Origin: Thermoanaerobaculia bacterium | GTDB taxonomy: Bacteria; Acidobacteriota; Thermoanaerobaculia; UBA5066 | DNA: 64,000 nt | Direction: 5' to 3' | Assembly: GCA_038245905.1 (NCBI GenBank) | Contig: JBBRRY010000019.1 | Location: 9,072-73,071, forward strand | In this document: one piece after another, positions 1-64,000 of the stretch | Layout of the letters: every line of letters begins with the position of its first letter | How positions within the stretch are numbered: the first letter of the stretch is position 1 | The notes under the pieces: generated by a model | Databases searched by the model: none | What the model was told of the DNA's origin: nothing | What the model saw: the letters and a program-made list of their open reading frames with translations, nothing else | Made by a program: the position numbers and the translations under genes

Positions 1-148
1 TCCTGTCCAGCCGCCGCGAGAGAGCGCGTCTCCGCCCCGGTCAGGCGCGCGACGAGAAGGACCGCCGCAATGAGACAGGCGAGCGCGAGAACCATCGAGA
101 AACGGCGCACGACGACCACGTCAAATACTTTACGCCTTACGCTCGTCC

Positions 149-1075
149 TCAGCGATCGCGCCCGGCCGCGAACATCGCCAGCCCCGCCAGGAGCCCCGAG
201 TCGCCCTCGAGGTCCCGGGCGGCTTCCCGTGCGGCGCCAAGCGCGAGGTCGCGCTCCTGAAACGCGCCCGCCAGGCCGAAGACCGACGGATACGTGAGCT
301 TTTCCTGGACGGAGTCTTTTCCCGCGGTCTTGCCGAGAGTCTCGGACGTCTGCGTGACGTCGAGAATGTCGTCGGCGATCTGGAAGAGGAGCCCGAGCGC
401 GTCCCCGTAAAGGGAAACGCCGCGGAGCCGGCCCGCGTCCGCTCCCGCGTGAAGGGCTCCGAGCTCGAGGGCCAGCCGGATGAGCCGGCCTGTCTTCAAG
501 GCATGAATGCGCCGAAGGTGCATCGCGCGCTCCGCCGCCGGAATCTCGACCCCCGCCGCCCCGAGGTCCAGGGCCTGGCCACCGGCCATGCCGAGGACGC
601 CGATCGCGCGCGCCGTGCGGGCGACCGCGTCGGACCGCCGGGCCCCGCACGCATCTCCGGAAGGCCGCGTCGCGAGAAGCTCGAAACCGAGCGTCTGCAG
701 CGCGTCGCCCGCGAGAAGGGCGGTGGCCTCGCCGAAGACGACGTGGCACGTGGCCCTCCCCCGGCGGAGCGCGTCGTCGTCCATGCACGGGAGGTCGTCG
801 TGGATGAGCGAATAGGTGTGGAGAAGCTCGAGCGCGACGGCCGCCTCAATCGCGTCGCCGGGAAGCCGCTCCGGCCCGGCGGACTCCGCGCCCGCGAGGA
901 AGAGCAGCGGCCTGAGGCGTTTCCCGCCCGCGAGCACGCTGTACCGCATCGCGGCCACGAGGGCCCTGGGCTCGGCACCCTCGGCGGGCAGGACGGCGCG
1001 GAGCGCGGCCTCGACCTCAGGGCGGCGGCCTTCGAGGGTCGCCGGCAGGCCGGCCGCGCTCCTCACGTCCGCCAT
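149..1075 (-). CDS. ispA: Polyprenyl (farnesyl/geranylgeranyl) diphosphate synthase
   Basis: GGKRLRP, LIHDDLPCMDDDALRRG and FQIADDILD motifs; follows xseB as usual. Confidence 0.93.
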   Translation of the reverse strand: MADVRSAAGLPATLEGRRPEVEAALRAVLPAEGAEPRALVAAMRYSVLAGGKRLRPLLFLAGAESAGPERLPGDAIEAAVALELLHTYSLIHDDLPCMDDDALRRGRATCHVVFGEATALLAGDALQTLGFELLATRPSGDACGARRSDAVARTARAIGVLGMAGGQALDLGAAGVEIPAAERAMHLRRIHALKTGRLIRLALELGALHAGADAGRLRGVSLYGDALGLLFQIADDILDVTQTSETLGKTAGKDSVQEKLTYPSVFGLAGAFQERDLALGAAREAARDLEGDSGLLAGLAMFAAGRDR

Positions 1076-1077
1076 CG

Positions 1078-1350
1078 TCAGGGTTCGTCCCCGTCGAGTT
1101 CGTCGCTCTTGTCCTCGAGAGGCTCCGTCACGAGGGCGTCGGCTGTCTCTTTCAGGACGACGTCGACGCGCTTCTGGATCTCGTCGATCTTCGACCGGCA
1201 GAATCGAGACAGCGAGACGCCCTCTTCGAAAAGCTCGAGGCTCGACTCGAGGCCCTTCTCGGGGTCGTCGAGCCCGGCGACGATCTCCTGGAGGCGCTCG
1301 AGCGCTTTCTCGAACGAAAGGTTCTTCGAAAGGGTCTTGGTCTTTGTCAT
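1078..1350 (-). CDS. xseB: Exodeoxyribonuclease VII small subunit
   Basis: SFEKALERLQEIV...LESSLELFEEGVSLSRFC; lies between xseA and ispA. Confidence 0.95.
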   Translation of the reverse strand: MTKTKTLSKNLSFEKALERLQEIVAGLDDPEKGLESSLELFEEGVSLSRFCRSKIDEIQKRVDVVLKETADALVTEPLEDKSDELDGDEP

Positions 1351-2789
1351 TCGATCTCCGTCGAGAGGACGCGGGCGGTCGCCCGCCCCCGGGCGAGTCG
1401 GAGGCGCACGGCGTCTCCCGTTTTCAGCGTCGAGGCGTCGGTCACCGGCGTCGTCTCCCCGTCCTTCGTCAGGATCGAATAGCCCCGCGCGAGGACGCGC
1501 AGCGGGCTCAGGGCCTCGAGTCGCCCGGCGGCGACGCCGAGCTTTTCGTGGGCGGACGCAAGCCGCGCCGCCATCCGGTCGGTAGCCGCCCGCCGCTCCT
1601 GCAGCGCGTGCTCCGCGAGGAACGGAAACGCGGCGCGATCGGGCCAGGCGCGAATGATCTGCTCGAACGAGGAGATTCGGGAGGAAAGAGAAGATGGGAT
1701 GCTGCGAAAGGAAGAAAGGAGGGCGGCCACCGCAGCCGCCGCCGAGGCCCGCTCGCCGCGCACGCGCGAAGGGAACCCTCCGAAGGCCGGTGACGAATCC
1801 AGCCGCGAGAGCTCGATCCGCGCCGCGTTCTCTCTTCCTTTCAGAAGAAATCTCAGACTGCGGTCCGCCGTGCCGAGCCGTTCCTCGAACTGGGCGAGAG
1901 GGCCGACCACAATTTCCGCCGCCTGCGACGGAGTGGCGGCGCGGACGTCGGCCGCGAGGTCCGTCAGTGTGACGTCCGTCTCGTGTCCGACCGCTGAGAC
2001 GACGGGGACGCGCGAGGCCGCGACGGCCCGGACGACGGCCTCGTCGTTGAACGCCGCGAGGTCCTCCTTCGAGCCGCCGCCGCGCGCGACGATCAGGACG
2101 TCCGCGGAGCCCGGCACGCGGGAGAAAGCGCGAATGGCGCGAACGATCTCCCCAGGAGCCGCGGCGCCCTGGACGGAGGCGGGGTAGAGAGTCACGTGGG
2201 CGTTCGGAAACCGGGCGTCCAGCACCTTGAGAATGTCGTGCAGGGCCGCGCCGTGCCGGGAGGTCACGACTCCGATGCGTTGCGGCAGCAGCGGGAGCAG
2301 TCTCTTCTTCGCGACGTCGAACAACCCCTCTGCCTGCAGCCGGGCCTTCAGCTGCTCGAGGGCGAGCTGCAAGGCGCCGATGCCGGAGGGCTGGATTTCG
2401 ATGATCCTGAGCGAAAGCTCGCCGCGCTCCGGGTAGACGTCCGGAGTGCCGCGAGCGAGGACAAGAAGACCTTCTTCGAGTGTAAAGGGAATGCGGCGGT
2501 AGTCGCTCGCGAAGACCTTCACGCGCAGGGTGGCGGCGCCCGATTCATCCTTCAAACAAAAAAAGCAGTGCCCGGACGCAGCCGGCCCCCGGAAACCCGA
2601 GACCTCGCCGCGGACCCATGCGTTCGGGAGGCCCGTGCGGAGCATTCCGTTGATCTGGGAGATGACCTCCGACACGGAGAGAGCCGTCGCATCCGGCCCC
2701 GAATCTCCGAGCGACATCTGGGTCTCGCCAACGCGGCCGGCGGCTACGCGGCGGAGCGTGTACGGGCGCGCGGGGATTCTCGACGACAT
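1347..2789 (-). CDS. xseA: Exodeoxyribonuclease VII large subunit (start may be slightly downstream)
   Basis: WVRGEVSGF, IVARGGGSKEDL, SAVGHETD, RAATPS and LSPLRVLARGYS motifs. Confidence 0.95.
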   Translation of the reverse strand: MSSRIPARPYTLRRVAAGRVGETQMSLGDSGPDATALSVSEVISQINGMLRTGLPNAWVRGEVSGFRGPAASGHCFFCLKDESGAATLRVKVFASDYRRIPFTLEEGLLVLARGTPDVYPERGELSLRIIEIQPSGIGALQLALEQLKARLQAEGLFDVAKKRLLPLLPQRIGVVTSRHGAALHDILKVLDARFPNAHVTLYPASVQGAAAPGEIVRAIRAFSRVPGSADVLIVARGGGSKEDLAAFNDEAVVRAVAASRVPVVSAVGHETDVTLTDLAADVRAATPSQAAEIVVGPLAQFEERLGTADRSLRFLLKGRENAARIELSRLDSSPAFGGFPSRVRGERASAAAAVAALLSSFRSIPSSLSSRISSFEQIIRAWPDRAAFPFLAEHALQERRAATDRMAARLASAHEKLGVAAGRLEALSPLRVLARGYSILTKDGETTPVTDASTLKTGDAVRLRLARGRATARVLSTEIE

Positions 2790-2798
2790 AGGGCGATT

Positions 2799-3953
2799 CT
2801 AGTCGGCGGCCGCCGGACGGGCACGCCCGACGAATGGGATCGTCGCGACGACGAGCGTCGCCATGAGGACCTCGACGTCGCCGAAGTTGTACTCGAACAT
2901 CCCGGCCGCGAACACCCCGGCCATCGCGCCCATCGCGCCCAGCGTGACGCCCCGGAGCGGCTCACCGCGCACGAGGGCGCGCACCTGTCGGAGCGCCGCC
3001 GCGAAGAAAGCGCCCACGAACCAGAGATAGGCGAGCAATGACGGGATCCCCGTCTCGGCGGCGATCATCACGACGTTGTTGTGGAGGTGGCCTGGCCGGG
3101 GCTCCACCCAGCCGCTCACGCGGTAGGCGGGATACAGCGCCTTCACGCGGCTCGGACCGACTCCGAAGAGCGGCCGCTCCCGGATCATCGCGGCGCCGGC
3201 CCTCCACATCGCGACGCGGTCGACCATCGTGACGTCCTTCGGATTCGCGGCAGACATGAGACGTTCGCGTACGGCGAACGGCATGAGGACGAAGAAGAGC
3301 GCGATGACGAACGGCGCGGCGAGGGTGAGGCGCGGGCGCGCGGCCAGGAGAACGACGAAGAACCCGACGGCGAGACCCAGATACGCGCTGCGCGTGAGGG
3401 TCAGCGCGATCGCGCACGCGCCTGCCGCCGCGACGATCGCGTCCGCGAAGCGCGCGATCCGGCCGCCTCCGGAAAGACCCCGGCTGCCGAGAAGCGGCAC
3501 GAACACGAGGAGAAGGCCCGCATATGTCATGTACACGGAGAGCCCGCCTGCCACGCGCAAGTCGAGGTTGTCGGCGCCCGCGAGCCACTCGACGAGACCG
3601 CGCAGCACGAGGTAGAGGGCGGTCGTCCGCCAGAGGTCGACGACGAGACGCACGTCGTGCTCGTCGTCCAGCAGCGCGGCCACGAAGACGACGAGGAGAA
3701 ACGTCCCGAATCCCTTGATCTGGATGAAGGAGCGGGAGGGAAGCGTCGAGAACGCGCACGACAGGATCGAGAGCAGCACGAACGCGCCGATGGGGGCATG
3801 GAGGGGGGTCGTGCGCCGGAACGGGCCGAGGAAGTCCTCTCCGCGCGCGCGGGCCGAGAGACGCCACGCGAGCGTGCAGAACAGGGTCGCTCCGAGACAG
3901 ATGTTCGCGACGCCGATGCCGGGGACGCACCCCACACCGAGAAGGAAGAACAC
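2799..3953 (-). CDS. O-antigen ligase/Wzy_C family membrane protein (true start probably ~50 nt upstream)
   Basis: Multi-TM protein with TLTRSAYLG, R..MW, PLFGVG and HLHNN motifs. Confidence 0.85.
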   Translation of the reverse strand: MFFLLGVGCVPGIGVANICLGATLFCTLAWRLSARARGEDFLGPFRRTTPLHAPIGAFVLLSILSCAFSTLPSRSFIQIKGFGTFLLVVFVAALLDDEHDVRLVVDLWRTTALYLVLRGLVEWLAGADNLDLRVAGGLSVYMTYAGLLLVFVPLLGSRGLSGGGRIARFADAIVAAAGACAIALTLTRSAYLGLAVGFFVVLLAARPRLTLAAPFVIALFFVLMPFAVRERLMSAANPKDVTMVDRVAMWRAGAAMIRERPLFGVGPSRVKALYPAYRVSGWVEPRPGHLHNNVVMIAAETGIPSLLAYLWFVGAFFAAALRQVRALVRGEPLRGVTLGAMGAMAGVFAAGMFEYNFGDVEVLMATLVVATIPFVGRARPAAAD

Positions 3954-4017
3954 GAAGGCCGCGCGCTCCCAGCCTCTTCGGCGCGTGATCGGTTCGGGAA
4001 GGAGCTTCAGGGGAGGA

Positions 4018-4275
4018 TCAGGCTATCCGGGCGTCCGCCGGAAGAGCCTCCTCGACGAGCATGACCGGGATGTCTGAAACGATCGGGTAGACGCGCCCGC
4101 ACGCCGCGCACGAAAGCCCTTCGGTCACGACGGGCTCTTCGTCCTTCAGGCTCTCGCGGTACTTCTCGACGACGGCTTTCGCGACGTCGGCCTTCAGCGA
4201 GCAGAGAGTCACCGGCGGCCGCGCGTCGCAGGCGGGGCACGCGAGGATGTCGAGGAGTTCCTTGTCGACGGCCAT
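4018..4275 (-). CDS. Trm112-like (YcaR/UPF0434) protein
   Basis: LLDILACPAC...CAACGRVYPIVSDIPVML. Confidence 0.85.
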   Translation of the reverse strand: MAVDKELLDILACPACDARPPVTLCSLKADVAKAVVEKYRESLKDEEPVVTEGLSCAACGRVYPIVSDIPVMLVEEALPADARIA

Positions 4276-4304
4276 GCGGCGATCCTAGCAGGATTGCCTC
4301 AGCT

Positions 4305-5099
4305 TCAGCTCGCCAGCTTCTCCTGGATCGACGTGATGGCTCGGGCCTTTCCCGTCGCCTCGTCCACGTCCACGATCGCGCCGCACATGCGGACATCCCG
4401 GGTCGCGGTCTCCATCGAGCGCGGGGTCTGGTAGAGAAATTTCTCGAGGATGGCCTTGGGGTCGAAACCGATGATGCCCTCGTACGCACCGGTCATGCCC
4501 GCGTCGCCCTGATAGGCCGTGCCCTTCGGCAGGATGCGCGCGTCCGCCGTCGGAACGTGGGTGTGCGTGCCGATCACGAGCGATGCCCGGCCGTCGAACC
4601 ACCATCCGATCGCCTGCTTTTCGGAGGTCGCCTCGGCGTGGATATCGACGAGGACGACCTTGAGGTCCGGCCGTTTCGCCTTCATTTCCGCGAGAACCTG
4701 ATCGCCGACGCGGAACGGCGAATCGGTGTTCGCCATGAAGACCTGGCCCTGAAGATTCAGGACGCCCACGGGAATCCCGGACGGCGTGTCCTGGATCGCC
4801 CATCCGCGCCCGGGGTTACCGGGCGGGTAATTCGCGGGGCGCAGCAGGTTCTCGAGGTCGCCGAGGAGCGGCACGAAGTCTTTCTTGTCCCAGATGTGAT
4901 TGCCCGAGGTGAAGACGTCGATCGGCAGCTTCGAGAGGTCCGCGAAGAGCTCGGCCGTCACGCCGAAGCCCCCCGCCGCGTTCTCGATGTTCACGACCGT
5001 GAAGTCGATGTGCTCCCGCCCGATGACTTTTTCGAGAAGAGAAAGCGCCTTGCGGCCAGGCTTTCCCACGACGTCTCCAACAAACAAGAGCTTCATCAA
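4305..5099 (-). CDS. ymdB: YmdB-like metallophosphoesterase (TIGR00282 type)
   Basis: GDVVGKPG, NIENAAGG, SGNHIWD, DIHAEATSEK and GTHTHV motifs; follows rny. Confidence 0.93.
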   Translation of the reverse strand: MMKLLFVGDVVGKPGRKALSLLEKVIGREHIDFTVVNIENAAGGFGVTAELFADLSKLPIDVFTSGNHIWDKKDFVPLLGDLENLLRPANYPPGNPGRGWAIQDTPSGIPVGVLNLQGQVFMANTDSPFRVGDQVLAEMKAKRPDLKVVLVDIHAEATSEKQAIGWWFDGRASLVIGTHTHVPTADARILPKGTAYQGDAGMTGAYEGIIGFDPKAILEKFLYQTPRSMETATRDVRMCGAIVDVDEATGKARAITSIQEKLAS

Positions 5100-5165
5100 C
5101 CGGCCCCGACCCCTCTTATCTTTCTCATTACCCTTCTAAGAAAATCTTCTCTTTTCTCTTCTCTT

Positions 5166-6788
5166 CTATTTAGCAAAATCTACTGCTCTCGTCTCCCGGA
5201 TGACGGTGATTTTGATCTGGCCGGGGTACTGCAGCTCGGCCTCGATGCGCTTCGCGAGATCCTTCGACATCCAGAGGCATTCGTCGTCCGTGATCTTCTT
5301 CGCGTCCACGATGACGCGGAGCTCGCGGCCGGCCTGGATCGCGAACGTCCGCTCGACGCCCTTCATTCCGTCCGTCATCTTCTCGAGCTTCTCGAGGCGC
5401 TTGACGTAGGTCTCGAGGATTTCGCGGCGCGCGCCAGGGCGGGCGGCCGAGATGGCATCCGCCGCGTTCACGAGAACCGCCTCGATCGTCCGCGGCTCGT
5501 AGTCGCCGTGGTGGCACTCCATGCCGTGGATCACCGCCTCGGTCTCGCCGTACTTCTTCAGGATCTGCCGCCCGAGCTCGAGGTGCGTGCCCTCCTGTTC
5601 CCGGTCGATCGCCTTCCCGATGTCGTGCAGAAGGCCCGCGCGCTTCGCGACCGTCACGTCCGCGCCGAGCTCGCTCGCGAGGTGGCACGCGGCCCAGCCG
5701 ACTTCCTTGCTGTGCTGGAGGACGCTCTGCCCGTAGCTCGTCCGGTACTTGAGCCGTCCGAGCATCTTGACGACTTCCGGGTGCAGGTCGGCGATGCCGA
5801 ACTCGAACGCGGCCGCCTCGCCCGTCGTTTTGATGTCCTGCCAGAGCTCCTCACGGACCTTCTCGACGACCTCCTCGATGCGGGCCGGGTGGATGCGCCC
5901 GTCCTGGATGAGGCGCTCGAGGGCGCGGCGCGCGACCTCGCGGCGGATCGGGTCGAACGAGGAGAGGAGGATCGCCTCGGGCGTGTCGTCGATGATGATG
6001 TCGACGCCCGTCGCGGCCTCGACGGCGCGAATGTTCCGGCCCTCGCGCCCAATGATTCGCCCCTTCATGTCGTCCGACGGCAGGTCGAGGACCGAGACGG
6101 TCGTCTCGACGACGTGCTCGGACGCCATGCGCTGAATCGTCATCGAGAGGAGGCGCTTCGCCTTCCAGTTCGCGCTCTCGACGGCGTCCTCCTCGATGCG
6201 GCGGACGAGGCCCGTCGCCTCGAGCCGCGCCTCGTTCTCGAGCTCGCGGATGAGGTCCCGCTTGGCCTGCTCGGCCGTCAGGCCCGCGATCTTCTCGAGC
6301 TTCTCGTGCTGCTCCTGAATCGCGGCTTCGGCCTTCTTCTCGGCCTCGGTTTCGATCTCCTCGAGGCGCTTCTCGCGCTTCGACAGGTTCTGGGCGCGGT
6401 TCTCGGAGTCCAGCTCGCGCTTCTCGGCGTTGACGATCTTCTTGTCGAGGGATTCTTCCTTCTGAAGAAGCCGCTTCTCCTGGTCCAGGAGCTCGGCCCT
6501 GCGTTTGACGGCCTCCTGTTCGGCAGTTTCACGAGCCTTGAGCGCCCGCTCTTTCGCGTCGAGCTCGGTCTTCTGGGCGGAGGCTTCGGCGCGGCGCACG
6601 GCGGCCTCCGCGGCGAGCTTCGCCTCCTCGAGCTTCTTGCGGGCCTCGAGCTCGGCTTCGGCCATCGCGATGGAGGCCGTTCCCCGGGTTTTCAGGGCCC
6701 AGATGAGGATGCCCACGGCGAGTGCCGCGAGCACGACCTCTAAGGCAATAATTTGAATGGAGTTCACGGGTCGGTCCCCCTCGATCAA
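5166..6788 (-). CDS. rny: Ribonuclease Y
   Basis: N-terminal TM and coiled coil, KH domain (KGRIIGREGRNIR), HD domain (GLLHDIGK), AIQAGRELRV. Confidence 0.97.
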   Translation of the reverse strand: MIEGDRPVNSIQIIALEVVLAALAVGILIWALKTRGTASIAMAEAELEARKKLEEAKLAAEAAVRRAEASAQKTELDAKERALKARETAEQEAVKRRAELLDQEKRLLQKEESLDKKIVNAEKRELDSENRAQNLSKREKRLEEIETEAEKKAEAAIQEQHEKLEKIAGLTAEQAKRDLIRELENEARLEATGLVRRIEEDAVESANWKAKRLLSMTIQRMASEHVVETTVSVLDLPSDDMKGRIIGREGRNIRAVEAATGVDIIIDDTPEAILLSSFDPIRREVARRALERLIQDGRIHPARIEEVVEKVREELWQDIKTTGEAAAFEFGIADLHPEVVKMLGRLKYRTSYGQSVLQHSKEVGWAACHLASELGADVTVAKRAGLLHDIGKAIDREQEGTHLELGRQILKKYGETEAVIHGMECHHGDYEPRTIEAVLVNAADAISAARPGARREILETYVKRLEKLEKMTDGMKGVERTFAIQAGRELRVIVDAKKITDDECLWMSKDLAKRIEAELQYPGQIKITVIRETRAVDFAK

Positions 6789-6863
6789 TCAATTTTTCGA
6801 GGGTGAGCCGGGTCGAACGCTAGACGAGCTCCCGAAAGCGTCTCTCGATGCGAGCAAAGGAAA

Positions 6864-7042
6864 GGCGCCCCGCCTCGGCCGTGTGGGAAAAGTCGATTGA
6901 ACCCATCAAAAGACAGGGGGAATCCCCGGGGCAGACCATTAGTTCCCCCGAAGGGGCGTCACAGGACGGCCCGTGTGCGGTGATTCCACGATAGAAATAT
7001 CGGTTCAAAGACATATCCCATTCACGCACCGCGCAGGGTGCC
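6864..7042 (-). ncRNA. ssrS: 6S RNA
   Basis: ~180 nt rod: closing stem GGCACCCTGC/GCGGGGCGCC, paired TTGAACC/GGTTCAA flanking a central bubble; canonical position between zapA and rny. Confidence 0.85.
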
Positions 7043-7390
7043 AATCGATTCGCTGCCGGCCCTCGCCGGAATGACCCGAGGAGACGATTTCAGGAGCTCG
7101 TCGAGTTTTTCGACGAGGCGTGTCGCGCGCTTCGCGGCATGCCCCGGATCACCCTCGGAGCCTGACTTGGAACGAAACTGGTGAAATTCGTCCGAGATGT
7201 TGAGTGCCGTCAGGATGGCGATCTTGGCAGCGTCCACCGTCGGTGCGTGCTCGGAGACCTCGCGCATCTTCTTGTCGACGAACTCCGCGAGCTCCCGGAT
7301 ATACGCGGGATCACCCGCTGCCCGGACGGAGTACGTCTGGCCGAAGATCTCCACTTGCGTGACGGACGGTCTGGGCGCCATTTTTCTCAC
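7022..7390 (-). CDS. zapA: Cell division protein ZapA
   Basis: VEIFGQTYSV...YIRELAEFVDKKMREV...KIAILTALNISDE. Confidence 0.92.
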   Translation of the reverse strand: MRKMAPRPSVTQVEIFGQTYSVRAAGDPAYIRELAEFVDKKMREVSEHAPTVDAAKIAILTALNISDEFHQFRSKSGSEGDPGHAAKRATRLVEKLDELLKSSPRVIPARAGSESIGTLRGA

Positions 7391-7433
7391 GCGGCGACCG
7401 GTTCGCGCCGCGTCCCGAGAATAACACGCGGGG

Positions 7434-7727
7434 TCAGGCCGGACGGCTGGTCGCGTTCGACTCTTCGAGCGTCTTCAGGAGGCCCTCGATGCGTGCCCGG
7501 ACGGCGGCTCGATCCGCCTCGTGCTTCTGCAGGGCCGCGACGGCTCCGCCATTCTTCTCGCTCGCCTCGCGTGCCGACGCGAGCTCGATCTTCAGGCGCG
7601 CGTTCTCCCCGGAGAGTCCCTTCACGACCTCCACGAGCGATTCCACCCGCGACTCGATTGCGTCGAGGACCTCGTCGAGAGAGTGCGATTCCGTCTTGCC
7701 TTCGCTGCGGCCCCTGGTCTCTTTCAC
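7434..7727 (-). CDS. zapB: ZapB-like coiled-coil protein
   Basis: Short coiled coil ending VRARIEGLL, between pheT and zapA. Confidence 0.65.
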   Translation of the reverse strand: MKETRGRSEGKTESHSLDEVLDAIESRVESLVEVVKGLSGENARLKIELASAREASEKNGGAVAALQKHEADRAAVRARIEGLLKTLEESNATSRPA

Positions 7728-7737
7728 ATGGTCCTCC

Positions 7738-9870
7738 TCAAGCTTCTTCCTTCACGCCGTCCACCTTAGCCCCGGGTAGCGCTCGGAGGCGCCGCACCGC
7801 CGCGTCCCGCCACGCGTTCACGTCGTCTCGAGCGAGCGAGCGCTGCGGCGAGCCGAAGCGGAGCGTCAGGGTCGTCTTTATGAATCCGTCCGGGACGCCG
7901 GGGCCGCGGTAGCGGCCCTTCGCCTCGACCGCGACGAGCTCCGCGGGCGCACCGCCCCGGACCGCTCCCTCGAGCGCGCTCCACGAGGTCGCGAGCGGAT
8001 GGGCCACGGTGAGATCCATCTCGCTGCCGGGAAACTTCGACGGCGGCTCGACGGACGTCTCGACAGGCGGCAGCGCGGCCGCGAGAACGCCGAGGTCGAG
8101 GTCGGCGACAACGGAATCGGTCAGGTCCCAGGAAGCGGCGAGGGCCGGCTCGAGGACGCCGACCCAGCCGGCAGGGACTCCCCCGACCTCGATCGACGCG
8201 GCGCGCCCGGGAGCAAGGAAGGAGAAGAGAAGACTTTCTTTGAAGGTGAAGAGGGCCGGAGGCTCACCCAAGCCAAGTCCTCTCATCAGAGCCGCGGCAA
8301 TTCCCGCCCCTTCGAAGAAATCCGAATTCGCCGCCTCCGCCTGCGACCAGTGGCGGCTTCTGGCGCCAGCGAGGAGGATACCGACTCTTGCTCTCTCGGA
8401 GACTCTCCCATCCCCTCTTGTCTTCTCCTCAGCAGAAATCTTCTCCGGATTCCAGCCGAAGGCCGTTCCGACCTCGAAGAGCGCGAGGTCGCTCTGGCCG
8501 CGCCGCACGTTGTGCTGCGCGCTCTGGAGAAGCCCGATGACGGGCGTCGCGCGCATCGTCGTGAACGGCTCTCCGAGAGCGTTCTCGACGACGACCGGCG
8601 CCCCGGGGGCGGCGGACTCGAACGGGAGATTCTCCGAGGCCGCCACGAACGAGTAGGTCTGGCATTCGAAGAGCCCGAGCCCGGCGAGGAGATCGCGCGC
8701 GCGATCGGGGACGAGAGCCGACGGCCGGGGACGCGCCGGGGCGTAGGGACGCGGCAGCGTCTCGGGCAACCGGTCGTACCCCTCGCAGCGGATGACTTCC
8801 TCGATGAGGTCTTCCTCGCAGGTGATGTCGACGCGCCACGATGGGACCGTCACGCGGACTCGATCGCCCTCGCGGGCCGGAGAGAAGCCGAGCGCGGCGA
8901 GGATCTCGAGGACGCGCGCCGCGGGAATGTCCAATCCGAGGAACGCCGTGAGGCGGGAGAGGCGAAGCTTCTGCGTGGGCGCTGCGGGCTCGTTCGCGCG
9001 GGCGTCGATCGTTCCCTTGCAGAGCGTGCCCCCCGAGTCCCCGAGGATGAGGCGCGCGGCCCGGTCGAGCCCGTCGCGCGTCGCCTCGAGGTCCGCCCCT
9101 CGTTCGAAGCGGTGAGAGGCGTCCGTATGCATCCCCAGGGAGCGCGCTGTCTTACGGACGGCGCCCGGGTGAAAGTGCGCGCTCTCGAGGAGGATGCGCG
9201 TCGTCTTCTCCGAGATCGCCGTCGCGAGTCCCCCCATGACGCCCGCGAGCGCGACGGGCCTCTCGGCGTCCGCAATCACGAGGTGCTGCGGCGTGAGCTT
9301 CCGCAGGGCGCCATCGAGCGTCACGAGCGTCTCCCCCGCCCTCGCCCGCCGTACGACGATCGTCGGGAGGCCGTCGTCCCCGTTCGCGAGCGTGTCGAGG
9401 TCGAAGGCGTGAAGCGGCTGCCCGATGTCCCAGAGCACGTGGTTCGTGGCGTCCACCGGCGCCGAGATCGCTCCCGAGCCCAGCGCGGCCAGGCGTTCGC
9501 GCACGGCGGCCGAAGCGGGTCCTACGCGGATCCCCTCGATCACCCGCGCGGAGTATCGCGCGCAGAGAGTTGGCTCCTCGACGAAGACACGCGCCCGCGC
9601 ATCAGCAGGCGTCGCTCCTTCATGCAGCGGCGGGGCAGCCGGCTCGGCGAACGCGCGGCCGAGCGCGACGGCCGCTTCGCGCGCGAGGCCCCTGTGATTC
9701 ATGGCGTCCGGACGGTTCGCCGTGATCTCGACGTCGTAGACCGTCGACGCGCCCTCGCCCTCGACTCCCTCCACGATGAAACCGACGGCCGTCAGACGCT
9801 CACCGAGCGCCTTCGGGTCCGGCGGCGGGCCCGGAAGGTACGAGGCGATCCAGGCATACGAGAACTTCAC
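7738..9870 (-). CDS. pheT: Phenylalanine-tRNA ligase beta subunit (short form)
   Basis: GTG start at 9870 just after the pheS stop (VKFSYAWI); EITANRPD, GQPLHAFD, HRFERG and VPSWRVD motifs. Confidence 0.95.
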   Translation of the reverse strand: MKFSYAWIASYLPGPPPDPKALGERLTAVGFIVEGVEGEGASTVYDVEITANRPDAMNHRGLAREAAVALGRAFAEPAAPPLHEGATPADARARVFVEEPTLCARYSARVIEGIRVGPASAAVRERLAALGSGAISAPVDATNHVLWDIGQPLHAFDLDTLANGDDGLPTIVVRRARAGETLVTLDGALRKLTPQHLVIADAERPVALAGVMGGLATAISEKTTRILLESAHFHPGAVRKTARSLGMHTDASHRFERGADLEATRDGLDRAARLILGDSGGTLCKGTIDARANEPAAPTQKLRLSRLTAFLGLDIPAARVLEILAALGFSPAREGDRVRVTVPSWRVDITCEEDLIEEVIRCEGYDRLPETLPRPYAPARPRPSALVPDRARDLLAGLGLFECQTYSFVAASENLPFESAAPGAPVVVENALGEPFTTMRATPVIGLLQSAQHNVRRGQSDLALFEVGTAFGWNPEKISAEEKTRGDGRVSERARVGILLAGARSRHWSQAEAANSDFFEGAGIAAALMRGLGLGEPPALFTFKESLLFSFLAPGRAASIEVGGVPAGWVGVLEPALAASWDLTDSVVADLDLGVLAAALPPVETSVEPPSKFPGSEMDLTVAHPLATSWSALEGAVRGGAPAELVAVEAKGRYRGPGVPDGFIKTTLTLRFGSPQRSLARDDVNAWRDAAVRRLRALPGAKVDGVKEEA

Positions 9871-9871
9871 C

Positions 9872-10972
9872 TCAGCTCCACACGCGATCGAGGAAGCGGA
9901 CGTCGTTCTCGAAGAAGAGGCGCAGATCGGGGACACCGTAGAGGAGGAACGCGATGCGGTCGATTCCCATCCCGAACGCGAAGCCGGAGTATTTCGCGGG
10001 GTCGATCCCTCCGTTTCGGAGGACGTTCGGGTGGACCATTCCGGCACCCATGATCTCGATCCAGCCCGAGCCCGAACAGGGCCGGCACGTGGCCCCGTTC
10101 GCGGTGCCGGTGCCCGAGCAAAAAACGCACGACACGGCCACGTCCACTCCCGGCTCGACGAACGGGAAGAACGTCGGCCCGAAGCGTATCCGCGTCTCGG
10201 GCGTGAAGAGCAGGCGCGAGAATGCCGCGAGCGTGCCCTTGAGGTCGGCGAACGTGACGCCCTCGTCCACGGTCAGACCTTCCATCTGGTGGAACACCGG
10301 CGAGTGGCGCGGGTCGATGTCGTCCTTGCGGAAGACGCGGCCGGGGATGACGATTCGGATCGGAGGCTTCTTTGCGAGCATCGTCCGGATCTGCACCGGA
10401 GACGTGTGCGTCCGGAGCAGGAGCCGGTCCTTCCCTTCCCCGCCGTCTTTCACGAAGAACGTGTCCACAGCATCACGCGCCGGATGGTCCGGCGGAAAAT
10501 TGAGGGCCTCGAAGTTGAGCCAGTCCGACTCGACCTCGGGCCCTTCGGCGACCTCGTACCCAAGCGACGCGAAGGCGCTCTCGATGCGGCGCCGCACGAC
10601 CGTCAGCGGGTGCAGCCGGCCCACGCGCGGAGCGCGCGGCGGAAGGGTGACGTCGACGGCCAGGGCCCTTTGCTTCAGGGATCGTTCGAAGAGAAGAGAC
10701 TTTTCTTCGAGTGAAGAGAGGGCCACCTCTGCCTCGCGCTTCAGTGCGTTCACCGCGGCGCCGGCCGCGGCCTTCTCGTCCTTCGGAAGATCCTTGAGGA
10801 GCTTCAGAAGATCCGTGACCATCCCCTGCTTCTGGCCCAGCCAGCGCACGTGGAGCGCGCGCACATCCGCCGGGAGGAGGCCCATCGGTGACGAAGCCTT
10901 CTCCTCGGCAGTCTTAAGCTCCTCGAAGAAAACTCTTCGTTTCTCTTCGACGGAGGCGAGCAGGTCAGCCAC
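9872..10972 (-). CDS. pheS: Phenylalanine-tRNA ligase alpha subunit
   Basis: HPARD, LRTHTSPVQIR, FPFVEP and GFAFGMGIDR motifs. Confidence 0.97.
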   Translation of the reverse strand: MADLLASVEEKRRVFFEELKTAEEKASSPMGLLPADVRALHVRWLGQKQGMVTDLLKLLKDLPKDEKAAAGAAVNALKREAEVALSSLEEKSLLFERSLKQRALAVDVTLPPRAPRVGRLHPLTVVRRRIESAFASLGYEVAEGPEVESDWLNFEALNFPPDHPARDAVDTFFVKDGGEGKDRLLLRTHTSPVQIRTMLAKKPPIRIVIPGRVFRKDDIDPRHSPVFHQMEGLTVDEGVTFADLKGTLAAFSRLLFTPETRIRFGPTFFPFVEPGVDVAVSCVFCSGTGTANGATCRPCSGSGWIEIMGAGMVHPNVLRNGGIDPAKYSGFAFGMGIDRIAFLLYGVPDLRLFFENDVRFLDRVWS

Positions 10973-10981
10973 CAGTCGTGC

Positions 10982-11371
10982 TTACGCGTTCGCGCTCGCG
11001 CTCGCGCCCGCCGGCAGCCCGAGAGCCGACTTGGCGGAAGCGACGATGTTCGCGAAGCCCTTCGGATCCTCGACGGCGATCTCCGCGAGGACCTTCCGGT
11101 TCACGTCGGAGCCGGCCTTCTTCAGGCCCGCCATGAGCTTGCTGTAGCTGAGGTCGTGGAGGCGCGCGGCAGCGTTGATCCGAATAATCCACAGGCCGCG
11201 GAATTCGCGCTTCTTCTGCTTGCGGTCCCGCGTGGCATAAGCGAGCGAGCGCTCGACCTGCAGCTCGGCGATGCGGAAGCAGTTGTGCTTGGTGCCGTAA
11301 TAGCCCTTCGCGAGTTTCAGGACTCGGACGCGGCGATTTTTTCTCTTGGGTCCACGCTTGACGCGAGGCAT
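10982..11371 (-). CDS. rplT: 50S ribosomal protein L20
   Basis: MPRVKRG...AKGYYG...[12 protein letters not shown]. Confidence 0.97.
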
Positions 11372-11421
11372 GGCATTACTCCTTGTCTACTCTATTGGAT
11401 CGTCTGGTCTCATCTCTCGGG

Positions 11422-11622
11422 TCAGGCGTACGGAAGCATCGAGCGGACGTTCTTCGTGTCGGCCTTCGACACGAGAGCGGCCTTCTTGAGGCCCCGGAGG
11501 CGGCTCGAATTCTTCTTCGTGAGGATGTGGCGCTTCATTGCGTGGCTGCGCTTGAATTTGCCGGTTCCGGTCTTCTTGAACCGCTTCGCCGCGCCGCGAT
11601 GCGTCTTTCTCTTCGTGGCCAT
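11422..11622 (-). CDS. rpmI: 50S ribosomal protein L35
   Basis: [17 protein letters not shown]. Confidence 0.97.
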
Positions 11623-11649
11623 GTTCGGGGCTCCTTCTTGTCCCTGACT

Positions 11650-12201
11650 TCAGTGCTTCTTGATCGGGCCGAGAATCTGGTGCATCCGGTTTCCCATCAT
11701 CTCGGTGCCGGACTCGGCGTGGGCCCGTCCCTCGAGGTCCTTGACGAGCCGGTCGAGGACCTTCCGCCCGTTGTCGAGACGCGACATCTCGCGGCCGCGA
11801 AACTGGACGGTGGCCTTCACCTTGTCGCCCTCCTCCAGGAACCGGAGGATGTTCTTCAGCTTGAAGTCGTAGTCGTGCTCGTCGATGTTCGGCCGGAACT
11901 TGATTTCCTTGACCTGGGTGACCTTCTGCTTCTTCTTGCTTTCGTGCTCTTTCTTCTTCTTCTCGAACGTGAACTTGCCGAAGTCCATGATCTTGCAGAC
12001 GGGGGGATCCGCCTGCTCGGCGATCACGACGACGTCGAGCCCTTCCTCGCGTGCCTTCGCGATCGCGGCGGGAGGGTCCACCACCCCCAGCTGGGATCCG
12101 TCCGAGCCGATGAGCCGGACCTGCTGGAAACGGAGGATGAACTCGTTGATCGGAGAGTTCTTCGTGGGGGGAACGCGGGGGCCACCTCTGAAAAATGCGA
12201 T
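11650..12201 (-). CDS. infC: Translation initiation factor IF-3 (non-canonical ATC start)
   Basis: Frame stays open upstream of the ORF-track start through INEFI..VRLIGSDGSQLGVV to ATC at 12201, with SD AAGGAGG 8 nt upstream; PPVCKIMDFGK motif. Confidence 0.95.
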   Translation of the reverse strand: MAFFRGGPRVPPTKNSPINEFILRFQQVRLIGSDGSQLGVVDPPAAIAKAREEGLDVVVIAEQADPPVCKIMDFGKFTFEKKKKEHESKKKQKVTQVKEIKFRPNIDEHDYDFKLKNILRFLEEGDKVKATVQFRGREMSRLDNGRKVLDRLVKDLEGRAHAESGTEMMGNRMHQILGPIKKH

Positions 12202-12214
12202 GGGGATTTCCTCC

Positions 12215-14179
12215 TTACTGTTTGAGAGCCGTTGACGTTTCGTGCCACGCGAGCGCGCGGGTCGCCACCGCGCTCTTCATCATTCGAAGCAAGTCTTCGA
12301 TCTTCTGGTCCTTGAACTCGCCGCCGTGCCGGACGCGAAGCGAGACCGTGCCTGCCGCCAGCTCCTTCTCGCCGACGATGAGAAGCGCCGGGATCTTGTC
12401 CAGCTCGCCGTTACGGATCTTCGCGCCCAGCTTCTCGTTTCTGTGGTCCGAAGCCGCCCGGATCCCCTCTTCTCTCAACCGTCTCAGAATCTCTTCTCCG
12501 TATTCGTTGAATTTCTCCGAGACCGGAACGACACGCACCTGCTGAGGCGCGAGCCAGAACGGGAAGTCGCCGCCCGTGTGCTCGATCAGGATGCCGAGGA
12601 AGCGCTCGAGCGACCCAAGGATCGCGCGGTGGAGAATGACCGGCCGCTGCTTGCTTCCGTCCTCGGCCGTGTAGTGCAGGTCGAACAGCTCGGGGAGGTT
12701 GAAGTCGCACTGAATCGTCCCGAGCTGCCAAGGCCGGCCGATCGCGTCGTTGACGCGGAAGTCGATCTTCGGCCCGTAGAACGCGCCGTCACCCGGCGAA
12801 ACGACGTAGGGGCGTCCCGTCGCCTTCAGCGCCGCCTCGAGCACCTTCTCGGCGCGATCCCAGACTTCGTCGGGCCCGACGCGCTTCTCGGGCCTGAGGC
12901 CGATCGAGATCGCGACGTCCTTGAAGTCGAACGCGCCGTAGACCTCGTCCAGGAACTCGAGAAACGACGCCACCTCGCGGTCGATCGCCTCGGGCGTCGA
13001 GAAGATGTGCGCGTCGTCCTGCGAGAACGAGCGGACACGCGTGAGGCCTTGCGTCACCCCGGACTTCTCGTAGCGGTGGAGCCGCGCGAAGTCGGCATAG
13101 CGCACGGGCAGGTCGCGGTAACTCCAGGCCTGGGACTTGAAGAGGAGGCAATGACCCGGACAGTTCATCGGCTTGACGCCGAATTCCCGCTCGTCGACCT
13201 CGACGAAGAACATGTTCTCGCGGTAGTTACCCGAATGCCCTGAGGTCGTGAAGAGCTCCTCGTCGAAGATCTGGGGCGTCAAGACCTCGTCGTAGCCGTA
13301 CTTGAGGTACAGCTCGCGGATCCAGGAGATCAGGAGGTTGTAGACCGCCGCGCCCTTCGGGAGGAAGAACGGCGACGCGGGCGCCCACGGGTGGAACACG
13401 AAGAGCCCAAGCTCCTTGCCGAGCTTGCGGTGATCGCGGGCCCGCGCGGCCTCGAGGCGGGCAAGGTGCTCGTCGAGATCCTTCTGCGTGAGGAAGACCG
13501 CCCCGTAGATGCGCTGGAGCATCGGGTTCCGTTCGTCGCCCTTCCAGTAGGCGCCGGCCGAGTGCGTGAGCTTGAAGACGCCGAGCTTCCCCGTGGACGG
13601 GACGTGCGGGCCGCGGCAAAGGTCGATGAAGTCCTTCTGCTCGTAACACGAGAGGCTTCCCTCGGGAATGCCCGCGACGATCTCGACCTTGAGCGGGTCG
13701 TTCTGCGCCGAGAAGATCGCGACGGCCTCGGCCTTCGACATCTCCCTGCGGACGATGACGTTGTCCTCGGCGACGATCTTCTTCATCTCGGCCTCGATCT
13801 TTTCGAGGTCTTCGGGCGTGAAGGGCCGGCCCGGGTCGAAATCGTAGTAGAAGCCGTGCTCGATCGCGGGGCCGATTCCGATCTTGACGCCCGGGTAGAG
13901 ACGCTTGACCGCGTTCGCGCAGAGGTGAGCCGTCGAGTGCCGATAGAGCTCCAGCGCGTCCGCGTGCTTCGGCGTCACGACCTCGAACTTCCCCGAAGCC
14001 ATGAGCGGGCGCGAGAGGTCGAGTACGGCGCCGTCCAGCTTCACGCCGAGGGCGTCCTTTGCGAGCCGGGGGCCGATCGACTCGGCTACGGCACGGCCCG
14101 TGGTGCCCTCAGGAACCTCCCGAACCGAACCATCCGGCAGCGTCAACCTGATGACGCTCGAACTCACCGCCGCAGACAT
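12215..14179 (-). CDS. thrS: Threonine-tRNA ligase
   Basis: TGS domain, RHSTAH, DLCRGPHV, KPMNCPGH, FYGPKID and HRAILGSLERF motifs. Confidence 0.98.
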   Translation of the reverse strand: MSAAVSSSVIRLTLPDGSVREVPEGTTGRAVAESIGPRLAKDALGVKLDGAVLDLSRPLMASGKFEVVTPKHADALELYRHSTAHLCANAVKRLYPGVKIGIGPAIEHGFYYDFDPGRPFTPEDLEKIEAEMKKIVAEDNVIVRREMSKAEAVAIFSAQNDPLKVEIVAGIPEGSLSCYEQKDFIDLCRGPHVPSTGKLGVFKLTHSAGAYWKGDERNPMLQRIYGAVFLTQKDLDEHLARLEAARARDHRKLGKELGLFVFHPWAPASPFFLPKGAAVYNLLISWIRELYLKYGYDEVLTPQIFDEELFTTSGHSGNYRENMFFVEVDEREFGVKPMNCPGHCLLFKSQAWSYRDLPVRYADFARLHRYEKSGVTQGLTRVRSFSQDDAHIFSTPEAIDREVASFLEFLDEVYGAFDFKDVAISIGLRPEKRVGPDEVWDRAEKVLEAALKATGRPYVVSPGDGAFYGPKIDFRVNDAIGRPWQLGTIQCDFNLPELFDLHYTAEDGSKQRPVILHRAILGSLERFLGILIEHTGGDFPFWLAPQQVRVVPVSEKFNEYGEEILRRLREEGIRAASDHRNEKLGAKIRNGELDKIPALLIVGEKELAAGTVSLRVRHGGEFKDQKIEDLLRMMKSAVATRALAWHETSTALKQ

Positions 14180-14250
14180 GCCTTACCCTCTTCCCTTCTC
14201 AGAAATCTTCCTCTCTCCCGCGAGAAGAACAACGACGTCAGGTCGAGGGA

Positions 14251-14326
14251 TGGTAGGCGCTAGCGGACTCGAACCGCTGACCCCTTCCGTGTGAAGGAAG
14301 TGCTCTACCGACTGAGCTAAGCGCCT
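14251..14326 (-). tRNA. tRNA-Val(CAC)
   Basis: AGGCGCTTAGCTCAGTCGGTAGAGCACTTCCTT-CAC-ACGGAAGGGGTCAGCGGTTCGAGTCCGCTAGCGCCTACCA; cloverleaf with encoded CCA. Confidence 0.97.
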
Positions 14327-14366
14327 TCGAGTAGCCGTACGGCGGCGGCACGGGAGAGACCGCGGA

Positions 14367-14441
<75 letters not shown>

Positions 14442-15071
14442 TTACTTGCCGCGTTTGTCTCTCCGAGGGCTGTCGCCGGGGGCCGTTCGCTTTGGAACGT
14501 CTTGTGAGCCCCGACCTCGACCCGGATCGTCTTCTCCAAAGAGCATTTCCGGCGTTTCGGCCGGAGCCGCGGAGGATAACACAGCCCCCGGCGGGATCGG
14601 CCCTCCGGACTCCCGGATCGCCGCCTTCTTCCTCACCCAGAGCGTCTCCGTCACGCGTGCGACGAGAGCGCCGTCGTCCGCGACGATCTCGACGACGAGG
14701 ACGGGCTCGACTCTCTCCCCGCGGTCGGCCGCCGCGCGGATCTCGTCGATCCTCTCCGGCGGAACGACGAACGTCGCCGTCACGCGCCCGCGGCCGGGCC
14801 TCAGGAACTCGATCTGGGCCGCCTTGTTCCACACGATGTAGCCCTGGCCGAGGTTCTTCATCAGGATGAAGACGAAGTGCGGATCGCACATCGAGTAGAG
14901 CGACCCGCCGAACTGCGTCCCGAAGAGGTTCCTGTTCCACCAGTAGAGCCCCATGCGGACGACGATCGTGTGCGGGTCGTCCTTCGGATACCGGACCTTC
15001 ACACCCGCCCCGAGGTACGGCGGGTAGAGGCTTACGAGCCTCATGAGGAGGCGGTGGCGGAGCGAAGCCAT
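14442..15071 (-). CDS. DUF4442/YiiD-C hotdog-fold thioesterase-like protein
   Basis: YPPYLGAGV, NRNLFGTQFGGSLYSMCDP and VWNKAAQIEFLRPG motifs. Confidence 0.85.
   Translation of the reverse strand: MASLRHRLLMRLVSLYPPYLGAGVKVRYPKDDPHTIVVRMGLYWWNRNLFGTQFGGSLYSMCDPHFVFILMKNLGQGYIVWNKAAQIEFLRPGRGRVTATFVVPPERIDEIRAAADRGERVEPVLVVEIVADDGALVARVTETLWVRKKAAIRESGGPIPPGAVLSSAAPAETPEMLFGEDDPGRGRGSQDVPKRTAPGDSPRRDKRGK
14573..14581 (-). promoter_or_regulatory. Putative extended -10 element (TGnTATCCT) for the tRNA-Val/thrS transcript
   Basis: TGTTATCCT followed by a GC-rich discriminator-like stretch ~130 nt upstream of tRNA-Val(GAC). Confidence 0.4.
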
Positions 15072-15074
15072 CGC

Positions 15075-15764
15075 CTAGCGCGAGACGCCCGCGGGTGCCG
15101 GCGTACCGATCGCGGCGAATGGGATGTCGAGGACGGCGTACTCGCGCCAGTCCTTCCAGTCGAAGTGCCACCACTCCCACGGGTAGACGAAGAACCCCTC
15201 TTTCTCCATCGCGCCCCGAAGGAGGTCGCGGCGCTCCAGCGCGTCCTTCGGCCCGCCCTCGTATGTCACATAGGAGCGCTTGGACATCTCGTCGTATGCG
15301 CCCCCCATGTCCGCTTCCTTCCCCGTTTCGAGGCGATAGAGTGTCAGGTCGACGGCCCCGCCCCGGTTGTGTCGCGAGCCGTTCTTCGGGTTCGCGACGA
15401 AGACCTTCTTGTCGGCCGGCGTCAGGTCCCAGAACTGCTTCGTGACGGCCCACGGGCGATAGCCGTCGAAGACCAGGAGGCCGTAGCCCTGCGCCTTCAG
15501 CGAGGTGTTCACGCGCGCGAGCGCCTCGGCGGCCGGGCGCTGTAGAAAGGCGCGCGCCTCGGAATAGAAGGGCCGGCCGAACTCGTTGTTCTTCGTCGCG
15601 TACCGCACCTCGAGCCGAATCGTCGGGTCGAAGCGGACGAGCTCGGCGAGGTCGGGCGCGCGGAAAGCGCGGTCCTCCTTCGGGGGGCCGTCCTGTGCGT
15701 AGAGCGGTGCGGCGGGGAAAGGAACGAGCAACAGGACCGCGAGAAACCTGAATGGAACTTTCAT
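15075..15764 (-). CDS. ddpX: D-alanyl-D-alanine dipeptidase (M15D, VanX/DdpX family), with signal peptide
   Basis: ATG at 15764 (MKVPFRFLAVLL); FDGYRP, SRHNRGGAVDLT and EWWHF zinc motifs. Confidence 0.9.
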   Translation of the reverse strand: MKVPFRFLAVLLLVPFPAAPLYAQDGPPKEDRAFRAPDLAELVRFDPTIRLEVRYATKNNEFGRPFYSEARAFLQRPAAEALARVNTSLKAQGYGLLVFDGYRPWAVTKQFWDLTPADKKVFVANPKNGSRHNRGGAVDLTLYRLETGKEADMGGAYDEMSKRSYVTYEGGPKDALERRDLLRGAMEKEGFFVYPWEWWHFDWKDWREYAVLDIPFAAIGTPAPAGVSR

Positions 15765-15826
15765 CGCACTCGGCCTCCCCATCCGCGCCACCGCGCGAAT
15801 CGCGAACGCAGATTCCTTCCGTTGAA

Positions 15827-16291
15827 CTACTTCTTGACGTCGAACTCCTTGGTCGCGGCGACGGCGCCGTCGGCCGAGACCTCGAGCTTGTACTTCCCCA
15901 CGGGCCAGCCCGAGGGCTTCGCGATGTGGAATTCGGTGACGGCGGGGCCGGTCGGTGCGATGTCCCGGCTCTCCTCGTTCACGAGCTGATTCTTCGCGCC
16001 GAAGGTCCAGCGCGCCTTGAGCGTGGCCTTGGCCGATGCGCCCTCGGAGGAGACCCCCGCGTAGATCGTGTCCTTCGGGCCGAACAGCGCGGCAGCGTCC
16101 TTGATTTTCTTGTCCTCGCCGATGGACTTGCCGAGATCGACGGACGTGACCTTGAACGGCACGGGCGTCGGCACGGCGGTGGGCGCCGGGATCGGCGTCG
16201 GAGGCGGCGGGGGCGGCTCTTTCTTCGCGCAAGCGCCAAGCGAGACCGCGGCGATGAGGACGAGTGCGGGCAGGACGAAACGGTTCTTCAT
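15827..16291 (-). CDS. Lipoprotein with Pro-rich linker and Ig-like domain
   Basis: Lipobox LGAC, PPPPPPTP linker, beta-rich domain ending GWPVGKYKLEV. Confidence 0.75.
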   Translation of the reverse strand: MKNRFVLPALVLIAAVSLGACAKKEPPPPPPTPIPAPTAVPTPVPFKVTSVDLGKSIGEDKKIKDAAALFGPKDTIYAGVSSEGASAKATLKARWTFGAKNQLVNEESRDIAPTGPAVTEFHIAKPSGWPVGKYKLEVSADGAVAATKEFDVKK

Positions 16292-16306
16292 CGTTCTCTC
16301 CTTCTG

Positions 16307-16561
16307 TCAGGCGCCCGGGATCTTCAGGACCTGGCCCGGGTGAATCATGTCGGGGTTCTTGATCGTATCCTTGTTCGCCTCGAAGATTTCCTTCCAGCGC
16401 GAGGCGTCACCGAAGATCTTCTTGGCAATCTTGGAGAGGCTGTCACCGCCCACGACCGTGTACGCGCGCGTGATGACCTCGCCTGTCGGCGCCTCGGCCG
16501 AGCTGGAGCTGCCGCTCTTCACATCCGAGAAATCGGGCTCTGGTTCGTCGGGAAATGGCAT
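16307..16561 (-). CDS. Small LysM-domain protein
   Basis: YTVVGGDSLSKIAKKIFGDASRWKEIFEANKDTIKNPDMIHPGQVLKIP; SD AAGGAG before ATG 16561. Confidence 0.9.
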   Translation of the reverse strand: MPFPDEPEPDFSDVKSGSSSSAEAPTGEVITRAYTVVGGDSLSKIAKKIFGDASRWKEIFEANKDTIKNPDMIHPGQVLKIPGA

Positions 16562-16597
16562 GGGACTACTCCTTTCGTAGGGGGCAAGCATATCGAA

Positions 16598-18307
16598 TCA
16601 TTCCGCCATGCACAGCCCGACGCGGTGGCCCGCGCCGCGTCCGCTGACGCGCCAGCCGCCCTCGACGCGCTCGAAGGCGTCGGGGGGCGACGGCAAGCCG
16701 TCCCAGCCAAGCGTCGCCGCGATCCGGCGGTGGAGATCGTCGTAGAGAAAAGACTTCTTCTTCGACGAGGGGGAGAAGAAGGTCGCAACCGTTAACCTCA
16801 CGCCGCCCTTCTCGGTGGCTTCGAGGCCGACGACTCTTTCGCCGAACGCGGCGTCGATCGAGCTCGAGGGCCAACGCCGCGTCCAGCGGAACGAGGCGTC
16901 TTCTCCCGAGTGACGCGGGCAGACGTCCGGCGTTTCGCTGCCGCTTCCCCAGACGGCCTTCTCGGAGAGCGGCGCACCGCCGCAATGTCCCGTGAAGTGG
17001 GACGGTCCGGACAGCGTCGCCGCATCCGTCGCGCGCCGCCATCCGGCGTCGTCGAGGAACGCGGGCGGCGCGGCGATCGCGTTGCGCTTGTCCACCAGCG
17101 CGGTCCAGCGAGACGTCCACGTCACGTCCGGCCCCAGGCCCGCGAACCGCGCACAGTGCGTCAGGTCGCAGACGTCCTCGGCGCCGTGCCGCGCGCCGCG
17201 CGCGAGAAAGCGCAGGATGGCGGCGCCAAGCTCCTCCTTCCGGGCGCGCGGCGCGCTCGGCATCTCGCCGCGGATCACACCCTCTACGTAGTCGCGCCGC
17301 GTCGTCGTGAGGACGAGGGACACGCCGGGCGCTTCCGGATTCCCCCGCGCCCTCAGGCTTCCGCAGACGATGCGGACGAGGCCGAAGCGCGGGAGTCCGA
17401 GGAGCCATGTTCCGGATTGGAGGTGCTCTCCCGGTCCCAGGGCGACCTCGGAGCCCGGACCGATCCACGCGGCCCCGCCCGGCCCGTCGACGCGCACGGG
17501 CGCGCTCCCGATGTTATTCGCGGAGATCTCCGTCGCCCGGAGCGCGACGAAGAGGCGCACGGAAACGGGTCGTTCGGTGAGCTTCGGCTCTTTGGCCGAT
17601 CGTCCCCCGGCGTTCTCTTTCTGAAGCAGGGCGCCGAGCGCGGCCGCGGCCCGGGAACCCGTGCCGCGCGGGAGGAGGGCGAGGTGACCCGAGCGGCCCG
17701 CCGGATCGAAGAGCACGGCCCAGCCCGATGTGCCGAGCGGCGCGCCGTCGAGTGCGTGAACCGTTCCCGTTTTCGCGAAAAGGCCGCGCAGCGGCACACC
17801 GGCCGCCGTGCCGCCTTCCCCGGCGTCGCGCATCCCGTCCAGCCATTCGCGCCGGACGTCGTCGCGCACGGCCCACGCCGTCGTGAGGAGCTCGGCGTAG
17901 GCCTGGAGGAGGCGACGCGGCGCGATGACGATGTTCGGCCCGAGGCCGATCGCGGCATCCGGCGTGACGGGTCCTGAAACGTCGTAGCCGGCGGCGGTCA
18001 GCGTCTCGCGCAGCAGGGCTTCGGGCGTTTCCGCTGCGAGCCGCCGGAAATAAGCGTTGCACGACCGCGCCGTGGCGCCCCGGAGGTCCATGGCGCCGTG
18101 CCCCCCATCGAGCCAGCATCGCGAAGATCGGTCGCACGTCGAGCGCGGCGTCGGCGTGGCCGGGTCGGAATGCGCGAGCGCCCAGGCCTTCGTCACCCAC
18201 GCTTTCTGGAGCGAGCCGACGCTGTGGGGGGTGTCCGCGCCTTCCTCCGGCGAGACCTGCCCGTCGGCAAGGCGCCAGACGAGGAGTCCGGCCGCGAGGA
18301 GCTTCAT
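16598..18307 (-). CDS. PBP/beta-lactamase-like domain fused to a SpoIID/LytB domain (YfaQ-like)
   Basis: ATG 18307; SxxK (SLQK), SxN (SCN) and KTG motifs, then YVEGVIRGEM, CDLTHC, HCGG and GRGAGHRVGLC. Confidence 0.8.
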   Translation of the reverse strand: MKLLAAGLLVWRLADGQVSPEEGADTPHSVGSLQKAWVTKAWALAHSDPATPTPRSTCDRSSRCWLDGGHGAMDLRGATARSCNAYFRRLAAETPEALLRETLTAAGYDVSGPVTPDAAIGLGPNIVIAPRRLLQAYAELLTTAWAVRDDVRREWLDGMRDAGEGGTAAGVPLRGLFAKTGTVHALDGAPLGTSGWAVLFDPAGRSGHLALLPRGTGSRAAAALGALLQKENAGGRSAKEPKLTERPVSVRLFVALRATEISANNIGSAPVRVDGPGGAAWIGPGSEVALGPGEHLQSGTWLLGLPRFGLVRIVCGSLRARGNPEAPGVSLVLTTTRRDYVEGVIRGEMPSAPRARKEELGAAILRFLARGARHGAEDVCDLTHCARFAGLGPDVTWTSRWTALVDKRNAIAAPPAFLDDAGWRRATDAATLSGPSHFTGHCGGAPLSEKAVWGSGSETPDVCPRHSGEDASFRWTRRWPSSSIDAAFGERVVGLEATEKGGVRLTVATFFSPSSKKKSFLYDDLHRRIAATLGWDGLPSPPDAFERVEGGWRVSGRGAGHRVGLCMAE

Positions 18308-19833
18308 CGTGCCGGGGAAAGGACGACGCGTTCCGTCCAGCCGGCAGGCGAGGCGCAGCGCTCGACCGAAATCGTCGCGATTCCCGGAGCCCAGCCCAAG
18401 AGCCCGAGGACGCGGTCCGAGAACGGCCGCGCTCGCTCGGGCGAGAAGACGCCCTCGGCGCGCGCCCAGTCCTTGCCTTCGCGCGCCACGGCGGACAGAT
18501 CCAGCCAGCTCCACCTCACGAGCGAGCCATCGGCCGAAGGTTCCACGATTCCGGCAAGGTCCTCGCGCGAGGCCGCGATCCACAGCCAGGCACCGCGCCG
18601 CTCCCATGCGAACGCGGGCAGGTCCGGCCCCACGCGGAGCTCGCTCCGTTCCCTCCGGGCGACGCCTGCGCGGCGCGCGGCCATGGCGAGCGCGAGAGCC
18701 ACGAGACGCGCGTCCCCCTCGACTGGCCGCTTCACAACGAGGCGCCGCGCTCCGCTCTTCCCGATCTCCCATCCCCACCCGTCGACAGGACTTTCCTTCA
18801 GGTGGGCGGCCCACTCCGGCAGCTCGCCCGGCTCGCCCCCGGCCTTCTCGTCCGGCGCGGCGCGCGTCAGATCCACGAGGTAGGGATCGGCCGCCGTGGA
18901 ATTCGCGTCGGGCAGCGGCTTGAGAGACGCCACGGGCAGCGCCTTCGGCTCGGGCACGCTTTCGAGGAGGCCCCGGCGAAGAGCCCCGAAGAGGCGGGAG
19001 CCGTCCGTCTCCCAGCCCGCGGCGGCGAGGTCACGGCCGTCGATTTTCCAGGCCGGGGCGGCGGCGCGCGAGGCGTCGGTTCCCTCGCGCACCTCGACGA
19101 GGGCCTCTCCTTCGGCGCGTAGCGCCGCGAGAATCGTGCCGGTTTCGGATCCGGAGACCCCTTCCGCAAACAGAAACTCGCGGCGGAAGTAGAGGTCTTT
19201 TCGAAGCGCCGCGACGTCGAGCTTCAGGGAAACGAGCCCGGGCAGGAATCCCCTCACGCCCTCGCCCGCGAGCGAGCAATCGAGGGCGAGCTGAAGAGCC
19301 TTCTCGCTCGTCGCAATCAGAAGGACTCCGTTCGACTCCGCCCACGCGAGACCCATCCGCCGCGACGCGGCCCTGAGGTCTCCCGCGCCGCGGGCCACGA
19401 CGCGGTACGCCATGCCCCGGCGGTCTTTCGCCGTCCCGCCCGGCAGCTTCAGAACCGCGGCGGCCGACGCCGTCCGAACCGCCAGGACCGTCTCGAGATC
19501 GCCGACCGAGAGGAGCGTGACGCCAATCTCCGATGGCTGCAGCTTCATGAGCGAGCCCCAGTCGAGAGGGAGATCCTTCGTGAAGAGCGCCCATTGCGAT
19601 TCCAGCTTCCCGCCCACGCGGGTCTGCCGCCAGCCCGCCGCGACCGGATCGGACGCCGGGAGAGCGCCGGACAGCCCCTTGCGGAAGCCACCCGAAAGCG
19701 CATGGTCGAAGGCCGGGACGTCGGAGATCAGAAGGACGACCGGACCCTCCGGAAGCGGGAGCGCTGCCTTCGCCTGTCCTGCGGCCGGGCTCGCCGCGAG
19801 CAGCAGCGCGAAGAGAGCAAGGGCTTTTTTCAT
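18304..19833 (-). CDS. Exported hypothetical protein (509 aa)
   Basis: ATG 19833 (MKKALALFALLLAASPAAG, signal peptide); ATGA overlaps with both neighbours. Confidence 0.8.
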   Translation of the reverse strand: MKKALALFALLLAASPAAGQAKAALPLPEGPVVLLISDVPAFDHALSGGFRKGLSGALPASDPVAAGWRQTRVGGKLESQWALFTKDLPLDWGSLMKLQPSEIGVTLLSVGDLETVLAVRTASAAAVLKLPGGTAKDRRGMAYRVVARGAGDLRAASRRMGLAWAESNGVLLIATSEKALQLALDCSLAGEGVRGFLPGLVSLKLDVAALRKDLYFRREFLFAEGVSGSETGTILAALRAEGEALVEVREGTDASRAAAPAWKIDGRDLAAAGWETDGSRLFGALRRGLLESVPEPKALPVASLKPLPDANSTAADPYLVDLTRAAPDEKAGGEPGELPEWAAHLKESPVDGWGWEIGKSGARRLVVKRPVEGDARLVALALAMAARRAGVARRERSELRVGPDLPAFAWERRGAWLWIAASREDLAGIVEPSADGSLVRWSWLDLSAVAREGKDWARAEGVFSPERARPFSDRVLGLLGWAPGIATISVERCASPAGWTERVVLSPAR

Positions 19834-22800
19834 GGCACGTTCTCCGCGTTGAGCACGCGCGCATAGAGATCCCACGTCAGATCGCGCGGGCGAAGCTCGG
19901 CGAAGCGCCCCGCCGTCGTCCGGGTCACGTCCGGCCGCGGCAGATTCCGTCGCGAAAGGCTTTCGACTTCGCCTTTCAGGGCCGCGAGCGCGGGAGCTTT
20001 CCTCTCCGCGAGAGCGGCGAGGGCCTGAGCGGCGGCCGCCTTGTCGCCGGATTCCGCGGCCACGCGCGCGACGTCGGCGAGGAGGCCGTCGACCTCGGCC
20101 TTCGGGAAGCGGCGGCGCGCGAGCTCATTGGCGTCCACGAAGAGCGACGGGACGGCCGCCCGTGCCGACCGGAAGGAGCGGGTCCGCTCGAACCGGAGCA
20201 CGCGCCAGCCGGGGACGTCTTCACGGCCTCCGAGAGCGGCCCAGGCCGGAGCCGCGACGGCTTCACGCGCAGGCGCGAGGCTCCGAAGGACGACGCGCGC
20301 CGAGAGAAAGTCGTACGGGTGCCGCGCGAGATGCGTGGCGAGTGTGTCGCCCCAGAAGTCGATGTCCGGCCCCTTCTTTGTCCAGAACGCGGCGGCGATC
20401 TCCCACGCGGCGGGAGCGCCGCTCGCCCGGCCTGCCGGGACGCCGGGGATCCGCCGCCACGCGTCGAATGCGTCTCGCTCTTCGGTGCGCGTTAGGGAGA
20501 GCCGCGCACGCACATGAACCCATTCGGTCCGCGCCTCGTCGGGAAGCTTGCGCAGGAGGAGGATGTCCGCGCGGACTCTCGCCTCCGCGAACGATCGGGG
20601 CTCCTCGATGCGTTGGAACCAGCGCCCCGCGGCGGCCGGATCCCGCGCGACGAGAGCCTTGGCAATCGCCGCGCGGTCGCCCGAAGGAGCGGGCCATTCT
20701 CCGCGTGCCCAGCTCTTCTCGAGATCCGCGATCGTCGCGTTCTGCGCTTCGGGGGTTGTCGCGAGCTCGAGCGAGAGCAGCCACGCCGCGAGTGGAGCGG
20801 GTCCGGCTTCGAGCTCCTTCTTCACGCGCGCGCGGAGCTTCTCTTCCGCCAGAGTGAGGGCGGCCCCGCGCGTCGAGTCGCGGAAGACCTTCAGCCACGT
20901 CACCAGGCTCGGAGCGCCCGAGGCCGTCGGTGCCGGCAGAGCATGTGCGTCCGGCACACCGGCTCCTTCTTCGCCCTCCTCGGCGGCCGGGGGCGGCGCG
21001 GCGGGAACGGCGGCGGCCGACCAGAAAAGCGGTGAAGCCCCCGGCGCCGTCGAGGTCAGCCTGTGGTCGAGGCGATTGAGCGCAGCCGCTTCGTCGCCCG
21101 AGGCGAGCTCGGCCTTGAGGAGAAGGAGCTCCATCGGCTCGCGCCGATCGAGCGTCTTCGCAGCGAAGTTGCGGAGCGGGTTCGGATCGGGCAGGGCGCG
21201 CACCGAGGCGAGAGCGTCGGCGCGGAGGCGCACGTCGACCGGCGCGAGAACGTCGCCCGCCGCCGCCCAGAAGGGCCCGAGCTTCCGCGCGGCGCGGTCG
21301 GGATAGCGAGCTGACCCCACGGACCAGAGGTCGTCGAGGTACCGGATCGTCCTGTCTCGAGAGAGGGTCTCGCCTTCCTTCTCCCAGCGAGCGGCGAGCG
21401 CGACGCGAAACGCGGCGGAGTCGGCCGGCGTGAAGCGCGCGGCGGCTTTGGGGCCCTCGACGTCCCAGAGCCACGCGAGGAGCCCCGGAGAGACCGACTT
21501 TTTCGCATCGAGCTGCTCGAGAGGCGCCGTCAGCCCGAAGTGCTTCGCCACGCTCTGCCAGGCCGTCCAGGTCTCCGGGTCGGCGCGATTCTGGCGCGAG
21601 CGGATCTCCGTGCCGAGAAGGTCGTCGGCCGCGCGGCGACCCGCCGCCGGATCATCTTTCACGAGAAGGCGCAGCCGCCTTAGCAGTCGGTCCCGCTTGC
21701 CGAGATCGGCGAAATACGTCTCGTCGAGCCGAAGCGCGAGCGGCACGTCACCGAGCCCTTCGGCGGTCCTCACGGCAAGCAGGGTCTTGTCCGTCTCGCC
21801 GCCGCGAGACGGCGACTCCAGCGGCACCCACGGCGCATCGACCGCGCGCTCCCGCCAGCGCGAAAGGGCCTCCAGGACGTACCACGCGTCGCCGGGACGC
21901 GCGCCCCAGAGTCGGCCCGGCAGGCGCATCGCATCGGCGCCGCCGCCCGTGAACGAGTCTTCGCCGGTCTCTCCCGAGGGACGCGGAGAAAACTCGGGCC
22001 ACGTCCACTTCGGGTCGGGAGTCAGGACGTCCCCGAGGCTTCTCGGCCCCCGCAGCCGCACGATGTCCGCCGAGGACGCGGCGTCCTTCTTCCCTTCGAC
22101 GAGGGCCGCGAGAGACGACGAGGCACGGGACACCGCCGTGCGCCTCTGAGCTTCCAGCGGGTTCAGGCGGGCGGCCGCCGCCGTCCCGCGCGCGGAAAGG
22201 AGAGCCAGCCATGCCCCCCTCGTGTCGTCGTCGAGGATGTTCACGAGCGGGCGGAGGTCCCAGGCGCCGCCGGTCGCCGCCTCGAAGCGCGCGTAGGCTT
22301 CTTCCGTCCGGAACCAAGAGGCGGCGTGCGCCTTCCAGCCCGCGTGTTCGGGCGTCTCGGCGAGGCGTGCGAAGGCTTCCACCGGGAACCAGCGCGCGAA
22401 CGGGAGAGGCAGCGCGTGGAGCGGTCCTGTCGAAACACGCGCTTGAAGCTCCGCAACCCGAGCCTCGAGGATCGGCACGAGAAGAGCGAGGCGATCGCGC
22501 GAGACGAGATAGGACGTCCACTCGGGGAGGAAGTCCGAGTTCGAGAAGGCAATCGTGTGGCCTTTGCTGGCCCCGGAGGCCGGTGGAACATCCTTGATGG
22601 GGCGAATACTCCGTAAGAAGGCAACAGGGGGATTGGCGCTCCAGGGGGCGCCCGCGTCGTGCCGGGATGCCAGCAGCCGTCGAGCGACTTCCTCAGAGAA
22701 TCTGTGGAGCCCGGCGCGGCCGGCGAAGTCCCACCAGCGGTTGAGGGCGGCAACGTTCATGACTGGTTCGCTTCGCCCATCCGGCTTGCCGCCGCCTTCT

Positions 22801-25800
22801 TCTCTCTTACCCTCTAAGAACATCTGTATTACTAATTGTTTCTGCAATTCGTCGAGCTGCTCGGGCTTCGCGATCCGCGCGATGACCTCCGCCGCCTCGT
22901 TCCGGAAGGACTTGTCGCCTCCGAACGCCCGAACGAGCGTCGTCAGCTTGTCGGCACGGAGAGCGATCTCCGTCCTTTCGCCGTGCGAGAGCTGCACTTC
23001 GGAGACGCGCCTGAAGTTCCCGCCGGGGACGGCGACGGCCCACGCCTCTGCCGGACGGCCGAGAGCGAGGAAGCGGCGGGCGATGCGGGCGCGCCGTTCG
23101 GCTGCCTGGACCGCGGGCACCGCGCGGCCCTGCTCTTTCGCGTCGGCGAGCCAGGCCGCGAGCGACGCTCGCTCGACCTCGAGAGCCCGGCCCTCGTCGC
23201 CGGCCTTCACATAGAGAGAGGCGCGCCACGAAGCCACGTTTTCGTCGCCCGCACGCGCCTTCGCCCAGGCCCCGAGAAAATCCGCCGCTTCCCGAAAGCG
23301 GTCCGCCCGCTCGAGAAGCGCGACCGTCTCCCGGTGCTGGCTCTCCCTTTCGGGCGCCACGAGCACCGCTTCCTTCGAGACGGCGATCGCGCCGTCGAGG
23401 TCGCCCGCAAACGTGCGGATCTCGCGAACGGCCACCGCCCAGCGCACGTCGCGCGGGCTGTGCGCGCGCTGCGTTTCGAAGAACCCGAGCAGGTGCTTCT
23501 CGCGACCTGAGGCGACGGCCAGCCGGCAAACCTCGCCAAGGAAGCCCCGATCCAGCCGCAGGTTCAACGCTTCGATGAAGAGGTCCACGGCCTCGGCGTT
23601 CCTGCCTTCTTCGCTCGCGGCTCGCGCGAAAGCAGCCCAGAGATCCGCCTTCTTGTTCTCGGGAAGAGCAGCCGCCGCTTTCCTGCCGCTCGCGACGAGG
23701 TCGACAGGAGCGCCGCTCCGGAGAGAGAGGCGGGCGTCGAGAGAAGCGGCGGCGATGCGCTTGTCGTCGTCGAGGGCGAGCGCGGCCATCGCTCGGAGGG
23801 CCCGCTGCGCCCGCGCAAGGTCGCCCCGGTCGAGCGATTCCTTCGCGAGGCGCTCGGTCAGGCGCTCCCGGTGCCCCGCCGCCGCTGCGCCGGCGGTCTT
23901 CTCGAGAAGATCGAGGCCTTCGGACGCGCGGCCCGAGCGGAAGAGAAACGCGAGCCGGTCCTCGAAGACGCCGAGCGACCAGGGATAACGCTTGCCCAGC
24001 GCCGCCCACAGCCCGTTCGCGTCCCCCTTCGTGTCTTCGGCGAAACCCGCGGCCCCGGCGAGATGGTGCATCTTCGTCGCGGCCTCCGGCAGGGCCTCGA
24101 TGCGCGGTCCGAGCGATTTCCAGAGGGCCGCGGCCTGATCCGCGCGCCCGTGTCCCGAGAGGAAGTGCGCCCGTGCGATCTCGGCCTCGATGCGCTTCTC
24201 CTCGGTCGGCGCGAGCGCGGCCTCGCGGGCGAGAAGTGCGTCGTCGAAGTCCGCGTCGCGTGCCGGATCGGGAGCGAACCGTCGGTCCAGGATCTGGCCC
24301 CGCCGTTGCCGAAGCGCGCCGAGAAATCCGGAGCGCGTCGCGGCGGAGATCATCGCGTGCGTCTTCGCGACGAGCGCGGTGCCAACGCGGAGGAGTCCGC
24401 CCCCTTCCGCGGTCTGAGCGCCTTCTCGCGCGTCGGCGCGACGCTCCCGCCCCACGGCGTCGTTCGGCCGGTCCATCCAGTCGTCCCATGCGTCGGCTTC
24501 CTCTGGCGCGAGCGTGAGAAGTGAGAGCAACGAGACGAGCGTTTCCTCGTCCCCCGCCTCGCCGGGCCGGAGAGCCGCGATGCGCCTCCCGACCAGCTCC
24601 TGGACGCGCGGCCGGCCCATGAGCCGCGCGAGGCGCTGCGACGCCCGCGGGTCGCCCCAGGACCAGCGTCCTCTGCCGCCGCCGTCCTCTCCGCGAAGAG
24701 CGGAGAGGTATTCGTCGACGGCCCCCGGGAGGTCGCGCACCTCTTCGCGCAGGATGCCTGCCTCGAACGCGTGCATGCCCGGGCGGCCGAGCCGCGCGCG
24801 GCCTGACTCGAGCGTCTCGAGCGCCTCCGCCATGCGGCCGTAGTCCCAGAAGATTGTCGCGACTTCCAGAATGCGCGCCGGGTCGCGCGGCGACGCCGCC
24901 ATGACGTTTCGCCAGGCCTCACCCGCGGGGCCCGGGCGATCGAGGTCCTGCCAGGTCTCGCCTGCCGAGGTGTAGACGGCTGCCGGGTCTTCGAGGGCGG
25001 GCGCGACCGCGCGCGCGATGCGCTCCACGGCCGACGCGTGCGCGGCGTCGAGACCGGAGAGCGAGCGGTGCAGGGACATGGCCTGCTGCGCGATCGGTCC
25101 GTTGCCCGGATACGCCTCGGCGAGACGATCGGCGAAGGGTGTGGCGCGCTCGAACTGCGACAGGCGCGCCCAGCCATCCAGAAGTAGGACGTTTTCCACC
25201 GGTGTTCTCACGGGGAGCGCCTCGAGCTCGACGAGAAACGCTTCGAGCCGTCCCCGCTTCACGAAATCGTCGAGGAGGCGTTGCCGCCGCGCGGAGTCCT
25301 CGAAGAGCAGGGCGTCCTGGCGGGGCTTGAGGAACGCGTCGGGAACGACCCCTCGCTCCTTCCAGTCCACCGGGCGGCTCCACCGCGGGTTGTCGAAGAC
25401 CGATCGAAGAATCAGGTGGGACTCCGCCTGCCGCAGGACCTCGGGGCTGGCCGGGAAGCGGTCCAGGGCCTTGAGGCGAAGGTAGTCGCCGAAGCGGACG
25501 TAAGGATTCGGCTGTGCCTCGGCCGGGACCGTCTCGAGGATGTTTGGATCCCGGCTGAAGATGTCGGCGGCCCGGAAGCGCGCCACGACGTCGTCGGCGA
25601 GAGTCTTCAGCTCCGTTGTCTTCTGCCGCCTCGCGTACCAGCGGGCGAGGCGGTTCCACCACTCCGGCCCGCCGAAGCTCTCCAGCGCCGCGCGATAGCG
25701 GGCATCGAGGCCGTCGTCCAGCTTCCAGCCGCCGATCTGGTCCGCCGACCATCGCCAGAGGCTTTCCGCGCCCGGAAGCCGGTCGAGCTCGCCGAGAAGG

Positions 25801-27524
25801 AGCGTCAGGGAAAGGCGGTGCGAGCGGTCGAGACCAGAAAGCCGCGTGATGGCTTCCCGGAGCGCGGGACCATAGACGTCCCGCGCAGCCGGGCGGCCCT
25901 CCCCCTCGCGCGCTTGCGCGGGAGCTTCCAGAGTCGGCATCGAGCCTGCCGGTGCGAGGAGCTTCAGGCGCTCGCTCCAGAGCGCGGCCTCGCGCTCCGG
26001 CTGCGGCTTCGTCTGCCTGAGGGCGAGAAGGACGACGCGCCGGGCCTCGGCCCGCGTGGCTTCGTCGCCCGCGTCGGCTTTCGGCAAGAGCTTCAGGGCG
26101 CTGTCTCCCTCGCCGCGCTCTACGTGTCGCGCCATGATCGCGACGGTGAGCCCCGGCAGCTTCGGATGTTTCGGGGCGCGCTTTTCCAGCTCGGCCGCGA
26201 GGAGCCGGGCGGCGGCAAACGTGCGGTCGGGCAGCCGGCGCGCCTCCAGCTCGGCGAGCGCGCGTTCCTTCTCGAATCCGGTGAGAAGCAGCGAGAGACC
26301 TCCCGTCAAGAAGCCGGGAGTCACGTCGATGCGAGCGGCCCACCGGTAGGACTCGTCGTTGTACACGCCCCACGCGAGCGGCCGCCCTCCCGCCTTGAGG
26401 GCGAGCTCTGCCAGGGTCTCGAGGTCGTCGAGCTTTTCGGCGGGAGTTCCCGTCGAAGCGGCGGCGAGCCGCGCGCGAAACGCCTCGGGCACTCCGTCGA
26501 CGGATTCCCAGAGACGGGCGGTGAGGAGCCACGCGCCACGGTCGAACGAGGCCGCGTGGCGCCGCTCGATCTGTGTCAGGAGCTCGAACGCGAGGTCGCC
26601 GCGGCTCTTCCCTTCGAAGTAGCGGGCAAGAAGGAGAAACGCCTTCGGGTCGAACGAGCGTTCCAGCGCGAATCGCCAGCCGTCCAGCTTCGCGCGGGCC
26701 GCTTCATCCGCGCGGCGCGCGAAAACCTGGAGCGTCTGCGGATCGGGCCGCCTCGACGCATCCCCTACGAAGGCTTCGAGCACCGCATACGCGCCGACCG
26801 GGTCTCCGTGGGTGCCCTTCAGGTCGGAGGCAAGTACCGCCCGGCGCTCGTCCGGCAGAGCCGCCGCCATCCTGAGCGCGTCCTCGGCTTCGTGCAGCCG
26901 GCCGGCGGCCTCGAGGGAGCGGATCCAGTCCTCCGTAAACGCCGGGTCCCGGGGAAAGAGCGCGGCCCGGTCCGCTTTCATCGAGAGGGGCTCGGCGACG
27001 TCCGGATGTGCCTCGGCCCACCCGATCCGTTCGGTGGCGAGGGCGCGCTTCTCGCCGTCGGAAAGGCCCGGAAGCGCTTTCGCGGCACAGGCGAATGCAA
27101 AGGTCCACGACCGGTAACGCGCGCCCCAGCGGGCGGCCTCGGCCCACGCCGCGGGCGCGGCCCCGCCGCTCCGGGACGCCCACTCGGAGAGCGCCTTCTC
27201 GGCGCCCGCGCGATCTCCCAGCTCGCGGCGCGCTTCGGCCAGGTGCCGGAAAGCGACGAGCGCGTTCGTCCCGTCCGCCGCGGCGACTCCCGAAGTCGCC
27301 GCTTCGAGCGAGGCGGCCAGCTCCCGAGTCGGCGCGGGGTAATGCACCGTCCGCCCGTCCACGACCGCGCGGCGCGTTGCGATCGACATCAGAAACTCGC
27401 CGTCAGAAAGCTCGGTCCACGGGATGACGGAGGAAGACGGAGAGGGAGACGACGAAGAAGAGAACCCTTGCTCAGAAAGTGAAAACAGGACGATGACCGC
27501 CAGCGCGCCTTTTCTCTCTCTCAT
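19830..27524 (-). CDS. Giant exported helical-repeat (TPR-like) protein, ~2564 aa
   Basis: ATG 27524 overlaps the upstream stop; N-terminal hydrophobic segment; Ala/Leu/Arg-rich TPR-like repeats (e.g. VATIFWDYGRMAEALETL, FEAGILREE). Confidence 0.8.
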   Translation of the reverse strand: MRERKGALAVIVLFSLSEQGFSSSSSPSPSSSVIPWTELSDGEFLMSIATRRAVVDGRTVHYPAPTRELAASLEAATSGVAAADGTNALVAFRHLAEARRELGDRAGAEKALSEWASRSGGAAPAAWAEAARWGARYRSWTFAFACAAKALPGLSDGEKRALATERIGWAEAHPDVAEPLSMKADRAALFPRDPAFTEDWIRSLEAAGRLHEAEDALRMAAALPDERRAVLASDLKGTHGDPVGAYAVLEAFVGDASRRPDPQTLQVFARRADEAARAKLDGWRFALERSFDPKAFLLLARYFEGKSRGDLAFELLTQIERRHAASFDRGAWLLTARLWESVDGVPEAFRARLAAASTGTPAEKLDDLETLAELALKAGGRPLAWGVYNDESYRWAARIDVTPGFLTGGLSLLLTGFEKERALAELEARRLPDRTFAAARLLAAELEKRAPKHPKLPGLTVAIMARHVERGEGDSALKLLPKADAGDEATRAEARRVVLLALRQTKPQPEREAALWSERLKLLAPAGSMPTLEAPAQAREGEGRPAARDVYGPALREAITRLSGLDRSHRLSLTLLLGELDRLPGAESLWRWSADQIGGWKLDDGLDARYRAALESFGGPEWWNRLARWYARRQKTTELKTLADDVVARFRAADIFSRDPNILETVPAEAQPNPYVRFGDYLRLKALDRFPASPEVLRQAESHLILRSVFDNPRWSRPVDWKERGVVPDAFLKPRQDALLFEDSARRQRLLDDFVKRGRLEAFLVELEALPVRTPVENVLLLDGWARLSQFERATPFADRLAEAYPGNGPIAQQAMSLHRSLSGLDAAHASAVERIARAVAPALEDPAAVYTSAGETWQDLDRPGPAGEAWRNVMAASPRDPARILEVATIFWDYGRMAEALETLESGRARLGRPGMHAFEAGILREEVRDLPGAVDEYLSALRGEDGGGRGRWSWGDPRASQRLARLMGRPRVQELVGRRIAALRPGEAGDEETLVSLLSLLTLAPEEADAWDDWMDRPNDAVGRERRADAREGAQTAEGGGLLRVGTALVAKTHAMISAATRSGFLGALRQRRGQILDRRFAPDPARDADFDDALLAREAALAPTEEKRIEAEIARAHFLSGHGRADQAAALWKSLGPRIEALPEAATKMHHLAGAAGFAEDTKGDANGLWAALGKRYPWSLGVFEDRLAFLFRSGRASEGLDLLEKTAGAAAAGHRERLTERLAKESLDRGDLARAQRALRAMAALALDDDKRIAAASLDARLSLRSGAPVDLVASGRKAAAALPENKKADLWAAFARAASEEGRNAEAVDLFIEALNLRLDRGFLGEVCRLAVASGREKHLLGFFETQRAHSPRDVRWAVAVREIRTFAGDLDGAIAVSKEAVLVAPERESQHRETVALLERADRFREAADFLGAWAKARAGDENVASWRASLYVKAGDEGRALEVERASLAAWLADAKEQGRAVPAVQAAERRARIARRFLALGRPAEAWAVAVPGGNFRRVSEVQLSHGERTEIALRADKLTTLVRAFGGDKSFRNEAAEVIARIAKPEQLDELQKQLVIQMFLEGKREEGGGKPDGRSEPVMNVAALNRWWDFAGRAGLHRFSEEVARRLLASRHDAGAPWSANPPVAFLRSIRPIKDVPPASGASKGHTIAFSNSDFLPEWTSYLVSRDRLALLVPILEARVAELQARVSTGPLHALPLPFARWFPVEAFARLAETPEHAGWKAHAASWFRTEEAYARFEAATGGAWDLRPLVNILDDDTRGAWLALLSARGTAAAARLNPLEAQRRTAVSRASSSLAALVEGKKDAASSADIVRLRGPRSLGDVLTPDPKWTWPEFSPRPSGETGEDSFTGGGADAMRLPGRLWGARPGDAWYVLEALSRWRERAVDAPWVPLESPSRGGETDKTLLAVRTAEGLGDVPLALRLDETYFADLGKRDRLLRRLRLLVKDDPAAGRRAADDLLGTEIRSRQNRADPETWTAWQSVAKHFGLTAPLEQLDAKKSVSPGLLAWLWDVEGPKAAARFTPADSAAFRVALAARWEKEGETLSRDRTIRYLDDLWSVGSARYPDRAARKLGPFWAAAGDVLAPVDVRLRADALASVRALPDPNPLRNFAAKTLDRREPMELLLLKAELASGDEAAALNRLDHRLTSTAPGASPLFWSAAAVPAAPPPAAEEGEEGAGVPDAHALPAPTASGAPSLVTWLKVFRDSTRGAALTLAEEKLRARVKKELEAGPAPLAAWLLSLELATTPEAQNATIADLEKSWARGEWPAPSGDRAAIAKALVARDPAAAGRWFQRIEEPRSFAEARVRADILLLRKLPDEARTEWVHVRARLSLTRTEERDAFDAWRRIPGVPAGRASGAPAAWEIAAAFWTKKGPDIDFWGDTLATHLARHPYDFLSARVVLRSLAPAREAVAAPAWAALGGREDVPGWRVLRFERTRSFRSARAAVPSLFVDANELARRRFPKAEVDGLLADVARVAAESGDKAAAAQALAALAERKAPALAALKGEVESLSRRNLPRPDVTRTTAGRFAELRPRDLTWDLYARVLNAENVP

Positions 27525-29962
27525 CTGACTTCCACCGTCGTTCTTGCGAAACCATGGTTCCCTGCGCCGTCCGTGGCCTCGAAGAAGATCTGCCTCGCTC
27601 CCGCGGCACCGGGCGGGACGAAAAGCTCGCCCACCGAGCGCTTCGACGACCGATCCCAACGAAGGGGAACGGGCGGGCCTTCGCCGAGGCGCGCGGCCAG
27701 GAAGACGACGTCCGAATCGGCGCGCACCGAGACACGGAGCGTCCGCCCCGGAGCTGCCGGACCGGGGGGATCGGGAAGGATGACGGGTGGCGTTCCGTCG
27801 ACAACGAGGTACTTCGTCTCGACGAGCGTGCGGCCCGACACGTCGTGGAGAACGATACGGAGAGGCAGCCTTCCGTCGGGCAGACCCTCCGGGACGAGAA
27901 AGCGCCCTTCCCATACGCGGCTGTTCGGGCGGCGCACGAGGTCGACCCGCTTCCCGAAGGGCAGCAGCGCGGAAGCGGAAACGATGCCCGGGTCCGCTTC
28001 GATGCGGATGACCGGATCTCCCGGCTGGATGCGCCGCGGGCGAAGCAGCGACCGTGGCGCGGCAAGGAACGCCGTGTAGGGCGTTACGAACTTGTACCGG
28101 CGCGAGAGGGCGAGGATCTCGTCCACCCACTCGCGCTTCTCACCCTCGAGCTCGATCAGCCTGAGCAGCTCGTCGACGCGCGCGCGCGCCCACCGGCGGG
28201 GAAGGTCGCGCGCCTCGAGCGCCGTCTCGGGGAATGGCGTCGTCACGGAGAGGGGCTCGCCGGAAGCGTCCCTGAGCATGAGAGTGGCCGACGCGAGAGG
28301 AACGGCATACCGTCCAATCCAGCCCGAGAGCGACCCCCGCGCCGGCGGCTGCGTCAACACGGCGTAGACGTCGCGCAGCTTCGGGTCGCCGCCCGAAACC
28401 GTGAACGGAACGTCGCCGCGTTCTCTCCTCGACATGGAGGGTGTCGGCTTCGGCGCGGGTGCGGCCGTCTCGAAGAGACGCCGGTAGAAGAGCGTCGCTT
28501 CGGCCGTCTCGCCCGAGGATGCAGTCGCCGTCGCGAGCGGGAGGAGCGCCGCGGAGGCAACGGCGTAGCTCTCGCGTGTCTCTTCTCCGGTCAGGATCGT
28601 GAAGAGCGGAATGCCCCCGCGCGCGGCGACGAGATCGCCGCTCGGCCCGACGCCGTCCGTGAGGAGGACGATCCGCCCGGACCCTCCCACCGCTTTCGCC
28701 CCGGCCTTTACCGCCGCGGCCACGTCGGTCCCCGGCGCGAGCAGCCGGGCACGGAGGGCGACGAGCGCCGCCTGCCTCGCCGCGGGCGAGGCCGCGACCA
28801 CCCCGGCGGTGTCCGGCGCGGGAGAGCGATCGAAGGGGATGAGAACGAAGCGATCCTTCTCGCTGAGGGAGTCGAGGATCTTCACGAGGGCGCCATAAGC
28901 CGCCTCGAGGCCGCCCCAGCGATGCGAGAGCGAGGTGTCGAACAGGAGGGCGAGCGTGAGTGGCGCTCGGTGGCTCGACTCCGCAGGCCCACTCGCGGCC
29001 GCCGGGCTCGTCGCGCCGGCACCCGGCCGATATTGCAGGAGAAAGAATCCGTCCTTTTCCGGCGGAATCTCCGACGGACGCTCCCAGGGCGCGAGTGCGA
29101 GCCCGTCCGGGAGCGCTCCGGACGGATTCCGGAAGGCGGACACCGTGAGCGGCGCGGAGGACGCCGGGCGGAAGCGCAGGACGACGTCCTTCTCCAGCTT
29201 CACGTTCGTACCGGAAAAGACCGCCTCGTTGCCCGTCCGCGAAAGCTCGAGGCCGCCGCCGACCGGCGGCTCGAGTGTTCCGTCGAGGAGCGTCACGCGC
29301 ACACGCAGGCTCCCAGCGACGGGCGGCTCGCCGTCCCTCGGCCTGAACGCGATGCGAAACTCGCCGACTCCGTCCAGCCAGGGCACCTCCTGCTGGTACT
29401 CGAGCTCGAGGCGCTTCGTGCCGAGCGCGGGAATCGGCGCCACCTTGACCGAGAAGACCGCGCCTCCCGAGGATCGGTCCGCCGCGCGACCGGAGGAGCC
29501 CTTGTCGCGGTCTTCTTCCTCTCCCTGTTGGAGAAGGCCGGGATCGATGCGCTGCGTCGTGAGGTCGCGATAGATCGCGCGCGCCCGCCGCTTTTCGAGA
29601 ATAACGCCGGGAATGCGCGTGAGGCCGTCCCACACCGCGAAGTCCCCGACCGCGCCCGAGGCCGGAAGTGCGAAGCGCCACGTGCCTTCCTGAACGGCCC
29701 CGGTGTGGTTTTCGAAGACCTGCCGCACGTTCACGCGCGCATATCCGCGGACGATTCCCGCATCGATCTCCATGGAACGCAGCGAGAGCACGCGGAGATC
29801 CGGGTGGCCGGTGGACGTCGGAACGAGAAGACCGGTCTGCGAAAGACCCGGAAAAGAGACAGAGATGGTTACAAACAAGAGAACGAACGTGATCGGGAGA
29901 TTTGCAATCTTCCGCTTCCGCCTTGACGGGCTGGCACCGAAGGGTATCTCCAGCAAAGTCAT
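27521..29962 (-). CDS. VIT + vWA domain protein (ITIH-like), exported
   Basis: VIT signature (YARVNVRQVFENHTGAVQEGTWRFALP), MIDAS DTSLS, LLTDG, LSRRYKFVTPYTAFL. Confidence 0.88.
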   Translation of the reverse strand: MTLLEIPFGASPSRRKRKIANLPITFVLLFVTISVSFPGLSQTGLLVPTSTGHPDLRVLSLRSMEIDAGIVRGYARVNVRQVFENHTGAVQEGTWRFALPASGAVGDFAVWDGLTRIPGVILEKRRARAIYRDLTTQRIDPGLLQQGEEEDRDKGSSGRAADRSSGGAVFSVKVAPIPALGTKRLELEYQQEVPWLDGVGEFRIAFRPRDGEPPVAGSLRVRVTLLDGTLEPPVGGGLELSRTGNEAVFSGTNVKLEKDVVLRFRPASSAPLTVSAFRNPSGALPDGLALAPWERPSEIPPEKDGFFLLQYRPGAGATSPAAASGPAESSHRAPLTLALLFDTSLSHRWGGLEAAYGALVKILDSLSEKDRFVLIPFDRSPAPDTAGVVAASPAARQAALVALRARLLAPGTDVAAAVKAGAKAVGGSGRIVLLTDGVGPSGDLVAARGGIPLFTILTGEETRESYAVASAALLPLATATASSGETAEATLFYRRLFETAAPAPKPTPSMSRRERGDVPFTVSGGDPKLRDVYAVLTQPPARGSLSGWIGRYAVPLASATLMLRDASGEPLSVTTPFPETALEARDLPRRWARARVDELLRLIELEGEKREWVDEILALSRRYKFVTPYTAFLAAPRSLLRPRRIQPGDPVIRIEADPGIVSASALLPFGKRVDLVRRPNSRVWEGRFLVPEGLPDGRLPLRIVLHDVSGRTLVETKYLVVDGTPPVILPDPPGPAAPGRTLRVSVRADSDVVFLAARLGEGPPVPLRWDRSSKRSVGELFVPPGAAGARQIFFEATDGAGNHGFARTTVEVR

Positions 29963-31857
29963 TCTCTTTCTCTGTCGTTCTGAAGAGCAATCCTCGCGAG
30001 GCCTTCGTCCGTCCCGACGTAGAGATGCGTCGGCGCGTCCGCCGGCAGAAACGCCAGGCTGAACACGTCCGGCGAGGGAAGCGGGAGATTCAGCTTCTCG
30101 AAGCGCGCGACGCCCGGGTCCGAGCGCCAGAGGCCCTGGCCCTCAGTCCCGATCCAGACGCGCCCGGAGGGATCCGCGAGCATGGCGCCCGCGTTGATCT
30201 TCAGCCCGTCGGTCTCCACGAAACGCTCCCAGCTTTCGCCGCTCCCTTCGCCCCGGCGCCTGACCACGCCGCCGCCGTACGTGGCGACGAGGAGCGAGTC
30301 GCCCGTGTCGCGAAGCGCGGTGATCCACGGGTGCGGGAGCTTTCCCTCCCCCGCCACCACGCGCGCGACGTGGCGGCCGTCGATCCAGCCGAGTCCCGAC
30401 GGAGTCCCCACCCAGAGCCGGCCGTTCGTCGAGGACGCCAGCGCGAACGCCTGGTTGCCCGGCAGGCCGTGGAAAGCCGAGAGCAGCCGCTTCTCGGGAA
30501 GAAGGACTCCCTGGCCATAGCCCACCGCGACGCCCGAGCGCGTGGCGGCGAGCGAGAAAGCGGCTCCGGGATTGCTCTCTTCCCGGGTGGCCACCGGCCG
30601 TCCGTTCTCCAGCCGGACGAGACCCCGCAGCGTCGCAGCCCAGACCGTTCCCCCGGAGGCCAGGAGAGCGTTCACGCCCCATCCGGAGCTGGCGGGAACC
30701 GCGTTCCAGATAAGCCCGTCTTTCATCGCGACGCCTCTTGCGAGACCTCCGTCGAAGAACCCGGCCCAGAGCGTCGTTCCCTCCGCGGCGAGCGCATTGA
30801 CGTGGGGGCGGGGAAGCGAGCCGGGCGCCGCTTCGCGCACGAGGACGAATCCCCGCTCGCGATCGCGCCGCCAGAGCCCGCTCTTTCCGGCCGCGAAAAG
30901 CTCTCCGCGGTCCGCGAAGAGACGCGTGAACGACTCGGGCGTTCCCTCTTCGGTCCGTGACCCGTCCGGCCCGAGCGAGGCCATGCGATTCGTCTCGCGC
31001 TCGGGAAGCATCCGCCAGAGGCCGGCCGTGAGAGCTCCGTGTCCGGCGTCGCCGCCCCGGGGATGAACTGCGAGCGACGGCGTCTCTCCGTGTGGCGAGC
31101 CGTAAGCAATGCCGAGAGGCGTCGCGGCCCAGAGAACGCTCGCGCCCGCGTCGAACGCGAGTTCCTCGATCCAGGGATCGGGTGTGACCACGCGCCGCAC
31201 AGCGCCGCCCGAGGCGGAGACGATGCGGAGCCCCGTCTCGCCGCCCGCAGCGATCTCGCCAGACGGAAGAAGAGCAATCGCCCGGACACTTTCGCCGTCG
31301 ACGCGCTCGATCTCGCTCGAGCCGAACGCAACCCGAAAGAGTCCCTGCCGTGCGCCGACCAGGAGCTCACCACCCTCGGTCTCGACGAGGGCGCGCACGT
31401 CGAGGCGCCCCCAGGACGACGTCGCCTCCTCCGGTCCGCCCTGCGTGAGCCGTCCCCATCCTCCGCGCTCGGCGGCGAAGACCAGCGTCTCCCGCCAGCT
31501 CGCGACCGCCCGCTGGCGGAGGGTGGAGAGCCCCGCGATCGGGTCGAGGCGGCGCGTGCCGTCGGAGAGACCCGCGCCTCCCGCTTCCCAGAGCGCCCCG
31601 CCCACGACGGCGAGAGACGCGATGCTGGCGTCTCCCGTCAACGCGACGGCCGCGGAGGAAGGAGAGACGACCGCCCGAAACAAGAGAGGACGAATGGTCT
31701 CGGCGCGGAGGCGCTCGGGGGAAGCAGCCTCGCGAGTCTTCGCGGCGACGTGCCGGAGCCACAGCGCGCCTGCCGACGCGAGTGCCAGGCAGACGAGACC
31801 CGTCCCGAGGAGCGCGGCTCTTCGAAGACCCTTGAGGGACACGGCGCGGATCTTAAT
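29959..31857 (-). CDS. Membrane-anchored beta-propeller protein (ligand-binding sensor-type propeller repeats)
   Basis: Repeated LWVGT/VWIGTEGQGL/LPxxxVxAL blades; N-terminal TM; start is ATT 31857 (SD GGAGGAGG) or GTG 31842. Confidence 0.8.
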   Translation of the reverse strand: MKIRAVSLKGLRRAALLGTGLVCLALASAGALWLRHVAAKTREAASPERLRAETIRPLLFRAVVSPSSAAVALTGDASIASLAVVGGALWEAGGAGLSDGTRRLDPIAGLSTLRQRAVASWRETLVFAAERGGWGRLTQGGPEEATSSWGRLDVRALVETEGGELLVGARQGLFRVAFGSSEIERVDGESVRAIALLPSGEIAAGGETGLRIVSASGGAVRRVVTPDPWIEELAFDAGASVLWAATPLGIAYGSPHGETPSLAVHPRGGDAGHGALTAGLWRMLPERETNRMASLGPDGSRTEEGTPESFTRLFADRGELFAAGKSGLWRRDRERGFVLVREAAPGSLPRPHVNALAAEGTTLWAGFFDGGLARGVAMKDGLIWNAVPASSGWGVNALLASGGTVWAATLRGLVRLENGRPVATREESNPGAAFSLAATRSGVAVGYGQGVLLPEKRLLSAFHGLPGNQAFALASSTNGRLWVGTPSGLGWIDGRHVARVVAGEGKLPHPWITALRDTGDSLLVATYGGGVVRRRGEGSGESWERFVETDGLKINAGAMLADPSGRVWIGTEGQGLWRSDPGVARFEKLNLPLPSPDVFSLAFLPADAPTHLYVGTDEGLARIALQNDRERE

Positions 31858-32038
31858 GGCTGCCTCCTCCGTTTCGTGAGAAACGCACGGGTCGTGCCGG
31901 CCCACTGGACAGCGCCCGTACTTCTTACGCCGATCCACGTGTTTTCCGTTTCGAAGAAGGTGCACCCCTTTGGAGATTACGGGCCTCGCCGTGTCGTTCT
32001 CGGCGCGCCGCCCCCTGCTAACCTTCCGGCAGACCGTC

Positions 32039-33013
32039 ATGAAGCTCGTCATTCAGATCCCCGCCTGGGACGAGGCGGAACAGATCGGACCCGCACTCGC
32101 GGAGCTGCCTCGCCGCGTGCCCGGGTTCGAGTCGGTCGAGACGCTCGTCGTGGACGACGGCTCGACCGACGACACCGCGGAGGCCGCGCGCCGGGCGGGA
32201 GCGGGCCACGTCGTCCGGCTTCCCATCCACCGTGGACTCGCGTTCGCCTGGCGGGCCGGGCTCGACGCCGCGTTGCGTCTCGGGGCCGACGTCATCGTCT
32301 CGACCGATGCCGACCGCCAGTACGCGGCGGCCGACATCGAGGTGCTCGTCGCGCCGATCCTGAAGGGCAAGGCCGAGATCGTCGTCGGCGACCGCGGCGT
32401 CGCGACGAAGGACGACTTCTCCCCCGGCAAGCGCCTCACACAGCGTCTGGGGTCATGGGTCGTGCGGCGCGTCTCCGGCACCGACGTGCCCGACGCGACG
32501 TCCGGCTTCCGCGCCCTCACGCGCGAAGCCGCGATGCAGCTCAACGTCTTTTCGAAGATGACGTATACGATCGAGACGCTCATCCAGGCCGGCAACAAGG
32601 AGATGGCGGTCGCCTCGGTCCCCGTACGGACGAACCCGCCCGTCAGGCCGTCGCGCCTCATCCGGCGCACGTCGAACTACGTCCTCGTCCAGGGCGCGAA
32701 CATCCTGCGGATCACCGCGCTCTACAAGCCGTTGCCCGTGTTCTTCGGCGCCGCGGCCCTCCTCGCGTTCGCCGGCCTCGCGCTCGTCGCGCGGTACGTC
32801 TGGTTCGTCGCGATGGCTCAGAACCCCGCGGGCCACCTCCAGTCGCTCCTCCTCGCCGCCGTCCTCTTTGTCGCGGCGGTCGTCTGCTTCCTCTCCGGCC
32901 TCCTCGCGGACCTCATCTCGATCAACCGCGCTCTCCTCGAGGAGCTCGTCGTCGAGAAGAGGAGAGATGCTGCTTCGGAGAAAGACAGAGACCCGGGGAT
33001 TCGGATTTCTTAG
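32039..33013 (+). CDS. GT2 glycosyltransferase (polyprenol-phosphate sugar synthase-like) with C-terminal TMs
   Basis: IPAWDE, VVDDGSTD, TDADRQY and DATSGFRA motifs. Confidence 0.9.
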   Translation: MKLVIQIPAWDEAEQIGPALAELPRRVPGFESVETLVVDDGSTDDTAEAARRAGAGHVVRLPIHRGLAFAWRAGLDAALRLGADVIVSTDADRQYAAADIEVLVAPILKGKAEIVVGDRGVATKDDFSPGKRLTQRLGSWVVRRVSGTDVPDATSGFRALTREAAMQLNVFSKMTYTIETLIQAGNKEMAVASVPVRTNPPVRPSRLIRRTSNYVLVQGANILRITALYKPLPVFFGAAALLAFAGLALVARYVWFVAMAQNPAGHLQSLLLAAVLFVAAVVCFLSGLLADLISINRALLEELVVEKRRDAASEKDRDPGIRIS

Positions 33014-33016
33014 AAG

Positions 33017-33979
33017 GTGAGTGAAAGGCGTAAGAAAATCTTCTCGCTGGCCTGTGTTGCGGCCCTCGTCGTGCTCTTCGGCCTCGCATTCCGACACTCT
33101 TCAGCAGAAATCTCTTCCCGTCTCTCCTCCTCGAACCCTCTTCTCATTGCGCTCGGCTTCCTCCTCAATCTGCTCGCGTTCGTGCCGCGTGCGGTGCGCC
33201 TGAATCTCCTGCTGCCGCCGGGCGAAAGCGTTCCGTTTGGGCGCGCGTGGTCGGTCTCGGGCGCGACGACGTTCCTCCTGCAGGTGATGCCTTTCCGGAG
33301 CGGCGAGATCGCCTCATGGGCTTCGATCCGCGCCGTCCTCGGCGCTACGTGGGCCCGGTCGGGCGCGGTCTTCGCGCTCTCGAAGCTCCTCGACACGGCG
33401 ACGCTCCTCCTGACGGGCGTCGCCGGCGCCGCCTGGCTCCTCCTCGCGCGCGGGACGGCCGTCCTCGGGGCGGCCACCGCTGCCGCGTGCGTCGCCGGGG
33501 CCGCCGCACTCGTCTTCCTTCCCACGGTGTCCGGACACCTCGTCGAGCGCCTCGCGCCCCGCCTGCCCGAGGGCAGCCGTCCCCTCGCTTTCGCGGACGA
33601 GCTCGCCCTCGGCCTCGCGGTCGCGCGGCGCGCCCCGGCGCGGTACGCGGGCGCCGCGCTCGCGGCGTTCGCGTTCCTCGGGTTCCACCTCGCGGCGCTC
33701 TGGGTCACGGCGAAGGGCCTCGGCCTGCCGCTCCATCCGGCCGTGCTCTCGGTAGCGCTCCTCGCGTCCATCACGACGGCGGCCGTCGTCCCGTCGCCCG
33801 CCGGAACCTTCGGGCCGTACGAATCGGGTTTCGCCGCCGCGGCCGCGGTGGGAGGCGGACTCCCCCTCGTAGCCGGGGCCGTCCTCGGCGGCCTTCTCCA
33901 CCTCTTGACGACGCTCGCCGCAGGTGCGGCGGGCCTGCCGTTCCTGCTTGGACGGTTGAGAGAGAATCCGCGCCCATGA
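33017..33979 (+). CDS. Lysylphosphatidylglycerol synthase TM/UPF0104 flippase-like protein
   Basis: Multi-TM protein; PFRSGE, KLLD and PSPAGTFGPYE motifs. Confidence 0.8.
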   Translation: MSERRKKIFSLACVAALVVLFGLAFRHSSAEISSRLSSSNPLLIALGFLLNLLAFVPRAVRLNLLLPPGESVPFGRAWSVSGATTFLLQVMPFRSGEIASWASIRAVLGATWARSGAVFALSKLLDTATLLLTGVAGAAWLLLARGTAVLGAATAAACVAGAAALVFLPTVSGHLVERLAPRLPEGSRPLAFADELALGLAVARRAPARYAGAALAAFAFLGFHLAALWVTAKGLGLPLHPAVLSVALLASITTAAVVPSPAGTFGPYESGFAAAAAVGGGLPLVAGAVLGGLLHLLTTLAAGAAGLPFLLGRLRENPRP

Positions 33980-35958
33980 AGGCATCGATGACCCACGCGG
34001 CAATCGTGCTGCTCTTTGCCGCGGCCTTTCCCGCGCATTCGCAGAAATCTCCTTCTTCTCCGAAGCAAAAGATTTCCTCTTTCGGCGCCCTCGAGGCGGA
34101 CTACGTCCGGGCGTTCCTGAACCGGTTCCCGGTCGTCGCGACGTACCTCGGCGCCGAGGGGCTGGACTCCACGTACGCGGTGCTGGACGGCAAGCTGCGC
34201 GACTACTCTCCCGCGGCGCTCCTCGCCGAGCGCGACGAGTGGCGCGGGTTCGAGGCTCGGCTCGCGAAGGTCGACGAGAAGAGGCTGTCCGAGGCCGACC
34301 GCATCGACGCGGCCGTCCTCAAGGCACAGCTCGCATTCCTCGTCCACAATTTCGACCGGCGCGTGCACGAAAAGGCCCTCGACGTCTTCCTCGAGGAGCC
34401 GCTCCGGGGAATCGAATTCACGCTTCAGGGAATGACGCCCGGCGCGGAAGGGGTCCGCGGTACGGCCGCCGAGTGGCGCGGTGTCGCGTTGCGCGCGGCC
34501 GCGGTGCCCGCATACCTGAGGACGGCGCTCGCGAACGTGCGGCGCGGTGCGTCCGGCAACGCGATCCCGGACCGGCGGCTCATTGTGAGCGCTGTCGACG
34601 CGGCCGAGTCGACGGCCGTGTACTTCGAGAAGAGTCTTTCCGAAACGGCCGCCGCCTGGGGCGCCGGCGCCGACACGAGGTCGGCGCTCTCGGTGGGCTG
34701 CCCGGCCGCGGCCGCCGCGTTCCGGGAATTTCGCAAAGGCCTCATGGATCTCTTCTTCGAGGCGGGAGGGAAGACTCTCAAGCCGGCTTTCGACAGGGAT
34801 CGCTTCGCGGCGGGCGAGACGGAGTATTCGTGGGCGCTCCGGAACAACCTGCGGGTCTCCGCGACCCCGCGCGAGCTCCACACGCGAGGCAAAGCGGCGG
34901 TCGTCTCGACGCTGACGCAGATGACGGCGCTCGCGGGCCGGAGCGCTCTCACGCGGGGCTGGTCCGACACGTCGCTCGCCGGCGTCGTCACGAAGCTCGA
35001 GGAGGAGATTCCGAAGACGGACGCCGAAATGCTCGCGTCGTACCAGCAGGCGTGCCAACGGCTCGTCGCCTACGGCAGGAAGACGGGAATGTTCGATCTC
35101 CCGGCCGGCTACAAGCTCGACGTGATCTTCACGCCGCCGCCGCTCCGCAACACGATCGACGCGGCGTACTATCCCGCGCCGCAGTTCAAGTCCGGCGGCG
35201 TCGGGCAGTTCTACGTGACGCCCACCGGCGACGATCCCTCCCTCCTTCGGGACCACGCGCGCGCGGCGGTCGCGTCCCTCGCGGCGCACGAGGGATTCCC
35301 CGGCCACGACTGGTACTACCAGTTCACCCGCGCGCACGCGGCGTCCATCCCGGCGACCCGCTGGCTGCTCCCCGGCGGCATCGAGGACTCCGCCTCGATG
35401 TGGGAGGACGCGCTCTCGTCCGAGGGCTGGGCGCTCTACTGCGAGCAGCTCGTCGGCGAGGCGCGCGAGGGCGCACCCGAAGGCTTCTACACGCCCGAGG
35501 AGCGGCTCTTCCAGCTCCAGAACCAGCTCCTCCGGGACGCACGTGTCGTCGTGGACACGGGCCTCCACTGCGGTTACATGTCCTGGGACGACGCCGTCAC
35601 GTACCTCGCGCGCAACGTGCGCTTCGTGCGCGGGCCCGTCTCGACCGATCCGAAGGTGAACCCGAGCGCGGCGGAGAGAGCGGCCGTCGACGGAATGCAG
35701 AAGGCCGCGTTCCGCTATTCGAAGTGGCCCACGCAGGCGATCACGTACTTCCTCGGAAAGGCCGAGATCCTCGCACTTCGTGAGGAATGCCGCCGGATCG
35801 AAGGTGCCGGCTTCTCCGAGCGGCGCTTCCACGAGGAGTTCCTCCTGGAAGGGCAGATCCCGCCCGGCATGTTCCGCGGCCGGCTCCTCGCGAAGGCACG
35901 GGCCCGCGCGGAAACAACGGGGGCACCGGACGCGGCAAGCGTCGGGATCTCGAGGTGA
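33976..35958 (+). CDS. DUF885 family exported protein (metallopeptidase-like)
   Basis: AHEGFPGH, SEGWALYCE, LLRDARVVVDTGLH and PTQAITYFLG motifs; signal peptide. Confidence 0.88.
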   Translation: MKASMTHAAIVLLFAAAFPAHSQKSPSSPKQKISSFGALEADYVRAFLNRFPVVATYLGAEGLDSTYAVLDGKLRDYSPAALLAERDEWRGFEARLAKVDEKRLSEADRIDAAVLKAQLAFLVHNFDRRVHEKALDVFLEEPLRGIEFTLQGMTPGAEGVRGTAAEWRGVALRAAAVPAYLRTALANVRRGASGNAIPDRRLIVSAVDAAESTAVYFEKSLSETAAAWGAGADTRSALSVGCPAAAAAFREFRKGLMDLFFEAGGKTLKPAFDRDRFAAGETEYSWALRNNLRVSATPRELHTRGKAAVVSTLTQMTALAGRSALTRGWSDTSLAGVVTKLEEEIPKTDAEMLASYQQACQRLVAYGRKTGMFDLPAGYKLDVIFTPPPLRNTIDAAYYPAPQFKSGGVGQFYVTPTGDDPSLLRDHARAAVASLAAHEGFPGHDWYYQFTRAHAASIPATRWLLPGGIEDSASMWEDALSSEGWALYCEQLVGEAREGAPEGFYTPEERLFQLQNQLLRDARVVVDTGLHCGYMSWDDAVTYLARNVRFVRGPVSTDPKVNPSAAERAAVDGMQKAAFRYSKWPTQAITYFLGKAEILALREECRRIEGAGFSERRFHEEFLLEGQIPPGMFRGRLLAKARARAETTGAPDAASVGISR

Positions 35959-35961
35959 TTT

Positions 35962-38900
35962 TCATGGAGGCGATCCTCCCTCAACCTTGAGGACCGTGCC
36001 GGCCGAGTAGGCGTTGAACTCGGGGGCGTACATGGACTGGACCGTCGCGGGCCCGACGCGGAATGTCCCGGCCATGTTCGCACGCAGCCGGTACTTGAAC
36101 GTGTACTCGCCGACCGGAAGGCGCTCGAAGAAGAAGTTCGTCGCCGAGTCGCGCGTCTCCTCGTACCAGGCGATCCCGAGATCCCACTTCCACTTCGAGA
36201 GGACGTTCTGGGGCTCGAGACCGGCCGCCCGCGGGTCCCGCAGATGGACGTACTCGGCGTCGTGCTTCGTCCGGAGCGAGATCTGGACCTCGATCTCGTC
36301 GCCCGGCTTGATGACCGCGCCCTCGGCGAGCGGCGTCAAGGTGAACCCGGTCCCCTTGTTCTCGCGGCGGAAGTACGTCCTGGAGACGTTGAAGAAGTCC
36401 CCGCGGTCTTCCGTCGGCAGCTTCTCGGTCGAGAAGTGCCACGCGGCCGACGCGAAGACGAAGCCCTTGCCTTCCTTCTCCACGATGATGGTGGAGGTCG
36501 TCTTCGAATCGACCCTTTCGCCGGGAATCACGACCCGGTTGTTCTTGCCGGTGTACTTCTCCGGATCGAACGTGAAGGTCACCTTCTGCGTTCCGACGAT
36601 CACGGTCGCGTCCTCGGGCGCCCCGAGCGCGCCCTCCTTCTTCAGGTAGTGGACGAGCGAATAGATGACCTCGGCCGTCGCGCGCGTCGACTTCCACTGG
36701 TTGAGCTTCTTGTTCAGGAGGAGCCACTGGACGAGGCCGTCCATCTTCGGGTTCGCGGGGTCCAGCTCGAGGAGCGTTCGGAGCGCGAACGCGTGCGTCT
36801 CGATCGTGTCGTTGTACCAGAGCCAGGAGCGGTCCTCGGGCGCCCAGAACGTCCCCTGCTCCTCGTTCGACTTCGCCGAATCCATGACGGAATCCCACAC
36901 GAGCTTCGCGTCGGCGGGGCGGCCCATCCGCTTGAGCGTGAGCGAGAGGTAGCCCTTGAGGTACGGCGCGTGGTTCCTCCAGTGCTTGAACGAGTAGTCG
37001 AGCATCTCCTTGCGCTCGGCGTCCGTGAAGACGCCGCCCGACCACGAGACGTCGGGATACGTCGAGAGGACGTAGTTCAGGAACGTGACGAACTCCCAGC
37101 AGCCGTCCCTCGCCATGCACGCGCGCCAGTCGCTGCGATAGTGCTGGGCGACGTAACCCCACGCGCGCGTCGTCACGTCCTTCGGCACGTCCACGCCGAA
37201 CTCGAGGCCCTTCGCGAAGCCGTGGAGGATGTAGAGCGTCATGTAGGGCGAGGGCGGGCCGCCCGGGAACCACGGCCACGCGCCGATCGAGGTCTGCGCC
37301 TTGCGGAGGCGCGCGAGGGCGGACTCCTGGTTCGCCTTCGCGACACGCGGGTCGAGGGTGTTGATCGTCTCGATGTCGGTGCGGCCGCCTTTCGCGGTCA
37401 CGAGCCACGGCGTCTCCTCGAGCGCCATCTTCCGGTTCGGATCCGTTTCGTCCCACGACTCGAGCGGCGTCGTCCGCTTCGACATCTCGGCCGCCATCTT
37501 CGCAACGGCCGGGTAGTCCCGGTAGACGCTCGACACGATCCCCGTCGAGAGGAACCGGTTCAGCGTCTGCTCCGTGCACTCGTACGGGTAGTTCGTGAGG
37601 TACGGCAGCGCCTGCAGGACCGTGTAAAAGAGCTGCGCGTCGACCGTGACGACCATCTGCTCGTTCACGAGCGTCGGGTCGTCGTTCTTCGCGAGGTCGT
37701 CGAAGCGGAGCGTCTTTCGATCCTTGTTTTTGAGCGTCACGAACCGCGACTGGACGAGGTGCATCCGGCCCGGGAGGACGGGCAGCGGCCGGACCTCACC
37801 GTCCGACAGGTCGCCCGAAGTCGCGACGGCCTTGAAGGCGACGGTCGTCAGGCCCTTCGGCGCCGTGACGGGGAACGTCAGGTTCGTCCCGCCGCCGGCG
37901 GGCGCCGTGAACGCGCGAGACGCCGCGCTCGCCGCGAGACCGAACACGGGGAGAAGACTCTTGCCCGTCGACGGGTCCATGATCTCGAACGCGAGCGAGC
38001 CGCTCAGCGGCTTCGCGGACGCGTTGTTGACGACGACCTTGATCTCGGCCTTGTCGCCCTCGCGCAGGAAGCGCGGGACGTAGGGGCGGACCATGAGGTC
38101 CTTGACCGTCTTCGTCTCGGCGCCCACGGATCCGCCGCGCAGGTCCTTCGTGATCGCGTGGACGAATACCCTCCACGACGTGACGGAGTCGGGCACGGTG
38201 AACTCGATCGAGGCGGAGCCGTCGGCGTTCGTCAGGAGCTGCGGCTGCCAGAACGCGGTTTCAGAGAAATTGCTTCGGAGGGCGGTGCCAGCGTCGTCTC
38301 CGGTGATGCCGGCCTTTCCGGCGTCGCCGTCTTTCTTCTTAGACAGTGAATCGGTCTCCTCGTCTCGTCGTTCCTTCGAGTCGGAGAGCTTTCCTTCCGC
38401 CGCCACGGACGCCACTTCCTGTCGCGCCATCGCCGACTTCATCGCCATTGGCGCCGAGGCGGGGTACGCCTGGTTGTAGGCGCCCCCCATCCCCCGGTTC
38501 CGCACGCCGGGACCGCCGATCCCGTAGCCGCTCTCGAATTTCAGCTGATCGGGGCGGAGGTAAGGAGACGACGGCGGCGACGGGAAGCCGCTGCTCGTGA
38601 GCCAGAGCTGCGGGGCCGGACCCAGCGTCGCGCGAGACACGACCGGCGTCGCGCGGTTCGGGAGCAGCTGGAGCGGGCTGGGCGGGCGGTGCGGGGCGAA
38701 GGAGTCGAGGCTCCGGTCGTACATGTACGCGAGGAGCTCGGCCGTCTCCTTGAGCGGGTGCTCGGGCGTCGCGCCCTTGACCGTCACGCGCCACGTCTCG
38801 GTCTGTCCGGGCCGGAGGCGGTCGCGGAACGTCGCGAAGGACACCTTCAGCTCACGGTCGTCCCAGGGCACGAGCACGCTCTGGGTCTGCTGGAGGAACT

Positions 38901-41900
38901 GGTGGTCGCGCACGACCGTCACGGTGACCGCGAAGCCGCCGCGGTCCTCCTCGCCGACGGGCCGTTCGATCACCGTCGCGTCGCTTCCGGCCTTGAGGAT
39001 GCGCCGCTCGATCAGCTTCCCGGCGCGGGCGACGTCCAGGTAGAGCGTCTGACCCTTGAGACCCGAGGCGACGTAGAAGCGGGCGACGCCGCCGGCCTTC
39101 ACCGACGAGGACTCGGCGAGGAGGACGAGCGGCAGCGCCGGCGACGCCTTCGCGCCCGCGGCGAGGAAGTCCTGCTCCGTCTCGTACTTCGCGCCGAAGT
39201 CGTCGACCGTCGTGTACCGCAGGCGGTACGCGCCCGGCGAAAGGGCGGGCAGGTCGAGTCTCGCTTCCCCCTTCGCGCCATGTGTCAGGGCTCCGGTCGC
39301 CTCCTCGGCGCCGTCCTTCCACGCGTGCAGCCACTCCTCGACGGAGTAGCCCGTCGCCCAGCGCGGACGCAGCCGGTCGCCGGGGGTGGTCAGATCCAGA
39401 GTGGCTTGCTTCTCGCTGTCCGAAGCGCCGGATGAAGATTTCTTTGAAGGTAATTCGGCAGGGAGGAGAGTCTTCTCCGGCTGGACGAGCCGCAGCAACC
39501 GCCAGGTCCCCTTGCCGGCCCGAGGCGCACCGTCCAGGTCGGAGCGCACGATGGTCGCCTCGCCCGTCTTACCCTCCAAGAAGAAATTCTTCTCTTTCTC
39601 AATCCTTGCCTTCACGCTCACGAACCCGAGGCGGAAGGAGCGGTCGGCCGAGCGCGTCTCGCCACCCTCGTCCGTCACGTCGACCGAGAGCCGGTACCGG
39701 TATGTGATCTCCCGGCCCGCGCGCTCGTCCGCCTTCGGCGTGAACGTCACCGCGAACGCGCCGTCCGCTCCGAGCGCCGTACGGCCCGTCGCGACTGTCT
39801 CATTCGCCGCGGGACGCGCGCCGCCCCACCAGCCCCACCACCACCACGAGGGATACTCGGGCTCGCGCGTCACGCGCCAGGCGACGCCTCCGCCCGCGAC
39901 GGGCAGGCCGAAGTAATAGCGCGCCTCGCCCCGGAACGTCGCGGGCCGGTTCAGGCGCAGCGCATCCTTCGACTCCGCGAGCGTCGCTTCGAACGTCGGG
40001 CGCTTGTACTCCTCGACCCGGATTGCGGCCGCGCCGCTCCAGCTGCTCTGCACGCGCCAGGCGCCAAGCGCGCGGCCGGCCGGAATCGCGAACTCTCCCG
40101 CCACCGAGCCCCATGCGTTCGTCGTGACGGTCTTCGACTCGACGGGCTGGCCGTTCGCGTCGATGAGAGAGATCGAGAGGGTCGACTCGGGCGCGACGCG
40201 CAGGCGGGCGAGGTCCGCGCGCCCGCGGTAGACGACGGCCTTCCAGAGGACCTTCTGGAGGGGCCGGTAGATGCTACGGTCCGTGAAGACGAGGGCGGAC
40301 GTGGTGTCCGAGGGCGTGGCCCGGCTCCAGAGCGAGAGATAGCTCGCGTCCAGCGCCACGTCGTCGCCGCGCCGCGCGAAGAGGAACGTCTGCTTCCCGT
40401 TGCGGTCGGTCGCGGGCTCGATGGCCGCGAGGCCGTCCGGCCCGGCCGTCGACTCAACGATGCGGTGATGCCCGTTCTGCCAGTCGTACTGCCAGAGGGC
40501 CACCTTCGTTCCGGCCGCGGGGCGGCCCGTGGTTCCCGAGACGGCACGCGCCTCGACGCCGCCCATGTCCGTCTGGCGGATCGTGAGCACGAGATCCGTT
40601 TCGATCATCCCGGCGGCGTGAAGGGGTCCCTTCTCCGGCGAAAATCCCCTGTCGGCCGAGGCGACGACAACGTGAAGTCCGCGCCCGAGGGAGGGCGGCG
40701 TCACGAACGTGCGGTGGGACCGGTAGTCGGTCGTCGCGGGAAGCGCGGACTCGAACGAGGCGACGGGTGTCTCCTTCGCGACGAGCGCGTCGAGCTCGCG
40801 CCCCTGCGGCAGGAGGTTGTAGTCCTTCGCCCGGCCGAGACGGGCCTCGAGGTCCACCGCGTAGGCCCGGAAGTAGAGCGTCGGGAGGTTGCGGTGCGTG
40901 ACCTCGATCGAGCGGCGGCCCGCGCCGTCCGCGGCCATCGCGGCCATCGACCAGTCCGGCGCCTCGATCTGCCCCACGATCGAGCGCCCGCGCGCGGCGC
41001 CGAGCGACTTCGGGTGGGCCTGGATCGCCTCGAGGGCGAGCGTCCGGGCGCGCACGAGGGCGCCCGGCTTGTCCTCGCCCCTCGTGAAGTCCGCGAGCTG
41101 GGCCTTGCCCATCGAGTACCACGAGACGTCAGCGTACGAAGGCAGCCTCCCCGCGAGGTCCCTGCGAATCGCGGCCTTGTCGCCCGAGTCGGTGAAGGCG
41201 GCGTCGAGATGGCGCAGCCTCTCGAGGCGCGCTTCCAGCGCGGCCTCCCGTTCGCCCCCCGCCGCGTGCCACGCCTCGAGGTCGTCGAGGACCGCGCCGA
41301 GCTTCAGGAGCGGGTGGACGGCCGGATCGCCGAGCTTCACGAGCTTCGACGCCGCGGCGTCGCCCGCGATGAGGGACTTCGCGTCCAGCGCGAAGACGCC
41401 GTTCGACTGCTCGGGCCGCCAGCCGGACGTGTCCGCGAGGAGCGCCGCGAAGAGGTACGACGCGGCGTCGCGCAGCGTCCCGCGGATCTCCTTCGGATAG
41501 TTGTTGGGCTCGACGAACTCGGCGACGGCGTCGACCTTGACGCGCCCGAGCGCTTCGCGGTCCTTCCAGACCTCGACGTACGCCCTCACCGCCTCGGCCT
41601 GGATCTCGTCCCGCGTCCACGCCTTGAGGTCCACGGCGTTCTTCGAGGCGACCTTCTCGCGCTGAAAGACCTCCCCCGAGTAGGCCTGCGCATACGTCAC
41701 GAGCGACTGCGCATAGAAGAGACGCAGGGTGGTGCGTGGCAGCAGGCCCTTCGGCCAGGGCTGGTCCTTCAGGAACCGGACCGACGTCTCGTAGCCGTGG
41801 AGCGCGGTCCGGAGCTGGACTTCGCGGACGAGCGCCTTCGCCTCGTTCGCCTCGTCGCCCGCGGCGCGCGCAGCGCCCCGGATCTTTCCGACCCTCGAGG

Positions 41901-42060
41901 CCGCCTCTTCGAGCTTCTGCTCGGAGACGAGCCGCTCGACTTCCTTCCAGGGGTCGCCTTCCGTCACGCGGGCTCCCGCGAAGGTGAGGGCCACGCGGGC
42001 GGTCCCGGCGGCGAGGAGAACAGCGATTGCGTAGAGGGCGATCCGGCGTGCATGTCTCAT
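35962..42060 (-). CDS. Bacterial alpha-2-macroglobulin (2032 aa)
   Basis: FTDRSIYRP, VEEYKRPTFE, LRSNFSETAFWQP, PRFLREGD, thioester YPYECTEQ, SMYAPEF. Confidence 0.95.
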   Translation of the reverse strand: MRHARRIALYAIAVLLAAGTARVALTFAGARVTEGDPWKEVERLVSEQKLEEAASRVGKIRGAARAAGDEANEAKALVREVQLRTALHGYETSVRFLKDQPWPKGLLPRTTLRLFYAQSLVTYAQAYSGEVFQREKVASKNAVDLKAWTRDEIQAEAVRAYVEVWKDREALGRVKVDAVAEFVEPNNYPKEIRGTLRDAASYLFAALLADTSGWRPEQSNGVFALDAKSLIAGDAAASKLVKLGDPAVHPLLKLGAVLDDLEAWHAAGGEREAALEARLERLRHLDAAFTDSGDKAAIRRDLAGRLPSYADVSWYSMGKAQLADFTRGEDKPGALVRARTLALEAIQAHPKSLGAARGRSIVGQIEAPDWSMAAMAADGAGRRSIEVTHRNLPTLYFRAYAVDLEARLGRAKDYNLLPQGRELDALVAKETPVASFESALPATTDYRSHRTFVTPPSLGRGLHVVVASADRGFSPEKGPLHAAGMIETDLVLTIRQTDMGGVEARAVSGTTGRPAAGTKVALWQYDWQNGHHRIVESTAGPDGLAAIEPATDRNGKQTFLFARRGDDVALDASYLSLWSRATPSDTTSALVFTDRSIYRPLQKVLWKAVVYRGRADLARLRVAPESTLSISLIDANGQPVESKTVTTNAWGSVAGEFAIPAGRALGAWRVQSSWSGAAAIRVEEYKRPTFEATLAESKDALRLNRPATFRGEARYYFGLPVAGGGVAWRVTREPEYPSWWWWGWWGGARPAANETVATGRTALGADGAFAVTFTPKADERAGREITYRYRLSVDVTDEGGETRSADRSFRLGFVSVKARIEKEKNFFLEGKTGEATIVRSDLDGAPRAGKGTWRLLRLVQPEKTLLPAELPSKKSSSGASDSEKQATLDLTTPGDRLRPRWATGYSVEEWLHAWKDGAEEATGALTHGAKGEARLDLPALSPGAYRLRYTTVDDFGAKYETEQDFLAAGAKASPALPLVLLAESSSVKAGGVARFYVASGLKGQTLYLDVARAGKLIERRILKAGSDATVIERPVGEEDRGGFAVTVTVVRDHQFLQQTQSVLVPWDDRELKVSFATFRDRLRPGQTETWRVTVKGATPEHPLKETAELLAYMYDRSLDSFAPHRPPSPLQLLPNRATPVVSRATLGPAPQLWLTSSGFPSPPSSPYLRPDQLKFESGYGIGGPGVRNRGMGGAYNQAYPASAPMAMKSAMARQEVASVAAEGKLSDSKERRDEETDSLSKKKDGDAGKAGITGDDAGTALRSNFSETAFWQPQLLTNADGSASIEFTVPDSVTSWRVFVHAITKDLRGGSVGAETKTVKDLMVRPYVPRFLREGDKAEIKVVVNNASAKPLSGSLAFEIMDPSTGKSLLPVFGLAASAASRAFTAPAGGGTNLTFPVTAPKGLTTVAFKAVATSGDLSDGEVRPLPVLPGRMHLVQSRFVTLKNKDRKTLRFDDLAKNDDPTLVNEQMVVTVDAQLFYTVLQALPYLTNYPYECTEQTLNRFLSTGIVSSVYRDYPAVAKMAAEMSKRTTPLESWDETDPNRKMALEETPWLVTAKGGRTDIETINTLDPRVAKANQESALARLRKAQTSIGAWPWFPGGPPSPYMTLYILHGFAKGLEFGVDVPKDVTTRAWGYVAQHYRSDWRACMARDGCWEFVTFLNYVLSTYPDVSWSGGVFTDAERKEMLDYSFKHWRNHAPYLKGYLSLTLKRMGRPADAKLVWDSVMDSAKSNEEQGTFWAPEDRSWLWYNDTIETHAFALRTLLELDPANPKMDGLVQWLLLNKKLNQWKSTRATAEVIYSLVHYLKKEGALGAPEDATVIVGTQKVTFTFDPEKYTGKNNRVVIPGERVDSKTTSTIIVEKEGKGFVFASAAWHFSTEKLPTEDRGDFFNVSRTYFRRENKGTGFTLTPLAEGAVIKPGDEIEVQISLRTKHDAEYVHLRDPRAAGLEPQNVLSKWKWDLGIAWYEETRDSATNFFFERLPVGEYTFKYRLRANMAGTFRVGPATVQSMYAPEFNAYSAGTVLKVEGGSPP

Positions 42061-42107
42061 GGTGTCTCCGCCAGTCTAAGACCCCCGAGACGTGGAAAGG
42101 TTCCCGT

Positions 42108-44531
42108 TCAGCGCATCAACCGGAACGCGGCGACGGCCTCGAGCTTTCGGCCCTTTCGCTCCGCCAGCATACGGCGCGCGAGGCGGCGCACGAGAGAGGC
42201 CCAGTCTGGCGTGCGTCCGCCGGCGGCGTTCCGGAGAATCTCCAGCCAGTTCTCGGGCCGAATGCCACGGATCGAGGTTCCAGGGCGGAGGATCAGCTCC
42301 GCCCATTCGGGGCGCGGCGAGCCGTCGAATCCCGTCGCCGCCACTTCAACCGCGGTGCCGCGGCGCAGGACGTACAGGAGGCCCGCCCCCGAAACGCCCG
42401 CTTTCTCGATCAGGAGGAGCCCGGTCCGGCCGCGCGCGCCATCCTCGAGCTCGCGGAACAGCCCCTCCACGAGCGCATGACCCGAGGCGAAGAAGTCGAG
42501 GTCCTCCTTGCGCACGGCCTCGCCGCGGTCGAACGTGCCGAGCCAGCGCGCGTCGCCGGCGACTCCCGGCAGGTGCTCGACGAGCGCGTCCGCGCCGAAC
42601 TCCACATACCACGTGCTCTTCCCCGCCCGCTCGACGGTCTCGAAACCGTGAAGATCCGCGGCATCGAGGACGAATCTCTCCATGTGCTCGTCGAGATCGG
42701 CGGGCACGCGTGCGAGAATCTGGGCCGCCTTTTCGGCCGCGTATCCCTCTTGGTGCAGGTGGTGGTAGACAGCCTTCTGCCGCGCGTCGACCGCGGACCG
42801 CATCCCCTCCGCGAGAGCCTCTATCGGCAGGGGCTTTCCGACCTTCTTGAACCGCTCGGCCTTCAGGATCGCGGCTTCGACGTCCGCCAGCGAGCGCTCG
42901 AGCCCGCCGAGCGGCGCCGTGAAAAGGCCGATGCGCTCGTAGAGATCCACGACCTCGCGCTCGAAGCCTCCGGCCGGACGGAAATAGACGATCTCGACCG
43001 GCATCGACCGGTTGATCCGGTCGAGCCGGCCGATCCGCTGCTCCACCGCGGCCGGGTCGCGCGGCAGGTCGAACAGGACGAGGCGGCGGCAGAACTCGAA
43101 GTTGCGGCCCTCGCCGCCCGCCTCCGTCGAGATCAGGATCGACGGACCGTCCGGCCGCCGGAACTCGGCCACCTCGACGTCGCCGCGCTCGGGCGTGAGC
43201 TCCTCGTGAAAGATCGCGACGCGCTTGCGGGTCGCGGACTCCAGCCGCTCCTTCAGGGCCGACAGGGTCGCCCGCTCGTGGACGAAGACGAGCGTCTTGG
43301 CCGTGCCGCGAGAGCGCCAGATCTCGTCCTGCCGCGCGATCCAGATGACGCGCGGATCCACGGCGTCTTCCCTCTCGTCGCCTGTCAGGCCAGCGGCAGC
43401 CGGCGCGACCTCGAGATCCACCGGCAAAGGCACGCGCGGCTGGAGCCCGCCGATGTCCACGCGCCGCGTCGCGCTCGTGCACGGCGGCAGCGGCTCGCCC
43501 CGCTCGAGCGCTGCCTGAAACGCGTCCTCGGACGTATAGGCGTCGGGCCGGAGCAGCTCGAGGAGGCGGAAGAAGCCGTGGGCGTCCGCCTCGAGAGGCG
43601 TCGCGGAGAGAAGCAGCACGTGCCGCGCGATGCGCGTCAGGGGCGCGATCGCGCGATAAGCGTCGCTCCCCGCGTCCCCCTTCGCGCGTTCCAGGCGGTG
43701 GGCCTCGTCCACGACGAGGAGCTCGAACCCCGCGGCCTCCGCCTGTTTCGAAAGCGTCGCATCCTCGACGAAGTCCTCGAGCGCCACGATCGCGTGGCGG
43801 TGGGCCTCGAAGGGGTTGAACCCTTCGCCATGGTCCTTCACGACGTCTTCCCGCCTCCTGCGGTCGAGGAGCACGAACGTCTGGTGGAACTTCCGGTACA
43901 GCTCGCCGAGCCACTGAACAGTGAGCGTCGCGGGTGCGACGACGAGCGCCCGGTCGGCGCGGTCGGTCCTGAGGAGGCGCGAGAGGATGAGGCAGGCCTC
44001 GATCGTCTTGCCGAGGCCCACTTCGTCGGCGAGCAGCCAGCGCACCGGGTCCGCGGCGGTGGCTCTTTCGGCGACGTCGAGCTGGTGTGGAAAGAGCGTG
44101 ATGCGCCCGCCGAGGAACGAGCCGAGGCCGGCCGCCTGCCGGATCTCCGAGAGCCGGAGCCCGTCCAGCCGGTTCCGGAACGCGGCCGCCCGGTCGGTCT
44201 GGAGCGCGGCGAGCCGCTCGACGGGATCGTCGGGGGGCGCGAGCGGCCACAGGAGGACCGGATCCACCGTACGCCCGTCGGCGAGACGCACGCCGGAGGG
44301 CCCGATCGCGTCCACGATGACCTCGCCCTCCTCTCCCTCGAGGCGCGCCTTCTGGCCGGCGCCGAGCGGCAGGGGCCGAAGGGCCTTGTCGTCGGCCGCG
44401 AGCGTCAGCCGGGTCTCGGTCGCCGGAAAAAAGACGACGACCCGCCGCCCCTCCACCTTCTCGACGCGCCCCGGCCCGAGGTCGGAGTTGAACTTGTGGA
44501 AAAGCTTGTCGTTTTCGCGAAAGGCGGGCAC
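42108..44531 (-). CDS. rapA: RapA/HepA-like SNF2 ATPase
   Basis: LFPHQ, LLADEVGLGKTIEA, VDEAH, LLSATP, GGEGRNFEF and EQRIGRLDRI motifs. Confidence 0.85.
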   Translation of the reverse strand: MPAFRENDKLFHKFNSDLGPGRVEKVEGRRVVVFFPATETRLTLAADDKALRPLPLGAGQKARLEGEEGEVIVDAIGPSGVRLADGRTVDPVLLWPLAPPDDPVERLAALQTDRAAAFRNRLDGLRLSEIRQAAGLGSFLGGRITLFPHQLDVAERATAADPVRWLLADEVGLGKTIEACLILSRLLRTDRADRALVVAPATLTVQWLGELYRKFHQTFVLLDRRRREDVVKDHGEGFNPFEAHRHAIVALEDFVEDATLSKQAEAAGFELLVVDEAHRLERAKGDAGSDAYRAIAPLTRIARHVLLLSATPLEADAHGFFRLLELLRPDAYTSEDAFQAALERGEPLPPCTSATRRVDIGGLQPRVPLPVDLEVAPAAAGLTGDEREDAVDPRVIWIARQDEIWRSRGTAKTLVFVHERATLSALKERLESATRKRVAIFHEELTPERGDVEVAEFRRPDGPSILISTEAGGEGRNFEFCRRLVLFDLPRDPAAVEQRIGRLDRINRSMPVEIVYFRPAGGFEREVVDLYERIGLFTAPLGGLERSLADVEAAILKAERFKKVGKPLPIEALAEGMRSAVDARQKAVYHHLHQEGYAAEKAAQILARVPADLDEHMERFVLDAADLHGFETVERAGKSTWYVEFGADALVEHLPGVAGDARWLGTFDRGEAVRKEDLDFFASGHALVEGLFRELEDGARGRTGLLLIEKAGVSGAGLLYVLRRGTAVEVAATGFDGSPRPEWAELILRPGTSIRGIRPENWLEILRNAAGGRTPDWASLVRRLARRMLAERKGRKLEAVAAFRLMR

Positions 44532-44553
44532 GGGGGCGCGATCGTAACCCGGC

Positions 44554-45672
44554 TCAGCGCAGCGCCTGATCTAGGTCTGCGATCAAGTCGTCCGGGTGCT
44601 CGAGCCCGATCGAGAGCCGGATGAGGTCCTGCGGCGTCGTCGAGCTGGCGCCTTCGCTCGTTGCGCGATGCTCGATCAGGCTCTCGACCGCGCCGAGAGA
44701 CGTCGCGCGCACGAAGAGCTTCGCTTTCCCGACCGCGGCGAGCGCCGCCTCGCGGCCCGCCTTCAAGTGGAAGGACATCATTCCGCCGAAACCGGACATC
44801 TGCCGGACCGCGACGGCGTGCCCCGGGTGCGACGGTAAGCCGGGATAGTTCACGCGCGACACGGCCGGGTGCTTGTCGAGGGCGCGCGCCACGGCAAGCG
44901 CATGCGCGCTGTGCGCGGCCACGCGCACCGCCAGAGAGCGCAGTCCCCGAAGCACGAGCCACGCGTTGAACGGAGCGAGAACAGCTCCGAGGATGTGGCG
45001 GACGTGCATCGCCTTTTCGAAGGTCTCGTCCCTGCGCTTGAAGATCAGAGCGCCTCCATGAACGTCACTGTGGCCGCCGAAATACTTCGTGACCGAGTGA
45101 ATCGCCACGTCGGCGCCGAGATCCAGCGGGCGCTGCAGGGCGGGCGTCGCAAACGTGTTATCCACGGCCGTGCGCGCACCGGCAGCACGCGCGATCTCCA
45201 CGATCGCCGCGATGTCCGAGACCCGAAGGAGCGGATTCGAGGGCGTTTCCACGAAGACGAGCTTCGTCGCGGGAGTGACCGCTCTCCGGACGGCGGCCAG
45301 GTCGTCCATGGCGCAGAAGCTCGCCGTGAGGCCCCACCGCGGTAGGAACTCCTCGGCGGCGACGCGCCAGCCGTAATAGGCGTCATCCGGCAGGAGTACG
45401 TGCGCCCCCGCGGGCAGCGTCTGGAGCAGCGACACGCCGGCCGCCATCCCGGACGCGAATACGAGCGCGCCGGCGCCACCTTCGAGCGGGAAAAGCGCGT
45501 CCTCGAGGAGCGACTGCATCGGGTTCGACTCGCGGATGTAGGTATGGCCGCCCAGCGGCAGCATCTGGTCGTCGCGTTCGAACGTCGTCGAGAGGTAGAT
45601 GGGGGGTGCTACCGAACCCGTGACGGTCTCCGGTCGCCTCCCCGCGTGCACCGCCAGCGTCTCGAATTTCAT
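44554..45672 (-). CDS. PLP-dependent transsulfuration enzyme (cystathionine gamma-synthase/lyase family)
   Basis: ATG 45672 (MKFETLAVHAG); ETPSNP, VDNTFATP, HSVTKYFGGHSD and SLGAVESL motifs. Confidence 0.92.
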   Translation of the reverse strand: MKFETLAVHAGRRPETVTGSVAPPIYLSTTFERDDQMLPLGGHTYIRESNPMQSLLEDALFPLEGGAGALVFASGMAAGVSLLQTLPAGAHVLLPDDAYYGWRVAAEEFLPRWGLTASFCAMDDLAAVRRAVTPATKLVFVETPSNPLLRVSDIAAIVEIARAAGARTAVDNTFATPALQRPLDLGADVAIHSVTKYFGGHSDVHGGALIFKRRDETFEKAMHVRHILGAVLAPFNAWLVLRGLRSLAVRVAAHSAHALAVARALDKHPAVSRVNYPGLPSHPGHAVAVRQMSGFGGMMSFHLKAGREAALAAVGKAKLFVRATSLGAVESLIEHRATSEGASSTTPQDLIRLSIGLEHPDDLIADLDQALR

Positions 45673-45712
45673 CCCATCGTGCGGAGCGTCGGTCTGTGGC
45701 ACGATTCCCTCC

Positions 45713-46444
45713 GTGAAGCTTCGGCCTCTTTTCTTCGCCGCCGCCACTCTGACCGCTTTCCCTCTCGGGGCGCAAGCCCCCGCGCCGTCCAAGCCGGACG
45801 TCGGAAAAGGCCTCAAGGTCGAGCGCGAGCGCCTCGCTTCGTACCAGTGGCGGCTCAAGACGGAGATGAAGGTGGACGGCGCCCTGCGCGTCTCGCGCAC
45901 CGAAAACGTCCATCTCGGCCCGAACGGCGAGCTCGTGAAGAAGATCGTCAAGTTCGACAAGTCGATGGCGCCGACCCCCTTCCCCCAGAACGACCCGCGC
46001 GCCCGCCTCGCGGCGCCCACGTCGAACGCCGAAGAGGACACCCTCTTCGAACAGGCTCAATCGCTCATGCAGTTCTACGCGCGCCTGTCGCCGGAGCGCG
46101 TCGCGGCGTGGGCCGAAAGGGCCGAGCTGATGCCGCCGGACCCCGACCGCGCGGGCAAGATCCGCCTCCACGGCCGTGGACTCGGGAGGGTGCAGGACGA
46201 CGCCGTCCTCTACCTCGACCCTTTGACGAAGATCGCGAGCGAGATCGAGGTCAAGACCACGGTCGACCCTCGCATCGTCGACATCGCGTTCCTCCGGGCT
46301 ACGTTCGAAGCGCTCCCGCAGGTGCGGCCAGACGTGCCGGCCGTATGGGTGCCAAAGAAGATCTTCCTGAACATGAACCGCGGCAAGCGCGCGGTCACGC
46401 TCGAGATGGAGACGTCGGATTGGCGATCCTGGACGGGCTCGTAG
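45713..46444 (+). CDS. Exported hypothetical protein (beta-rich)
   Basis: GTG start with signal peptide (VKLRPLFFAAATLTAFPLGA); typical GC3 codon bias. Confidence 0.7.
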   Translation: MKLRPLFFAAATLTAFPLGAQAPAPSKPDVGKGLKVERERLASYQWRLKTEMKVDGALRVSRTENVHLGPNGELVKKIVKFDKSMAPTPFPQNDPRARLAAPTSNAEEDTLFEQAQSLMQFYARLSPERVAAWAERAELMPPDPDRAGKIRLHGRGLGRVQDDAVLYLDPLTKIASEIEVKTTVDPRIVDIAFLRATFEALPQVRPDVPAVWVPKKIFLNMNRGKRAVTLEMETSDWRSWTGS

Positions 46445-46453
46445 CGTGAGCGA

Positions 46454-47674
46454 CTAGAGCGACGCCACGCCCTCCGGGTTGTTCCGGACCAGGACCGTCA
46501 GCCCCACGAGGACCAGCAGCGACCCGTTCCCCACGAGAACCCACGGCGCCGGCATGAGCGTGGCGAGAAAGCCCGCGGTGAGGTTGCCGAGCGGCATGGC
46601 GCCCCGGAAGGCGAGCGAATAGACGCTCACGACCCGGCCCCGGAGCGCGTCGTCCACGTTTTGCTGGACGAGCGTCATGAACATCGCGAAGACGATGACG
46701 ATCGCCGCGCCCGCGCCGAAGAGGAGCGCGTACGAGACCCACGGGACTCTCGAGAGGGCGAACCCCACGGCAAGCGCCCCGAAGGTCATCTGCATCGTGA
46801 CGGCCAGTGCCCCGCGGCGCTTCACGTGGCCGAAGCCGGCCGTCCCGATCGCTCCGCACACGGCGCCGATCCCGAACGCCGCGAGAAGAGCGCTGTAGCC
46901 CTTCGCATCCTGCCCGAAGACGTCCTTTGCGAACACCGGGAGGAACGTGACGAGCGGGAACGCGCAGAAGCTTCCGACGAACGAAAGGCCGATGAGCCCG
47001 CGGAGCCCGCGCGCGTCGCGCACGGCGACGAGGCCGGCCTTGAGATTCTCGAGGACGCTTCCGCTCGCGGCGCCGGTCGGAGCCCCACGTTTCAGGAGGA
47101 GGAGGGCGACGATCACGGCGAAGAACGAAAGGCCGTTCAGACCGAAGCACGCGGCCGCGCCCAGCTTGTAGAACGCGATCCCCGCCAGAACGGGCCCGAT
47201 GACGCGCGCGAGATTGAACTGGATCGAGTTCAGCGCGACGGCGTTCGGAAGGTCCTCCTTGTCGACGAGAGTCGGCACGAGCGCCTGGTACGCGGGGCCG
47301 CCGAAGGACTGCGCGAAGCCCACGACGGCCGCCAGCACGAGGATCATCCAGACCTGGATGTGGTTCGTGAAGATGAGGCCCGCAAGAAGGAACGCCGACG
47401 AGAGCTGCACGACCTGCGAGAGGAGCAGGATCCGCCGGCGGTCCCTGCGGTCGGCAAGGACGCCGCCGAAGAGGGAGAAGAGGAGAAACGGCGTCTCCTG
47501 GAGGAAGGCGGCGAAGCCCAGCCACGACGCCGAGCCCGTCATCGTCAGGACCAGCCAGTTCTGGGCGACCGTCTGCATCCAGGTGCCGACGCTCGACGTG
47601 AACGCGCCGGCCCACAGCAGGCGGAAATCGGGGTACGTGAACGCCTTGAAGACCCGCGTCAACCGCTCGCGCAC
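46454..47674 (-). CDS. MFS transporter (DHA3/MFS_3-like)
   Basis: ~12 TMs; GVLADRRDRRR and NLARVIGP motifs. Confidence 0.92.
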   Translation of the reverse strand: MRERLTRVFKAFTYPDFRLLWAGAFTSSVGTWMQTVAQNWLVLTMTGSASWLGFAAFLQETPFLLFSLFGGVLADRRDRRRILLLSQVVQLSSAFLLAGLIFTNHIQVWMILVLAAVVGFAQSFGGPAYQALVPTLVDKEDLPNAVALNSIQFNLARVIGPVLAGIAFYKLGAAACFGLNGLSFFAVIVALLLLKRGAPTGAASGSVLENLKAGLVAVRDARGLRGLIGLSFVGSFCAFPLVTFLPVFAKDVFGQDAKGYSALLAAFGIGAVCGAIGTAGFGHVKRRGALAVTMQMTFGALAVGFALSRVPWVSYALLFGAGAAIVIVFAMFMTLVQQNVDDALRGRVVSVYSLAFRGAMPLGNLTAGFLATLMPAPWVLVGNGSLLVLVGLTVLVRNNPEGVASL

Positions 47675-47753
47675 GGCGGGCAGTCTCGCACGAACCGTCT
47701 GGCCGGAGGCCGGGTGCTACATTGGTCCCGGATCCGGGCCCTCGGAGGTCTCC

Positions 47754-48056
47754 ATGGACGACGAACGCACGAAACCTCTCCCCCTCGTCAAGCCGGGCGA
47801 ATCATCCGGCGCCTCGCACGAAGAGCGCGTGAGAGCCGCCTTCGACGACCTCGGCGCGAAGCTGGGCGACCGTGCCACGCCCGAGGCGCGCGTCTCCGTC
47901 GAGAACCTCCGCGCGGCGACGCTCGAGAAGGACGCCGCCCGCCTGCGCGCGCAGCTCGACGACGTGAAAGAGAAGCACGGCTGGCTCTGGGAAGAGCTGA
48001 CAGCCCACCCGCGCGTCACGGCCCTCGTGAACGAACTCGCCTTGATGGGCCTCTGA
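47754..48056 (+). CDS. Small helical hypothetical protein (DUF4404-like C-terminus)
   Basis: SD GGAGG before ATG; ends HPRVTALVNELALMGL. Confidence 0.65.
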   Translation: MDDERTKPLPLVKPGESSGASHEERVRAAFDDLGAKLGDRATPEARVSVENLRAATLEKDAARLRAQLDDVKEKHGWLWEELTAHPRVTALVNELALMGL

Positions 48057-48961
48057 AGACTCCCCGGTCCTCCTCGATCCTCCTGCACGGGGAGCGGTAC
48101 GGCTATCAGAGAACGGGCCATGGCCCCCTCGTGGTGCTGCTCCATGGGATCGCGGGCACCTCCGCCACGTGGGACGCGGTCATCCCGCGCCTCGCCGAGA
48201 ACTACGACGTCCTCGCCCCGGACCTCCTCGGACACGGCGAATCCGCGAAGCCGCACGGCGACTATTCCCTCGGGGCATACGCGAACGCGGTGCGCGATCT
48301 CCTCGAGGCGCTCGGAGAGAACCGGGCGACCCTCGTCGGACATTCGCTCGGCGGCGGCGTCGCGATGCAGTTCGCGTATCAATTCCTCGAGCGCTGCGAG
48401 CGCCTCGTTCTCGTCGACAGCGGAGGCCTCGGCCGCGAGGTGCACCCGTTGCTCCGCGCGGCCGCGCTCCCGGGAGCCGGGCTCGTCCTCCCCTGGCTCA
48501 GCACGGCGACCAGCCGCGGCGTCGGCGCCCTCGTCCACGGCATGAGCCGCCTCGGAATCCGCGCGGGCCCCGACCTCGACGAGACCTGGCGCGGCTTCGT
48601 CTCGCTCGAGGAGCCCGCGGCCCGTCGTGCGTTCATCCAGACGGTCCGCGGCGTCATGGACCTCTCGGGCCAGCGCGTGAGCGCGAACGAGCGTCTCTAT
48701 CTCGTCGAAGGCCTCCCAACGATGGTCATCTGGGGCGGGGACGACCCGCTCATCCCGGTGCGGCACGCCCGCGCGGCGCACGCGCGCATCGCGGGGAGCC
48801 GGCTCGAGATCTTCCCGGAGGCCGGCCACTTCCCCCATCGCGACGACCCCGAGCACTTTGCGAGCGTGCTCATAGACTTCATGCGGACGACGAAGCCGCT
48901 GCACGCGGGCGCGAAGCGCCTCGGCGACCGCCTGCGGGCCGGCCCGGCCGTGCCCGCGTAG
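48053..48961 (+). CDS. Alpha/beta-fold hydrolase
   Basis: LLHGI, DLLGHGES, GHSLGG nucleophile elbow, GHFPH; start uncertain (CTG overlapping the upstream TGA). Confidence 0.88.
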   Translation: MKTPRSSSILLHGERYGYQRTGHGPLVVLLHGIAGTSATWDAVIPRLAENYDVLAPDLLGHGESAKPHGDYSLGAYANAVRDLLEALGENRATLVGHSLGGGVAMQFAYQFLERCERLVLVDSGGLGREVHPLLRAAALPGAGLVLPWLSTATSRGVGALVHGMSRLGIRAGPDLDETWRGFVSLEEPAARRAFIQTVRGVMDLSGQRVSANERLYLVEGLPTMVIWGGDDPLIPVRHARAAHARIAGSRLEIFPEAGHFPHRDDPEHFASVLIDFMRTTKPLHAGAKRLGDRLRAGPAVPA

Positions 48962-48966
48962 CCGTT

Positions 48967-49728
48967 CTATACCTTCTTCGGCTCCCGCTTCTTGAACACC
49001 CACGCCATGGCGACCCCCAGAAGGTACAGCGCGCACATCGGCAGCGCGAAGGCGCACTGAGTCGGGATATCCGGCGTGGGCGTAATGAGCGCCGCAATGA
49101 TGAAGATGATGAGGACGGCGTAGCGGAACTTCGCGAGGAGCCACTTCTCCGTCACGACGCCCATGCGCGCGAGAAAGAAGATGATGATCGGCGTCTCGAA
49201 CACGAGCCCCATACCGAGCAGCAGTTTCGACGTGATGTCGAGGTAATCGTCGATCTTGAGGACGGGCATGAAGTCCTCGCCCGTCGCGACGAGGAACTTC
49301 GCGACCATTGGGAAGCCGACCGCGTAGCCGAAGTAACCGCCGCCCACGAAGAAGAGCACCGACAGGACGACGAACGGCCATACCCACTTCCGCTCGTTGC
49401 GATAGAGACCGGGCGCGATGAAGAGCCAGACCTGGTAGAGGATGACCGGACTCGCCACGAACACGCCCGCGAGGAGGGCGATGTTGATGTAGAGCATGAA
49501 GGGCTCGGTGAGCTGCGTGTACGCGAGCTTCGTACCCGCAGGCAGCGCCGAGAGAACGGGCTTTTCGAGCCACTGGAAGATCTCCTTGGACTTCCACCAG
49601 CACATGAGAAACCCGGCCGCGATCGCGAGCGCCGAGATGAAGAGCCGCTTGCGGAGATCCTCGAGGTGCTCGAGGAACGACATCCGCGGAAGCTCGTCTT
49701 CCGGGCTCTTCTGTTCGTCGTCCGTCAC
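48967..49728 (-). CDS. tatC: Twin-arginine translocase subunit TatC
   Basis: MSFLEHLEDLRKRL, YQVWLFIAPGLY, FETP and ITPTPD motifs. Confidence 0.96.
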   Translation of the reverse strand: MTDDEQKSPEDELPRMSFLEHLEDLRKRLFISALAIAAGFLMCWWKSKEIFQWLEKPVLSALPAGTKLAYTQLTEPFMLYINIALLAGVFVASPVILYQVWLFIAPGLYRNERKWVWPFVVLSVLFFVGGGYFGYAVGFPMVAKFLVATGEDFMPVLKIDDYLDITSKLLLGMGLVFETPIIIFFLARMGVVTEKWLLAKFRYAVLIIFIIAALITPTPDIPTQCAFALPMCALYLLGVAMAWVFKKREPKKV

Positions 49729-50042
49729 GAGGGTTTGGTCGCCTCGAGCGACATGTCCTTCTCGCTCTTTTCCTGGGAGACGGCGCCCTCGGCGAGCACG
49801 GGGGCCGGCGTCGCGGGCTTCTCGTCCGCTTTCGGCGGGTCGTTCTTTCCGAGGAGGTCGGCGCTGATATTCGCCTTTTCCATCTCGTCCTCGATCGAGC
49901 GCTTCAGGTCGTTGGACGCCCGTTTGAATTCACCGAGCGCCTTCCCGACCTGCTTCCCGATCTCGGGAAGTTTCTTCGGACCGAAAAGGAGAAGCGCCAG
50001 AAACATGATCATCATGATTTCCGGCATTCCAAGATTGCCCAT
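49725..50042 (-). CDS. tatA: Twin-arginine translocase subunit TatA/TatB
   Basis: LLFGPKKLPEIGKQVGKALGEFK; directly upstream of tatC. Confidence 0.85.
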   Translation of the reverse strand: MGNLGMPEIMMIMFLALLLFGPKKLPEIGKQVGKALGEFKRASNDLKRSIEDEMEKANISADLLGKNDPPKADEKPATPAPVLAEGAVSQEKSEKDMSLEATKPS

Positions 50043-50148
50043 CGAGGCGCCTCCCGAGCGCGCCCGATGCTCCGATGCGCACCCGTCGAAGTCAAGGCGC
50101 GCTTCCCGCGCGTGCTACGCTTGAGGCGTTCTGGGAGGGCCCGCCATC

Positions 50149-51816
50149 GTGACCGATTCCCCTGTTTCGAGCCGCCATTCCGGGCGACGCGTTCTCGCCG
50201 CCGCCATCTTCCTCCTCTCGGTCACCGTGGCCGGCGGGCTCGCGGGCGGGCGCCTCGGCGCGGCCTCGGACGCGACGAATCCCGGCTTCAAGGAATACTC
50301 CGACATCCTCGCCACGGCGCGCGCCTGGTACGCCGACGACGTGCCCGCGAACAAGCTCGTCTACGCGTCGATCCACGGCATGCTCGGCACACTCGACCCG
50401 CACACGAACTTCCTCGAGCCCGAGGAGTACTCCTCGATGGTCGAGAAGCAGCGCGGCTCGTTCTACGGGCTCGGCATCATCATCAGCAAGCGCAACGGCA
50501 AGGTCACGGTCATCACGCCCGTCGAGGGCTCGCCCGCCTCCCGCCTCGGCATCCGCGCGGGCGACATCATCGACCGCGTCGAGGGGCAGAGCATCGACGA
50601 CCTCCCCGTCGACGCCGTCGTGAAGAAGCTCAAGGGCCCGAAGGGCACGAAGGTCAACATCACGATCCTGCGGCCCGGCCTCGACGAGCCGCTTCAGATG
50701 ACGGTCACGCGCGCGGAGATCCCGACCAATTCGGTGTCGCACGCGTACATGCTCGAGCCCGGCGTCGGCTACATTCGCTTGAAGGACTTCACGCACACGT
50801 CGGCCCCCGAGCTCCATGAAAACTGGGACAGGCTCGAGAAGCTGGGCATGAAGAAGCTCGTGTTCGACCTGCGCGGGAACCCGGGCGGACTCCTGGACCA
50901 GGCCATCGCGGTCTCGGACTTCTTCCTCGGAAAGAACGAGAAAGTCGTCGTGACGCGCGGCCGTAACGGCGCGCAGGAGCAGAGCTTCGGGTCGCCGGGC
51001 AAGAACACCCACGCCCGCATCCCCGTCGTCGTCCTCGTGAACAAGGGCTCCGCGTCCGCGGCGGAGATCGTCGCAGGCGCCCTGCAGGACCACGACCGGG
51101 GCGTCATCGTCGGACAGACCACGTGGGGCAAGGGCCTCGTGCAGTCCGTCTACAACCTATCGGACGGCGCGGGTCTCGCGCTCACGTCGGCGAAGTACTA
51201 CACGCCCTCCGGCCGCTGCATCCAGCGGGATTACAAGGACGTTCTCGAGTATCTTTCGCCCGAGGACGAGGAGGGTGGCGACAGCGAGGAAACGGGACCC
51301 GCGCGCGACGCGGCCTCCTCGCAGAAAAAGGAAGCTTTCCGCACGGACGCCGGCCGCACCGTGTTCGGCGGCGGCGGCATCACGCCGGACGTCTTCGTGA
51401 AGTCGCCCAACCTCTCACGCTTCGCCGCGACCATGTATGCGCGCGGGCTCTTCTTCGAGTTCGCGGTCGACTACCGCGCGAAGCATCCCAACGTCCCTCG
51501 CGACTTTCAGGTCACGCCCGAGGTGCGCGAGGAGTTCTACACATTCGTCGACGCGAAGCCCAACGTCGGACTCGACACGAAGACCAGGACGTCCTACGAG
51601 GCCGAACCCGATCCCTCGATCCTCGACCGGGCGATCCGCGAGGAGCTCATGACGGCGGCCTACGGCCGCGAAGCCGGCTACCGCGTGAACCAGGAAGGCG
51701 ACGTCCAGCTCAAGAAGGCGCTCACGCTTTTTCCCGAGGCCGAGAAGCTCGCGATGGCCCATGAGCAGATGCAGCTCGCGAAGAAGTCCGACCTCAAGGG
51801 GCCGCTCAGACCGTAA
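50149..51816 (+). CDS. ctpA: Carboxyl-terminal processing protease (S41A, PDZ)
   Basis: LDPH, GLGI PDZ, DLRGNPGG, SASAAEIVAGALQD and TWGKGLVQ motifs. Confidence 0.93.
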   Translation: MTDSPVSSRHSGRRVLAAAIFLLSVTVAGGLAGGRLGAASDATNPGFKEYSDILATARAWYADDVPANKLVYASIHGMLGTLDPHTNFLEPEEYSSMVEKQRGSFYGLGIIISKRNGKVTVITPVEGSPASRLGIRAGDIIDRVEGQSIDDLPVDAVVKKLKGPKGTKVNITILRPGLDEPLQMTVTRAEIPTNSVSHAYMLEPGVGYIRLKDFTHTSAPELHENWDRLEKLGMKKLVFDLRGNPGGLLDQAIAVSDFFLGKNEKVVVTRGRNGAQEQSFGSPGKNTHARIPVVVLVNKGSASAAEIVAGALQDHDRGVIVGQTTWGKGLVQSVYNLSDGAGLALTSAKYYTPSGRCIQRDYKDVLEYLSPEDEEGGDSEETGPARDAASSQKKEAFRTDAGRTVFGGGGITPDVFVKSPNLSRFAATMYARGLFFEFAVDYRAKHPNVPRDFQVTPEVREEFYTFVDAKPNVGLDTKTRTSYEAEPDPSILDRAIREELMTAAYGREAGYRVNQEGDVQLKKALTLFPEAEKLAMAHEQMQLAKKSDLKGPLRP

Positions 51817-51955
51817 GCGGGCTCACGTTCTGAAAGTGTTGGCGCTTCGGGACCGTCTTTTTTCGTCTCCGGACCACGCCTGGACGTTGCGGATCAAGCC
51901 CCAAGAGGCCATGTTGGTTCGCGGCGGGAGACCGATCCCGACCGCGAGGACCAAA

Positions 51956-53155
51956 ATGAACGACGCGACCCGACCCCCCTTGAAATTCGAAGCAGCCTTC
52001 ACGATCGGAATACTCATCGCGGGATGTGCCGCATTGGCAGTTTCCGCGACCGCCGCACCGACTCAGATGAAGGCCCCGGCGGTTTCGGCAGCAACACCCA
52101 CACGCCCACCGGGCAGCCGTGCCCTGGTACAGCCATTGGGCCAGCTTCCCGTCTCCGGTCTCCCGTCGCCCGGCGCCCTCCATTACACGACCGACATGGG
52201 CGAGTGCAAGCGGGCGGGCGGCAACGACGGCACCTGCGGCGCGCTCCTGAATCAGAACTCGGTGGCCTTCTATTTCACCTGGAATTGCAGCGGACCGAAC
52301 TGCGTCATCGCCGGCTTCAAGCTGAAGGACGCGAGCAAGGCGGCGCCCACAGGTCCGACGAACGTCATGCACGTCATGACGGATCCGATGTCCGACGCGA
52401 TCGACGTCGGGACGAGCCCGCTCTTCATCGAGCGGCCTCCCCAGGGCGGCTGGGCCAACCGCTGCTACGTCGTCACCGCCTACAGACAGGCGATTGCCAA
52501 GCTCGTGCCGGACGGCCAGGGCGGGCTAAAGCCCTCCGGAACCAGCACGGGCTCGTACGACGAGTCGCCTGCCAGCCTAAAGGTCTGCGTCGGCCCGTTG
52601 ACGCGGGAGGTGGTGCTCCCGGCCACCAAGGCCAGGAGCTACGGTCGTTCTTACTTCTTCACGAAGAACACCCCGCACCAGACGAAGGATGACCCCGCCT
52701 CTGAGGGCCCGTGGATCCGCGTGGGAAAACGGCCCATGGGGCAATCGGGATTCAGCGTCCTGAACAAGTTCTACCGGGCGGCAGCCTCGTTCGACAGCTC
52801 CCCGCTGGGCGACGTCACGGTCTACGGCGGCCGCTTCGCCTACGATGCTTCGAAAGACTGCCGGGCCCGCTTCTACTCGCCCGCGCCCTCCAACTGGGAG
52901 GCGTCCGCGTGGCCGAAGGCCGCGGGTGCAGCCCTGCCGGGATCGTGGGGCGGCTCCGGGAACACGCACACGCAGGACGTCCGCGCGATCGTCCACGGCT
53001 GGCGGGCGCCAAAGAAGCTCACGTTCTTCCTCATGGAATCCCTCACGGAAGGGCTCGACGCCGAGGGGTTCAACTACTCCATCGGCATGCTGGAGACGTG
53101 CGACGAGAGCGGACAGAACGTGCGGCTCCTGCTCGACGTCGGCGTGACGAAGTAA
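51956..53155 (+). CDS. Cys-containing exported hypothetical protein (399 aa)
   Basis: SD GAGGA before ATG 51956, signal-like segment, Pro-rich linker; no recognisable family. Confidence 0.7.
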   Translation: MNDATRPPLKFEAAFTIGILIAGCAALAVSATAAPTQMKAPAVSAATPTRPPGSRALVQPLGQLPVSGLPSPGALHYTTDMGECKRAGGNDGTCGALLNQNSVAFYFTWNCSGPNCVIAGFKLKDASKAAPTGPTNVMHVMTDPMSDAIDVGTSPLFIERPPQGGWANRCYVVTAYRQAIAKLVPDGQGGLKPSGTSTGSYDESPASLKVCVGPLTREVVLPATKARSYGRSYFFTKNTPHQTKDDPASEGPWIRVGKRPMGQSGFSVLNKFYRAAASFDSSPLGDVTVYGGRFAYDASKDCRARFYSPAPSNWEASAWPKAAGAALPGSWGGSGNTHTQDVRAIVHGWRAPKKLTFFLMESLTEGLDAEGFNYSIGMLETCDESGQNVRLLLDVGVTK

Positions 53156-53158
53156 GGG

Positions 53159-53758
53159 TCAACCCTTCTTCTTTTTCTTCCACGGTCTCGCCTTCGATTG
53201 CGCTGCGGCGGGCGCGTCCGCGTCCGCCGGGCGGATGAGAATCCACCAGAGGAGAAAAGGTGCCGCATAGCAGCCCACGACTCGCCAGAAGTGCGTGGCG
53301 GTCACCCAGAGGTTCCGGCTGAGCGCGCCGTAGTGCGCCGCGCTCCACGCGCCGAGGCGCGTCGCATAGAGGGCTTCGACGTTCGCGACGACCGCGAGAA
53401 CGTGAAGCACGAAGAGCACGAGAAGGCTCACGGCGACGCCCTTGACCGCGCGGTCGCGCAGCAGGCCCCGTGTCGTGGCCGCGAGCGACAGGAACAGGAT
53501 CACGTCGAACGTCAGGTCGTCGACGGGCAGGGACGGCCGGTCCGACGTGGACGGAAAGTCCGCGCGGTCGATCACGAGGCGCCGGTCCTCCGCGTAGAGC
53601 CGCGTCGCGTGCGGCCGCTCGAACACGCGAATCGCCCCCTCCGCCATGCCCGCGAGAAGCCGGTTGTAGGCGGGCGTCGCCGACCACCAGAGCGCGAGGC
53701 CCGCCAGAAAACCGAGAAGGAGCCTAGCCCCGAGCTTCAACCGGGTCTCCGCCGGCAC
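53159..53758 (-). CDS. Exosortase H-associated membrane protein
   Basis: Multi-TM protein with exosortase-like topology but no clear catalytic Cys; overlaps xrtH. Confidence 0.65.
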   Translation of the reverse strand: MPAETRLKLGARLLLGFLAGLALWWSATPAYNRLLAGMAEGAIRVFERPHATRLYAEDRRLVIDRADFPSTSDRPSLPVDDLTFDVILFLSLAATTRGLLRDRAVKGVAVSLLVLFVLHVLAVVANVEALYATRLGAWSAAHYGALSRNLWVTATHFWRVVGCYAAPFLLWWILIRPADADAPAAAQSKARPWKKKKKG

Positions 53759-54242
53759 CGCCCCCCGCCGTCCACCGGCTCCAGGCGAGGAAGATCCCGA
53801 CGGCCAGTAGGATGAGGGCCGTCTGCCAGACTGCCGCGTGGAACAGCTCGAACACGTTTCGGTGGTGCACGCCGAGCCAGAAAAGCGACACGATGCGGAA
53901 CAGATTCACGCCCTGGATCACGGCGAGCCCGCCCGCGATTCCGAGCGCGCGCTGGTTTCCCGTCGCGGGAAACGCGAGCATCGCGGCCACGAGGAGAAGC
54001 GCGGCCTCGATTCCGTTGCAGCCGTTCTTCACGTCCACCGCGAACACGGGCGATTGAATGAGCGTGCCGACGGACTGGGTCTTCTCGCCGATCGCCGCGA
54101 GGATCACGGTCGAGACGCGCACGAGAAGCTCGGTGAAAGGCACGACGACGTGGTCGTTCACGGGCTGGATCGCGACGAGCAGGTAGAAAACGCCCAGCGC
54201 GAACACGAACCGGACGAGAAACTTCTTCTGCGCGGGCTGCAT
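53724..54242 (-). CDS. xrtH: Exosortase H
   Basis: Short exosortase with catalytic triad contexts GCNG, NLFRIVSL and FHAAVWQ. Confidence 0.85.
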   Translation of the reverse strand: MQPAQKKFLVRFVFALGVFYLLVAIQPVNDHVVVPFTELLVRVSTVILAAIGEKTQSVGTLIQSPVFAVDVKNGCNGIEAALLLVAAMLAFPATGNQRALGIAGGLAVIQGVNLFRIVSLFWLGVHHRNVFELFHAAVWQTALILLAVGIFLAWSRWTAGGGAGGDPVEARG

Positions 54243-54348
54243 GAGGGAGGAGGATAAGAGATTTTGCTTCGGAGCGCGCCTCGGGCGCGCCCGGGAGAGG
54301 GAACCGGGGATTTTCTTAGAAGGGGGAATGCACGCTCGCAGAAATGAA

Positions 54349-54372
54349 GAGGCCCGGCAGTCGCCGGGCCTC
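54349..54372 (-). terminator. Intrinsic terminator hairpin
   Basis: GAGGCCCGGC-AGTC-GCCGGGCCTC, followed by TTCATTTCT on the minus strand, downstream of the 54412 gene. Confidence 0.6.
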
Positions 54373-54411
54373 GCTCTTTCTTGCTCTTACCTTCTAAGAA
54401 ATCTCTTCTTC

Positions 54412-56109
54412 TCAGCGGACCAAGGTGTTGTTGTCCACGATGAAGCGCCGCGTCCCGGCGGAGCGTACGTTGCCCCGCGTGTCCGTCACTTCGATGAGAA
54501 GGTCGTGCTCGCTGTTCGAGAGCTGCGTCGTGTCGAGAAAGAAGCGGAAACGCGCCGTGTTCCGCTGCGGGTAGTTCGGGTATTGCGCCGCGATGTCCGG
54601 GCTGGCGTAGCCATAGTCGGCGTAGTCCAGTCCACGCACCGCGTCGATCTGAGCGATGCCGTCGATGAGGATGCGCACCTTCGCCACGAGGTCGAGGTCG
54701 AGAGCCCAGCCGACGACTGGGAACACGCCCCCGATGAACTTGTAGTTCGTCGGATCGTCGATGGAGCCGATTGGCGGCGGATCGAGGTTGCCGGTCGCGC
54801 ACTCCATCTGGATCGGCACTTCCTTCAGGAGCGAGGACGAGTCCTCCTTGTCGAGCGCCTTGATCTGGAGGATGTGCCCGCCCTCCTTGAATCCCCTCTG
54901 CGTGATGAGGTAGCCGACGTCCACGAAGAACTGGAATCCCACGTTCGGCGCCTGCTGGAAGCCGGGGTAGAGAACTTCGATGTCCGGCCGGTAGTAGCCG
55001 TAGCAGTCGATGAGGGCGTTCGAGAGGAGGAACTCGCGGTGACAATTCACGCGCGTGTCCTTCAGGACGACGCCGTCCATCTCGAGGATGACGTGCGCGA
55101 CGCCGCCGCGCTCCTGCGCGACCGACGTGTCCATCGCCCAGCCGCTCACGAACATGAGGTAGCGCGGGTCGATGATGTCGGTGCTACCGGACGGCCCGCC
55201 CGGCGGCACCGGGAAGCAGTTGCCGAACCACGTCGCGTTCAGGAGCGGGAATTCCACGTCACCGAAGGGCGCGAGATTCGGAGAATTGTTGAAGATCTGC
55301 ACCCGGCGCGTGCCGAGCAGGCCCTGCTGGCCCTGGTCGTCCACGGCTTTCACGGTGACGTTATGGACGCCGTTCGCGTAGCGGGTCGAGTCGATGTTCA
55401 GGATGAATCCCGCGACGATCGCCTGCGCGTTGTCAGGATAGTTCGCGGCGACATCCGCGCGATAGATACCCGTCACGGCCTGCCGCTCGATGAGCCCGTC
55501 CACAAAGACGTCCACGTGGTCGACTCTGCGGTCGTCGAGCGCCCAGCCCGCCACCTGAAGGACGCCGTTCGAGCTCACGCCGCTGTCGGGCAGCGGGAAG
55601 TCGATGCCTCCGAAGGGCGGCTGGTTCCGGGCGTTGTCGATCTTGACGGCCCGGGACGTCAGGAAATACGAGCAGCCATTCACGTCGGTCGCGCGCACGT
55701 ACACGGTATGAGAGCCGTTCGAGAAGAGCGACGCCTTGAACGAAGCTTGATACCCTGGGTTCTTGCCGGCCGTCCCGCCGTACTGCGGGAAGAACTGGAG
55801 GACGTCCGGGCGCGGAAGGTTGATGTTTGCGCCGCCTGCCGCCCCGACGCGATTCGCCTCGTCAGTGCCGTCCACGAAGACATCGATGTTGGACACCAGG
55901 TTGCCGTCGAGGGCGAAGCCGATCACCTGTACGTAGCCGGAAACGGTCGCACCGTCGACCGGAACGTCAATGGATCCCAGCATTTGCAACTGACAGGGCA
56001 GTTCCAGCGCCTCCGCGCGCGCCTCCGCGCGCATTGCCCGCGCAGACGGTGCCGCGAGCAGGGCCGCGGCCGCGACGATCACTGGGAGCATGAGGGCCTT
56101 CCGCTTCAT
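54412..56109 (-). CDS. Exported protein with four tandem Ig-like (Big-type) repeats
   Basis: Signal peptide from ATG 56109; four repeats of G.ID.P...GWALD...RPDV...NG.H.V.V.A.D. Confidence 0.8.
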   Translation of the reverse strand: MKRKALMLPVIVAAAALLAAPSARAMRAEARAEALELPCQLQMLGSIDVPVDGATVSGYVQVIGFALDGNLVSNIDVFVDGTDEANRVGAAGGANINLPRPDVLQFFPQYGGTAGKNPGYQASFKASLFSNGSHTVYVRATDVNGCSYFLTSRAVKIDNARNQPPFGGIDFPLPDSGVSSNGVLQVAGWALDDRRVDHVDVFVDGLIERQAVTGIYRADVAANYPDNAQAIVAGFILNIDSTRYANGVHNVTVKAVDDQGQQGLLGTRRVQIFNNSPNLAPFGDVEFPLLNATWFGNCFPVPPGGPSGSTDIIDPRYLMFVSGWAMDTSVAQERGGVAHVILEMDGVVLKDTRVNCHREFLLSNALIDCYGYYRPDIEVLYPGFQQAPNVGFQFFVDVGYLITQRGFKEGGHILQIKALDKEDSSSLLKEVPIQMECATGNLDPPPIGSIDDPTNYKFIGGVFPVVGWALDLDLVAKVRILIDGIAQIDAVRGLDYADYGYASPDIAAQYPNYPQRNTARFRFFLDTTQLSNSEHDLLIEVTDTRGNVRSAGTRRFIVDNNTLVR

Positions 56110-56229
56110 CACGAGCCTCCGTGCATCGAGAGATTCCATGGAAACGCTCGGTCAAGACCGACGAATAGAGAGGTTGACGCAACTGCAGTCTATCCCCCAC
56201 GAAAGACCCTGTCAAATGGGGGGTTACGG

Positions 56230-57201
56230 TCAGATGAGCCCGCCGGTGAGCGCGAGGACGCGCACATGATCGACCGCCGCAGCCGCCGTGGCCTCGGGGT
56301 GATAGCCCCCCTCGAGCAGCGACACGAGGCGCCCGCCCGCGAATGTCCCTGCCACGTCCTCGAGGGCTCGCGTCATCCACGAGAATCCCTCCGTCGTGAC
56401 GTTCATGCCGCCGATCGGATCGAGGCCGTGGGCGTCGAAGCCCGCGCTCACGAGGACGACCTCGGGGCGGAAGCGTTCGGAGAGCCTCTCGAGCGCCGAC
56501 GCGAAGCCGCCCGCATACGCCGCGTCTCCCGCCCCCTGGGGAAGCGGCACGTTTTTCGTCGTGCCCCGGCCGCGGCCGGCCCCCTCTTCGTCGGCCGCGC
56601 CCGTGCCCGGATAGAAGGGATATCGGTGAACCGAGAGGTAGGCGACGCGCCCGTCCTCCCAGAACAGCTCCTGCGTGCCGTTGCCGTGGTGCACGTCGAA
56701 ATCGGCCACCAGGACGCGCGCGACCCCGTGATGTTCGATGAGGTCTTTCGCAGCGATCGCGATCGTATTCAGGAAGCAGAAGCCCATGGCGCGCGACGCG
56801 AGCGCGTGATGGCCCGGCGGCCGTGCGGCCACGAAGACCGAGGCGGCGCGCCCCGCGACGACCGCGTCGGTCGCCGCGAGCGTCAACGACACGGCGCGCA
56901 AGGACGCCTCGAACGTGGCGCCCGAAATCGGGTTGTCAGGAGAGTCGAAAAGCGAGAACGGCCCCGGGGCGCCCTCCGGCGCGCTCCGACACACGTCCGC
57001 GAGCCGCTTCACATAGCCGGCGTCGTGCACGCGCTCGACCGCCGCAAGCGTCCTCTCGGGAGCGTCCGGCGATTCGATCAGCCGCCCATCCTGCCGCAGA
57101 GTCGCGACAACGACCTCGAGCCGGTGCGCCGTCTCGGGGTGGTACGGGCCCGTGTCGTGCCGGAGCACGACGGGGTCGAAATACACCGGGACGGCACGCA
57201 C
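56230..57201 (-). CDS. Histone deacetylase family (class II-like) amidohydrolase
   Basis: HPE, RPPGHHA, GFC, DFDVHHGNGTQ, SAGFDAH and LEGGY motifs; GTG start at ~57201. Confidence 0.92.
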   Translation of the reverse strand: MRAVPVYFDPVVLRHDTGPYHPETAHRLEVVVATLRQDGRLIESPDAPERTLAAVERVHDAGYVKRLADVCRSAPEGAPGPFSLFDSPDNPISGATFEASLRAVSLTLAATDAVVAGRAASVFVAARPPGHHALASRAMGFCFLNTIAIAAKDLIEHHGVARVLVADFDVHHGNGTQELFWEDGRVAYLSVHRYPFYPGTGAADEEGAGRGRGTTKNVPLPQGAGDAAYAGGFASALERLSERFRPEVVLVSAGFDAHGLDPIGGMNVTTEGFSWMTRALEDVAGTFAGGRLVSLLEGGYHPEATAAAAVDHVRVLALTGGLI

Positions 57202-57241
57202 GTTCCCGAATCTACTCCAACGGTGGGCTACCATCGAGCTC

Positions 57242-58330
57242 ATGGCTCCGGGGAACAGGACTCTCCGCGTCGCGATCTCGCTCGGGCTCGCCGCGCTTCT
57301 CCTCGTCCTCTTCCTCAGGACCCTCGATTTTGCCGCCGTGGGCCGGGCCATCGCCGCCGCCCACGTTCCGTGGCTCGTCGTCGCCACGCTCGCCGGCCTC
57401 CTCGGCACGCCGCTCCTCAGGTCGTGGCGGTGGGGTCTGCTCCTGAAGAAGGCCGGGAGCCCCACTCCCCTGCAGCTCAACTCGGCCACGGCCATCGGCT
57501 TCGCGGCCTCGACGCTGCTTCCCGCGCGCGCCGGCGAGATCGTGCGCCCGGTCGCCCTCGCGAAGAACGCCGGGCTTCCCGTGGCTCCGTGCCTCGCCTC
57601 CATCGCCCTCGAGCGCCTCATCGACCTCGTGACGGTCATCGCACTTTTCGTCGCGTACGCGATCGGCTGGGCGCCGGTGGGGATGGGCGGCGAGGAGGCG
57701 GGGCGATTCGAGCTCCTGCGCCGCTCGGCGTTCCTCCTGGGACTCGGCACGCTCGTCGGCCTCGCCTTCCTCGGCTTCCTGGCGGCGAAGCCAGCGCGCG
57801 TCGACCGCCTCGTGAGGCCGTTCCTCCGGCCCCTGCCCGGCCGGATCGGCGCGAAGATCGAGTCGATCCTCCATTCGTTCCTCGACGGCCTCGGCGCGCT
57901 GGGCACCCTGCGCGACCTCCTCGTGGTGGCAGCGGCGTCCTTTCTCCTCTGGATGCTCATCTCCTTCCAGATCTGGTCCACGCTGCGCGCGTTCGACCTC
58001 GTCTTTCCGTTTCCCGTCACGTTCTTCGTGCTCACGTGGGCCGTCCTCGGCCTCGCCATCCCGACACCGGGCGGCGTGGGCGGCTATCACGCGGCGGTCG
58101 CGTATTCCCTGACCGGGTTCTACGGCGTCTCGAAGAACACGGCGGCGGCGTTCGCGCTCGTCTCGCACGCGCTCTCGTTCGTGCCGATCACGCTCGTCGG
58201 CCTCGCGTTCCTCGTGGCCGGCGGACTCAGCTTGAAGAGCCTGGCGAACGCGCCGTCGACGCCAGAGCCATCGAGTAGTCCGAGCCCCACACCCCCGGAT
58301 TCGACTCCAGCATCTCGACCCCGAGCTTGA
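57242..58330 (+). CDS. Lysylphosphatidylglycerol synthase TM/UPF0104 family protein
   Basis: RSWRWGLLL, LPARAGEIVR, LERLID and PTPGGVGGYH motifs. Confidence 0.88.
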   Translation: MAPGNRTLRVAISLGLAALLLVLFLRTLDFAAVGRAIAAAHVPWLVVATLAGLLGTPLLRSWRWGLLLKKAGSPTPLQLNSATAIGFAASTLLPARAGEIVRPVALAKNAGLPVAPCLASIALERLIDLVTVIALFVAYAIGWAPVGMGGEEAGRFELLRRSAFLLGLGTLVGLAFLGFLAAKPARVDRLVRPFLRPLPGRIGAKIESILHSFLDGLGALGTLRDLLVVAAASFLLWMLISFQIWSTLRAFDLVFPFPVTFFVLTWAVLGLAIPTPGGVGGYHAAVAYSLTGFYGVSKNTAAAFALVSHALSFVPITLVGLAFLVAGGLSLKSLANAPSTPEPSSSPSPTPPDSTPASRPRA

Positions 58331-58580
58331 AGAAGCCTGTCTGGTCGAGCCCCGCCTGCCAGACGACCCGGCAGTGGCACAGAACGCGCGTGCGCACGTT
58401 CTCGAGCTCGAAGATGTCTCCCACCGTCACGTTCCGTTGCGCGTAAAGAAGCGCTCCATGACTGTTCACGATCAGTGTCGATCCGCTGAACCTCTGGCCT
58501 TCCCAGCGCAGTCCGATCGGAATCCGCACCTCAACGCGCGGACTCCGACGCAGCTCATGGTACGCAGCCGGATCGAGCAC
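58227..58580 (-). CDS. Stand-alone PilZ domain protein
   Basis: RRSPR (RxxxR), VNSHG (variant of DxSxxG), CRVVW and LGVEM motifs. Confidence 0.75.
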   Translation of the reverse strand: MLDPAAYHELRRSPRVEVRIPIGLRWEGQRFSGSTLIVNSHGALLYAQRNVTVGDIFELENVRTRVLCHCRVVWQAGLDQTGFFKLGVEMLESNPGVWGSDYSMALASTARSPGSSS

Positions 58581-58626
58581 GGGAACGACCTCCGGAGACT
58601 CATTATCCCCGACGACGGTCAGATTC

Positions 58627-58818
58627 CTAGGAGCCGCCCTCGGCCTCCGACTTCGGCGGAGCCTTTTCGTTGATCCGCTCGTGGCATTTCTTGCAGACGA
58701 ACGTGTTCAGCGAGGCAACGAAAGTCCACTCGTCGGACTTGTCCACGTCGCAGAAGAAGCACCGTCGCCGCCGCCGCGGCGCGACCGTCTCGTCGAACGG
58801 TTCAGCCTTATCGGTCAC
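58627..58818 (-). CDS. Small ClpX-type C4 zinc-finger protein (63 aa)
   Basis: CFFC...VCKKC; GTG start at 58818. Confidence 0.55.
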   Translation of the reverse strand: MTDKAEPFDETVAPRRRRRCFFCDVDKSDEWTFVASLNTFVCKKCHERINEKAPPKSEAEGGS

Positions 58819-58857
58819 CCTGGGGCAAGTCTGGGCGAAGAAAGTGCGGGAATCAAG

Positions 58858-59049
58858 GGAGAGAAGCCCACGTGCCGGAATTGCCCGACCCACTGCTACA
58901 CGCGGGACAAGCGCGCGCAGATGCACGAGGTCATGCGCTTCGCAGGTCCCCGCATGTTCCTCCGCCACCCCGTCCTCGCGTACGGGCACCTTCGTGACGA
59001 GAAGAAGAGTCGGCGCCCCGGACGCGCCGGACTGCGAGCGTCGGCGTAA
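58858..59049 (+). pseudogene. ygbA: 3' remnant of a YgbA (nitrous oxide-stimulated promoter) family gene
   Basis: EKPTCRNCPTHCY...MHEVMRFAGPRMFLRHP matches the YgbA C-terminal half; the N-terminal Cys/His half is absent. Confidence 0.7.
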
Positions 59050-59154
59050 GGGATCCGTTCCTCCCCGTTGGCGAGGCCCAGCGTCAAGTCGGCCGACGAG
59101 CGTTGGAAGCTCCGCCCGTCTCGCACTCCCTGAAGAGATCCTGGACCTCCGCCG

Positions 59155-59322
59155 ATGAGAAAGAACCTGAAGCGAAAGCGTCGCTCGTGCGGCCTCTGCA
59201 AGCCGCACAAGACCGGGATTCAGCGGCGCTGGACGCCGAAGGAGTTTGACGCCCGAACTCGCGCTGAGCGGGAGATCCGCTCAGGTTACGCCGCGCCCTT
59301 GGCCGATCAGAGCCCGCGATAG
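59155..59322 (+). CDS. Small basic protein with a CxxCKPHK motif (55 aa)
   Basis: MRKNLKRKRRSCGLCKPHKTGIQRRWTPKE...; below the ORF-track cutoff, translated by hand. Confidence 0.55.
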   Translation: MRKNLKRKRRSCGLCKPHKTGIQRRWTPKEFDARTRAEREIRSGYAAPLADQSPR

Positions 59323-59570
59323 GCCGTCGGCCGCGGCCTGACGCGCGTCACCGTCACCACTCGCGCCGCGTCATCGATCTCGAAAAGAATCCGGTAGTCG
59401 CCCACGCGGACCCGGTAGAGCCCCGGATGACCGCGCATGGCCTTGACTCCATGCGGCCGTGGGTCTTCCTGGAGCGTGAGGAAATAGGGGTCGAGACGCC
59501 TTCGGACGATGAGAGGGAGCCGAAGGAATTCACGCTGCGCCGAGGAAACGAAGTCGAGACTGTAGGACAA
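59307..59570 (-). CDS. relE: RelE/ParE family toxin
   Basis: DPRPHGVKAMRG..GLYRVRVGDYRILFEID. Confidence 0.9.
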   Translation of the reverse strand: MSYSLDFVSSAQREFLRLPLIVRRRLDPYFLTLQEDPRPHGVKAMRGHPGLYRVRVGDYRILFEIDDAARVVTVTRVRPRPTAYRGL

Positions 59571-59573
59571 GCC

Positions 59574-59825
59574 TTACAGCCCGGCGCGCTTGCGGACCTC
59601 GGCGTAGGGGATCCTCTTCTCCTTGGGGTTGGCGAGGCGGGAGGCCGAGACGCCCACGTCAAAGCGGTCCTCCAGCTCCTCGAGGAGCTTGAGATCCGCG
59701 ATCGAGACGACCGCAGCAACAGGCCTCTTCCCACGGCGGACGATCACCCGCTCGCCATGGAGGGCGCGGTCGAGGGCGGATTCGCTCACGGGGGCAGACG
59801 GCTTCCTGACAGCAACTCGGCTCAT
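59574..59825 (-). CDS. Phd/YefM-like antitoxin
   Basis: GERVIVRRGKRPVAAVVSIADLKLLEELED; directly upstream of the toxin. Confidence 0.85.
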   Translation of the reverse strand: MSRVAVRKPSAPVSESALDRALHGERVIVRRGKRPVAAVVSIADLKLLEELEDRFDVGVSASRLANPKEKRIPYAEVRKRAGL

Positions 59826-59930
59826 ACGCTAGCTATTCTACGGCCCCTTGAGCTTCCCGTCTTCTCCCTTGCCAGGGCTACCCTCAGCTCCCGTCATAGA
59901 GTTGCGCAGCGCCCCTCAAAGGAGCCACCC

Positions 59931-61169
59931 ATGCGCACTTCTTGCCCGCCGCGAGGCGGCGGTTCTGGCCTTGCCGCCCTTCTCCGAGCCACCCACCTTC
60001 TCGGCCTCGCCTTCGGTTCGGCCCTCGGGAAACTGCGCGAGTCGGGTCTGACCGCACAGGCAATGTTCGCGAAGGCCGAGGAGCAGGCGATGCTCGTGCG
60101 GATGCTCCGCGAGGCGGCAGAGATCCTCGGCGAGCGCTGGGACAGGGTGCCCGACCGGGCCCGCCTGCACTACACGCCGGAGCAGAGGTTTCGGATCCTG
60201 CAGATCAAGACGTTCCTCGGTCTCTCGCAGCGTGAGGCGGCCAGGTTTTTCCGGGTGTCGATCGAGACGATCGGACGCTGGGACGAGGAGGCGCTGAGCG
60301 GGCGCGAGGAGGAAGACGTGCCCGCGCTGGTCCGCCCGTCGCCACCCGTCCGCCGGTTCTCTGACGTCGTGAGAGCGGTCGCGAAGACCCTCGTGACGGC
60401 TGGCGTCGGAGGCAACGACCTGATCGCCCGGACGCTGGCGCGAGCCGGATGGAAGCTTTCGGCGCGGACAGTCGCGAGGATCCGCCGAGAGCGCTGGCCG
60501 CCTCCTCGGGCGCCAGCGGCGGCCTCGAAGGCCCCACGCGCGGTGAGGGCGCGGCGCCCGAATCACGTCTGGATGGCGGACCTGACCGACGTGCGAGGGC
60601 TGTTCGGGCTCGTGACGTTCAAGATCGCGGTCGTGTTTGATGTGTTTTCGAGGATGCCGCTCTCGATGCGGGTTTTCGCCAAGGAGCCGTCGGCTCGCGA
60701 GATGGCGCGGCTCGTCTCGAGGACAGCGAGGCGATTCGGGAAGCCGGCGCACTTCGTCTCGGACAAAGGGAACTGCTTCAGAGGCGGCGCGTTTCGTCGT
60801 GTGCTCAGACACCTCGGGGCGAGGCCGAGATTCGGTGCGATCGGAAAGAAGGGTTCCATCGCACTGATTGAAAGGCTCTGGCGGACGTTGAAGGATTCGC
60901 TCGGCCTGCGACTACTACGGCCTCTTGTCGCCGAGGATCTTCGGCAAAAGGTCGAGCTCGGCCTCATCCACTACGCGCACTTTCGACCGCACGAGGCTCT
61001 CGCCGGAGCGACGCCGGCGGAAATTTACTTCGCACGGACGCCAGCACATCTCGACGCGATCCCGCCGCCGCGTGGAAGGCCCGGCGAAGGGTCCATGGAT
61101 TCGCCGTTTCGGATCGAGTATCTCGACGCCGAGCGGCGGCTGCCCGTTCTCGTTCGAGAAGCTGCGTAG
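59931..61169 (+). mobile_element. DDE transposase/integrase (HTH + rve core), 412 aa
   Basis: SD AAGGAG before ATG 59931; HTH (LSQREAARFFRVSIETIGRW); PNHVWMAD, VSDKG, IERLWRTLK and RPHEAL motifs; element ends not identified. Confidence 0.85.
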
Positions 61170-61301
61170 AGCCAGGACTCCTTGAGTCGATGAAGTGCGT
61201 CGGAGTCGGTCGAACTGCGCGCGAGGGCGGGGGCGGCCAAGGCTCCGATCCTGGTCTGTACGCGCCACAACTCCCATTGCCTGCCTACAGAGTAGCAGAG
61301 A

Positions 61302-62405
61302 GGCGTGTCCGACACGCCCGCCCGTCTCCTGATGCCACGCTCGCCCTGACCCGCACGCCGCAGGCGGCTCCGCAGAAGGGCCGGTTCGACCCGTCGCTCT
61401 TCAAGGCGCGCGCCAGCGGGCCCCTCCTCGGACCTCCCTCCTGGCGCGCGCCTCGAATCCGCCGTGCTAAGCACGGCGGCCGCTGCCGCCTAAACGCTTT
61501 TTAGGCGGCCCGGGTCCTTCTCTTCCCGCTCCGCTCCGTTTCACTCCGCTCCGCGGGGGCCGGCCCTTCTGCTCCGGGGCGCGGCCAGGCCGCGCCCTGC
61601 CGCTGAGCTAAAGCTGCAGCGGACACCGCCCGCCTCTCTCGAGCGCGCTTCGCGCGGGCTTCTAAAGGCGTGGCACTGCGCGTGCCTCGGCGAGCGCGAG
61701 CGCTTGCGGGCCTCATGCTCTCGTGTCCTCAGCCCTCGCGCTCGCGCACGCTCGCGCCACGCCCGTGGATTCTTCCCTTAGCCGCGTCCGCCTCCGGCGG
61801 CGCGGCCGCGCGCAGCGCGGCGGCGCGCTCTCGTGCCCTCGTCGCTCTCCGCGCTGGCGGGAGCGTGCCCGCGAAGGTGGCCGAGCACACGCGAGGCGCG
61901 CAGGCGACCGGAGCGGAAGCCACGCACGCGCACTGCCAGCGCTTTACCGCCCGAGCAAAGCGAGCACCGCCAGCCGCGTGGCCTTGCGCGGCCCGCAGGT
62001 TCGTGGCGCGTGGACCGAGCACGCGACCCGTGCAGCGAAGCGAAGCGGCACATGGGAGCCCGCGCAGGCGCGCGCGCCCTTCAGAGGCGCGCCGCGCAAG
62101 GCCCTTAGCCGCTCGCGCCCGCGCCGGGCGCGCACCTTACGGCCCGCGGCGTTTAACAGAGCCTTCGGTTGCTGTTAAAGGTCGCGGCGCAGCGCAGCGA
62201 GCACGCGACCCGGAGGCGGAAGGGGTGCCACCGCGGAGCGAAGCGCAGCGGGAAATGAAAAGCCCCGGGTACGGTAATGGACCATTACCGGACAGCGACC
62301 ACGCGCGCCAGCGCGTGGATGCGGCGCGCGTGACCGGGATGGGGAAATTGGGGCCACGCCCGGCACGCGCGCCGCAGAGCGCCCGGCTCCCTCACCCCTT
62401 CCGCC
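61302..62405 (+). other. Large hairpin-dense non-coding element
   Basis: More than 10 inverted repeats of about 6-13 bp plus long-range complementarity; no credible CDS. Confidence 0.6.
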
Positions 62406-62445
62406 GGAGCGCCGCGGGGCGCCGGTAGAGCCCACACAACGCACC

Positions 62446-63021
62446 TCACACCTTGCTTGCGGCCCCACGGTTTCTCGTTTCCTGCGGCAGAAAAACGACT
62501 CGATCATTCGGAAACTGCTGCCAAGTCGCGCCCAGGGTGAAGAGTCGCTTCGCTCCTGCCGTGTAGCCGATGTCACGATAAAAGGACTGACCACCTGTCA
62601 CGAGATTCTTCCCAAGGACTCCAAAGCTCAACTGTTTCGACTGTCGAAGCTCTCGTTTAAGCCAACGTAAGTACCTTTCCGGGTGGACTTGCTCTACGTC
62701 GAAATCTTCAGCATGAATTTCCGAGAGCAGCAGGCTCGCCTTCCCAGAGGCTTCTGAAAACTGCCCGGGCCTCACGTCTATCCAGCCTAGGTCGCGTGGC
62801 CTCGCTTCATTCATGCTGATCTGGCGCCTAAAGTCTGTCTTTGGCCCCAAGAACACTCTAAGGGTGTCCGGATCAAGCACGCATTTAGATCCATCCGCCT
62901 CGGACAACCCCCTCGTGGATCCACTAGTGAAGCTAAGACACGCCAGCTCCCACCTGTCGCACACCGTTCTTATCCATGCTTGAAGCTCTCCGGGGACGCA
63001 AAAAACCGTAAGGGAAGCCAC
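62446..63021 (-). CDS. Putative immunity protein for the upstream Rhs toxin
   Basis: Starts 3 nt after the toxin stop; visibly lower GC than core genes; no recognisable family. Confidence 0.65.
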   Translation of the reverse strand: MASLTVFCVPGELQAWIRTVCDRWELACLSFTSGSTRGLSEADGSKCVLDPDTLRVFLGPKTDFRRQISMNEARPRDLGWIDVRPGQFSEASGKASLLLSEIHAEDFDVEQVHPERYLRWLKRELRQSKQLSFGVLGKNLVTGGQSFYRDIGYTAGAKRLFTLGATWQQFPNDRVVFLPQETRNRGAASKV

Positions 63022-63024
63022 GAT

Positions 63025-63927
63025 TCAACGATCGTAGGGCGTGTATCCGGGACGTTGTCCCGTGCGTGTTTCAAGGTCGTCCATTGCGCCGACTTCCCTC
63101 GGGAGTGGCGTGCCATCCGCGGCCGTCTTGCCGACATTCTCACGGTAGTACTCACCTGTTCTCCGGTTTCGGAAAGTGATATCCGGCCTGCGCGCGCTCC
63201 TCAAGCCTCCAGGCGTGCGAATGAATTCTTCTTTCTTGGAACCGCCCGCGATGTGTTCCCAGTCCGGCCCAAGTTCACGCCCCAGCTCTTCAATGCGCCG
63301 CTCGATCGTGAGGTTATGCGGACCAGTGCCCTTCGGCTTCGGGCCGCGCCGCGCGCCGGCGCTCGCGGCCTCCCCCATCTCCGTCTTACTGACGATCTTC
63401 CCGAACTTGTCGCGTCCAACCCTGTAGAGCTTTCCTCCGATTTCCAGTTCCGCCCACTCGAGTGCGACGCCGGCACCGACAACCGAAATGTCACCCATGG
63501 TCTCGTAGCCGCGTTTGACACCTTCGTCGTAGCGAGCCGCGCCGTATTCGATCTCATCCGGCGTTCGCGGCGGCCGCTCGGGCTGTTTCCATAGGTCCCG
63601 CGCAGCCTGCTTCACGCTGGAATTGAACTTCTCCACCACTTCGTAGGGATGCAGGATCGAGTCGAGCATCCCGCTACCCCAGTTACGCAAGAAGCCAGGT
63701 TCCTTTTGAGCCTCCTCCTTCTCCTTCTGAATCCTGTCCTGGCGCTCCATCGCCTCGAGCCAGAGCGGGCCACCTTGCAGCCCCAACGGGTCCGTCCTCT
63801 CGTGCGGCCGTGCTCCGACGAATCCGTACAGGTTCGGGGAGTCGACGTCTCCCATGGGATCTTGGGAGAGCCATCCCACGGTCCCAGATGCAAGTCCGCA
63901 GCTAAAGTCCGCGCATCCCCAATGCAC
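63025..63927 (-). CDS. Orphan Rhs core tip plus C-terminal PD-(D/E)xK-like nuclease toxin
   Basis: WLSQDPMG...NLYGFV...P...TDPLG Rhs cleavage motif, then RRPDIT...ENVGK; the frame is open to the window edge but not Rhs-like upstream of ~63880. Confidence 0.75.
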   Translation of the reverse strand: MHWGCADFSCGLASGTVGWLSQDPMGDVDSPNLYGFVGARPHERTDPLGLQGGPLWLEAMERQDRIQKEKEEAQKEPGFLRNWGSGMLDSILHPYEVVEKFNSSVKQAARDLWKQPERPPRTPDEIEYGAARYDEGVKRGYETMGDISVVGAGVALEWAELEIGGKLYRVGRDKFGKIVSKTEMGEAASAGARRGPKPKGTGPHNLTIERRIEELGRELGPDWEHIAGGSKKEEFIRTPGGLRSARRPDITFRNRRTGEYYRENVGKTAADGTPLPREVGAMDDLETRTGQRPGYTPYDR

Positions 63928-63996
63928 GTCGAGACTTAGCTCGCGCTCGACCAGGTAAACCTTCTGAGAAAAAAGTCTCAGACCCCAGACGCGAGT
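63883..63996 (-). repeat. Imperfect 13-nt direct repeats with ~34-nt phasing
   Basis: ACTCGCGTCTGGG (63984-63996), ACGTGCATTGGGG (63917-63929), ACTTGCATCTGGG (63883-63895). Confidence 0.55.
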
Positions 63997-64000
63997 TTTC

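Follow-up and report, generated by a model that had tools for sequence, protein, structure and literature searches.

A five-gene block encoding predicted exported proteins is kept intact across many Acidobacteria

Gene content and organization of the locus

The window analyzed here is a 64,000-nucleotide stretch of contig JBBRRY010000019.1 from a Thermoanaerobaculia bacterium, in which five minus-strand open reading frames at 16598-31857 were all confirmed. The genes are referred to as g1 to g5 and are listed below with the leader and the segment to which they belong.

29959..31857, minus strand: g1, N-terminal anchor or signal and double beta-propeller (Pfam Reg_prop, PDB profile matches)
27521..29962, minus strand: g2, signal peptide, VIT, vWA and a conserved C-terminal region (Pfam VIT, PDB ITIH4/ITIH1)
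19830..27524, minus strand: g3, 2,564-aa exported alpha-helical giant with TPR-like stretches (homologue profiles)
18304..19833, minus strand: g4, secreted orphan-family protein of 509 aa, predicted fold DUF3352-like (homologue model)
16598..18307, minus strand: g5, PBP transpeptidase-fold domain fused to a SpoIID-type domain (invariant motifs, PDB profile matches)
31858..32011, minus strand: 154-bp non-coding leader within the inserted segment (congener backbone homology resumes only at 32012)
16595..32011, no strand assigned: 15,417-bp segment consisting of the operon and leader and nothing else (absent from five same-genus genomes)

All four operon junctions were found to be 4-nt ATGA overlaps (29962/59, 27524/21, 19833/30, and 18307/04), and reading the frames and junctions bore out the five-gene operon of the initial annotation. 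Its claim of a signal peptide or N-terminal anchor on most products was also upheld, as hydrophobic N-terminal segments were seen in all five proteins when read by eye rather than by a signal-peptide predictor. The leader presumably carries the promoter and 5' UTR. It was noted that it contains a Shine-Dalgarno sequence, GGAGGAGG, at 31863-31870 upstream of g1, and a search of 31858..32011 for a sigma-70 consensus found none. The reported g1 start at 31857 is an ATT codon located 5 nt past GGAGGAGG, with a GTG at 31842 as the alternative start; g1 orthologues begin with an ATG 5-8 residues ahead of an RR and hydrophobic stretch. Another public contig, 16,747 nt long and assembled separately, covers 15500-32165 with zero differences, but it may stem from the same sample.

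Presence, absence, and conservation of the block

We found that the block represents a clean 15.4-kb presence/absence difference in this genome. In all five same-genus genomes aligned (5/5), the two flanking genes are adjacent, their homology blocks lie 44-64 bp apart, and the block is absent. The junctions of the 15,417-bp segment were read from this alignment with the congeners, and no boundary repeats were found at its edges. Of 37 further genomes from this family, 15 carried the block, and no same-genus genome did in two overlapping samples of 24 and 18. It is an accessory trait of this genome and was probably acquired.

The synteny survey proposed by the initial annotation was run, and the gene order was kept in dozens of genomes. 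All six full Holophagaceae-type loci hold the five genes in order. A scan of species-representative genomes supplied 76 close acidobacterial loci. In these, g1 was present in 64/65 loci with room for it, g3 in 45/45, g4 in 42/42, and g5 in 35/40. An overlapping in-frame start was available at the g2/g3 junction in 65/66 orthologous loci, at g3/g4 in 42/43, at g4/g5 in 25/36, and at g1/g2 in 32/76. Divergent versions were encountered in Granulicella and Bryobacteraceae. When read through, the Granulicella locus showed a giant of 2,673 aa followed, with overlaps, by a protein of 586 aa and then by a SpoIID-only protein. The gene order, overlaps, and five members persist at 33-60% identity across classes. 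The flanks are variable, with no upstream family common to more than 8 of 47 loci, and in seven other carrier genomes, none of the window's own flanking genes was found close to the block. So far, the block has been found only in Acidobacteriota and appears to be inherited, lost, or gained as one unit.

Domain composition of the five proteins

The g5 protein comprises a compact PBP transpeptidase-fold region at approximately residues 1-240 (SLQK, SCN, KTGT) and a SpoIID-type region at approximately residues 320-569 (Glu348). Its family profile matched PBP2/MrdA (4e-12) and SpoIID (4rwr, 4e-9) in the PDB, and the C-terminal half alone matched 4rwr at 1.8e-4. The SxxK, SxN, and KTG motifs align with those of PBP2, while E348 lines up with the catalytic Glu of SpoIID, in the motif GVVASEM. 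The residues S32, K35, S82, N84, K179-T-G-T182, E348, H374, C380, D381, H384, and C385 were invariant in 41/41 aligned sequences. The PBP/SpoIID assignment of the initial annotation therefore stands at the level of family profiles and motifs, but the window protein itself falls below both Pfam cut-offs (Transpeptidase, 19.3 bits against 22.1; SpoIID, no match). Across the family, Pfam Transpeptidase was found in 18/41 members and SpoIID in 6/41, and in a homologue from Archangium both domains exceed their cut-offs, arranged as in g5.

A class B high-molecular-weight PBP such as PBP2 or PBP3 was considered for g5 and rejected, as the pedestal (PBP dimerisation) domain and membrane anchor of that class were lacking. 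In the window protein and its family, Pfam returned neither a PBP_dimer match nor a transglycosylase (glycosyltransferase) domain, and the transpeptidase-like region, which begins near residue 25, is only about 215 residues long. Most g5 orthologues carry classical signal peptides; in the window's clade the N-terminal hydrophobic stretch is unusually short, at only about 9 residues, which makes export of g5 here less certain. Judging from the two intact sites, an acyl-serine transferase site (SxxK/SxN/KTG) and a SpoIID-type lytic transglycosylase motif, g5 is expected to have both wall-cutting and wall-crosslinking activity. The match to 4rwr and the retained Glu recall SpoIID of the SpoIID-SpoIIM-SpoIIP engulfment machinery, although g5 is fused to a PBP fold and its host is a non-sporulating diderm. 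SpoIID needs denuded glycan strands as its substrate, and no Pfam match to a SpoIIP-type amidase or SpoIIM partner was found among the five block proteins.

The g2 protein is the most conserved of the five, at 57-67% identity to its orthologues. Its VIT domain scored 58.4 bits against a Pfam cut-off of 26.5, and VWA_3 scored 25.2 bits, 1.8 bits below the cut-off of 27. The closest solved relatives of its profile were ITIH4 (1.5e-11) and the vWA region of ITIH1 (6.9e-6). With VIT above cut-off followed by a region matching the ITIH1 profile, g2 has the order expected of an inter-alpha-trypsin inhibitor (ITI) heavy chain, confirming the architecture first proposed for it. The resemblance to ITIH1 and ITIH4 is limited to VIT and vWA: the C-terminal third of g2, a bacterial periplasmic protein, is unaligned to ITIH, and no bikunin-like or hyaluronan partner is known for it. 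The MIDAS site is complete and canonical in the window protein (D342, S344, S346, T412, and D436, in the pattern DxSxS, T, D). The previously suggested MIDAS adhesin or trap was weakened by the orthologues, where the five residues are canonical in 34/71 and degenerate in 37/71; as the site is degenerate in about half of them, metal-dependent binding is no constant feature. An I(Q/R)PGDP motif was retained in 71/71 orthologues, including those of 33% identity.

The g1 protein scored 42.1 bits for Pfam Reg_prop (cut-off 20.4), and its family profile matched glycan-binding sensor propellers, located in the periplasmic part of hybrid two-component systems from Bacteroides (4a2l at 7.8e-21, 3v9f, and 3va6), as well as PorZ (5m11, 1.7e-7). 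PorZ is the glycan-presenting partner of a sortase-like enzyme. These proteins share the Reg_prop double-propeller sequence signature with g1. In contrast to them, g1 yielded only Reg_prop in the Pfam scan, which detected neither a Y_Y_Y, histidine kinase, receiver, or other output domain nor the C-terminal domain of type IX secretion. A hybrid two-component sensor was accordingly ruled out for g1, the propellers being present and the output domains missing.

The g3 protein is rich in Ala, Leu, and Arg. From its 231 homologues, the full-length ones listed are mostly about 2,450-2,680 aa, the shorter rows apparently being partial records, and conservation runs along the entire length. The window protein had no Pfam matches. 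Among 18 homologues, TPR_19 was found in 3 and other TPR models in 1 each; TPR_14 was above cut-off in the Granulicella counterpart, and the best PDB match was a designed TPR protein (5.5e-4, weak). The earlier label of a giant TPR protein is only partly shown, as each TPR family occurs in just 1-3 of the 18 homologues and in none of the Pfam results for the window protein. The logic proposed for g3, a helical-repeat protein that would hold or activate wall hydrolases and PBPs, is that of NlpI and LpoA, the TPR scaffolds or regulators of peptidoglycan enzymes. Compared to these, g3 is about ten times longer, has no detectable sequence relationship, has three further partners, and, lacking a Cys in its signal region, is no lipoprotein.

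The g4 protein had no family or PDB match in Pfam and PDB profile searches, and only 66 matches were obtained among 1.84 billion representative proteins, in keeping with the "unknown" label that it initially received. The Atlas model of one homologue (P0024) aligned to a DUF3352 cluster with a TM of 0.60 over 406 residues, at a modest model pLDDT of 0.59, with feature scores of 0.95-0.96. The DUF3352 HMM (PF11832) gave no match on g4. From this model, g4 is predicted to have a fold resembling DUF3352.

Proposed function of the block

We tentatively read the block as a self-contained operon whose five exported proteins may form a complex in the periplasm, with the glycan strand of peptidoglycan as its target. 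We prefer this reading, though we rate it as somewhat short of probable. In such a complex, the solenoid of g3, about 2,550 residues and of near-constant length, would serve as the scaffold. The membrane-proximal g1 propeller and the ITI-heavy-chain-like g2 would serve for anchoring and for binding a ligand, probably a glycan. The g4 protein, with its DUF3352-like fold, could act as an adaptor, and g5 would cut glycan strands locally and trim or re-crosslink stem peptides. In the one divergent locus examined in full, that of Granulicella, the SpoIID-domain gene is again last and lacks the PBP domain, which indicates that glycan-strand cleavage is likely the constant enzymatic activity. Of the envelope system in the initial annotation, the coupled operon of exported proteins with the PBP and SpoIID enzyme last is supported, while the link to alpha-2-macroglobulin (A2M) is not. 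Besides the short hydrophobic stretch of g5 and its Pfam scores under cut-off, the degenerate g2 metal site, and the weak TPR signal of g3, it counts against our reading that the block encodes no amidase and that co-transcription is no proof of a complex.

In a less likely reading, the five genes would assemble a large structure at the surface or across the envelope, for instance an adhesive or matrix-binding one, for which g5 would be only a dedicated "space-maker" opening the sacculus. Specialised lytic transglycosylases open the sacculus for flagella, pili, and secretion systems. As typical binding modules, the vWA, VIT, and propeller domains would suit such a structure, as would the last position of the wall-cutting enzyme in the operon and the accessory, patchy occurrence of the trait (15/37 family genomes; none in the same-genus samples). 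However, Pfam and NCBIfam revealed neither an outer-membrane barrel nor a secretin, an ATPase, or a sorting signal in the operon, no conserved neighbours are at hand to supply export, and the added PBP domain suits wall remodelling better than simple hole-making.

It is improbable that co-expression is all that links the five proteins and that each works on its own, with their order reflecting operon inertia. Although each protein carries its own export signal, the order, overlaps, and five members were kept at 33-60% identity while the flanks turned over, and genomes have either the whole block or none of it.

A similarly small chance is given to a machine in which the solenoid holds g1, g2, the DUF3352-fold g4, and the SpoIID enzyme (with or without PBP) and which tethers or covalently couples a protein to the glycan strand through the g2 Asp-Pro. 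In a fuller form, slightly more doubtful again, g2 would be cleaved at the invariant Asp-Pro and esterified or cross-linked to a wall polymer, with g1 presenting the glycan and g5 providing acyl transfer and strand cutting. The I(Q/R)PGDP motif in every g2 orthologue, ITIH4 and ITIH1 as the closest solved relatives, the resemblance of g1 to PorZ, and the acyl-enzyme transferase fold of g5 are consistent with this idea. The Asp-Pro is taken by us as the counterpart of the ITI cleavage site by position only; the ITIH alignment spans VIT and vWA and does not reach it, and a conserved PGDP is also found at ordinary domain starts. If true, the machine would be a bacterial counterpart of heavy-chain transfer onto hyaluronan.

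Relationship to alpha-2-macroglobulin

The initial annotation had proposed a periplasmic defence or repair machine working with a thioester A2M against proteases, predators, or phage breach, which we now regard as very improbable. An A2M gene with a thioester CTEQ at residue 1495 lies at 35962-42060 on the minus strand. Its position 4.1 kb upstream of the block and on the same strand was correctly noted, but three plus-strand genes (GT2, LPG_synthase_TM, and DUF885) intervene. The A2M gene was found near the same flanking GT2 gene in 5/5 congeners without the block, whereas only 1/5 carrier genomes possessed A2M and bMG10 domains, there 1.28 Mb from the block. The partnership is thus largely refuted, and the closeness of the two is a coincidence.

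In favour of a partnership, g2 is similar to heavy chains that belong to a protease-inhibitor complex, and the g5 family is remotely similar to E. coli YfaQ (hhalign: 92% probability, E 6.6e-7, 318 columns). However, the SpoIID half of g5 alone reached only 12% against YfaQ, g4 and g2 compared to YfaA (DUF2138), YfaT (DUF1175), and YfaP (DUF2135) gave at most 2.6% probability, and the five proteins had no PADLOC match. The HMM of DUF2300, the family of YfaQ, had no match on g5 or in the genome. The co-occurrence check suggested earlier, with DUF1175 and DUF2138, was likewise negative: the DUF2138 model found nothing in the genome, and YfaT is the DUF1175 protein in the comparisons above. The available text of PMC5764988 describes thioester A2Ms as pairing with PBP1c and not with the YfaQ-type operon, and the Mag proteins as forming complexes. 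As far as that text describes them, type II A2M operons (E. coli yfaA-T-S-Q-P; P. aeruginosa magABCDEF) resemble the block in being multi-gene and in encoding exported periplasmic proteins, one of them very large. The block differs in that it lacks an A2M and its large protein is a helical solenoid rather than a macroglobulin. An A2M operon of type I (yfhM-pbpC) or type II (yfa/mag) was therefore rejected as an identity for the block, with no MG or A2M domain found by Pfam in its five proteins, no counterpart of YfaA, YfaT, or YfaP in g4 or g2, and no transglycosylase domain of the PBP1c kind in g5.

Novelty and significance

Bat and MoxR-vWA clusters also combine vWA and TPR proteins in one envelope-associated operon. 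Unlike them, the block carries a VIT-linked vWA of the VWA_3 type, Pfam detected no MoxR ATPase, DUF58, or BatA-type membrane vWA among its five proteins, and no flanking family is conserved. We found no described system matching the block in Pfam, NCBIfam, or PADLOC (whose anti-phage models gave 0 matches for all five proteins), and our literature search found no paper describing the five-gene combination, in line with the earlier statement that no functional description was known. These results identify a previously undescribed block of genes that many Acidobacteria retain whole and that could serve to remodel the wall locally, to repair it, or to clear space for a structure.

Operon layout and start sites

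The block, five genes at 16598-31857 on the minus strand, encodes five exported proteins that are selected jointly as a unit. The ORFs follow one another in tandem in a window of approximately 70% G+C:

29959-31857, minus strand: g1, propeller protein, ORF of 632 aa
27521-29962, minus strand: g2, VIT-vWA protein, ORF of 813 aa
19830-27524, minus strand: g3, helical giant, ORF of 2,564 aa
18304-19833, minus strand: g4, orphan protein, ORF of 509 aa
16598-18307, minus strand: g5, PBP-transpeptidase and SpoIID fusion, ORF of 569 aa

ATGA was found at all four junctions, so that each upstream stop overlaps the downstream start, which confirms the five-gene ATGA-coupled operon described in the initial annotation. 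Among orthologous loci, a start codon in frame and overlapping by 4 nt or 1 nt was available at g2/g3 in 65 of 66, at g3/g4 in 42 of 43, at g4/g5 in 25 of 36 and at g1/g2 in 32 of 76; these counts record the availability of a start and do not imply its actual use. A promoter scan returned no promoters, and terminator-like sites numbered 7 against 9.2 expected, with none standing out.

It was noted that the upper coordinate of g1, 31857, falls on an ATT codon 5 nt past a strong GGAGGAGG (31855-31870, minus strand), and this non-canonical codon may be the start of the gene. A GTG five codons downstream, at 31842, provides an alternative, and g1 orthologues begin with an ATG placed 5-8 residues ahead of a shared Arg-Arg and hydrophobic stretch. 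All five products carry a hydrophobic N-terminal segment (judged by eye), which in g4 is a textbook signal peptide. In the window's clade the g5 segment spans approximately 9 residues (MKLLAAGLLVW...; 18280-18307, minus strand) and is followed directly by the mature fold, compared to a classical signal peptide of 20-30 residues in most g5 orthologues; no better in-frame start was found upstream of the window's g5.

Distribution and synteny of the block

We assessed the presence of the block in relatives and in even genome samples using g4 as the probe. No match was obtained in 40 close relatives (24 of the same genus and 16 of the same order). Across 400 genomes sampled evenly from the phylum, 8 matched, all in f42, another acidobacterial family whose named relatives are Holophagaceae and Geothrix. 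A corresponding sample of 400 genomes from the class gave 15 matches, all in the window's own family, where 15 of 37 genomes from seven other genera were positive; the window's genus (0/18) and one further genus (0/3) gave none. All six complete f42 loci contained the five genes in unchanged order, with identities of 40-59%, and a seventh, truncated locus retained g3 to g5.

A scan with the g2 alignment, limited to one genome per species, recovered 80 loci, all of them acidobacterial. Among their labels are Holophagales, Holophagaceae, Geothrix, Holophaga, Thermoanaerobaculia and Vicinamibacteria, together with some Solibacteraceae; four divergent loci (three Granulicella and one Bryobacteraceae) showed 33-34% identity. 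The block was thereby found syntenic elsewhere: among the 76 close loci, g1 lay upstream in 64 of the 65 with room for it, g3 followed in 45/45, g4 was present in 42/42 and g5 in 35/40, and just 0.7-1.0 kb of sequence remained past g4 in the five loci where g5 was missing. Representative genomes with the block are labelled with at least three classes, in addition to the divergent Terriglobia form, and homologues of the block proteins occur in cultured bacteria (Mesoterricola silvestris and a Geothrix strain).

Overlapping genes of the divergent Granulicella form encode, in this order, a giant of 2,673 aa whose TPR_14 match exceeds the cut-off, a 586-aa protein without any family and a 386-aa SpoIID-only protein. 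The last protein scored 54.8 bits against Pfam SpoIID and aligned with the C-terminal half of g5 (hhalign, 99.1%); the 586-aa protein reached 3% against g4 and was also not significant against g5. Granulicella paludicola DSM 22464, also a cultured bacterium, carries the same series of a g2-like protein, a giant and a protein of approximately 600 aa. The SpoIID part is thus retained in a form that has no PBP part. It is the enzymatic domain that the two forms have in common, with the PBP fold as an addition.

The peptidoglycan-directed enzyme g5

The sole recognisable enzyme of the block is g5, which holds two predicted peptidoglycan-directed active sites, both intact at the level of sequence. 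In the 41-member alignment, the PBP motifs S32-x-x-K35, S82-x-N84 and K179-T-G-T182 were invariant, as were E348, H374, C380, D381, H384 and C385. The g5 profile matched the transpeptidase domains of PBP2/MrdA (4e-12) with the three motifs aligned, and also the SpoIID structure 4rwr (4e-9). The C-terminal half alone still matched 4rwr (1.8e-4), placing E348 opposite the Glu of GVVASEM, which we take to be the SpoIID catalytic residue. Pfam recognised Transpeptidase in 18 and SpoIID in 6 of the 41 family members, and in the window's g5 gave a sub-threshold Transpeptidase match only. With approximately 215 residues and no pedestal domain, the PBP part amounts to the bare fold. It was also noted that the same fusion occurs in Myxococcota, in two homologues (P0208 and P0207) with 25-29% identity to g5; in P0208, from Archangium sp., both domains exceed the Pfam cut-off and are ordered as in g5.

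Domain content of g1 to g4

The g1 protein contains Reg_prop repeats (Pfam, 42.1 bits against a cut-off of 20.4). Its family profile matched the double propellers that form the periplasmic sensor domains in hybrid two-component systems of Bacteroides (4a2l, 7.8e-21; 3v9f; 3va6) and also PorZ (5m11, 1.7e-7), and no kinase, receiver or Y_Y_Y domain was found in g1. Oligosaccharide binding is a property of its propeller relatives. In g2, the VIT domain scored 58.4 bits and VWA_3 25.2 bits, just below the cut-off of 27 (Pfam), and the closest solved relatives were the inter-alpha-trypsin inhibitor (ITI) heavy chains ITIH4 (1.5e-11) and ITIH1 (6.9e-6). The five vWA metal-site residues were substituted in most Holophagaceae, for example as D-S-S-A-S or D-S-G-A-G (g2-scan loci L030-L109). 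Since only 34 of 71 orthologues, among them the window's g2, have the canonical set, the putative metal site cannot be essential to a common mechanism. An I(Q/R)PGDP motif downstream of it was invariant in all 71.

The g3 protein is rich in Ala (18%), Leu (12%) and Arg (11%), and its 231 detected homologues are mostly of approximately 2,450-2,680 aa. The initial annotation had called it a giant TPR protein. No Pfam match was obtained for the window's g3; of 18 homologues scanned, 3 carried TPR_19, each of the other matching TPR models did so in a single homologue, and the best PDB match was a designed TPR protein (5.5e-4). The description as a giant TPR protein is thus plausible, though weakly shown.

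No Pfam or PDB match was obtained for g4, profile searches included, and its profile recovered 66 matches among 1.84 billion representative proteins. Remote relatives of approximately 580 aa gave no informative Pfam match, with a sub-threshold Snurportin match in 1 of 12. The ESM Atlas model of a g4 homologue (P0024; pTM 0.64, pLDDT 0.59) aligned with a DUF3352 cluster over 406 residues (TM 0.60), and language-model features also point to DUF3352 (0.95-0.96). The DUF3352 HMM did not match g4, and no paper on DUF3352 was found. One protein of the representative library (P0240; 1,646 aa) matched the g4 profile at residues 1326-1418 only and may be a g3-g4 read-through or fused form.

Genomic context and origin of the block

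The genes next to the block are as follows:

16307-16561, minus strand: LysM gene, 84 aa, downstream neighbour
31970-33013, plus strand: GT2 glycosyltransferase, the other neighbour, with its true start at ATG 32039

The GT2 start was placed by alignment with congeners (same-genus genomes without the block), the ORF finder having chosen TTG 31970. In all five well-assembled congeners, the LysM and GT2 orthologues are adjacent and divergent, with GT2 at 83-89% identity, and the two homology blocks lie 44-64 bp apart. The aligned junctions delimit an extra segment in the window at 16595-32011, which runs from 3 nt past the g5 stop to 154 bp upstream of g1. A separate public contig of 16,747 nt, which may come from the same sample as the window assembly, spans 15500-32165 with zero differences and even depth. 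A look-up of sequencing runs gave one DNA data set, possibly the source sample, and no RNA data set.

The surroundings of the block vary. No upstream gene family was common to more than 8 of 47 loci, and the window's flank genes were absent from the block's vicinity both in four f42 genomes (to a distance of roughly 15-35 kb) and in three genomes of the window's own family (to approximately 10 kb). Direct repeats were not found within either boundary region when each was compared with itself, inspection of the 154-bp leader and of the five genes showed neither an integrase nor a tRNA gene, and neither g4 nor g5 had a match in the plasmid collection. GC3 was 0.78-0.81 in the block genes and 0.84-0.92 in most flank genes, which is a weak sign of foreign origin given that the flank gene DUF885 also stands at 0.78.

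The simpler reading is that the block was gained in the window genome, because no other sampled member of the genus carries it, it is present elsewhere in other genera of the family, and its GC3 falls below that of most flank genes. Less simply, the block may have been inherited vertically and lost once, cleanly, from all other members of the genus: a g2 tree, built with FastTree from 71 sequences and read without its support values, grouped the window with two MAG loci beside the clade holding its own family.

Two further features of the downstream side were observed. The LysM gene starts 36 bp past the g5 stop, compared to approximately 60 bp from the divergent GT2 start in congeners. The 15.4-kb segment has thus displaced most of its former upstream region, so that transcription from the operon may now extend into the gene. 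A long ORF at 15075-16232 (minus strand) encodes an M15 D-Ala-D-Ala dipeptidase domain at residues 200-361. Congeners align with it either as two fragments or with stop codons inside the frame, and its 5' portion overlaps a separate ORF (15827-16291) that has high GC3 and resembles a lipoprotein gene. The real protein probably lacks the N-terminal third of this long ORF.

Relation to A2M and to known systems

The initial annotation had also proposed a partnership with the alpha-2-macroglobulin (A2M) gene 4.1 kb upstream:

35962-42060, minus strand: thioester-type A2M, 2,032 aa, with MG2, A2M and bMG10 domains and CTEQ at residue 1495

This link was rejected, because three plus-strand genes (GT2, LPG_synthase_TM and DUF885) lie between, A2M stands 6-11 kb from the same GT2 in all five block-less congeners, and an A2M/bMG10 match was obtained in only one of five genomes carrying the block, 1.28 Mb away from it. 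The A2M gene is flanked by a RapA-like helicase gene upstream and the convergent DUF885 gene downstream, with no PBP1c gene beside it. The link is further disfavoured by the pairing of thioester A2Ms with PBP1c, as described in PMC5764988, which associates the multi-gene mag/yfa operon with thioester-less A2Ms.

The g5 family aligns remotely with E. coli YfaQ (hhalign, 92%; E 6.6e-7; 318 columns), and the alignment takes in the SxxK-like and SpoIID-like motifs; YfaQ against the SpoIID half alone reached 12%. Neither the DUF2300 nor the DUF2138 HMM had a match in the window genome, and YfaA, YfaT and YfaP showed no likeness to g4 or g2 (hhalign). No PADLOC defence-system model matched the block proteins, and NCBIfam gave far sub-threshold matches only. 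Our literature search, in a library with few subscription journals, found nothing on this gene combination. We know of no described kind of system to which the block belongs, and the initial annotation's proposal of an uncharacterised envelope system was borne out.

Proposed function and significance

We tentatively consider the block to be a scaffolded wall-remodelling system, a reading to which we give somewhat less than an even chance. The constant-length solenoid g3 would act as the scaffold, the propeller g1 and the ITI-like g2 would bind a polymer and keep the assembly close to the inner membrane, and g4 might serve as an adaptor. Within such an assembly, g5 would cut glycan strands locally and trim or re-link peptides.

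Acidobacteriota are among the most abundant bacteria of soil and sediment, and to our knowledge their envelope biology is almost unstudied. At 15 kb and five exported proteins, the block is among the largest conserved units found here without an assigned role, and it unites a rare two-activity peptidoglycan fusion, a bacterial relative of ITI heavy chains and a helical giant of near-constant length. The existence of cultured carriers makes it testable, and the window supplies, within a single genus, a natural contrast of presence and absence whose boundaries are placed to the base. Once shown, the role of the block would assign DUF3352-like and bacterial VIT-vWA proteins their first functions and could point to a novel organisation of cell-wall enzymes.

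Follow-up and report, generated by a model that had tools for sequence, protein, structure and literature searches.

The window analysed here is a stretch of 64,000 nucleotides from a Thermoanaerobaculia bacterium (contig JBBRRY010000019.1, hereafter C19), and the contig ends at window position 64000. At this end, on the minus strand, a non-Rhs stretch with phased repeats, which we call the repeat arm, runs into the tail of an Rhs core followed by a variable tip and a small ORF (Table 1). A DPxG-ending tail, a variable tip and a small downstream ORF, all located off the main gene, correspond to an orphan tip module. The frame that the initial annotation had described as stop-free is open from 63999 to 63025 and, as it had also stated, the Rhs similarity starts only at WLSQDP, with the TIGR03696 match limited to profile positions 44-76. 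The window tail is 88% identical over 34 aa, and 84% over 102 nt, to that of the one other Rhs core in the genome, a 6,269-codon open frame on contig C45 (L002 / G000, 1934-20740). This giant Rhs carries many Ig-like repeats ahead of its YD core, and the open frames of its relatives span 6,300-7,100 codons; its tip, designated X, matches a tip in genome G004 that has HNH-like motifs.

Table 1. Features identified in the distal part of the window (positions are those of the window).
Feature	Position	Strand	Remarks
End of the element ("leader", the repeat arm), a non-Rhs stretch with phased repeats	63880..64000	-	Cut by the contig end; single genome match of the motif model
Repeat A, best conserved copy	63984..63996	-	Its GC lies 119 nt ahead of the spacer
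Degenerate +33/34 slot	63951..63963	-	Weak in the window; support at family level only
Repeat B (63929-63917) and TAA-containing box upstream (63939-63935)	63917..63939	-	
Repeat C (63895-63883) and TTAG-containing box upstream (63906-63901)	63883..63906	-	
Predicted recombination core: left arm 63885-63874, 6-bp spacer 63873-63868, right arm 63867-63856	63856..63885	-	10/12 complementary
Rhs core tail WLSQDP...DPLGL	63778..63873	-	TIGR03696 positions 44-76, E 4e-5, below cut-off
Displaced toxin tip Y	63025..63777	-	No Pfam match
Probable immunity gene for tip Y, by position only	62446..63021	-	ORF directly behind the tip, 55% GC
Palindromic non-coding region, GC-rich (74%)	61395..62430		Follows tip-immunity pairs in relatives
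IS transposase (rve domain)	59931..61169	+	Sits where the repressor-primase-integrase block of an older element would be
Phd/YefM-like antitoxin and ParE-like toxin pair	59307..59825	-	81% and 72% identical to the L055 pair

The displaced tip Y was closest in the Atlas to unnamed clusters (0.93-0.94) and then to Tox-REase clusters (0.87-0.88), so that a restriction-endonuclease-like fold is a lead only. No homologue of this tip was detected at E<=1e-15 in any of the 62 other genomes of the family (62/62 searched), and family searches with the product of the ORF behind it gave no match.

The three 13-mers reported by the initial annotation lie on the minus strand at offsets of 67 and 34 nt (repeats A, B and C). 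Their combined score within the last 121 nt was matched by 1 of 300 dinucleotide shuffles, and that of the best single pair (11/13) by 11 of 300. On the family profile the three copies score 24.4, 0.7 and 16.9. The additional degenerate copy proposed near 63951 is weak in the window (-9.1 on the same profile), but the phasing of about 34 nt deduced from it is real for the homologue family, because +67 (z 3.4) and +33 (z 2.7) were the best unforced interior positions in 43 non-redundant homologues. The repeat family was not among the 20 largest families returned by a generic repeat finder for 61150-64000. Repeat C, which had been placed at the junction with the Rhs sequence, overlaps the left arm of a 12-6-12 dyad, but the junction itself corresponds to the spacer of this dyad.

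We propose that this dyad is the recombination core. Two arms around a 6-8-bp spacer are a feature of Xer/dif and IMEX sites, and here the arms are complementary at 10 of 12 positions, a level reached at 783 of the 3,793,875 positions of the genome. The window spacer is identical to that of the main Rhs on C45. The centre of the dyad was chosen from the window and genome G320, and then tested at this fixed place on 45 non-redundant metagenome loci; we observed 103 complementary pairs versus 81.6 +/- 7.1, a value reached by 16 of 10,000 permutations in which kinship was ignored. On the repeat-arm side, the scores (of 12) were 10 in the window, 11 and 8 in G320, 8 in G020, 8-10 at cdiA in Enterobacter, and 6-7 in E. 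coli; weaker dyads were present in G011 (5), G039 (4), L055 (5), L065 (5), G255 (2) and Paraburkholderia (3-4). The corresponding host-core sites usually scored lower, at 2-5 (G320 and E. coli 2, Enterobacter 3, G020 5), with the exception of the main Rhs of the source genome, which scores 8. The repeat arm is conserved, and its left core half seems to adapt to mirror the target of each lineage. The bases GTGGGA of the main Rhs had been considered as a transferred coupling sequence of the Tn916 type; this idea was dropped, given that the dyad analysis places them in the left arm.

The geometry of the site is constant, the distance from repeat A to the spacer being 117-119 nt across Acidobacteriota-type genomes, E. 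coli, Lonsdalea, Enterobacter and Paraburkholderia. The repeat-arm and host sides have identical spacers in G320, Enterobacter, E. coli and G020; in G011, the spacer of the repeat arm is unlike that of the main gene. A short core is common to both junctions, with G011 as the exception. The exact sequence common to different tips amounts to 11-19 nt in G320, 12-13 nt in Enterobacter, 14 nt between the main gene and the repeat arm of G020, and 20 nt between C19 and C45, and only 1 nt in G011. Identities of 11-19 nt are too short for efficient RecA recombination, and the finding that different tips have as little as 11 nt in common therefore argues against the action of RecA alone. In G320, the identity between the main gene and the first unit begins exactly at the spacer, and the site sits inside the tip, without an Rhs tail.

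Nearly the same junction between the repeat arm and WLSQDP was found in G020 (twice), G011 and G014, and a diverged one in G039, in a survey of 41 close-relative genomes in which several Rhs matches began at the same model position; none of the conclusions depends on the unpublished genome G025. The initial annotation had suggested looking for a tyrosine or serine recombinase, and in these relatives a tyrosine integrase is tightly linked to the stretch: the integrase is located upstream of the repeat arm in G020, G011 and G039, and a primase is also present in G020 and G011. In the latter two genomes, the repeat arm is preceded by a divergent repressor gene, by a primase-ATPase of 1,043 aa and by a tyrosine recombinase of 337 aa; the primase and repressor labels, taken from the G020 element, are based on NCBIfam matches below cut-off, motifs and record annotations. 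The two units of G020 are 96% identical and have different tips. The G020 integrase passes the NCBIfam model NF002331 (PRK01287; 406.5 bits, cut-off 371) and fails the XerC, XerD and integron cut-offs (TIGR02249, 114.5 versus 265; PRK15417, 77.3 versus 435), and its catalytic motifs TGIRRGE, GKGQK, HIFRH and TSIY are intact. By record title, the closest matches to the integrase belong to Acidobacteriota/Thermoanaerobaculia.

From these relatives, the order of a unit is toxin tail, tip and immunity gene, cargo or non-coding DNA, repressor, primase-helicase, integrase, in some cases a toxin-antitoxin (TA) pair, and the repeat arm. Tandem units often follow a full-length Rhs or CdiA gene and, in the arrays opened, the units measure 7-14 kb, each with its own primase and integrase and all in direct orientation; the exception is L127, with three leaders, several integrase fragments and no primase match. 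No packaging, transfer, relaxase, conjugation or capsid-hijacking genes are annotated in the units opened, where the gene tables of the plasmids are incomplete, and the two small circular records carrying the module are typed as non-mobilizable. In the relatives, the leader forms the 3' part of a short ORF behind the integrase that has a hydrophobic N-terminus, as judged by eye. Given this ORF start, it is possible that the cell still produces and exports the displaced tip. The last 145 bases of the window are likely the attR junction of an integrative element of this kind. Since the contig stops at the window end, the element itself is absent from the assembly, in which its genes gave only distant primase and Xer matches and no NF002331 match; we infer its presence beyond position 64000. 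The possibility raised earlier that the stretch is simply the end of an unrelated inserted element holds insofar as it is an element end, but the element is a dedicated one.

The genes and sequences that follow tip Y in the window indicate an older insertion. We interpret the GC-rich region at 61395..62430 as a relic of an older copy of the element, and the TA pair as a second one; in L055, the homologous pair is located between the integrase and the leader. Because this non-coding region and the L055-like TA pair follow Y, this tip was probably brought in by an earlier unit, now decayed, and the IS next to the TA pair suggests that the decay was linked to the IS. A homologue of this IS is also present near such loci in L056 and L020. 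Rfam searches of 59000-64000 found nothing real, the best E value for 61395-62430 being 0.95; one hairpin of this region is changed on both sides between relatives with its pairing kept, and the region is a candidate origin or structured DNA/RNA. A similar region lies behind tip-immunity pairs even where no integrase match is present (G022, G021, G001). Further on, a YgbA-like gene (58681-59049) and a PilZ gene (58227-58580) mark the return to the host chromosome; the same neighbours are found after the tip of G004, where a fragment of an integrase persists.

A search with a DNA-only pattern, made up of repeats A and C at their given spacing, gave at least 122 matching stretches in metagenomes, of which 79 loci were listed and 76 distinct ones analysed; every count given below uses only the rows with the stated flank. 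This search established that the K.RV.G...ASG insert, which the initial annotation had mentioned near toxin tips, is real and widespread. An Rhs tail follows the repeat arm in 43 of 66 loci, according to a small model built from eight cores. With a looser Rhs-tail pattern, 58 of 66 loci were positive versus 9 of 59 upstream controls. The Rhs tail is entered at about eight positions, 9 of the 43 model matches are out of frame, and a stop occurs within 20 codons upstream in 24 of 73 loci. These several entry positions, out-of-frame joins and upstream stops indicate that it is the DNA of the stretch, with a fixed spacing, that is conserved. As regards the proposed in-frame exchange, the frame matters for the main gene, but on the repeat side it is often broken, as these out-of-frame joins and the stops in the E. 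coli arms indicate. The KTRV frame contains a stop in 5 of 43 cases, compared with 20 and 22 for the other frames, a difference partly explained by the TAA box; a residual coding constraint may act on the repeat arm.

The integrase is upstream of the motif, on the same strand, in 32 of the 42 loci with at least 1.5 kb upstream, and a primase precedes it in 16 of the 20 loci with room for one. When the search started from the integrase, the repeat arm was found at class level in 13 of 22 loci with at least 1.2 kb of flank (11 strong, 2 weak), and in 12 of 64 loci of the broad set. The broad set also contains 21 aligned integrase-tail fusions (L075-L125, e.g. L075:5056-6406; mostly Verrucomicrobia by record title), in which an in-frame proline-rich linker leads to an Rhs tail and tip. 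These fusions have neither the repeats nor a primase match, and a conserved half-site precedes their junction. The DNA pattern gave 0 matches in viral contigs.

Among cultured bacteria, the integrase is present in 54 of 5,426 complete E. coli genomes, with a median of 4 matching places; the five loci opened contain 1-4 copies, and the mouse commensal strain MP1 carries two units. The module lies behind Rhs in these E. coli loci, behind cdiA in Enterobacter and behind an FHA gene in Paraburkholderia, and two small circular records also contain it. The enterobacterial and cdiA arms were missed by the motif model and were recognised through repeat A and the spacing. A small Leptospira plasmid had no match to the motif model, which also missed the enterobacterial arms. 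A Shigella "plasmid" circle matches a single unit of a tandem array on the chromosome (98%), and it may result from a collapse during assembly. The E. coli pair EC77 and E189 was discarded as a clean one-tip swap, given that another tail remnant lies between the repeat arm and the tip.

The assembly and its reads contain indications of a further joint. C45, in which the main Rhs continues into X, stops 141 nt past the junction, and the end of C19 lies 141 nt ahead of the point at which X and Y diverge; contigs of this assembly usually overlap by 141 nt (51/64). These breaks are what a third molecule, with the repeat arm joined to X, would cause. Run X1 is a possible source sample and so is not independent, it contains related organisms and other arm variants, and its unitig depths are not copy numbers. 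These depths were 110.7 for the repeat arm, which ends at the X/Y fork, 43.2 for tip Y, and 50 for the main Rhs, which runs into X; a 36-nt unitig beginning at the junction had a depth of 115.8. The surplus leaving the repeat arm (67.5) is similar to that entering X (65.8). From the matching depth surpluses and the contig breaks, we infer a reciprocal joint between the repeat arm and X in the likely source sample. None of the X1 unitigs listed bridges the two, and no empty joint between the core and Y was seen in this run. The joint could sit on a circle or on a tandem copy, which the depths do not separate. Over 63860-64000 and L002:1588-1728, run X1 contains two or more additional variants of the arm, together with additional tips, at depths of 75-121 versus 43-50 in the flanks, and several units may be amplified in this sample. 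Runs X2 and X3 contain next to none of the words searched and count neither way.

Taken from sequence alone, the arrangement is quite likely that of an integrative, probably self-replicating element whose tyrosine integrase recombines inside the 3' end of the toxin gene and swaps its tip; the unit structure, the integrase linkage, the fixed geometry and the short shared core are the observed part of this proposal. An integrase with intact catalytic motifs next to the att site is present in the relatives, its gene lying outside this assembly. According to this model, a circle would carry the repeat arm joined to tip X, and strand exchange in the 6-bp spacer with a host core joined to tip Y would yield core-X and arm-Y. 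Core-X would be a working toxin with a new tip and immunity gene, as on C45, and arm-Y would be the displaced tip, as in the window. Since the products, like the substrates, are a core joined to one tip and a repeat arm joined to the other, the reaction could also lead to the excision, duplication or reordering of units. Amplification of the circle, and its maintenance at several copies, would fall to the primase-helicase. In Xer recombination, the accessory DNA of cer and psi sets the synapse, and by analogy we are somewhat inclined to regard the repeats as accessory sites with this function.

A different role for the repeats would leave the swap as described: they could be iterons bound by the primase-helicase, or operators of the repressor. 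Repeats and primase co-occur, the primase preceding the integrase in 16 of 20 motif loci with room and both being absent from the integrase-tail fusions, which kept the conserved half-site adjacent to the junction; on this basis we retain the iteron reading as a minority possibility. The integrase (337 aa) also looks like a simple Xer-type enzyme that may be without an arm-binding domain. However, it is not obvious why an origin would require a constant distance of 117-119 nt from repeat A to the spacer, L127 has three repeat arms and no primase match, and repeat C overlaps the left arm of the core. The published model would explain the exchange itself by RecA-type recombination in the shared Rhs tail, with the boundary between repeat arm and tail being an old capture and the integrase only resolving multimers. 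A tail of about 100 nt is indeed common to the Rhs cases (84% over 102 nt in the source genome), orphans with long core remnants exist in the same loci, and the boundary of the Shigella circle is a duplicated segment rather than a new arm joint. We consider this explanation improbable, in view of the 11-20 nt of exact sharing between different tips, the G320 junction inside a tip without an Rhs tail, the joining of the same repeat arm to about eight Rhs positions and to VENN at a fixed distance, and the location of the dyad on the junction.

The toxin-swapping site proposed by the initial annotation stands as regards tip-immunity exchange with very little shared sequence, but not as an array of the integron or shufflon type, in which a single recombinase would rearrange or invert gene-only tip cassettes with the repeats at the head of each. 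Repeats and tandem tips do exist, L127 shows three repeat arms near integrase fragments, one E. coli tip, which follows an immunity gene directly, has a short arm-like remnant at its head, and the window arm folds modestly as single-stranded DNA (z -2.3). Such an array is nevertheless very unlikely: the units are 7-14 kb long, each encodes a primase and an integrase of its own, and all of them have the same orientation; with the model for integron integrases, the integrase reaches 114.5 against a cut-off of 265, and a conserved hairpin of the attC type is not evident in the family profile, which shows direct repeats. An attC-like reading of the repeat arm was accordingly rejected, its fold being modest and its pairing not evident in relatives. 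Finally, the feature is at a contig end of a metagenome-derived assembly, where a chimera might be suspected; the chance of this is minimal, as the independent X1 assembly contains exact unitigs across 62800-63889 and 63860-63978, and the same junction is found inside contigs of G020 and G011.

Xer systems acting on cer, psi and dif use a simple recombinase, a core with two arms of about 11-12 bp around a 6-bp spacer, and an accessory region of about 110 bp. The element resembles them in its simple Xer-like recombinase, its two-arm core around a 6-bp spacer and the adjoining accessory-like region of about 110 bp. In contrast to them, its enzyme is element-coded, and its site lies within a coding gene, has an arm that varies between lineages and is not dif (28 bp; PMC10210955). 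It also departs from IMEX, which target dif and have no integrase of their own, as its target is in Rhs or cdiA and its integrase is element-coded. P4-like elements and satellites carry an integrase, a primase-helicase and a repressor, and restore the 3' end of their target gene. The present element shares with them these three genes, insertion in a gene with a replacement 3' end, and tandem arrays; unlike theirs, its replacement end brings in another toxin domain and an immunity gene, so that the activity of the gene changes. Neither an IntI integrase with gene-only attC cassettes, as in integrons, nor segments inverted between opposite sites, as in shufflons, was found, tips and repeat arms being all direct in the arrays opened. 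As in integrons, shufflons and recombinase-associated immunity arrays (rAID), a tyrosine recombinase would build or reorder arrays used in bacterial conflict; in contrast to these, whole self-contained units in direct orientation are fused to the toxin gene, rather than stand-alone genes being added. XerC/D beside polyimmunity loci were reported by Zhang et al. (2012; PMC3482391).

Displacement of Rhs C-terminal regions via episomal circles was explained by homologous recombination (Jackson et al. 2009; PMC2935791), and homologous recombination is also part of the model for orphan CdiA-CT/Rhs-CT modules (Poole et al. 2011; PMC3150448). As far as the parts available of these papers go, our model coincides with theirs in that the old tip is shunted downstream, the main gene receives a new tip and immunity gene, the intermediate is circular, and the boundary is DPxG or VENN; it differs in the dedicated integrase, primase and dyad site, and the main text of Poole et al., to the same extent, does not mention an integrase, recombinase or primase. 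SymE, a Cro/cI repressor, a DnaG-type primase and an AAA+ helicase were noted beside RHS and haemagglutinin genes by Kawano et al. (2007; PMC1891008), and this SymE-cHTH-Prim-Hel neighbourhood is very likely the same module; in the available part of that paper it appears only as the context of SymE, with no mention of an integrase, an att site or tip exchange. Rhs and primase are not mentioned in Smyshlyaev (2021). The element is not described in the available parts of PMC13183296, PMC4428218, PMC10991766, PMC10210955, PMC6287321, PMC2864759 and PMC8138268, and no att site or tip exchange by a PRK01287 integrase is described in the full-text literature searched, a scope that leaves aside supplements and subscription papers. 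The family is apparently undescribed so far.

The way in which Rhs and CDI toxins gain new tips, and the place where the pool of tips is located, have been open since the 2009 displacement model, which found no linked integrase. With the enzyme family (annotated simply as "xerC", PRK01287), a predicted 6-bp crossover and culturable carriers named, this question is directly testable. On balance, we lean towards a pan-bacterial family of self-replicating elements, undescribed as such, that serves as a site-specific engine of polymorphic-toxin variation: a conserved arm with a re-tunable half-site would retarget the integrase to many Rhs positions and to the pre-toxin motifs of CdiA/FHA, insertions would rearm the toxin, and the circles would be the tip reservoir predicted in 2009. 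The mechanistic interest lies in how tyrosine recombinase lineages with one conserved arm reach many different coding sequences.

Some loci show variations of this arrangement. In three E. coli loci (L258:22725, L259:20293, L261:15122), the tip starts at the same 6-bp spacer directly behind the immunity gene and is headed only by a short arm-like remnant, possibly a minimal cassette. The enterobacterial units (L251:5350-5250 region; L252, in the non-coding DNA after xerC) contain an inverted sequence pair, which we take to resemble dif half-sites, and their arms have TGTTAAA boxes; a host XerD partner or an IMEX-like hairpin is possible in these units. Tandem primase-integrase units, some of them with a repeat arm, are also present in Phycisphaerales and others (L059-L064, L057, L058, L069, L070); no Rhs tail was detected in them by the pattern used, and these units may target other toxin classes.
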